DNA of 27,525 bases from Pyrinomonadaceae bacterium (lineage in GTDB: Bacteria > Acidobacteriota > Blastocatellia > Pyrinomonadales > Pyrinomonadaceae), in assembly GCA_035639355.1 (NCBI GenBank), contig DASQYE010000182.1:1-27525 (forward strand), read 5' to 3'. A program made the translations under genes and the position numbers. Shown in pieces: positions 1 to 27,525 of this stretch. The notes below the pieces were generated by a model. That model saw nothing but the letters and a program-made list of their open reading frames with translations, was not told the origin of the DNA and did not search any database. Each line of letters starts with the position of its first letter. Position 1 is the first letter of the stretch.

Positions 1-85
1 CCTGTTCGGGGGACTCTCGCGGGCGACCCTGAAACGCTCTTATGCGGGGCGGGGACGGGCAGGCGTTGAGCCGGGAGCGGCGGCC

Positions 86-844
86 ATGGGATTTGAGGGA
101 AAATCGCGGCGCATACGAGACCGTCTGAAGCTCTCGCTGCCGGTGCGCGTCCGGTGCCGGGAAGTTGCCGAAGGTGACTGGGAGGAGGTGACGCGCCTGC
201 TCGACGTGACGCCGTTCGGCGCACGCTTCTCCGTCGGCAGGCACGTCGAGCGCGGACGCCTGCTGCATTTAACGCTGCCCATGCCGCGCCAGCTGCGCTG
301 TTACGATCACGCGGAAGACCATTACAAGGTCTGGGCGCTGGTGCGCCACACGAAGCCGCTCGCCTCTCAGGCCGAGGAAGACCTGCCACGCTTTGAGCTG
401 GGCGTAGCCTTCGTCGGCAAGCGTCTCCCGCCGAGCGCCGAACAGGACCCGACGAAGCTTTATGATGTCGCGACGCAAACCGAGACGGGCCTCTGGAACC
501 TGCGCGAGATGCAAGACCAGGCGACCACGGCGCAGGAGCGCGAGTACGTCCAGCGCCCGGAGACGCGCCATAATATTCCGGTCGAAGTGACGGTCGAGGT
601 CTTCGACGCGAGCGGAAAGCTGGCCACCAGCGAGACGACCGTGACGGAAAACATAAGCCATCACGGCGCGGCCGTCTTTACGACGCTCGGGGTCGCGCCC
701 GGCAGCTTCGTCCGCTTGACCAGCGTGCAATACCACATCTCGGTGCTGGCGGAAGTTCGCGGGCGCAGCAAGGGCGCGGACGGCGTCGGCCGCCTGCACC
801 TGAAATTTGTTGATCGCGCCTGGCCGCTCGAAGGAATCGAATAG
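86..844 (+). CDS. Tandem PilZ-domain protein
   Basis: Two PilZ-like units: RIRDRLKLSLPVRV...DVTPFGARF and RPETRHNIPVEV...NISHHGAAV (RxxxR plus D/NxS/TxxG). Confidence 0.85.
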   Translation: MGFEGKSRRIRDRLKLSLPVRVRCREVAEGDWEEVTRLLDVTPFGARFSVGRHVERGRLLHLTLPMPRQLRCYDHAEDHYKVWALVRHTKPLASQAEEDLPRFELGVAFVGKRLPPSAEQDPTKLYDVATQTETGLWNLREMQDQATTAQEREYVQRPETRHNIPVEVTVEVFDASGKLATSETTVTENISHHGAAVFTTLGVAPGSFVRLTSVQYHISVLAEVRGRSKGADGVGRLHLKFVDRAWPLEGIE

Positions 845-902
845 GTCTAGGGGAAACGACGGTGTTCTCTCAACCGGGGTTAAAGCCGGAGGGAAGCGGA
901 CT

Positions 903-1274
903 GTGAGCAGCAGCGGCAAGGTAAGACATCGTATAGATATTGAGCGCAGGGTGCTGTTAATAGAGATCGAGCGCCGCTGCTCTGACGCGCACTGCAATAC
1001 GAGGGCGCGCATCGGATTGACGAAAGACGAAGCGCGCGTCTACTGTGGCTTTGAGTGCGAGCAATGCAAGCGGTGGAACGAGGATGCGCTCAACGAGCGC
1101 GACGTGCCCGACTGGTGGGAGGAACTGGCGATCACGGACATGCACACCCTGCGCCAGCGCCGCATGGAATCCGCGGAAGAGCCCGGCGAAGTCGTCTCAC
1201 GCATGAGCGATGATTACAGGAGGATAAACGAAGGGATGAGGGGTGAGGGATCAAAGTGTGGCGGCGTTAGCTGA
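903..1274 (+). CDS. Hypothetical small protein with four Cys (CxxxxC...CxxC), possible Zn-binding
   Basis: In frame with ORF 807..1274. GTG at 903 is preceded by GGAGG and avoids overlap with the PilZ stop. Motifs CSDAHC and CEQC. Confidence 0.65.
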   Translation: MSSSGKVRHRIDIERRVLLIEIERRCSDAHCNTRARIGLTKDEARVYCGFECEQCKRWNEDALNERDVPDWWEELAITDMHTLRQRRMESAEEPGEVVSRMSDDYRRINEGMRGEGSKCGGVS

Positions 1275-1402
1275 CTGGTTCAATTAACGTATCCACACTT
1301 TCATCCTTGCGCCTTCCGCCTTGCTTTTTGATTGTTTTGGGCGAAACGAGCACGAACATAGCGCGCGGCTCTCAAAGAGGTGGAGCGCAGCCGGAGCCTT
1401 TA

Positions 1403-2020
1403 ATGCTCCCGCAGTGGGTGTTGGAATTCATGCGCCCGGCGGCTCGCTCCCTGTCTAACCTGCTCTGGCGTGTGGATTACGAGGGGACGGAGAACGTCCC
1501 GCTCAAGGGAGGCGTGATTATCGCCGCGAATCATCAGAGCTACATCGACCCGTTCTGGATAAGCGTTCCGATCAAGCGCACGCTGCGCTATCTGGCGTGG
1601 AGCAAGAGCTTCGATTGGCCCGTCATAGGTAAGCTGATGGAGTTGTTCGGCGCATGGCCGCTGGAAATAGAGCGCAGCGACCCGACGGCGATCCGCCGCT
1701 CCTTGCAGTGGCTACGCAGGGGCGGCGCGGTCGTCATCTTCCCGGAAGGCGGGCGCTGCCACCCGGACGGGGCGCTGATGAGATTTAAGAACGGCGCGGT
1801 GCGAATGGCCCTCGAAGCCAACGTGCCCATCCTGCCGGTAACGATTCGCGGCGCGCATCGCGTCTGGCCCAAAGGCTATCGCCTCCCGCATCTGGCCAAA
1901 GTCGAAGTCATCTATCACCCTCTCCATCACATTAAGCAGCGCGCGGGCGAAGACACCCGCGCCTGCGCACGGCGCGAAAGCGACCGCCTGGCCGAAATAA
2001 TCGCAACGAAACTACAGTGA
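1403..2020 (+). CDS. plsC: 1-acyl-sn-glycerol-3-phosphate / lysophospholipid acyltransferase (PlsC family)
   Basis: NHQSYIDP (HxxxxD) and FPEGGR motifs. ATG at 1403 follows GGAG; the track start at 1307 is probably too long. Confidence 0.85.
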   Translation: MLPQWVLEFMRPAARSLSNLLWRVDYEGTENVPLKGGVIIAANHQSYIDPFWISVPIKRTLRYLAWSKSFDWPVIGKLMELFGAWPLEIERSDPTAIRRSLQWLRRGGAVVIFPEGGRCHPDGALMRFKNGAVRMALEANVPILPVTIRGAHRVWPKGYRLPHLAKVEVIYHPLHHIKQRAGEDTRACARRESDRLAEIIATKLQ

Positions 2021-2077
2021 TGAGTGACAAGTAACGAGATAAAGCGCTTTCTTTCTTGCTTGTCACTCGTCACTGCA
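2013..2077. terminator. Long inverted repeat between convergent plsC and suhB; probable bidirectional terminator / REP-like element
   Basis: Arms tacagtgatgagtgacaag (2013-2031) and cttgtcactcgtcactgca (2059-2077) are complementary with 2 imperfect pairs and overlap both stop codons. Confidence 0.65.
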
Positions 2078-2843
2078 TTTGAAGCACTCTCATCATCGCT
2101 TCGTGGACGAGGCCGTTGCTTGCCATGATGGGCGGCGTGTAGATGTCGAATCGCTCTCCGTCGTAGCGCGAGACGCGACCGCCCGCCTCCTCTATCATGA
2201 GCACGCCGGCGGCGACATCCCAGGGGCGCAGACCCTCTTCCCAGAACCCGTCGAATCTGCCGCACGCCACGTAGGCCAGATCGAGCGCCGCCGAGCCGTC
2301 GCGGCGCACGGCCTGCGCGTGCATAATGAAATTGCGAAAGTGGCGCGCGAAGTCGCCGCCGTCGCGCACGTTGTAGGGAAAGCCCGTGCAAAGCATCGCG
2401 CGGTTGAGGTCGTCAATCTCCGAGACGCGTATGCGACGCCCGTTGAGCGTCGCGCCCTCGCCGCGCTCGGCCGCAAACGTCTCGTCGCGCAGGGGGTCGT
2501 GTATGACGCCGATCTCTACCACACCGGCCCGCTCAAGCGCGATCGAGACGCAGAAAGTTGGATAGCCGTGCGCGTAGTTCGTCGTCCCGTCCAAAGGATC
2601 GACGATCCAGCAGTACTCGCTCCTTTGCCCATCCTGTAAATCGGAAGCGCCGGATTCTTCGGCGAGGACGGCGTGGCGCGGGTGATAAGACTTGATTCGC
2701 TCGATAATCAATCGTTCGGCGGCGAGGTCTGCCTCCGTCACCAGGTCTATGACGCCCTTGTTGGTGATTTGAATCGAGCGACCCAGACGCTCGGCCAGGA
2801 TGCGACCGGCATCGCGCGCTGTTTGAACCGCGAAATTAAGCAA
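2070..2843 (-). CDS. suhB: Inositol monophosphatase family protein
   Basis: DLVTEAD, WIVDPLDGTTNYAHG, RRDGSAALD and WDVAAG motifs. Confidence 0.93.
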   Translation of the reverse strand: MLNFAVQTARDAGRILAERLGRSIQITNKGVIDLVTEADLAAERLIIERIKSYHPRHAVLAEESGASDLQDGQRSEYCWIVDPLDGTTNYAHGYPTFCVSIALERAGVVEIGVIHDPLRDETFAAERGEGATLNGRRIRVSEIDDLNRAMLCTGFPYNVRDGGDFARHFRNFIMHAQAVRRDGSAALDLAYVACGRFDGFWEEGLRPWDVAAGVLMIEEAGGRVSRYDGERFDIYTPPIMASNGLVHEAMMRVLQMQ

Positions 2844-2928
2844 TTCGATCTCCAGGTGAAAGCAAGTGACAGGGGCGCAGAGGAGTTGCGCCGCAAAAGC
2901 TTTTCACGATTGGCGGCCCGCGCGTCGC

Positions 2929-4611
2929 TTACTTTTCAGGTTTCTCCGGCATGGCGGGCAGCATCGGAATCCGTATGCCCTTGTCGCGCGCGGTCTCTGT
3001 GGCTTCCTCGTAACCGGCATCGACGTGACGCGCGACGCCGAGACCCGGATCGTTTGTCAGCACGCGGTTGAGCCGTCGCGCACCTTCGTCGGTTCCGTCG
3101 GCGACAGAGACCTGGCCCGCGTGCAGGCTGTAGCCGATGCCCACGCCTCCGCCGTGATGAAACGAGACCCAGCTTGCGCCGCTCGCAGTATTCAGGAGCG
3201 CGTTGAGGATGGGCCAATCGGCGACGGCGTCCGACCCGTCGAGCATAGCTTCGGTCTCGCGGAACGGCGAAGCGACGGAGCCCGTGTCCAGGTGATCGCG
3301 GCCGATGGCGATGGGCGCGCTCAAACTCCCGCGCTTGACCAGGTCGTTGATCCTCTCGCCCATCTCGGCGCGCTCGCCGTAGCCCAGCCAGCAGATGCGC
3401 GCCGGGAGTCCCTGAAACTGTACGCGCTCGCGCGCAAGCCGCAGCCATCTATCCAGCGTCCGGTCTTCGGGAAATAGCTCCATCGCAAGATCGTCGGTCT
3501 TGCGTATATCCTCGCTGTTGCCGGAGAGCGCCACCCAGCGAAAAGGGCCTTTTCCTTCACAGAAGAGCGGCCGAATATATTCGGGCACGAAGCCCGGAAT
3601 CTCGAAAGCATCATTGCATCCGGCATCGAACGCCTGCTTGCGTATGTTGTTGCCGTAGTCGAAGACGATTGCGCCGGCGCGCTTCAAGGCCAGCATGGCC
3701 TCCACGTGCCGGGCCATCGACTGCATAGAGCGCTCCGTATAGGCGGGCGCGTCCGTGCGGCGCAGCTCGTCGGCTTCTTCCAGCTCAAGACCGGCCGGAA
3801 CGTAGCCGTTCAATGGATCGTGCGCGCTCGTCTGGTCTGTGACGGCGTCAACCACTACGCCGCGCCTGACAAGCTCCGGCAGCACTTCGGCGCAGTTTCC
3901 GACCATGCCGACCGAGACGGCGTGGCCCTGCTCACGCGCGTCCTCGCAAATACGCAAAGCATCGTCCAGGTTGAGCGCCAGGCGATCGCAATAGCCCGTG
4001 CGAACGCGCCGCTCTATGCGCGCGCGGTCAACGTCTATGCCTAAGAATACGGCCCCGTTCATCGTCGCCGCGAGCGGCTGCGCGCCGCCCATGCCGCCCA
4101 TGCCGCCCGAGACCACCAGCCGTCCCGCGAGGCTTCCCCCGAAATGACGGTCGGCCATCGCCGCGAACGTCTCGAACGTGCCCTGGACGATGCCCTGCGT
4201 GCCGATGTAAATCCAGCTGCCGGCCGTCATCTGCCCGTACATCATCAGGCCGCGTCGCTCAAGCTCGTGGAAGTGTTCCCAGTTGGCCCACGCGCCGACC
4301 AGATTAGAATTGGCTATCAGAACGCGCGGCGCATACTCGTGCGTGCGAAAGACTGCGACGGGCTTGCCCGATTGCACCAGCAGCGTTTCTTCGTTCCCAA
4401 GCTCCAGCAGCTCGCGCACGATCGCCTCAAATGCCGCCCAGTTGCGCGCGGCCTTGCCGGCCCCGCCGTAGACGACCAGATCGTCGGGGCGCTCGGCCAC
4501 TTCCGGGTCGAGGTTGTTCATAAGGCAGCGCAGCGCGGCCTCCTGATGCCATCCCTTGCAGTTAAGGCTTGAGCCGCGCGGCGCGCGTATGGTTCTGGAA
4601 GAAGAAGTCAT
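2929..4611 (-). CDS. hutU: Urocanate hydratase
   Basis: [52 protein letters not shown] and HHGGGVG motifs. Start at ATG 4611 with AAGGGGA upstream; the longer track start overlaps the neighbouring gene. Confidence 0.97.
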
Positions 4612-4628
4612 AAGAGCAAAAAATCCCC

Positions 4629-4940
4629 TTACTCGCCCGAAGGGTTTCCCCACAGGCGACTCAGCCATCCGCCGCCTTCGCGCTTCGTCAGTTGTTCCAG
4701 CTCGCCCGCGTCCAACCATACTCCGCCGCATTTCTCGCAGCGATCTACCTGCACCTCTTCAAAAGAGATTTCTTTGAGCGTGCCGTCGCACTTGGGACAC
4801 CGGACGGCGGAGGCGGCCGTCTCTCGCGCCTGTTGTTCGGAGGCCATCTGCGCGCGCATCTTTTCTATAGCCTCCTGCTCTTTGCGCCGAAAGTAGTCAT
4901 TCTCAAGAGCTTTTTTACGATCATCCAAAGGGTTCGACAT
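4629..4940 (-). CDS. zf-TFIIB-type zinc-ribbon protein with charged helical N-terminus
   Basis: CPKC...[17 protein letters not shown] is the zf-TFIIB signature. GAGGAAGG RBS upstream; stop is 17 nt before the hutU start. Confidence 0.85.
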
Positions 4941-5060
4941 ACGTATCCTTCCTCTATCGCGTGTGATGATGCTTTACGGGCCCGCACTCACAGACACGCC
5001 GGGAGGGCGAAAAGCTTCCAGCGCCGGACGGGGCGTGATTTCTTTGAAGGATAATTAATA

Positions 5061-5097
5061 GCAGAAAAGAGGGCAAAGCGCACCGGCAGGCGCGCTC
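5061..5097 (-). terminator. Possible intrinsic terminator/attenuator hairpin after hutH
   Basis: On the minus strand GAGCGCGC-ctgccg-GTGCGCTT pairs (two G-U) and is followed by TGCCCTCTTTTC; the U-tract is not adjacent to the stem. Confidence 0.3.
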
Positions 5098-5106
5098 TCC
5101 TGACGC

Positions 5107-6606
5107 TTAAAAGTCGAACTCGCCCAGGCGAACGGCCGCGCCTATTTTCCGTATATCTTCCGAGAGCGAGCGGTCGCGCACGAGACGCGGCGCGTGCGCG
5201 CGCACAGCTTCGTAAGCCCTCTGGACGCCCAGACCGGGCCGGAGCGGCGCGCGGTATTCGAGCCCTTCGGCGGCGGCGAGCAGTTCTATGGCGACGACGT
5301 GCTCGGCATTCTCTACGACCGTGCGCAGCTTCGTGGCGGCCGTCATCCCCATAGAGACATGATCCTCTTTGCCGCCCGAGGTCGGCAGATTGTCCACGCT
5401 GGACGGATGCGCCAGCACCTTCGATTCCGAGAGGAGCGCGACGGCTGTGACCTGCGCGATCATAAAGCCGGAGGACGTGCCCGGATGCGCGGTCAGAAAC
5501 GGGGGCAGCCCTTCGTTGAGGTCTGGATTGACGAGACGTTCTATGCGGCGCTCGCTAATGCTGGTGAGATCGGTCAAGGCGATGGCAGCGTAGTCCAGGG
5601 CGAGCGCGAGCGGCGCGCCGTGAAAATTGCCGCCCGATAAAATCTCTTCGCCGTCGGCGAAGACGAGCGGGTTGTCGGTCGCCGCGCCCGTCTCCGTCTC
5701 AAGAATCTCGCGCGCGTGAGAGAGCGCGCCGCGCACAGCGCCGTGAACCTGCGGCATACAGCGCAAGCTGTAAGCGTCCTGCACGCGCGGGTCGTCTTCC
5801 AGGTGCGATTGCCTGATCTCGCTCTCCACTAGCAGTTCGCGCAGGTGCGCTGCCGCTTCCATCTGACCCGGATGAGGACGCGCCCGTTGTATGCGCTCGT
5901 CAAAAGCGACGGGCGTTCCGCGCAGCGCTTCCAGTGTCATCGCTCCGGCAACGTCGGCCACGCTCGCAAGCCTGAGCGCACGCCTGAGCGCCAGGCCGCC
6001 GACGGCCCCCATCGCCTGCGTGCCGTTCAAGAGAGCAAGTCCCTCTTTCGCCTCCAGCCGCAAGGGCGCAATCCCGGCCAGTCTGAGTGCTTCCGCGCTC
6101 GCCATACGCTCACCGCGATAGAAGGCTTCGCCTTCGCCTATGCAGGCGAGGGCCAGATGCGCCAGCGGGGCCAGATCGCCGCTCGCCCCGACCGAGCCCT
6201 TTTCGGGAACCACGGCGTGAACGCCGCGCGCAAGCATCGAGAGCAGCGTCTCGATGACGACCGGGCGCGCGCCGCTGTAGCCCAGGGCCAGTACGTTGGC
6301 GCGCAGCAGCATCATCGCGCGCGTCTCCTCTTCGGACAGAGGTTGGCCCACGCCGCACGCGTGGCTGCGCACCAGATTCAGTTGCAGCTCACTTAGCTCG
6401 GACTGAGCGATGCGCACGTCCGAGAGTTTGCCGAAGCCTGTATTGACGCCGTAAACGACGCGCCCGTCGGCCAGGATTTTTTCGATCACGCGCCGCGAGT
6501 CCAGAACGCGCTCGCGCGCAGCAGTCGCGAGCCCAACCTCGGACTCCCCCGCCGCCACACCGTAGACCTCTTCGAGCGTCAGCCGCTGACCGTTGAGTTC
6601 AAGCAT
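5107..6606 (-). CDS. hutH: Histidine ammonia-lyase
   Basis: VYGVNTGFG, GSVGASGDLAPLAH (ASG MIO triad), QDAYSLRC, GGNFHG and KEDHVSMG motifs. ATG at 6606. Confidence 0.97.
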   Translation of the reverse strand: MLELNGQRLTLEEVYGVAAGESEVGLATAARERVLDSRRVIEKILADGRVVYGVNTGFGKLSDVRIAQSELSELQLNLVRSHACGVGQPLSEEETRAMMLLRANVLALGYSGARPVVIETLLSMLARGVHAVVPEKGSVGASGDLAPLAHLALACIGEGEAFYRGERMASAEALRLAGIAPLRLEAKEGLALLNGTQAMGAVGGLALRRALRLASVADVAGAMTLEALRGTPVAFDERIQRARPHPGQMEAAAHLRELLVESEIRQSHLEDDPRVQDAYSLRCMPQVHGAVRGALSHAREILETETGAATDNPLVFADGEEILSGGNFHGAPLALALDYAAIALTDLTSISERRIERLVNPDLNEGLPPFLTAHPGTSSGFMIAQVTAVALLSESKVLAHPSSVDNLPTSGGKEDHVSMGMTAATKLRTVVENAEHVVAIELLAAAEGLEYRAPLRPGLGVQRAYEAVRAHAPRLVRDRSLSEDIRKIGAAVRLGEFDF

Positions 6607-6662
6607 AAAAAAGGTAATCGACAGCCAGTATTGGTTTTTACTGGCCGGCTGATCGCTCAATA

Positions 6663-7628
6663 CTATCGGGTAATCGTCTCTTCCTTGATCGTCTCTTTAT
6701 TTGGTATTTCAGAGATGTCCAGCCTTCTGAACTCGCCCGTGGCGGTGCGCGTGCGCTGGCGTGCCCTTTTGGCGCGGCGGGTGGCGGCACGGCGCGAGGT
6801 GGCGGCGGCGCGCGTCCAGTCGGTCACGCGGCGAAACGGGCGCAAGCTGAACTTGTGACTCGGCAGCACCTCTCCGGTCGCCTCGCGCAAACGGACGGTG
6901 GCGACGGCGAAGATCACCACCGCCACGTTGAATACTATGCCGACGGTGAAAACTATCCATCCCGGAACCAGCCCGACGGTCGCCCGCTCAAGAAAGACAT
7001 CGAAGCTGTAGGCCGGGAGCGGGTGCAGGTAGACTTTCAGATTCCAGCTCAGCGCCAGCAGCGCGAATATCCAAAGGTAGTTGCGGCGCAATCGTCGCCC
7101 GATGGCCTCCCACTCGCTGATCGTAAAATGCGGCGTCAACAGATCGGCCGCCAGGTGATCGGCCCACTCCTGATTGACAGTGCCTTCGGGCGCGAGCATC
7201 TGCGCGAAGTATCCAGTCTCCATCACGCGCACGCGGCTCGACCAGATTTCGTAGTAACGATAGCGCCGCGCCTCCATCACAAGGAAGATGGCGACGAGGA
7301 TGGAATTGATAGGGATTACAAAGTGTGGATTGCTGGGCGAGCTGAAGACGAAAGAGAGGGTTGCGCCCGCCGTCAGGACGGCCCAGTTCGTCGTCGTGTC
7401 CAGGCGATTGCGCCAGGTGTTTGAGCGCTGCACCTCTCCGCGATAGAAATGGACCATCGCGGTATTGAATTCTGCGGTCGAGAGCTTGCGCGTCGGGATG
7501 AAGGGACGCTGTATGCCGGCCCTCTCGGCTGGCGCTTTGTCCGCTGTGACGGAACTATGCAACGGGCCCGAGCCACGTTCGCCGCCCTGTAGCGAACCGC
7601 TTCCTCTTGTGCGCGCCTCGCTGCTCAT
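6663..7628 (-). CDS. DUF2270 family predicted integral membrane protein
   Basis: HFYRGEVQRSNTWRNRLDTTTNWAV and EARRYRYY signature; several hydrophobic segments. Confidence 0.85.
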   Translation of the reverse strand: MSSEARTRGSGSLQGGERGSGPLHSSVTADKAPAERAGIQRPFIPTRKLSTAEFNTAMVHFYRGEVQRSNTWRNRLDTTTNWAVLTAGATLSFVFSSPSNPHFVIPINSILVAIFLVMEARRYRYYEIWSSRVRVMETGYFAQMLAPEGTVNQEWADHLAADLLTPHFTISEWEAIGRRLRRNYLWIFALLALSWNLKVYLHPLPAYSFDVFLERATVGLVPGWIVFTVGIVFNVAVVIFAVATVRLREATGEVLPSHKFSLRPFRRVTDWTRAAATSRRAATRRAKRARQRTRTATGEFRRLDISEIPNKETIKEETITR

Positions 7629-7761
7629 CTCGTCAGGCGTAAAGTCGTCTCCTCCCTTGCCGCGATCAAAAGGACGGCCACGCGCGCGCCAACCCGCAGG
7701 CCGAAGCTGATAATAACACGCGCGCCTCCCTAACGGGGAGGTGGTGATGTGATTTGTCTCT

Positions 7762-8805
7762 TCAACGCGCGCCCGTAAGGCTTCTGATTAAATCAAACTC
7801 TTTCTGACTGAAGACGGTCCCGTCGGGCCGGAAAATGTCGTGGAACCAGACGGGCGGCTCGTCCGTGTCGGGCATGGGCGTGTCCCAGGCGAAGATCGTG
7901 TTGGTCTTGCCCTTGACCAGCCCCCAGTTGATCGCCCCGACGCGATACTTCTTTAGCACCGGAAGGTTCGTCTCGAACAGGCTGTTGCGCGTGCGCGCCA
8001 TGTACTCAGTGCAGACGACGGGGCGGCCCATTTTTTGAAGCTCTCTGATCTGCGCTTCGAGGCTCGCGGCGTCACTGTAGTTGTGGAAGCTTATGATGTC
8101 GGAATTGCCGAACATCACTTCGTTGCTCATGGGGTGATCGTGCCACCAGCCGGCCGTGATCGGCTGCGACGGGTTGGCTTGCTTCGCCCACTCGAAAACA
8201 TTCCTGAGCAGCGGCACAACGGCATCCATGTAGCCGGAGTTCGACGGCTCGTTGAACAAGTCCCAGGCGAGAACTCTCTGGTCGCTGCCGAATGTCTTGA
8301 GTATGTCCTTGGTGTAGCCTTCGAGCCCTCCCCACGTGCGCGAGTCGAACAGTCGCTCTGTGCCGGGCGCGCGCACCCAGCCGGAGTTGTGCACGCCTGG
8401 CTTCGGCGCGGGCTGCTTGCCCGGTTTCGGGTTGTCGTTCCAGCAGGAATCGAACAGCACGAAGATGCTCTTTATGTGGTGCTTGTCGGCTATGCGAAGG
8501 TATTCGTCTATGCGCTTCTTGAAGCCCGCGGCGTCCTGCTCCCAGACAAGGTTGTGCAGGTAGACACGCATCGTATTCATCCCGAGCCTTTCGGCGTAGC
8601 CCAGCTCGCGGTCTATAGTTTTCGGGTCGAAGGTATCGGCCTGCCACATCTCCAGCTGGTTGATGGCAGTGCTGGGGATAAAGTTTGCTCCGACGAGCCA
8701 GGGCTGGCGGGCGTACCACTGGTTTGCCTGTTCGGCCGACCAGCGCGGCGCGGCGTCGGCCACCAACGAGAACAGCAACAGGAACAGGAGCGCAAATCTC
8801 TTCAT
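7762..8805 (-). CDS. Secreted clan GH-A (GH5-like) glycoside hydrolase
   Basis: Signal peptide MKRFALLFLLLFSLVADA; GANFIPSTAINQLEMWQ; WDLFNEP acid/base and CTEY nucleophile motifs. GAGG RBS before ATG 8805. Substrate not determinable. Confidence 0.8.
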   Translation of the reverse strand: MKRFALLFLLLFSLVADAAPRWSAEQANQWYARQPWLVGANFIPSTAINQLEMWQADTFDPKTIDRELGYAERLGMNTMRVYLHNLVWEQDAAGFKKRIDEYLRIADKHHIKSIFVLFDSCWNDNPKPGKQPAPKPGVHNSGWVRAPGTERLFDSRTWGGLEGYTKDILKTFGSDQRVLAWDLFNEPSNSGYMDAVVPLLRNVFEWAKQANPSQPITAGWWHDHPMSNEVMFGNSDIISFHNYSDAASLEAQIRELQKMGRPVVCTEYMARTRNSLFETNLPVLKKYRVGAINWGLVKGKTNTIFAWDTPMPDTDEPPVWFHDIFRPDGTVFSQKEFDLIRSLTGAR

Positions 8806-8932
8806 AATTTTACACACCTCGATCGATGTAGTTTCGCCCGCGCCGGGTAGTGTCCCCGCCGCCAAAGCGCATACAAAACGGACGCGCCAAAGCCAGGGTC
8901 TAAGTTACAGCCCCGTTTGAAAGGCGCGCAAC

Positions 8933-8968
8933 AGAGAGAGAGAGAGAAAAGCGTGCGCTCTCTTCCCC
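8933..8968 (-). terminator. Hairpin plus (CT)n pyrimidine tract downstream of the small ORF; includes (AG)7 microsatellite
   Basis: Minus strand GAGAGC-gcac-GCTTTT followed by CTCTCTCTCTCTCT. Confidence 0.35.
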
Positions 8969-8996
8969 GCTGGCGATAGAAGAATCGTCCGTGCCG

Positions 8997-9230
8997 CTAG
9001 CGACTGACCAGTCCCTTCTTGATATTGCGCTGCCAGGCTTCATAATTCCTGATCCGCCGCTTGGCCTGCTTGCGGGTCAGGTTCAGCTTCACCGCGACAT
9101 AATCAATGCGTGCAGTTCGATCCTTCTTCTTATCATAAGGGTCTCCCGATGCTTGCAGGAAGAATTCGTAAGCTCGTGCCCACTCGTCTTTGATTTCCGC
9201 TGTTGCCTGCTTTCCGCGCAGTTCCGGCAT
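8997..9230 (-). CDS. Small basic hypothetical protein (77 aa), possible helix-turn-helix
   Basis: GAGG/GAAGG upstream of ATG; non-overlapping position; IDYVAVKLNLTRKQAKRRIRNYE has HTH-like spacing. Confidence 0.65.
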   Translation of the reverse strand: MPELRGKQATAEIKDEWARAYEFFLQASGDPYDKKKDRTARIDYVAVKLNLTRKQAKRRIRNYEAWQRNIKKGLVSR

Positions 9231-9318
9231 ACCTTCTCGTCACCTCTGCAAATGAATAGATTCAAAATGGTGGGAATCGCGAACTAAGACCGTAAGAGCA
9301 AATCCTCGTAGAGCCTCA

Positions 9319-9458
9319 GGTGGGAGTTCAAGCGCGCCCGCGCCACATCTACCAGCTTACTACCGACCCGGCACGGCGCGCCAACGCTCACCATAATGTA
9401 CTAGCTCTTCGGAGTTTGGCAAATCAGCCGGAGGCAAAACAGCACGGCGCTTGATACC
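9319..9458. ncRNA. Candidate structured non-coding RNA (rod-like with central bubble, possibly 6S-like); strand uncertain
   Basis: Nested helices 9328-9335/9447-9454, 9368-9372/9427-9431, 9380-9384/9416-9420 and 9386-9389/9412-9415; cUUCGg tetraloop at 9407-9412 on +. Lies in an intergenic gap with no convincing ORF. Confidence 0.35.
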
Positions 9459-9459
9459 A

Positions 9460-9503
9460 AAGAGCCCATTGCTTGACGGCCAAGAGAGCATTGCTTGACA
9501 GCT
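9460..9503 (+). repeat. Imperfect 22-nt tandem duplication containing two TTGAC boxes
   Basis: aagagcccattgcttgacggcc (9460-9481) and aagagagcattgcttgacagct (9482-9503), 18/22 identical. Confidence 0.8.
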
Positions 9504-9524
9504 TTGCGAGCACGCCCCTATATT
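9495..9524 (+). promoter_or_regulatory. Sigma70-type promoter for tadA / tRNA-Ser
   Basis: TTGACA (9495-9500), 18-nt spacer, TATATT (9519-9524), about 33 nt before the tadA start. Confidence 0.6.
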
Positions 9525-9557
9525 TGAACTTTGTCAGACGGGGCGCTCTAGATCATC

Positions 9558-10052
9558 ATGATGGCGGACGGCGCGCACGAAGAGGAGTTGGACGCGCACT
9601 GGATGCGCCGCGCCCTGGCGGCTGCGCAGGAGGCGGGCGGTCGCGGCGAAGTGCCCGTAGGGGCCTGCGTCGTGTCGGGCGACGGCCGGATGCTGGCCTG
9701 CGCAGGCAACAGGACACGCGCGGATTGCGACCCGACGGCTCACGCTGAAATAGTCGCGCTGCGTGAAGCCGCGAAAGCGTCCGGCAACTACAGGCTCACG
9801 GGCGCGACCGTCTATTCGACCATCGAGCCGTGCGCTATGTGTGCCGGGGCGCTCATTCAAGCCAGGGCCAGCCGGCTCGTTTACGGCGCGCGAGACGAAC
9901 GCGCCGGCGCAGTCGAATCGCATTTCGGTATCTGCACGGCGAGCTCCTTGAATCATCGAATGGAAATCAGATCAGGCGTGCTCGAAGCGGACTGCCGCGC
10001 GCTCATGCAAGAGTTCTTTCAAGCACGACGGAAAAAAGATGTCAGATATTAG
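9558..10052 (+). CDS. tadA: tRNA adenosine(34) deaminase
   Basis: GEVPVGA, DPTAHAEIVALR and STIEPCAMCAGA zinc-deaminase motifs. Start could be 9558 or 9561. Confidence 0.93.
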   Translation: MMADGAHEEELDAHWMRRALAAAQEAGGRGEVPVGACVVSGDGRMLACAGNRTRADCDPTAHAEIVALREAAKASGNYRLTGATVYSTIEPCAMCAGALIQARASRLVYGARDERAGAVESHFGICTASSLNHRMEIRSGVLEADCRALMQEFFQARRKKDVRY

Positions 10053-10094
10053 ATGCCAGATGCGGGAAGCGGTGGCGACTATCATCCAACATCT
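10037..10094. repeat. Heptamer tandem repeat (AGATnnn x4) with a partial complementary arm
   Basis: agatgtc/agatatt/agatgcc/agatgcg at 10037-10064; catccaacatct at 10083-10094. Confidence 0.5.
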
Positions 10095-10101
10095 GCCTTT
10101 A

Positions 10102-10191
<90 letters not shown>

Positions 10192-10201
10192 TTTCTCTTT
10201 C

Positions 10202-10229
10202 AACGTCAATTCTCTAAATGATTGACGTT
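10202..10229. other. 9-bp perfect inverted repeat just downstream of the tRNA (terminator or integrase-associated site)
   Basis: aacgtcaat-N10-attgacgtt. Confidence 0.5.
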
Positions 10230-10240
10230 CTCTTCGCTCC

Positions 10241-10936
10241 TCACGCCCCCTGCGCAACTTGGCGTAGAGTTGGCGTAGCTGAAATCAGGAGCTTACCTTT
10301 TTCGAGGCTATTGACGGCATCTCTCAACCTCTGTGGGACGCCGTGCGCATAGCCACGCGTAACTTTAGTATTGCGTGTGTCGCCCGGCGTGGTTGAATGG
10401 CCTAAGAGATCAGCGATGTCGTACTCATGGACGTTTGCCGCCCTGAGCCTCGTGGCAAAGGTGTGCCGGAGGCCATGGAAATGGAAATCGCTGAGTCCGG
10501 CAGCTTCGACCGCTCGTTCAAAACAGACCATCAACTGACGGCGCTTCCTTCCTGTGCGCTTCGGGTCAAAGATAAGCTCGTCGTCGGGCGCGTCCTGCCG
10601 CAGGCGCTTGAGGATTTCAAGCGCCCGGACAGTCAAAGGTATAAGACGAGGTTTATCGTTCTTGGTTTTCATGACGAAGATGTGCTGGGCAATCTCGTCT
10701 ACGTCTGCCTAATGAGCATTAAGTAGTTCACCCAGCCTCATCCCAACCTCTAGGTCTAACTCAGCGAGCGCAACCAAGTGCTCGCCGTACACAGCCAGAG
10801 CCTTCATCAGTCGCCCCTCTTCATTGTCCGAATCCTGATTTAAGTAGCGCTGTCTGGGCTCGGGCTCTCTGAGGCGTTTGACTTGCCACGTTATTCCCGC
10901 TCCGGCGTCAACAACAGTGTTTAGACTAGAACAACT
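10241..10936 (-). pseudogene. Tyrosine recombinase/integrase pseudogene: catalytic domain with in-frame TAG, N-terminal domains missing
   Basis: Reading upstream of the track ORF gives VKRLREPEPRQRYL...EEGRLMKAL...HLVALAELDLEVGMRLGELLNAH*ADVD...MKTKNDKPR, then HGLRHTFATRL, LLGH, GYAH. TAG at 10709-10711 sits at the usual Trp; the frame closes with a stop at 10937-10939. Confidence 0.88.
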
Positions 10937-11200
10937 TTAGCCCATGAGACTTGAGCGACGAAGATTGCACTGACAACAACTGGGGCCAGCTCAAAACCTG
11001 ATTTATTAGCCCCGCACACGTTCTTTTCTCTTGAATGGTTCGCCAACTTAATGCTTGAGTCTCCCCTTGAAAGCGACTTTCTCAAGAAAAACCCTGAGCC
11101 GCGAAGAGACCAATCAACGACCTGGCAAATCCACTTGAGGATATGAATAATATATTCAACGATGACTTCAACCCTTCAAAGATCGTGCGGTTCATTTTCT

Positions 11201-11635
11201 CTAATGACCTGCGCCCGCGCCTTCGGTAAGGATACGGCCACTACATAAGAGAATCCACAGGATCGCCATCACTAGAGCTATCACCACGAACACCGTTCTA
11301 CCAGTATTACTAATAGTGGCGATCATCCATAACACTAAAGCGAGATGCATCAATACACCTGAAATGATAAGTGTGTATCCTCGTAGTAGTTTTGAACAAC
11401 TGATAAGGCAGTAAGGTAGATAAAGGAATGGAAACCCATAAAGAAAAGTGATCGAAATTGGCAAGCCTCCGCCGCGCATGAGCGTGTTGGCGGCAAACAG
11501 AGAACCCAAAGACCAGATGATGAGAGCACCAATGCTTATCGAAAAGATAATGACCTTTATGACGAAAGTTAAATTACTGATGGAGCTTTGCGACGCGCCG
11601 ACTTTTGCTTCCTGACTGTCTCTCCTTAAAGCCAT
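11201..11635 (-). CDS. Hypothetical membrane protein (about 4 TM helices)
   Basis: 144-aa ORF with four hydrophobic segments; GGGA upstream of ATG; low GC. Confidence 0.6.
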   Translation of the reverse strand: MALRRDSQEAKVGASQSSISNLTFVIKVIIFSISIGALIIWSLGSLFAANTLMRGGGLPISITFLYGFPFLYLPYCLISCSKLLRGYTLIISGVLMHLALVLWMIATISNTGRTVFVVIALVMAILWILLCSGRILTEGAGAGH

Positions 11636-11892
11636 ATCGGTTATCCCGTTAATAGTAATGAGGTGCAGCCTGCAGCCCGGCCATTACGGTCTCATTACTT
11701 CCAATCAAGGCAATTATAGTTACAGATCAGCCGTTTCAACCGTCTTTTGAACACCTTTCTGTAACTGGAATGCTGGAACGATTTCACACAGCAATCCGGT
11801 TATCTGTTATGTCCAAAAGGAGGCAATAAACACTTCAAAAACCGGTGTCCTGTTGTTATCCGGCTGCGATAAGGCAAGCACCTATGTTCAAA

Positions 11893-14800
11893 TTAAGGGC
11901 GTCCGGTAGCCCACTTGATCGCGGCATCGAATAGATTCCCCCCATTGCTGTTGAAGGTCGCAGCCGTAGTGTCAAACATAAACAGGCCGACACGCCGGGC
12001 AGGAGCAACCAATCCGGGCATTGCCGCCGACTTATTATAACCGAACACGACTATACGGCTGGTATCGCTCGCCAGGGTGGCGACCGAGGATGCATTAGCG
12101 TTGGGCTTTCCCCAGGTAAATGTGCCGGACGCAGTGACCACCGCTACTGTACCTGATAACCCGGCGGCCATCTGATGAGCAGCATTAGTAATCTTTACCT
12201 GTGTCTGGCCGGTGGTCGTACCGAAGTTGCTGGAGGTCTTGGTGGTCATTCCCATGTTATAAAACAGGCCGCTTTCCCAGAGAACAACCGGTACTGTGAC
12301 ATCACGGAACTTGGTGCCGACGGCCGTCGGCGTAACCGTTGAAGAGATGACCACCACCGCCTTACCGTTAGCATCCGCACTCGTCGCCGTGCCGTCTTTG
12401 ACTGTGACTATATAATTTAAAGCTTCGAGACGAGCCTTAATGGCGCTATCGCTACTGTTCAGCGTTGTCGAGCCCGCGACGAGTAACGCCGGCGAGGTGA
12501 CCTTAATATCGGTAGAGCCGGATGTGGTCGTCGCGCCTCCGTTGTCTGTGGCAATCGCCGTCAACGAATAATTGCCAATGCCAACCGCCGTCCAGGTGAA
12601 GCTGTATTGGCCCGGGCCTGTCGCCGCGCCCGCACCGACGTAAGAGCCGTTGGCAAAGAACTCGACCTTACTGATGCTTCCATCCGCGTCGCTGGCTGCA
12701 GACGTGAGAGTGACACTGGCCGGGGCGCTGTACTGTGTGCCGCTCGCCGGTCCCGTCAGGCTTACAGAAGGCGGCGTATTGACCGTGATGTTGATTGGGC
12801 TTGAAGTGGTAGTCGCCTTGTTATTGTCGGTGGCGATGGCGGTCAATGTGTAATTCCCCCCTGGCGCATTGTTCCAGATAAAACTGTGCTGATAAGCGCC
12901 GACCACGGCGCTCGTGCCGATCAGCGCTCCGTTGGCATAGAACTCTACCTTGCTGATCGAGCCATCCACGTCTGTGGCGTTAGCCTTAAGAGTGATGCTG
13001 CTGCTGGGAGATGAATAGAACGCTCCCTGAGTGGGGCTCGTTAAGCTCACCAGAGGCAGGTCATTGACGACGATATTGACCGGCACGGATGTCGTCGTCA
13101 CTCCGGCGGCGTCCGTCGCCACGGCAGTCAACAGGTAATTACCTCCAGGCGCATTGTTCCAGGCAAAATTGTACTGGTTCTGGCCCGCAGGCACTCCCGT
13201 ACCGATCAGCGTTCCGTTGGCATAGAACTCTACCTTGCTGATACTCCCACTGCTGTCGCTCGCATTGGCACTGATCGTGACGTTCGCGGGCCTCTGGAAG
13301 ACCTGCTTCATCGTCGGATTGATAATGCTGACGTTTGCCAATCCGTTCACGACGATGTTTGCGGCAACCGAGACGTTTGTCTTACCGAGATTGTCCGTCG
13401 CGACGGCGATCAGGGAATGTTTGCCGAAAGCCACGCTGTTCCAACTAAAGCTGTATTGGTTCGTGCCCGTCAAAGTGCCGGTTCCGGCCAACTCTCCATT
13501 ATCGAAGAATTCGACTTTACTGATGCTTCCATCCGCATCGCTCGCGCTGGCATTAACGGTGATGCTCGCCGGGCCTGTAAACATATTTCCAGTTGACGGG
13601 CTAGTAATACTGACGGTTGGAGCCAGATTCGGGTCCGGCAGCAGCGTTGTGTTTTCAGTCGCAGAGTTGTTCGTCAAATCAGCATCGCTTTCGTTGGCCC
13701 TGACGTTAGCTGTGTTGATAATGACTTTTCCTCCCGTCGGAATAGGCTCTCCCCCCTCCGTGGGTTTGACGATAATGGTGACGGCGGCGCTCGCGCCAGC
13801 ATTCAGCGCGTCCAGCTTGCAGACGACATCTCCGTCCGCCTCCGCGCATGTCCCCTGGCTGGCGGTCGCCGAAACGAATTCGGTGTTAGGCGGAAGGCCG
13901 TCCGTGAGATTTATTCCGGTCGCAGGCTGTGGGCCGCTGTTAGTTATATTGAGCGTGTAAGTCAGGTCGCTGCCCGCCACGACCTGGTTGGGCGAATCGC
14001 TGCTGGTGATGCTTAGCCCTGCGGCCGCGCCGGAAGGCGGAGGCCCGGTCAATGATGCGACGACAAATTGGCCCAGCAGATTGACCCTGGCGCTAATCGT
14101 CTTGCTGGCAAAGTCAGGGCCTTGCGGGTCTGGCGAGAGGATTGTGCGATCCGCCCAGATCACCGCGCCAGGATCAAACGGGTCGGGCTCCGCATGAAAG
14201 ATTCGGAGGTTATTGAAGACCGTCTGGTCGGTGACGGATGCAACGCTAAAGGTGACGGTATCCGGCCCCGATATTTGGGCCTCAGTTTCCGTATGGTAGC
14301 TGAGATTGTTGTACGTCGTGTATCCGGTCGGCAAGGGGCCGACGATGCTTGCATCGAAGGCGGCGACAGTCGTCGGGCCGTCGGTGTACGTGTTGGTCGC
14401 CAGGATTGAGATGAGCCCATCTTGCTCCAGTGTGAGCGAGGAGGGCGACGAGGATGTGGCAGGGCCGCTTCGCATCTGAGAGGCGAGGCCGTTGTTCCCC
14501 CCGTACAATAGCTTACTCCCATTAGAGGAGCTGAAGAAGCTACCGAAGCCGAAGAAGCTGTCAACGATTTGCGAGCCGGTAGCCGAGTACCACAAGACTG
14601 TATCTTCGGGGGCAAAGTTCCTGTAAACCTGTAGCGGATTTCTTCCGGCGATCGAAGTGGTGCGAATGAATTCCGGTGATTGCAAGAGGTCTTTAAAATC
14701 ATTCGGATCCTCTTCTCCCGCTCGATAACGGACCACCCCGAAGTCAAAGTCCTGTTTTGACGAAGGGGAAATTTCCAAAATCTTTCCATTGTTGAAGGCT

Positions 14801-16464
14801 TCCCCCTGAATCGCGCCCCAGCGCCAGTGGCTATGGACACACTCCGGGCAGCCAGGCCCGACGAAATGCAGGCTCGGCTCAGTATCGGGACTTAACCCGG
14901 GCTCCTCGACGATTCCCAGATTAGTCTGATGAATGTTGTCCCACTTATTCGTCGCCTGGCCGCCGGTGACCGCACGGTCAGACCACTCGACGTAGAGCGG
15001 ATTGAACTTCTTTTCAAAACCCAGACTGCCGACGATCCCTCCTTCCGTCGGATGGCATAGGCCGGGATAATCACAATCCTTAAAGAGGCCGACCGTGTTA
15101 TCAGGGATGCCGTCAACGCTGAGATGCTGGCGCTGTGCGATATTGAGATTAACGATTTCTCCCTGTCCGTAAAAGTGATACTTGACAATCGGCTTCCAGC
15201 GCGAGCACGGTAAGGTGGCGCTGGGCTCGCAGCCGAAGCCCTCGTTATAGAATTCGTATCTTTGAGTAATATGCAGGCAGCTCGTCGCCGTCGCCGGAAT
15301 CTGATCTATCAGGTAGGTGGCCTCGACGACCAGTTTTTCGTTATCACTAAAGGTGTAATAGCTGATGAGGCGGCTGCGCGCCGAGGAATCACTGCTGTCG
15401 GGTTTGAGCTCGCCGCGTTGTTTCGCAAACAGGCTCGTTTGCAAGGTGAAGTAAGGGACGCTGATCCTCTCGGCCATGTAGCGCTGGCCCAATTTCACAT
15501 TGCGAAGCACAAGGCCGTCGTTATCGCTGACTTCGACCTGCATGCTCCATTGCTTATTCGGGTCTGTTCCGGGGCCCGTCACCGTCTGAGGCGCGGGCCT
15601 GGCTATCACTTCACAGTCACAGCGCTTCCCATCCTCTCCAGAGATGTCTGCCCTTGCCCAGGGGGCGACTATGGCGCTCATTCCTTCACCCGTGACCTCG
15701 TCTATATCAACCCCGTACATGCTGGCCCCGCTCCACAGAGGGCCGCTGATGAGCGCTCCCGAATTGATGTCCAGTAGAGCGACCTGGTTGACACGCAAGG
15801 CCTTTCTCCCGCCCAGTGAGGCGGGTCTCTCGATGGCCAGGCTTCTATTCTCTTCCGAGACTGCGCCGTAAGGAAATTTGTTAAGGATACCTCCGCCACT
15901 GGCGTCCAGCTTATAAATCCAGGGAGAATTAGTGCCGTCAAGTCTTTGCCCGAAGGAGATTGCATAAAGCACGTTTTCCTCCGGGTCATAATCCATTGCT
16001 CCGATACCTTTCCCTGTAAAACCGTACTGGTCATTCATCGTCGGGTCGGGAATTTTGGCGAGATCGCCTCCGCCCATGGCAGGAATCTTATGAATGAACC
16101 CATCGGAACAGCCCCCGTTGGAGAGTATGGAAATCCATATATTTCCGTCTGTGGGATCATGAGCGACGCCTCCTCCGAACCGAAGAGTTCCGCCGCACGG
16201 CAATGAGTAATTCCCACCGGCGTCAAACACTTTCAGCACGGCATTGTTCGTCCTGTCGAAGACTTCCATGGAAGTGCTGTCTCGGTTATAGACCCACATC
16301 CGCCCGTTGCGCGGGGGCGTTGATTGTTGCAAAAAGTATGGTTTAGCAGTAGGAGTTATGTTCGCCGGAGAGGCTGCAAAACCGTTCGGCAGGGCAGCCC
16401 AACTCAAGATAATAATCAGCCAAAGATAGGACGTAAGCTTTGCAAGGCTCGGTGAAGATTTCAT
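11893..16464 (-). CDS. Large secreted modular protein: signal peptide, partial beta-propeller, unassigned Cys/His-rich domain, ZU5-like domain, DUF11, 4x bacterial Ig-like (Big_7-type) repeats, C-terminal alpha/beta domain
   Basis: 1523-aa ORF; AAGGAG RBS; hydrophobic N-terminus; DUF11 motif LSITSSDSPNQVVAGSDLTYTLNITNSGP; four SDxDGSISKVEF(F/Y)xNG-type repeats. Confidence 0.85.
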   Translation of the reverse strand: MKSSPSLAKLTSYLWLIIILSWAALPNGFAASPANITPTAKPYFLQQSTPPRNGRMWVYNRDSTSMEVFDRTNNAVLKVFDAGGNYSLPCGGTLRFGGGVAHDPTDGNIWISILSNGGCSDGFIHKIPAMGGGDLAKIPDPTMNDQYGFTGKGIGAMDYDPEENVLYAISFGQRLDGTNSPWIYKLDASGGGILNKFPYGAVSEENRSLAIERPASLGGRKALRVNQVALLDINSGALISGPLWSGASMYGVDIDEVTGEGMSAIVAPWARADISGEDGKRCDCEVIARPAPQTVTGPGTDPNKQWSMQVEVSDNDGLVLRNVKLGQRYMAERISVPYFTLQTSLFAKQRGELKPDSSDSSARSRLISYYTFSDNEKLVVEATYLIDQIPATATSCLHITQRYEFYNEGFGCEPSATLPCSRWKPIVKYHFYGQGEIVNLNIAQRQHLSVDGIPDNTVGLFKDCDYPGLCHPTEGGIVGSLGFEKKFNPLYVEWSDRAVTGGQATNKWDNIHQTNLGIVEEPGLSPDTEPSLHFVGPGCPECVHSHWRWGAIQGEAFNNGKILEISPSSKQDFDFGVVRYRAGEEDPNDFKDLLQSPEFIRTTSIAGRNPLQVYRNFAPEDTVLWYSATGSQIVDSFFGFGSFFSSSNGSKLLYGGNNGLASQMRSGPATSSSPSSLTLEQDGLISILATNTYTDGPTTVAAFDASIVGPLPTGYTTYNNLSYHTETEAQISGPDTVTFSVASVTDQTVFNNLRIFHAEPDPFDPGAVIWADRTILSPDPQGPDFASKTISARVNLLGQFVVASLTGPPPSGAAAGLSITSSDSPNQVVAGSDLTYTLNITNSGPQPATGINLTDGLPPNTEFVSATASQGTCAEADGDVVCKLDALNAGASAAVTIIVKPTEGGEPIPTGGKVIINTANVRANESDADLTNNSATENTTLLPDPNLAPTVSITSPSTGNMFTGPASITVNASASDADGSISKVEFFDNGELAGTGTLTGTNQYSFSWNSVAFGKHSLIAVATDNLGKTNVSVAANIVVNGLANVSIINPTMKQVFQRPANVTISANASDSSGSISKVEFYANGTLIGTGVPAGQNQYNFAWNNAPGGNYLLTAVATDAAGVTTTSVPVNIVVNDLPLVSLTSPTQGAFYSSPSSSITLKANATDVDGSISKVEFYANGALIGTSAVVGAYQHSFIWNNAPGGNYTLTAIATDNNKATTTSSPINITVNTPPSVSLTGPASGTQYSAPASVTLTSAASDADGSISKVEFFANGSYVGAGAATGPGQYSFTWTAVGIGNYSLTAIATDNGGATTTSGSTDIKVTSPALLVAGSTTLNSSDSAIKARLEALNYIVTVKDGTATSADANGKAVVVISSTVTPTAVGTKFRDVTVPVVLWESGLFYNMGMTTKTSSNFGTTTGQTQVKITNAAHQMAAGLSGTVAVVTASGTFTWGKPNANASSVATLASDTSRIVVFGYNKSAAMPGLVAPARRVGLFMFDTTAATFNSNGGNLFDAAIKWATGRP
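12500..13626 (-). repeat. Four coding Ig-like repeats of about 95 aa
   Basis: 12917-12957 and 13202-13242 match at 40/41 nt (285-nt period); protein motif SISKVEF occurs four times. Confidence 0.85.
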
Positions 16465-16905
16465 TATTGCTCCTTGGGTTGCTAAGTTGAGTCTAAGCAG
16501 ATTTCCTAAAAATTCTCTACGCTAAGGATGAAAAGGTGATGATCGATTTGTGAGGCCGATGGCTTCAGTTGAGATCACACGCGCGTCAGTTCTTTAAATA
16601 TTCTCACTACGGGTGTTGGTTTAGCAGGTGCTCATAAGACTCATTGACTCTGAGATGTCGAGTATGCCTTTGGAGGAAACCTTCAAGACATTAAGAATAT
16701 TGAGGGAAAGCTCGTTAAAACCTTATCTACAGTTATCCAAATGATAACTTAATACAACTCATCCCAGCAGAAGCTCTGAAGCCGTTAGACAAGGATTTAC
16801 CAGCAGTAGTAAACCATGTGTCAACCTGTTCTTTGTTGATTAAACGGCTAACGTGAGGCCAGTCGGGATAAGGTGGCCAGTCGACGAACGCGCTTGAGCG
16901 ACGGG

Positions 16906-16934
16906 TTTATAATGTCATTGGTTTAAGATGTCAA
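16906..16934 (-). promoter_or_regulatory. Near-consensus sigma70 promoter facing the giant gene
   Basis: Minus strand TTGACA (16934-16929), 17 nt, TATAAA (16911-16906). Confidence 0.55.
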
Positions 16935-17239
16935 GGGATTTGCTGGGAATTATAGTTGCTTAGCGATAATATTTGTATACTCCTAATGGAGTGACCCGTG
17001 GTTAATAATAGGGCTGTCGAACTGTTAAGACTTCTAAATGCGAGCGCTACTGCCTGCGAAGGCTGTGTCGAGAAGATGATTGATTTAACAGTAGGAGTCG
17101 GGGGCGCTCAAATCGTAGCTGGTCAAGCCCGTACTTACAACTGTCACTCAGCGGAACCGTTCATGCCTATCACCATGAATTATAGCGTGAGTTGCTACAC
17201 GTTATTGAAGTGGTGTCGCAAGTAATACTTTACTCCGAT

Positions 17240-17447
17240 AGGCTAGCATCAAGAAGTTCCATACGGCGGAGCGAACCATCGAAGGTATTGAATCCATCAA
17301 CATGGTAAGAAAAGGTCAGATGAAAAGATTAGAGGGAAGCGATACGGTTGGTCAGGCAAAGTTTGTCTTGAGCCTCTTTCAGATCGTAGCATAAGGAAAC
17401 ACACTTTATGAGTTTTCGCGTTTCAACATAATCTTTGCAACGCAACC
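17240..17447 (+). mobile_element. IS6-family relic: transposase C-terminus plus right terminal inverted repeat
   Basis: 17251-17394 reads KKFHTAERTIEGIESINMVRKGQMKRLEGSDTVGQAKFVLSLFQIVA*, typical of the IS6 Tnp end; 17430-17447 reverse-complements to GGTTGCGTTGCAAAGATT, an IS6-type end. Confidence 0.85.
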
Positions 17448-17473
17448 CGCGATCGCGCCCTTTTCCGCCCTAG

Positions 17474-17743
17474 GAATCGCCGTCGCAAAACTTCGCGAGA
17501 CCCCTAACTACACGATCGCGAGTTTCAAGGAGGACGTCAGCCACCTACGCCCCCAAGGCGCGCCGTGCGGAGAAGGAAAAGGTTGAGCAGGTGGAATGTC
17601 TGCGCCTCCCGCTCACGGTCGAACTTGACGCGGCATTACAGGCGTTAAGCCTACAGCCTCCTTTTCAGGGTAAGGCTATCGAGGAGATCGCCGTCTCGGT
17701 AATCCTCGACGCACACCTACAAGGCTCGGTCGCCGCCGCCTAG
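17474..17743 (+). pseudogene. Headless open frame, probable 3' remnant of an unknown gene
   Basis: Stop-to-stop frame with no ATG, reading ...APKARRAEKEKVEQVECLRLPLTVELDAALQALSLQPPFQGKAIEEIAVSVILDAHLQGSVAAA*; protein-like composition; starts just after the IS6 end. Confidence 0.35.
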
Positions 17744-17901
17744 CAGGTGGTTGCGATTTCCATCCCAGCGGAGGATGGTGGCATGATCAAGCACCGGCGG
17801 TCGTGGCGCGCGGCTAAGAAGGATAAGCAGGACGGGCTTGTTGCTATACTTCCGCTTCAATAATCCAGTGTGCCAAGCATGAACATCGTCGCCCACGCGG
17901 G

Positions 17902-18066
17902 GATCTGTGCATCTGGAAAGACCGTCTCTATCGCTTCGGGAAAGCCTTTGAGGGGGGCCATCCACTCAGGCGATAAAGATGTCCCGCACTTCCCGATTCT
18001 TCAACTCCGTGACAATCTGGAGCCAGAACGCGCCCCCTCGGCCTGCGCAACCCACAGACCCAGAAC
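17902..18066 (-). mobile_element. IS256-family transposase internal fragment (degenerate)
   Basis: VLGLWVAQAEGA / FWLQIVTELKNREVRDIFIA*VDG / LKGFPEAIETVFPDAQI: the IS256 DDE region with two frameshifts and one stop. Confidence 0.88.
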
Positions 18067-18194
18067 TCGGCCTTCATTTTCGTGTGGCGGGGTCGCATAG
18101 TCAAACTGATCAACATAACTTTGCGCAAATATTCAAATGGAATGAATAAATGCGTATGAATTATGCAGCCTCTTCTGAATAAATATGCAAAGCC

Positions 18195-18261
18195 GATTGG
18201 GGCATAGGCTTGATCTGCATCTTGACCTTTTTTATCTCGAGCTAATCTTTGCAACAGAGCT
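18195..18261 (+). mobile_element. Second IS6-type right end (solo remnant)
   Basis: 18244-18260 reverse-complements to GCTCTGTTGCAAAGATT; shares taatctttgcaac with the 17429-17441 end; a degenerate G-I-(A)-A-stop-like sequence ends at 18213. Confidence 0.65.
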
Positions 18262-18285
18262 GCTGGTTCTAATTCTCTCGAATCG

Positions 18286-20361
18286 CTACACAGCGAATGA
18301 AATTACTTGGCTTGAGTTTGTTTTCTTGCTTGTCTTGTTAGAGGCAATCTCAAAGGGATAAACGTCTTCGATAGCAGTGCGCAGCAATTCTGCGACGCTC
18401 CATGCCTGTGCGATCGAGCCGCGCGGTGTGTGCGGCTCGTCTCCGTCAAATATCTCAGAGATTTGACCGAGTCCCGCCTCGCTCAAGTGTGCCCGGAAAT
18501 TCGCAAGCCACCACGCCGCCCGCTCGCGGCTTTCTTCTGAGTGGCCGTGTGCTTTGGTATAAGCCGTGATAAATGGCCCCATCAGCCAGGCCCAGACTGC
18601 ACCCTGATGGTAGACCGCGTCGCGGCTTGAAGGGCTACCTTCATATCGCCCGCAGTACTGAGGATCACTCGGCGCAAGACTTCGTAGTCCATAAGATGTA
18701 AGCAGTTCGCGCTCGACCACATCAATAACGCGAAGTGCCTTCTCCGCTGCGAGCATCGAATTCGTTAGACTGATCGACAGGATTTGATTGGGCCGAATAG
18801 AGGCGTCGCGCTCCTCTCCATCCACACAGTCGTAGAGGCAGCCCGCCGCTTCGTTCCAGAACAGACGATTAAAGCTCTCACACGCTTTTGCAGCCAGCTC
18901 ACCATATTCCCTATGTCTCGCCTCATCACCAAATTGTTCGGCCAATTGCTGCATGATACAAAGCGCGTTGTACCAGAGTGCCTGAATCTCAACGGGCTTG
19001 CCTTGCCGGGGCGTGATCACACGCCCATCAACTCTGGCGTCCATCCAGGTGAGTTGCACACCCTCTTCGCCGGACGCCAGGAGTCCGTCCCCGTCCACGT
19101 GAATGTTGTAGCGCGTCCCGCGCACATGCCAATCTATGATGTCTATCAACACTTCGTAGAGATTTTCTCGAACGAATTCGTAGTCGTTCGTGTATTCGAC
19201 GAGCGCGCGAACAGCTTCAAAAAACCAGAGCGTGGCATCCACGGTGTTGTACTCAGGCGCTTCTCCCGCATCGGGGAACCGGTTCGGCAGCATGCCGCAG
19301 CTTACGAAGCGTGCGAACTCTAACAAAATGCCGCGCGCCACATCACTGTGGCCAGTCACCAGTGTCAATCCGGGCAGGGCGATCATTGTGTCGCGCCCCC
19401 AATCCGAGAACCAGTGATACCCGGCAATAACCGTTTTGCAATTTTCACGCGCGACGATGAATTGATCTGCCGCCACGGCGAGCGTGCGCATCAGTTCGTC
19501 GTCGAAACCGGATGCCTCCTTTAGAGTCTCTCGCCTCAGGATTTCTGCCCGACGGTATTCATCAGCGCGGGAGATCTCCCGCCTTTCTGTTGACGCGATG
19601 ACGCTCAGGCGCGAGGCACTCTTCGGATCGAATTTCAGCACGAACGGGCTGAATAAATCTTCCGTAAAATCAAGACCGCGCTCTTGCTCCGCCCTGTACT
19701 CAAAGTTGCGATACCAGTATCCACTCTGCTCAACCTCGGACGTATCGTGGGCGAAGTATAACCTGGGCAGGTTTTCATACGGCGCAACGCTCGTGAGACG
19801 GCCCTCCATCCGGACTTGAGCATTCAACGCGCCATTTTCGTGCGTCGTGCCGTGATAGTCACGAAAGGCTATGAGCGGGCGCACCTCGAAAAGGATGAGG
19901 GATGAGGGCAATGTAATGAAGTCAGGCTCATCACCTTTTGTTTGATTCTCAGGATGCGGGAGTTGAAACTCGTATTGAATGACCGTGCTGTTTTCGCCCT
20001 GAGCCATAAAGACGGACTTCTCGATTCTGATTCCTTCGATCTCATAGGTAAAGACTGGAAAGGGGTCTAGCCGAAATCCTATCTGGTAATTGTATCCCTG
20101 TGGATGAACGACGCCCGGATACTGGTTGGCTGAGAGTTCATACCTCCGACCGTCAATGATGAGTGTCTCTTCAAGCTTGGAGAGCATGACCAGACGCCCG
20201 ACGGGCGGCCTTGTCGCCGCAGTCAGCAACCCGTGGTAGCGCCGCGTATTGAGACCTATCATCGTGGAGGAAGCGAAACCGCCGAGGCCGTTTGTCTCCA
20301 GCCATTCGCGCGAGAGCGTCTCATTTAGGTCAGTGCATATTCCTCGATCAAAACTTATCAT
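18286..20361 (-). CDS. Glycogen debranching enzyme, archaeal type (amylo-alpha-1,6-glucosidase)
   Basis: REWLETNGLGG, TRRYHGLL, DWGRDTMIALPG, YNTVDATLWF, QLTWMD, RPNQI, YHQG and QAWSVAE motifs. Confidence 0.92.
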   Translation of the reverse strand: MISFDRGICTDLNETLSREWLETNGLGGFASSTMIGLNTRRYHGLLTAATRPPVGRLVMLSKLEETLIIDGRRYELSANQYPGVVHPQGYNYQIGFRLDPFPVFTYEIEGIRIEKSVFMAQGENSTVIQYEFQLPHPENQTKGDEPDFITLPSSLILFEVRPLIAFRDYHGTTHENGALNAQVRMEGRLTSVAPYENLPRLYFAHDTSEVEQSGYWYRNFEYRAEQERGLDFTEDLFSPFVLKFDPKSASRLSVIASTERREISRADEYRRAEILRRETLKEASGFDDELMRTLAVAADQFIVARENCKTVIAGYHWFSDWGRDTMIALPGLTLVTGHSDVARGILLEFARFVSCGMLPNRFPDAGEAPEYNTVDATLWFFEAVRALVEYTNDYEFVRENLYEVLIDIIDWHVRGTRYNIHVDGDGLLASGEEGVQLTWMDARVDGRVITPRQGKPVEIQALWYNALCIMQQLAEQFGDEARHREYGELAAKACESFNRLFWNEAAGCLYDCVDGEERDASIRPNQILSISLTNSMLAAEKALRVIDVVERELLTSYGLRSLAPSDPQYCGRYEGSPSSRDAVYHQGAVWAWLMGPFITAYTKAHGHSEESRERAAWWLANFRAHLSEAGLGQISEIFDGDEPHTPRGSIAQAWSVAELLRTAIEDVYPFEIASNKTSKKTNSSQVISFAV

Positions 20362-20459
20362 GTCTTTGCTTCCTCTCTTTATGTAGCCCGCGCGCTGCCG
20401 GTTTGAGCTGGCTCAAGACTATTCTCTTCATAAGACTTCGGTGCTTTCTCAAGAGCGCC

Positions 20460-21569
20460 TTAATTCAGGAAGTCCGCGACTTCACAAAAGACTTTGATTG
20501 CGCCTTTCGCGCTCGTGAGCTTGTCGAATAATTCCCGATAATTTTCCAGGCCCTTGACCGGGTGGGTCAGAAGACGCGCGAGCCACCCCGGATATTCGGC
20601 CTCCGATTGCGCCATATCACGAACGCCCATCTCGAAATACTCACGATTGGCGTTGACCGTCCCGACCATCACCTTATTGCCGAGCACGAATTCGAGATTG
20701 ATTTTGTCCGCAGGAACTTCCACGCGGCGGTCGCCGCCAGTGACGGACGAGAGCACGAGCACGCCGTTTTTACCGAGAGCCTGCATGGCTTCAAAGACAA
20801 TCGGCGAAAAGCCCGTCGCCTCGAAGATGATGTCAAAAGGCCCGTACGCCCGCGCGCCTTCGAGAAGCGGTAAATCCCTGGTTGATTCGTAGCGCGCGCC
20901 GACGGCCTCTATCAGCTCCGCGTTGAGATTCGGTTTAGGATCGAGCGCGAAGGTCGTCACCTCAAGGCCGCGCAAGCGCAGGACGAGCGTGGCGAGCAGA
21001 CCTATGGTGCCGGCTCCCATGACCGCCGCACGCTTAGGCTTCCACACGCGCAGTCGGCGCTGTATCTCATAAGCCTGCGCGATGCCCTTTTCGACGACGG
21101 TTGTCGGTTCGAGCAGCACTCCGACTTCTTTTAACCCTTTCGGGACTTTCACGATGAACTCCGCGTCGTCAACGTAATACTCGGAGAGATACCCGTGGCG
21201 CAGGTTGATGCCCCGCTCGAAATAGGTGTCATCGGTGGTCATGTCGTTCGTGCCGATGAGGTCATAAATGCTCGTGCCGGGGCGGCGCACCGTTGCGACC
21301 ACGTAATCGCCGGGGCGCAATTCGGTCACATTTGCTCCAACGGCCTCCACCTGGCCGAAACTTTCATGGCCCGTAACGAGAAAGTCGTATCCTTCAGGAG
21401 CCGCTCCGTACTCCGCGGCATTGATCTCCTTATCAGTGCCGTCCACGCCGACGCGCAGAACCCGAACTAGCACCCCGCGCCCGTTCGGCACATCGTTGAT
21501 AGAAGGTCGCGGCATCTCCACCAGATGCACGCTATTCGGTTTTCCGGGAAATACTGCTATTGCTTTCAT
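20460..21569 (-). CDS. gdh: Zn-dependent glucose 1-dehydrogenase, archaeal type (MDR superfamily)
   Basis: [40 protein letters not shown] and [13 protein letters not shown] motifs. Confidence 0.85.
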
Positions 21570-21649
21570 GATGAGCTTTCTCCAAATCTAAAGTTATTAG
21601 TGAAGCGAGGCTATTGCCGGCGCATAGAGACGAGCGCCGCCCCTTCTCT

Positions 21650-24298
<2,649 letters not shown>

Positions 24299-24317
24299 GG
24301 CTTTTTGTCGCTCCCGA

Positions 24318-24563
24318 TCAAAGTATGCCGTTATAGGCAAATGAAGCGCGGCGTATGAACCTCGTGGGGCGCTCCTGATTCGTCGCAATGGGATTACGCA
24401 GCGCAGTTTTGCCGCACTCAGGACAGACATGCACCCCCTCAAGCGCGCCGCCGAGATCGACATCAATCTCTTCAGGCACATCCGTTGAGCAATCAATTTT
24501 ATCTGCGTGATGGTTCATCTGTGCGCCGCAATCGGGACAGAGCATTTTGTTTGTTTTCTTCAT
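24318..24563 (-). CDS. Small Zn-ribbon-like protein (CxxC...CxxC)
   Basis: [14 protein letters not shown]...HVCPECG; AGAGG RBS; fills the gap between the VOC and glucosidase genes. Confidence 0.75.
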
Positions 24564-24657
24564 AAGAACCTCTTTCGCGTGACAGGTGACATGAAAAGGA
24601 ATTTTCTTTGCTCCTCACACATCACTGTAGTTCAATGTTCCCCCGCCCGTCTGCAAA

Positions 24658-25791
24658 TTATCTTTCGACTAGCTGCATCACATGGCCGTCGGGGTCGCGC
24701 ACCAAAAAGCCCCGCGCAAATCCGAACTGCTGGCGGTCAACATCGACTATGCCTGATGAGACGAATGAGTATCTACGGGAGAGCAGGCTTTGGGCTGCGG
24801 CGTCGGCGCGCGCGACTAAGAGCCGCGTCTGCCAGTGGGCCAGGTCGTTCGCTCGCGCGTCCTCTGGGATAGGCCGCCCGCTGCGCGGCGCCATGTATTC
24901 CAGAAACTCAATGCCGGGGCCGCCGCCCGGCGCTCTCATGCTGGTGATGCGAAGACGCGCGCCGAAGACGTTATTCAAGTGCTCCTGCTCCGTGCCGTAG
25001 TTCTCGCTTTCGCCAGCGACCCTCATCCCCAGCGTGTCGCGGTAAAACTTTAGGCTCGCTTCCGTATCGCCCACCACAATCGCCGTGTGGTCGATGCCGA
25101 GGAAAAGCTTGTCAGTAGCCTGGTGCCACTTCGCGTCGCCTTTGCCTTCGGGGAACTGAAGTATTTCGAGCGAGTGGCCGTCCGGGTCGCGGAAGTAGAA
25201 GGCTTTGATGCCGGCGGCGTTCCTGTTCCAATCGGGAAGCCGCTGCGGGCCGCTCGATGCGTGCTCAACTTTGTTCTTTCTCAACCACGCGTAGGCGCGA
25301 TCCATGTCGCTCGTGATGATCGCAATGTGTTGGAACCATCGGTCATTGCTACGGGAATCGACGGGGACGGGGCGGCCTCTCGGCGCGAGGTATTCGGTCA
25401 GCTCAATAGACTCACCGCCGAGTCTCATTCGCACGACTCTCATCCTCAAACCGAACACGCCCTGTAGGCGCTCGTAATTTTCCCCGGCCACTTCAACGTC
25501 GGAAACTTTTTCGAACGAGAGGACGCGAGAATAGAAATCCACGGCCCCGTCCATGTCTGAAACGGTCATGCCCACTGCGTCTACCCGCTCGACGGCTGAC
25601 CCGGAAATCCCTTCAACATCCAGGGAAGGGGCGCGCAGGCCGAAACTTGTGGCGGCCTGCGCGCGGGCGGGCGGGAAAGGCTGAGCTTTGGCAGGCGGAA
25701 CAAAGACGCTCAGCGCGAATAAGAGCCAGAGAATTATCCAACCGACGGGGATGTTCAGTTGATTTCTTTCTCGTCCCTCTTGCTCGTTCAT
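24658..25791 (-). CDS. Two-domain VOC (glyoxalase/bleomycin-resistance fold) protein with N-terminal signal peptide
   Basis: WFQHIAI, FRDPDGHSLEI, IDHTAIVV, IEFLEY and VRDPDGHVMQL motifs; hydrophobic N-terminus ending AKA-Q; ATGA overlap with the GMC stop. Confidence 0.88.
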   Translation of the reverse strand: MNEQEGRERNQLNIPVGWIILWLLFALSVFVPPAKAQPFPPARAQAATSFGLRAPSLDVEGISGSAVERVDAVGMTVSDMDGAVDFYSRVLSFEKVSDVEVAGENYERLQGVFGLRMRVVRMRLGGESIELTEYLAPRGRPVPVDSRSNDRWFQHIAIITSDMDRAYAWLRKNKVEHASSGPQRLPDWNRNAAGIKAFYFRDPDGHSLEILQFPEGKGDAKWHQATDKLFLGIDHTAIVVGDTEASLKFYRDTLGMRVAGESENYGTEQEHLNNVFGARLRITSMRAPGGGPGIEFLEYMAPRSGRPIPEDARANDLAHWQTRLLVARADAAAQSLLSRRYSFVSSGIVDVDRQQFGFARGFLVRDPDGHVMQLVER

Positions 25792-27359
25792 CGCAGACGC
25801 TCCTTCAGGTGGTCGGCCACGCGCAGCGCGTTAGCCATAATCGTCAAGGCAGGATTTACGGCAGCGGACGACGGGAAGAAGCTCGCATCAACTACGTAAA
25901 GGTTGTCGAGATCATGCGCTTTGCAGTTAACGTCGAGCGCGGAGGTCTTCGGGTCACTCCCGAAACGAATCGTGCCGTTCTGGTGTGCGACGCCTGCCAA
26001 GGGAATACGCTGGCCGACGAAGAGGTTGCGTGCGAAGAGTCCGACGTGACAGTCGTGACCGTGTACAGCGCATTTCGTCTGCTGCTGCATCAGGCTTTGC
26101 AGCTTCTTCTGAAGACGCTGATGCCCCTCTTCGTTGTTCGGCTTATAAGAGAGAACGATGTTGCCCTCACGGTCGAGCGTCACGCGGTTATTGGGGGCCG
26201 GCAAATCCTCGCTCGTTAACCAAAAGTCGAGCGAGTGTTTCGCCATCAAATCAAGTGTGAAGCCGGGAGCAATCTTTGGCGCTCCGGCGCTCAAGGTGAC
26301 TCCATCCAGTTTTCCTACGAACGAGATGTGCCCCATAGGGTAGTCCCACTCGCGGGAGCCGAAATAGAAATCGTTCACCGCGAGAGTTTTCTGAAAGATG
26401 GTTGGATTCGGGCACTTTGAGACGGCCATCATCACGGAGTTCGTGTGCCCCATGTAGTGACGGCCTACGACACCCGAGCTGTTGGCAAGCCCGTTCGGGT
26501 GTCTGCTGTTGGCAGACCTCAGAAGCAGAGCCGCGGAGTTGATGGCGCCACAGGAGACTACCACTATGTCGCCAGTGAAATTTTCCATCTGCCCGTCGCG
26601 CTCGACCGTCACGGACCTGACGCTGCGGCCCGCCGGGTCTGTGTTCAGGCGCAGCACTTTCGAGTTGGTCAGAAGTGTCACGTTGCTATGGGTAAGGGCA
26701 GGATCGACCGCGCAGGTCTGAGCGTCCGCCTTCGCACCCACCAGGCAGGCGAAGCCGTCGCAGGTGTTGCAGCGTATGCAGGCGCTCGCCCTGGAATTCT
26801 TCTCGTCCAGCTTGATACCGAGCGGGACGTGAAAAGGTCTCAGACCCTGCCGCTCGAAGTCTTCGCTCAACTGCTGTATGCGCGGCTCGTGGCTGACGGC
26901 CATGTGCGGGTAGGGCGCGCTTGCAGGTGGCTCGGTCGGATCAACGCCTCGTTCGCCGTGAACGTGATAGAGTTCTTCGGCCTTCGTGTAGTAAGGCTCA
27001 AGCTCGTCGTAAGAGATCGGCCATGCCGGGGAGACTCCGCCGTGGTGGCGAATCTCACCGAAATCCTGCTGACGAAATCTAAAGAGCGCCGCGCCGTAGA
27101 ACTTCGTATTGCCGCCGACGTAGTAGTTCGTGTGCGGGTGCAGGTCTTTGCCTTCGCCGTCCCGCCAGGACTCTTTCGTGTTGTACCTCGCCTCGACATT
27201 CACAGCGCGCGAGTCCCAGTTCTCCTTCTCGCGCCTGACATAATCGCCTCGCTCTAAGAGCAGGATGCGCTTACCCGTATCTGCCAGGGCATACGAGAGC
27301 GTCCCCCCGCCCGCCCCCGTACCGATGATGATTACGTCGTAATGATTCGCTTGTGACAT
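25788..27359 (-). CDS. GMC-family FAD oxidoreductase (sugar dehydrogenase flavoprotein-like)
   Basis: YDVIIIGTGAGG, LERG, VGGNTKFYGA, CIRCNTCDGFAC, AHQNGT, NLYVVDASFFP and NPALT motifs. GGAGG before ATG 27359. Confidence 0.92.
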   Translation of the reverse strand: MSQANHYDVIIIGTGAGGGTLSYALADTGKRILLLERGDYVRREKENWDSRAVNVEARYNTKESWRDGEGKDLHPHTNYYVGGNTKFYGAALFRFRQQDFGEIRHHGGVSPAWPISYDELEPYYTKAEELYHVHGERGVDPTEPPASAPYPHMAVSHEPRIQQLSEDFERQGLRPFHVPLGIKLDEKNSRASACIRCNTCDGFACLVGAKADAQTCAVDPALTHSNVTLLTNSKVLRLNTDPAGRSVRSVTVERDGQMENFTGDIVVVSCGAINSAALLLRSANSRHPNGLANSSGVVGRHYMGHTNSVMMAVSKCPNPTIFQKTLAVNDFYFGSREWDYPMGHISFVGKLDGVTLSAGAPKIAPGFTLDLMAKHSLDFWLTSEDLPAPNNRVTLDREGNIVLSYKPNNEEGHQRLQKKLQSLMQQQTKCAVHGHDCHVGLFARNLFVGQRIPLAGVAHQNGTIRFGSDPKTSALDVNCKAHDLDNLYVVDASFFPSSAAVNPALTIMANALRVADHLKERLR

Positions 27360-27423
27360 TCCGAGTCCTCCTTCGAGAGTCATTAGCCGGAACGACGGGC
27401 GCGCGCATTCCTGTTAAGAAGCG

Positions 27424-27525
27424 TTACGATTGCTGCCTGGAAAGCGGCGCGGTCGCGAAGTTGGCGTTGAAGCGGCGACACCAGATCGTCACCGCGCGGT
27501 ATTTAGAGAGATCAACATCCGCCGG
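27424..27525 (-). CDS. DM13-domain protein, C-terminal end only (runs off the window)
   Basis: Minus frame reads PADVDLSKYRAVTIWCRRFNANFATAPLSRQQS*, matching the DM13 C-terminal pattern (D-L-S-K-Y-x-x-V-x-I-W-C-x-x-F-x-x-x-F-x-x-A-x-L). Not in the ORF track. Confidence 0.8.
   Translation of the reverse strand, partial: PADVDLSKYRAVTIWCRRFNANFATAPLSRQQS

Follow-up and report, generated by a model that had tools for sequence, protein, structure and literature searches.

Gene content of the locus

The window, a stretch of 27,525 nucleotides from a Pyrinomonadaceae MAG, contains seven minus-strand genes at one end and a tRNA gene with an integrase remnant further inside. These features, and the part of DM13 found on another contig, are listed below.

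10102-10191, plus strand: tRNA-Ser(CGA), detected by ARAGORN and Rfam, a probable island boundary
10241-10672, minus strand: truncated tyrosine-integrase gene adjoining the tRNA (Phage_integrase 7.7e-16, profile positions 61-158 of 172 only)
18286-20361, minus strand: GDE, 691 aa, archaeal-type glycogen debranching enzyme homologue with GDE_N and GDE_C
20460-21569, minus strand: Gdh, 369 aa, archaeal-type (MDR) glucose 1-dehydrogenase
21650-24298, minus strand: GH63-like, 882 aa, predicted cytoplasmic two-domain alpha-glucosidase-like protein
24318-24563, minus strand: Zn-ribbon, 81 aa, two CxxC pairs
24658-25791, minus strand: VOC, 377 aa, predicted exported two-domain (four-module) metalloenzyme-like protein
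25788-27359, minus strand: GMC, 523 aa, FAD dehydrogenase with a four-Cys Fe-S motif and without a signal peptide
27427-27525 (stop codon 27424-27426), minus strand: DM13, C-terminal 33 codons, cut by the contig end
Contig C406 of the same genome (G000), 2-142: DM13 N-terminal 47 codons, with a hydrophobic anchor at the N-terminus

Recomputation of the open reading frames confirmed that the seven genes are co-oriented, and the intergenic distances given by the initial annotation (64, -4, 94, 19, 80 and 98 nt) were reproduced exactly. The negative distance is an ATGA in which the VOC start and the GMC stop overlap by 4 nt, a case of translational coupling. The family assignments made earlier hold, by domain profile searches for all but the 81-aa protein. 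DM13 is present in part: because the window is an entire contig (C182), it holds only the last 33 residues, a C-terminal stub that matches PF10517 (E 1.5e-8) at profile positions 78-105 of 105 and is 88% identical to the end of a 163-aa DM13 protein in the congener G001. The start of the GH63-like gene was taken at the ATG at 24298, in a frame that remains open to 24496; the GMC start is an ATG 7 nt downstream of GGAGGA, with an alternative ATG at 27383. The seven genes probably form one transcription unit driven from a promoter upstream of DM13. The same neighbours surround GMC orthologues in many genomes, which indicates that the array is not a chance arrangement.

The cluster goes on over two more contigs of this genome (C406 and C561), which supply the genes for an anti-sigma factor, a MIP channel, a Spondin-like protein, an HbpS-cupin, SMP30 and DUF417 in addition to the N-terminus of DM13. 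The MIP gene lies on C561, connected via C406, and the C-terminus of the anti-sigma factor is located at the end of C561. With contig joins that are inferred, one from a 102-nt overlap at 94% identity and the other without overlap, the order is anti-sigma, promoter, MIP, Spondin-like, HbpS-cupin, SMP30, DUF417, promoter, DM13, GMC, VOC, Zn-ribbon, GH63, Gdh, GDE. The MIP, the GH63-type hydrolase and the Glu_dehyd_C dehydrogenase are thus all neighbours of GMC in this genome, the latter two inside the window. The MIP protein is nearest to NIP-type solute channels and not to AqpZ. The ECF sigma gene of the pair is missing from the assembly. The seven genes probably make up the downstream end of a larger accessory island, which comprises 13 genes or more. 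Similarity to five congeners breaks off at 10194-10208 (at 10445 for two of these), next to the tRNA-Ser(CGA) gene and the integrase remnant, which mark a probable island boundary. GMC, GH63 and Gdh are missing from six of seven congeners, so that the island is accessory and patchy within a single genus.

Predicted properties of the proteins

The GMC protein matches GMC_oxred_N (3.5e-12) and GMC_oxred_C (5.4e-18), and begins directly at its FAD fold, with the N-terminal GxGxxG at residues 8-19 (DVIIIGTGAGGG) and no signal peptide. Its best solved relatives are the alpha subunit of an FAD-glucose dehydrogenase (6a2u_B, E 9e-36) and the large subunit of fructose dehydrogenase (7w2j_A). In alignment, C194, C200 and C205 correspond to C212, C218 and C222 of 6a2u_B, the 3Fe-4S cluster ligands of that enzyme. 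These three cysteines are invariant in 10 orthologues, and all four (C194, C197, C200 and C205) in alignment A1. By its sequence the protein belongs to the FAD/Fe-S dehydrogenase subfamily of FAD-GDH alpha and FDH large subunits, with a predicted Fe-S site, and is not of the oxidase type. The Tat-signal small subunit (PF13618) was not found in this 92.8%-complete MAG and no protein of the module carries a CxxCH cytochrome motif; lacking a Tat-signal hitchhiker and a cytochrome subunit of this kind, GMC is probably not exported.

The GH63-like protein matches MGH1-like_GH (3.3e-22) and Glyco_hydro_63 (2.6e-8) in Pfam. At E<=1e-30 it matches 5480 clusters at 50% identity, and a PDB sequence search gave no solved relative. 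Its structure model (pLDDT 90.3) consists of an N-terminal beta-sandwich and an (alpha/alpha)6 barrel; Foldseek ranks processing alpha-glucosidase I highest (7t6w and 4j5t, E ~1e-25, TMt 0.63), with E. coli YgjK next, and the matches to 7t6w, 4j5t, 5mhf and 3d3i span both domains. Candidates for the catalytic Asp/Glu pair are D421, E424 and E851, which do not vary among 28 homologues, and the almost invariant D432. Gdh belongs over its whole length to the MDR glucose 1-dehydrogenase family, with glucose as its putative substrate, judging from its match to Glu_dehyd_C (2.5e-50) and ADH_N, its similarity to Haloferax GDH (2b5v, E 2e-61 over residues 1-358) and Sulfolobus GDH (2cd9, E 9e-40), and the presence of TGHES (the GHE motif) and GAGTIG (the GxGxxG nucleotide fold). 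GDE matches GDE_N (1.5e-73), GDE_C (8.9e-130) and, in eukaryotic debranching enzymes (8zeq, 7eim), the glucosidase portion at the C-terminus, and it scores 494.7 bits against a cut-off of 364.15 for TIGR01561, a family itself ranked just as a 'hypothetical equivalog'. Every family match of the 81-aa protein with two CxxC pairs falls below cut-off; it is zinc-ribbon or rubredoxin-like. Its orthologues (39-60% identity) occur in 8 of the 34 loci described below, usually after FMN_red (and MOSC) genes, both absent from the window.

The VOC protein has two Glyoxalase domains (1.1e-29) and a predicted signal-like N-terminal segment that is conserved in kind across 61 orthologues. Its model (pLDDT 94.6) is nearest to the maize two-domain glyoxalase I (5d7z), GLOD4 (3zi1) and PcpA (4huz), all at 14-16% identity, and the modelled fold is of the generic four-module glyoxalase I/hydroquinone dioxygenase type. 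Export signals or anchors are predicted for VOC, DM13, SMP30 and HbpS-cupin, those of VOC and DM13 being conserved across phyla in the predictions; no N-terminal export signal is predicted for GMC, GH63, Gdh or GDE. The products would accordingly fall into a cytoplasmic set and an exported set.

Distribution and linkage of the module

The module is abundant: GMC and VOC have more than 8000 relatives, and the genome loci number at least 589. The 80 loci that we compared are the best-scoring of these, mostly from Acidobacteriota and not independent; most loci come from MAGs, in which bins and labels are possibly wrong. Linkage was counted at 34 loci where the GMC orthologue has at least 8 kb on both flanks: VOC occurs in 33, GH63 in 28, Gdh in 26, MIP in 24, GDE in 20, SMP30 in 14 and DM13 in 12. 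Gemmatimonadota, Eremiobacterota, Bacteroidota and Actinomycetota are represented among these loci. The co-occurrence of the redox and hydrolase halves outside this genome is borne out by 29 of the 34 loci, in which the GMC orthologue has VOC plus GH63 or Gdh no more than 10 kb away. The initial annotation had named separation of the two halves elsewhere as evidence against its own reading; that separation is not what these loci show.

The order GMC-VOC-(FMN_red-ZnR)-GH63-Gdh recurs in G001, G014, G026, G029 and G030, and in G013 likewise but without VOC; gene order differs in Gemmatimonadota and Thermoanaerobaculia. The gene found most regularly upstream of GMC is MIP. In many loci from Pyrinomonadaceae a sugar nucleotidyltransferase gene separates GH63 from Gdh, and an S8 peptidase-CBM48 gene and NDH-2 recur in the loci L075 and L056, a link to glycogen. 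Six relatives (among them G009, G015, G016, G020 and G022) possess GH63-Gdh pairs without GMC-VOC, so that the two halves are separable modules. GMC is unusually conserved, with 74-81% identity across phyla, the distance matrices of the module genes are correlated, and the GH63 tree mixes members of different phyla. The island is best read as one instance of a widespread, horizontally mobile module of soil bacteria in many phyla.

A candidate promoter motif

In loci of the Pyrinomonadaceae type, an ECF-type promoter-like motif with the sequence TGTAAGGA-N15/16-CGACTA stands ahead of four units (MIP, DM13-GMC, NTP-transferase-Gdh and S8-CBM48), with three to four units per locus preceded by it in L070, L075, L085 and L090. 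Among 25 matches in 1.26 Mb, 22 are intergenic, on the cluster strand and upstream of MIP, DM13, NTP-transferase-Gdh, S8-CBM48 or GH63. In the genome studied here (4.46 Mb) the motif is matched in full just three times, before MIP, before DM13 and before an MsrP-like gene. ECF sigma and zf-HC2 anti-sigma genes are adjacent in G001 and other loci, the sigma gene adjoining the module in 9 of the 34 loci only. In the closest relatives GMC and VOC belong to the same predicted unit as GH63. Common control of the genes would be in keeping with this candidate motif, shared by genes in related loci.

Possible roles of the module

These results lead us to propose, as the probable though far from certain reading of the sequences, that the island is a mobile module under stress-sigma control which oxidises reserve alpha-glucan without phosphorylation and is joined to a triad of MIP, Fe-S flavoprotein and exported VOC. 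An ECF sigma/zf-HC2 anti-sigma pair would sense a signal of stress or dormancy, and a cytoplasmic arm would mobilise reserve alpha-glucan or alpha-glucoside, with GDE taking off branch stubs and the GH63 enzyme cutting alpha-glucosidic bonds. Gdh would convert the free glucose to gluconolactone without ATP cost and with a gain of NAD(P)H, and in fuller copies the adjacent NDH-2 could hand the electrons derived from Gdh to quinone. GMC may be a second dehydrogenase for a sugar, a polyol or gluconate, cytoplasmic or membrane-associated, that gives single electrons to an acceptor; the NIP-like channel would transport a small neutral solute, and the exported VOC, DM13, SMP30 and HbpS-cupin would work in the envelope on some substrate. 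Against glucan oxidation stand the lack of any gluconokinase match above cut-off in this MAG and the predicted export of the lactonase-like SMP30, which, with Gdh cytoplasmic, would leave the step from lactone to gluconate split by the membrane. We know of no GH63 enzyme that acts on alpha-1,4 glucan, and the true substrate may therefore be a small alpha-glucoside.

It is possible, although unlikely, that the module serves compatible-solute turnover. Osmotic or desiccation stress would then be followed by GH63 cleavage of a glucosyl-polyol or glucosyl-glycerate osmolyte or of a disaccharide of the kojibiose/nigerose type; MIP would let out water, glycerol or another small polyol, and the polyol and the glucose would be oxidised by GMC and Gdh, respectively. 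The Pfam match of the GH63-like protein is to a mannosylglycerate-hydrolase-like GH domain and the characterised small bacterial GH63 enzymes have glucosyl- or mannosylglycerate as substrates; the NIP-like rather than AqpZ-like character of the channel most constantly upstream of GMC and the nucleotidyltransferase gene that often separates GH63 from Gdh in Pyrinomonadaceae also fit. However, in fold the GH63-like protein comes closest to alpha-glucosidase I and YgjK, which are large and two-domain, and not to the 400-aa MGH type. The examined loci showed no osmolyte synthase, and three things point to glucan: GDE, the CBM48 protease that binds glycogen, and induction at night together with glycogen genes in S. 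elongatus (see below). A rather improbable alternative is a co-regulated stress regulon without a metabolic tie, in which one ECF sigma factor and block transfer keep together genes for unrelated sugar and envelope redox tasks. It would account for products predicted in different compartments, for GH63-Gdh pairs without GMC-VOC in the five genomes named above, for separate promoter copies before the units and for the same motif before an unlinked MsrP-like envelope repair gene, but the linkage outlasts rearrangement of gene order across phyla where the ECF sigma gene is mostly non-adjacent (adjoining in those 9 of 34 loci), and GMC and VOC are translationally coupled and share a predicted unit with GH63 in the closest relatives.

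The initial annotation had inferred a single pathway in which VOC handles keto-sugar intermediates, possibly parallel to oxidation-elimination cleavage; in such a pathway GMC would make keto-glycosides that VOC processes alongside the hydrolases. Fe-S subfamily GMC flavoproteins do oxidise sugars, and the adjacency of GMC and VOC in 33 of 34 loci, with the 4-nt overlap here, would suit such a partnership, but this is very improbable given the predicted compartments (export signals for VOC and DM13, none for GMC, GH63, Gdh and GDE) and the generic VOC fold with its 14-16% identities. The xylose-isomerase-like TIM-barrel lyase of the known routes was absent from the seven proteins, the extension in this genome and the annotated genes of four related loci (L014, L021, L056 and L075), as were a hydratase and a Gfo/Idh/MocA reductase from the window and annotated relatives, and the suggested parallel is not upheld. 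The earlier interpretation is supported in part: its family assignments and the linkage of the two halves hold, and a keto-sugar pathway within one compartment is not supported.

A quite improbable reading is that of a reserve-fuelled envelope redox system. Electrons from glucan would pass via Gdh/NDH-2 and GMC to the membrane, from where anchored DM13 might relay them to the exported VOC and HbpS-cupin; these would mend or detoxify envelope compounds that had suffered oxidation or carbonyl damage in stress or dormancy, with the NIP-like channel passing a small neutral substrate or product. If true, this would be the first defined function for the DM13 domain and the exported VOC family. 

The module pairs a plausible ATP-free route to reducing power from stored glucan with four families of no known bacterial role (the NIP-like channel, the partner-less Fe-S GMC dehydrogenase, the exported double VOC protein and DM13), and we know of no biochemical study of any of its members. 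If the stress-sigma control and the link to glucan hold, they would have implications for the survival of soil bacteria under starvation, drying and oxidative stress, as well as for the cyanobacterial "glycogen to gluconate" night genes.

Comparison with known systems

The membrane-bound FAD/3Fe-4S complexes of Burkholderia cepacia (FAD-GDH, 6a2u) and Gluconobacter (fructose dehydrogenase, 7w2j) have a catalytic subunit similar to GMC over its full length (E ~1e-35), including the three aligned cysteines and a His/Asn active-site pair. They differ in that identity is ~30%, GMC has an extra fourth cysteine, and the module contains neither the Tat-signal hitchhiker nor the CxxCH cytochrome subunit. 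Gdh shares its MDR family, over the full length, with the enzymes of archaeal non-phosphorylative glucose oxidation (Haloferax and Sulfolobus GDH), but the host here is bacterial, the cluster has no gluconate dehydratase or KDG aldolase, and its SMP30 lactonase-like protein is predicted to be exported. A common predicted fold links the GH63-like protein to the GH63 alpha-glucosidases, among them ER alpha-glucosidase I, E. coli YgjK and the Thermus/Mycobacterium mannosyl-/glucosylglycerate hydrolases (best matches 7t6w, 4j5t and 3d3i), at 11-14% identity to solved members.

Oxidative keto-glycoside cleavage, as by C-glycoside 3-oxidase with deglycosidase or through 3-keto-glucoside routes, is defined by a TIM-barrel lyase. 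The module resembles it in that a GMC-type sugar oxidoreductase adjoins glycoside-processing genes, and departs from it in that the lyase is missing and the proposed partners are in different predicted compartments. The adjacent sigma and anti-sigma genes in G001 and other loci, and a bipartite promoter-like motif repeated before several units, recall ECF sigma/zf-HC2 (ZAS) stress regulons, the SigH/SigR motif GGAAT...GTT being different from that of the module. To our knowledge no characterised ECF regulon includes genes for glucan or glucose oxidation, MIP, Fe-S GMC, exported VOC and DM13.

The initial annotation knew of no characterised operon like this cluster, and none was found in the searchable literature. 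The make-up does have a precedent: a co-expressed MIP-GMC-Gdh-debranching cluster is reported in Synechococcus elongatus PCC 7942. Synpcc7942_1571-1575 encode a MIP, a GMC flavoprotein, a glucose 1-dehydrogenase, a putative debranching enzyme and a 'malQ' and are induced together in the subjective night; the authors propose that they convert glycogen to gluconate, the further fate of which is not known (PMC11889915). The resemblance lies in the neighbouring MIP, GMC, glucose 1-dehydrogenase and debranching-type genes, with orthology taken from the annotations in that paper alone, and our control search showed that S. elongatus also encodes a protein with an MGH1-like GH63 domain. VOC, DM13, SMP30, HbpS-cupin and ECF control are not reported there, and control is by circadian output in S. 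elongatus as opposed to the ECF sigma factor proposed here. The tractable S. elongatus, together with cultured Acidobacteria, allows direct tests of the module.

Gene content of the module

Seven co-oriented open reading frames occupy positions 18286–27525 on the minus strand of the window, and their intergenic gaps of 64, −4, 94, 19, 80 and 98 nt, which presuppose a GMC start at ATG 27359 (7 nt after GGAGGA) and a GH63 start at 24298, reproduce the values of the initial annotation on recomputation. The family labels proposed there were likewise all confirmed by Pfam and NCBIfam, except that of the 81-aa protein, which reaches no family.

Genes of the cluster in the window, in the order of transcription
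DM13, minus strand: final 28 profile positions of DM13 matched; only 33 codons lie in the window
GMC (FAD flavoprotein), minus strand: GMC N and C domains
VOC, minus strand: double Glyoxalase/VOC domains
Zn-ribbon protein of 81 aa, minus strand: two CxxC pairs; below every family threshold
GH63-like protein, minus strand: MGH1-like_GH and Glyco_hydro_63
Gdh (glucose 1-dehydrogenase), minus strand: Glu_dehyd_C
GDE (debranching enzyme), minus strand: GDE_N and GDE_C; TIGR01561 above cut-off

The window is the entire contig C182 of a MAG (793 contigs, 92.8% complete) whose closest homologues bear names that assign it to Pyrinomonadaceae (Acidobacteriota). The genome carries the continuation of this module on two further contigs, C406 and C561.

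Module genes outside the window
C406:2-142: N-terminus of DM13
C406, after the DM13 N-terminus: DUF417, an SMP30/gluconolactonase-like protein and the C-terminal half of an HbpS-cupin fusion
C561: the other HbpS half, a Spondin_N-like protein, an MIP channel and, at the extreme contig edge, the C-terminus of a zf-HC2 anti-sigma factor

The order C561–C406–window is our reconstruction, because C406 and the window contig do not overlap, both ending within the DM13 gene, and the overlap of C561 with C406, which falls in the HbpS-cupin gene (C561:1-102 against C406:3138-3239), is 102 nt long and only 94% identical, which suggests that the assembly was broken by strain heterogeneity or by two copies. 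The likely gene order is anti-sigma, MIP, Spondin-like, HbpS-cupin, SMP30, DUF417, DM13, GMC, VOC, Zn-ribbon, GH63, Gdh, GDE. The Zn-ribbon gene normally comes after genes for an FMN reductase (FMN_red) and a MOSC protein, and of these three the window keeps only the Zn-ribbon gene. The NADPH-dependent FMN reductase of the module has an 81% identical orthologue outside the window, on another contig (C479:5136-5699), where the neighbouring genes encode a TonB-dependent receptor and a small VOC protein.

Co-occurrence of the redox and hydrolase halves

The initial annotation would have given up its proposal if, among other things, the redox and hydrolase halves of the cluster were not found together elsewhere; they are, both in relatives and in a wider scan. 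Counting partial matches in G019 and G023, on which none of the conclusions rests, GMC orthologues (66–81% identity) were present in 10 of 41 genomes, our own included; all 10 also contain GH63, and 9 of 10 contain Gdh at ≥82% identity. The genus is represented by seven further genomes (83–97% complete), six of which had no match to GMC, GH63 or Gdh. The order GMC-VOC-(FMN_red-Zn-ribbon)-GH63-Gdh is conserved in five related genomes (G001, G014, G026, G029 and G030), and the GMC-to-Gdh order also in G013, but without VOC.

The wider scan covered species-representative genomes and yielded at least 589 relatives, from which the 80 best-scoring loci (GMC identity 74–81%) were taken for analysis; this sample consists of the top-scoring loci, two thirds of them from Acidobacteriota, and the relatives are not independent. 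The 80 loci carry the labels Acidobacteriota, Gemmatimonadota, Rokubacteria/Methylomirabilota, Verrucomicrobiota, Eremiobacterota, Actinomycetota, Myxococcota, Planctomycetota, Bacteroidota, Dadabacteria and KSB1, although individual MAG labels, such as ‘Heliomicrobium’ and ‘Clostridia’, may be wrong. Neighbours were counted where GMC is flanked by 8 kb or more on both sides, as it is in 34 loci.

Genes near GMC (loci out of 34)
VOC: 33
GH63: 28
Gdh: 26
MIP: 24
GDE: 20
SMP30: 14
DM13: 12
HbpS-cupin: 12
Zn-ribbon: 8
FMN_red: 7

Four of the 34 loci were counted without GH63, Gdh and GDE, and in two of these the flank limit merely cuts GH63 off. Gemmatimonadota and Thermoanaerobaculia have a different order, GH63-GDE-MIP-GMC-VOC-...-Gdh. 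The GMC-VOC and GH63-Gdh halves are separable, since GH63-Gdh pairs occur without a GMC orthologue in five genomes (G009, G015, G016, G020 and G022).

Genes for an S8 peptidase-CBM48 protein and for NDH-2 recur in both L075 (Pyrinomonadaceae) and L056 (Gemmatimonadaceae). CBM48 is a glycogen-binding module, and together with GDE it points to a glycogen-like glucan. NDH-2, which in L075 sits between Gdh and GDE, suggests by its position next to Gdh that NADH is passed straight to quinone. L075 further holds genes for a sugar nucleotidyltransferase, MOSC/YiiM, an MFS transporter and DUF417.

Enzymes and their predicted localization

Gdh is a full-length relative of the glucose dehydrogenases of Haloferax (E 2e-61) and Sulfolobus (E 9e-40), and GDE aligns with the glucosidase end of eukaryotic debranching enzymes. 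GH63 belongs to a large family (5480 clusters at 50% identity with E ≤ 1e-30). A sequence search with it against solved structures returned nothing; in a fold search, its predicted model (pLDDT 90.3) matched, over both domains, ER processing alpha-glucosidase I (7t6w, 4j5t) best and YgjK next. GMC is nearest to the catalytic subunits of FAD/3Fe-4S glucose and fructose dehydrogenase complexes (E about 1e-35). Its C194, C200 and C205 occupy the alignment positions of 6a2u_B residues C212, C218 and C222, which we take to be the cluster ligands of that structure, and a fourth cysteine, C197, is likewise invariant. The canonical Tat-signal small subunit (PF13618) was not found in the 92.8%-complete MAG, nor was a CxxCH haem motif among the module proteins. 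The VOC model (pLDDT 94.6) has a four-module fold similar, at 14–16% identity, to maize two-domain glyoxalase I, human GLOD4 and the hydroquinone dioxygenase PcpA. Four residues do not vary, namely H96, E150, H176 and E236 as numbered in the truncated sequence; fold and invariant residues name no substrate, and an ESM Atlas search with VOC matched only unnamed VOC clusters. The MIP channel is nearer to plant NIP2;1 and archaeal AqpM than to AqpZ.

In all phyla, VOC orthologues possess an N-terminal segment passing from charged through hydrophobic to small residues before the conserved core, and DM13 orthologues start with a hydrophobic anchor. The maximal 15-residue hydropathy within the first 60 residues of the proteins of our genome is 2.0–2.7 for VOC, DM13, SMP30, HbpS-cupin and the Spondin-like protein compared to ≤1.2 for GMC, GH63, Gdh, GDE and Zn-ribbon, and the GMC sequence opens directly with the FAD fold. 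From these N-terminal features, the module products are predicted to fall into a cytoplasmic and an envelope set. The idea that VOC processes GMC products in a single pathway fits poorly with this prediction, which places VOC in the envelope and GMC in the cytoplasm. The Pyrinomonadaceae VOC signals look Sec-type. RRxFL twin-arginine signals occur in a few VOC orthologues, most clearly in three Bryobacterales-type loci (MHRRTFLIL in L032, MLRRTFLSL in L097 and MLRRAFLTL in L106), and on account of these a Tat route, perhaps with co-export of GMC, is possible in some lineages.

A shared promoter-like motif

Unbiased counting of 5-mer/4-mer pairs in 96 upstream regions revealed one outstanding bipartite motif, TGTAAGGA-N15/16-CGACTA(A/T) or CGACTCA. 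It occurs 25 times in the 1.26 Mb of the 80 loci, and 22 of the 25 copies are intergenic and on the cluster strand.

Loci with the motif upstream of a given gene
NTP-transferase gene preceding Gdh: 6
MIP: 5
DM13: 5
S8 peptidase-CBM48 gene: 3
GH63: 1

In each of four loci (L070, L075, L085 and L090), the motif stands three or four times ahead of different genes, a pattern that common ancestry of orthologous spacers cannot account for. The full form has three matches in the 4.46 Mb of our genome, compared with an estimated chance expectation of about 0.2.

Full motif copies in our genome
C561:2415: upstream of MIP
C406:459: upstream of DM13
C486:1358 (TGTAAGG-N-CGACTAA): upstream of an MsrP/YedY-like gene, the only other copy

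The MsrP/YedY-like gene (C486:1358-2300), about 100 nt downstream of its motif, encodes a twin-arginine signal (RRLFMRGLGL). This motif copy suggests that the same sigma factor may also govern periplasmic methionine-sulfoxide repair. In G001 and several loci, the module has genes for an ECF sigma factor and a zf-HC2 anti-sigma factor next to it; no orthologue of the sigma factor was found in our MAG, where only the anti-sigma end is assembled.

The motif has no copy inside the window, and no SigH-type GGAAT-N18-GTT was seen by eye in the window gaps. A scan of 16.4–27.5 kb for sigma-70 promoters and terminators gave counts no higher than the shuffled expectation and no sites in the intergenic gaps; this result is compatible with a single unit and proves nothing. 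With gaps free of the motif and of sigma-70-like and terminator-like sites, the seven window genes are most simply read as one unit transcribed from the putative DM13 promoter. In four Terriglobia-type loci (L050, L072, L088 and L100), TGTCACTTCTGCAG is common to all about 30–60 nt upstream of MIP, where it stands in place of TGTAAGGA...CGACTA, and the module may be wired to a different regulator in this lineage.

Probable genomic island and horizontal transfer

Similarity to five congeners stops at the 3′ end of tRNA-Ser(CGA) or within the adjoining integrase remnant.

Features at the boundary
10102–10191: tRNA-Ser(CGA)
10241–10672: truncated tyrosine integrase gene, directly after the tRNA gene

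Positions 10102–10672 are a probable integration hot spot, and the window holds a fairly complete, island-borne copy of the module. No att repeat was detected within the window; a direct repeat of the tRNA-Ser 3′ end was rejected as the far border, its matches being only 16 nt long, at chance level. In G001, the module copy and the tRNA-Ser locus are on separate contigs. G+C drops to 0.46–0.53 at 10–12 kb. The interval from the integrase remnant to the sugar cluster holds a gene (11893–16464; DNA repeat period 282–285 nt) for a secreted 1523-aa protein that combines DUF11 with four Big_7 Ig-like repeats and has an N-terminal part of 800 aa left unassigned. The 1.8 kb just downstream of GDE (16465–18285) have lower G+C (0.47–0.53), only short ORFs (≤108 aa) and no Rfam match.

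On the other side of the tRNA gene, the window contains genes for a PilZ protein (2–844), an acyltransferase and an inositol monophosphatase upstream of urocanase (2929–4731), and for histidine ammonia-lyase (5107–6660), also of histidine utilisation, followed by a DUF2270 membrane protein within the 2929–7628 stretch. The 7730–9480 stretch, which includes a GH5-like gene (7762–8865; Cellulase family, E 2e-6), is absent from the syntenic region of G003, G004 and G006, where the DUF2270 gene directly adjoins the segment preceding tRNA-Ser.

Phyla are interleaved in the GH63 tree (FastTree, 45 sequences): its supported branches require at least two origins for Gemmatimonadota, and Verrucomicrobiota, Planctomycetota, Bacteroidota and Actinomycetota sequences are nested among those of Acidobacteriota. 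Pairwise distances of GMC, VOC, GH63, Gdh, GDE and MIP are correlated (Mantel p ≤ 0.001; r = 0.82 for GH63-VOC and 0.80 for GH63-Gdh), which shows a shared history in which these correlations do not separate co-transfer from vertical descent.

Possible function and comparison with known systems

These results lead us to favour, with some reserve, a module that is horizontally mobile, under ECF control and used in stress or dormancy. The cytoplasmic arm of this module would release glucose from a reserve alpha-glucan or an alpha-glucoside and oxidise it without phosphorylation, and would be coupled to a triad of MIP, Fe-S GMC and exported VOC, with DM13, SMP30 and HbpS-cupin placed alongside the triad in the envelope. 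Turnover of a compatible solute strikes us as rather unlikely, and a regulon whose members are co-regulated with no metabolic link as more doubtful still. The keto-sugar pathway of the initial annotation, in which VOC handles such intermediates, seems very improbable; the main argument against such a one-pot scheme, with VOC taking over GMC products, is the predicted division between cytoplasm and envelope. Arsenic or metalloid detoxification, suggested by what we take to be an AqpS-like MIP, an ArsH-like FMN reductase and an ArsI-like VOC, was rejected because it leaves GH63, Gdh, GDE and CBM48 without a role and because FMN_red is found in only 7 of the 34 loci. Exit of gluconolactone through MIP to a periplasmic SMP30 is unlikely from known MIP pore sizes.

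Literature searches for DM13 with GMC and glyoxalase, or for GH63 with Gdh, GMC, aquaporin and debranching enzyme, returned one relevant report (PMC11889915), and the earlier statement that no operon of such make-up has been characterised holds for the searchable literature. S. elongatus has MIP, GMC, Gdh and debranching genes grouped at one site (Synpcc7942_1571-1575), where they are induced during subjective night, and the authors proposed conversion of glycogen to gluconate, whose fate is unknown (PMC11889915). The mobile stress or dormancy module agrees with this sole published hint. The gap concerning gluconate is common to both systems, as neither gluconokinase family reaches cut-off in our MAG. 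The component families and the logic leading from glucan through glucose to gluconolactone are already known in kind; what is undescribed in the searchable literature is that logic fixed together with an NIP-like channel, a partner-less Fe-S GMC, an exported double VOC protein, DM13 and an ECF promoter.
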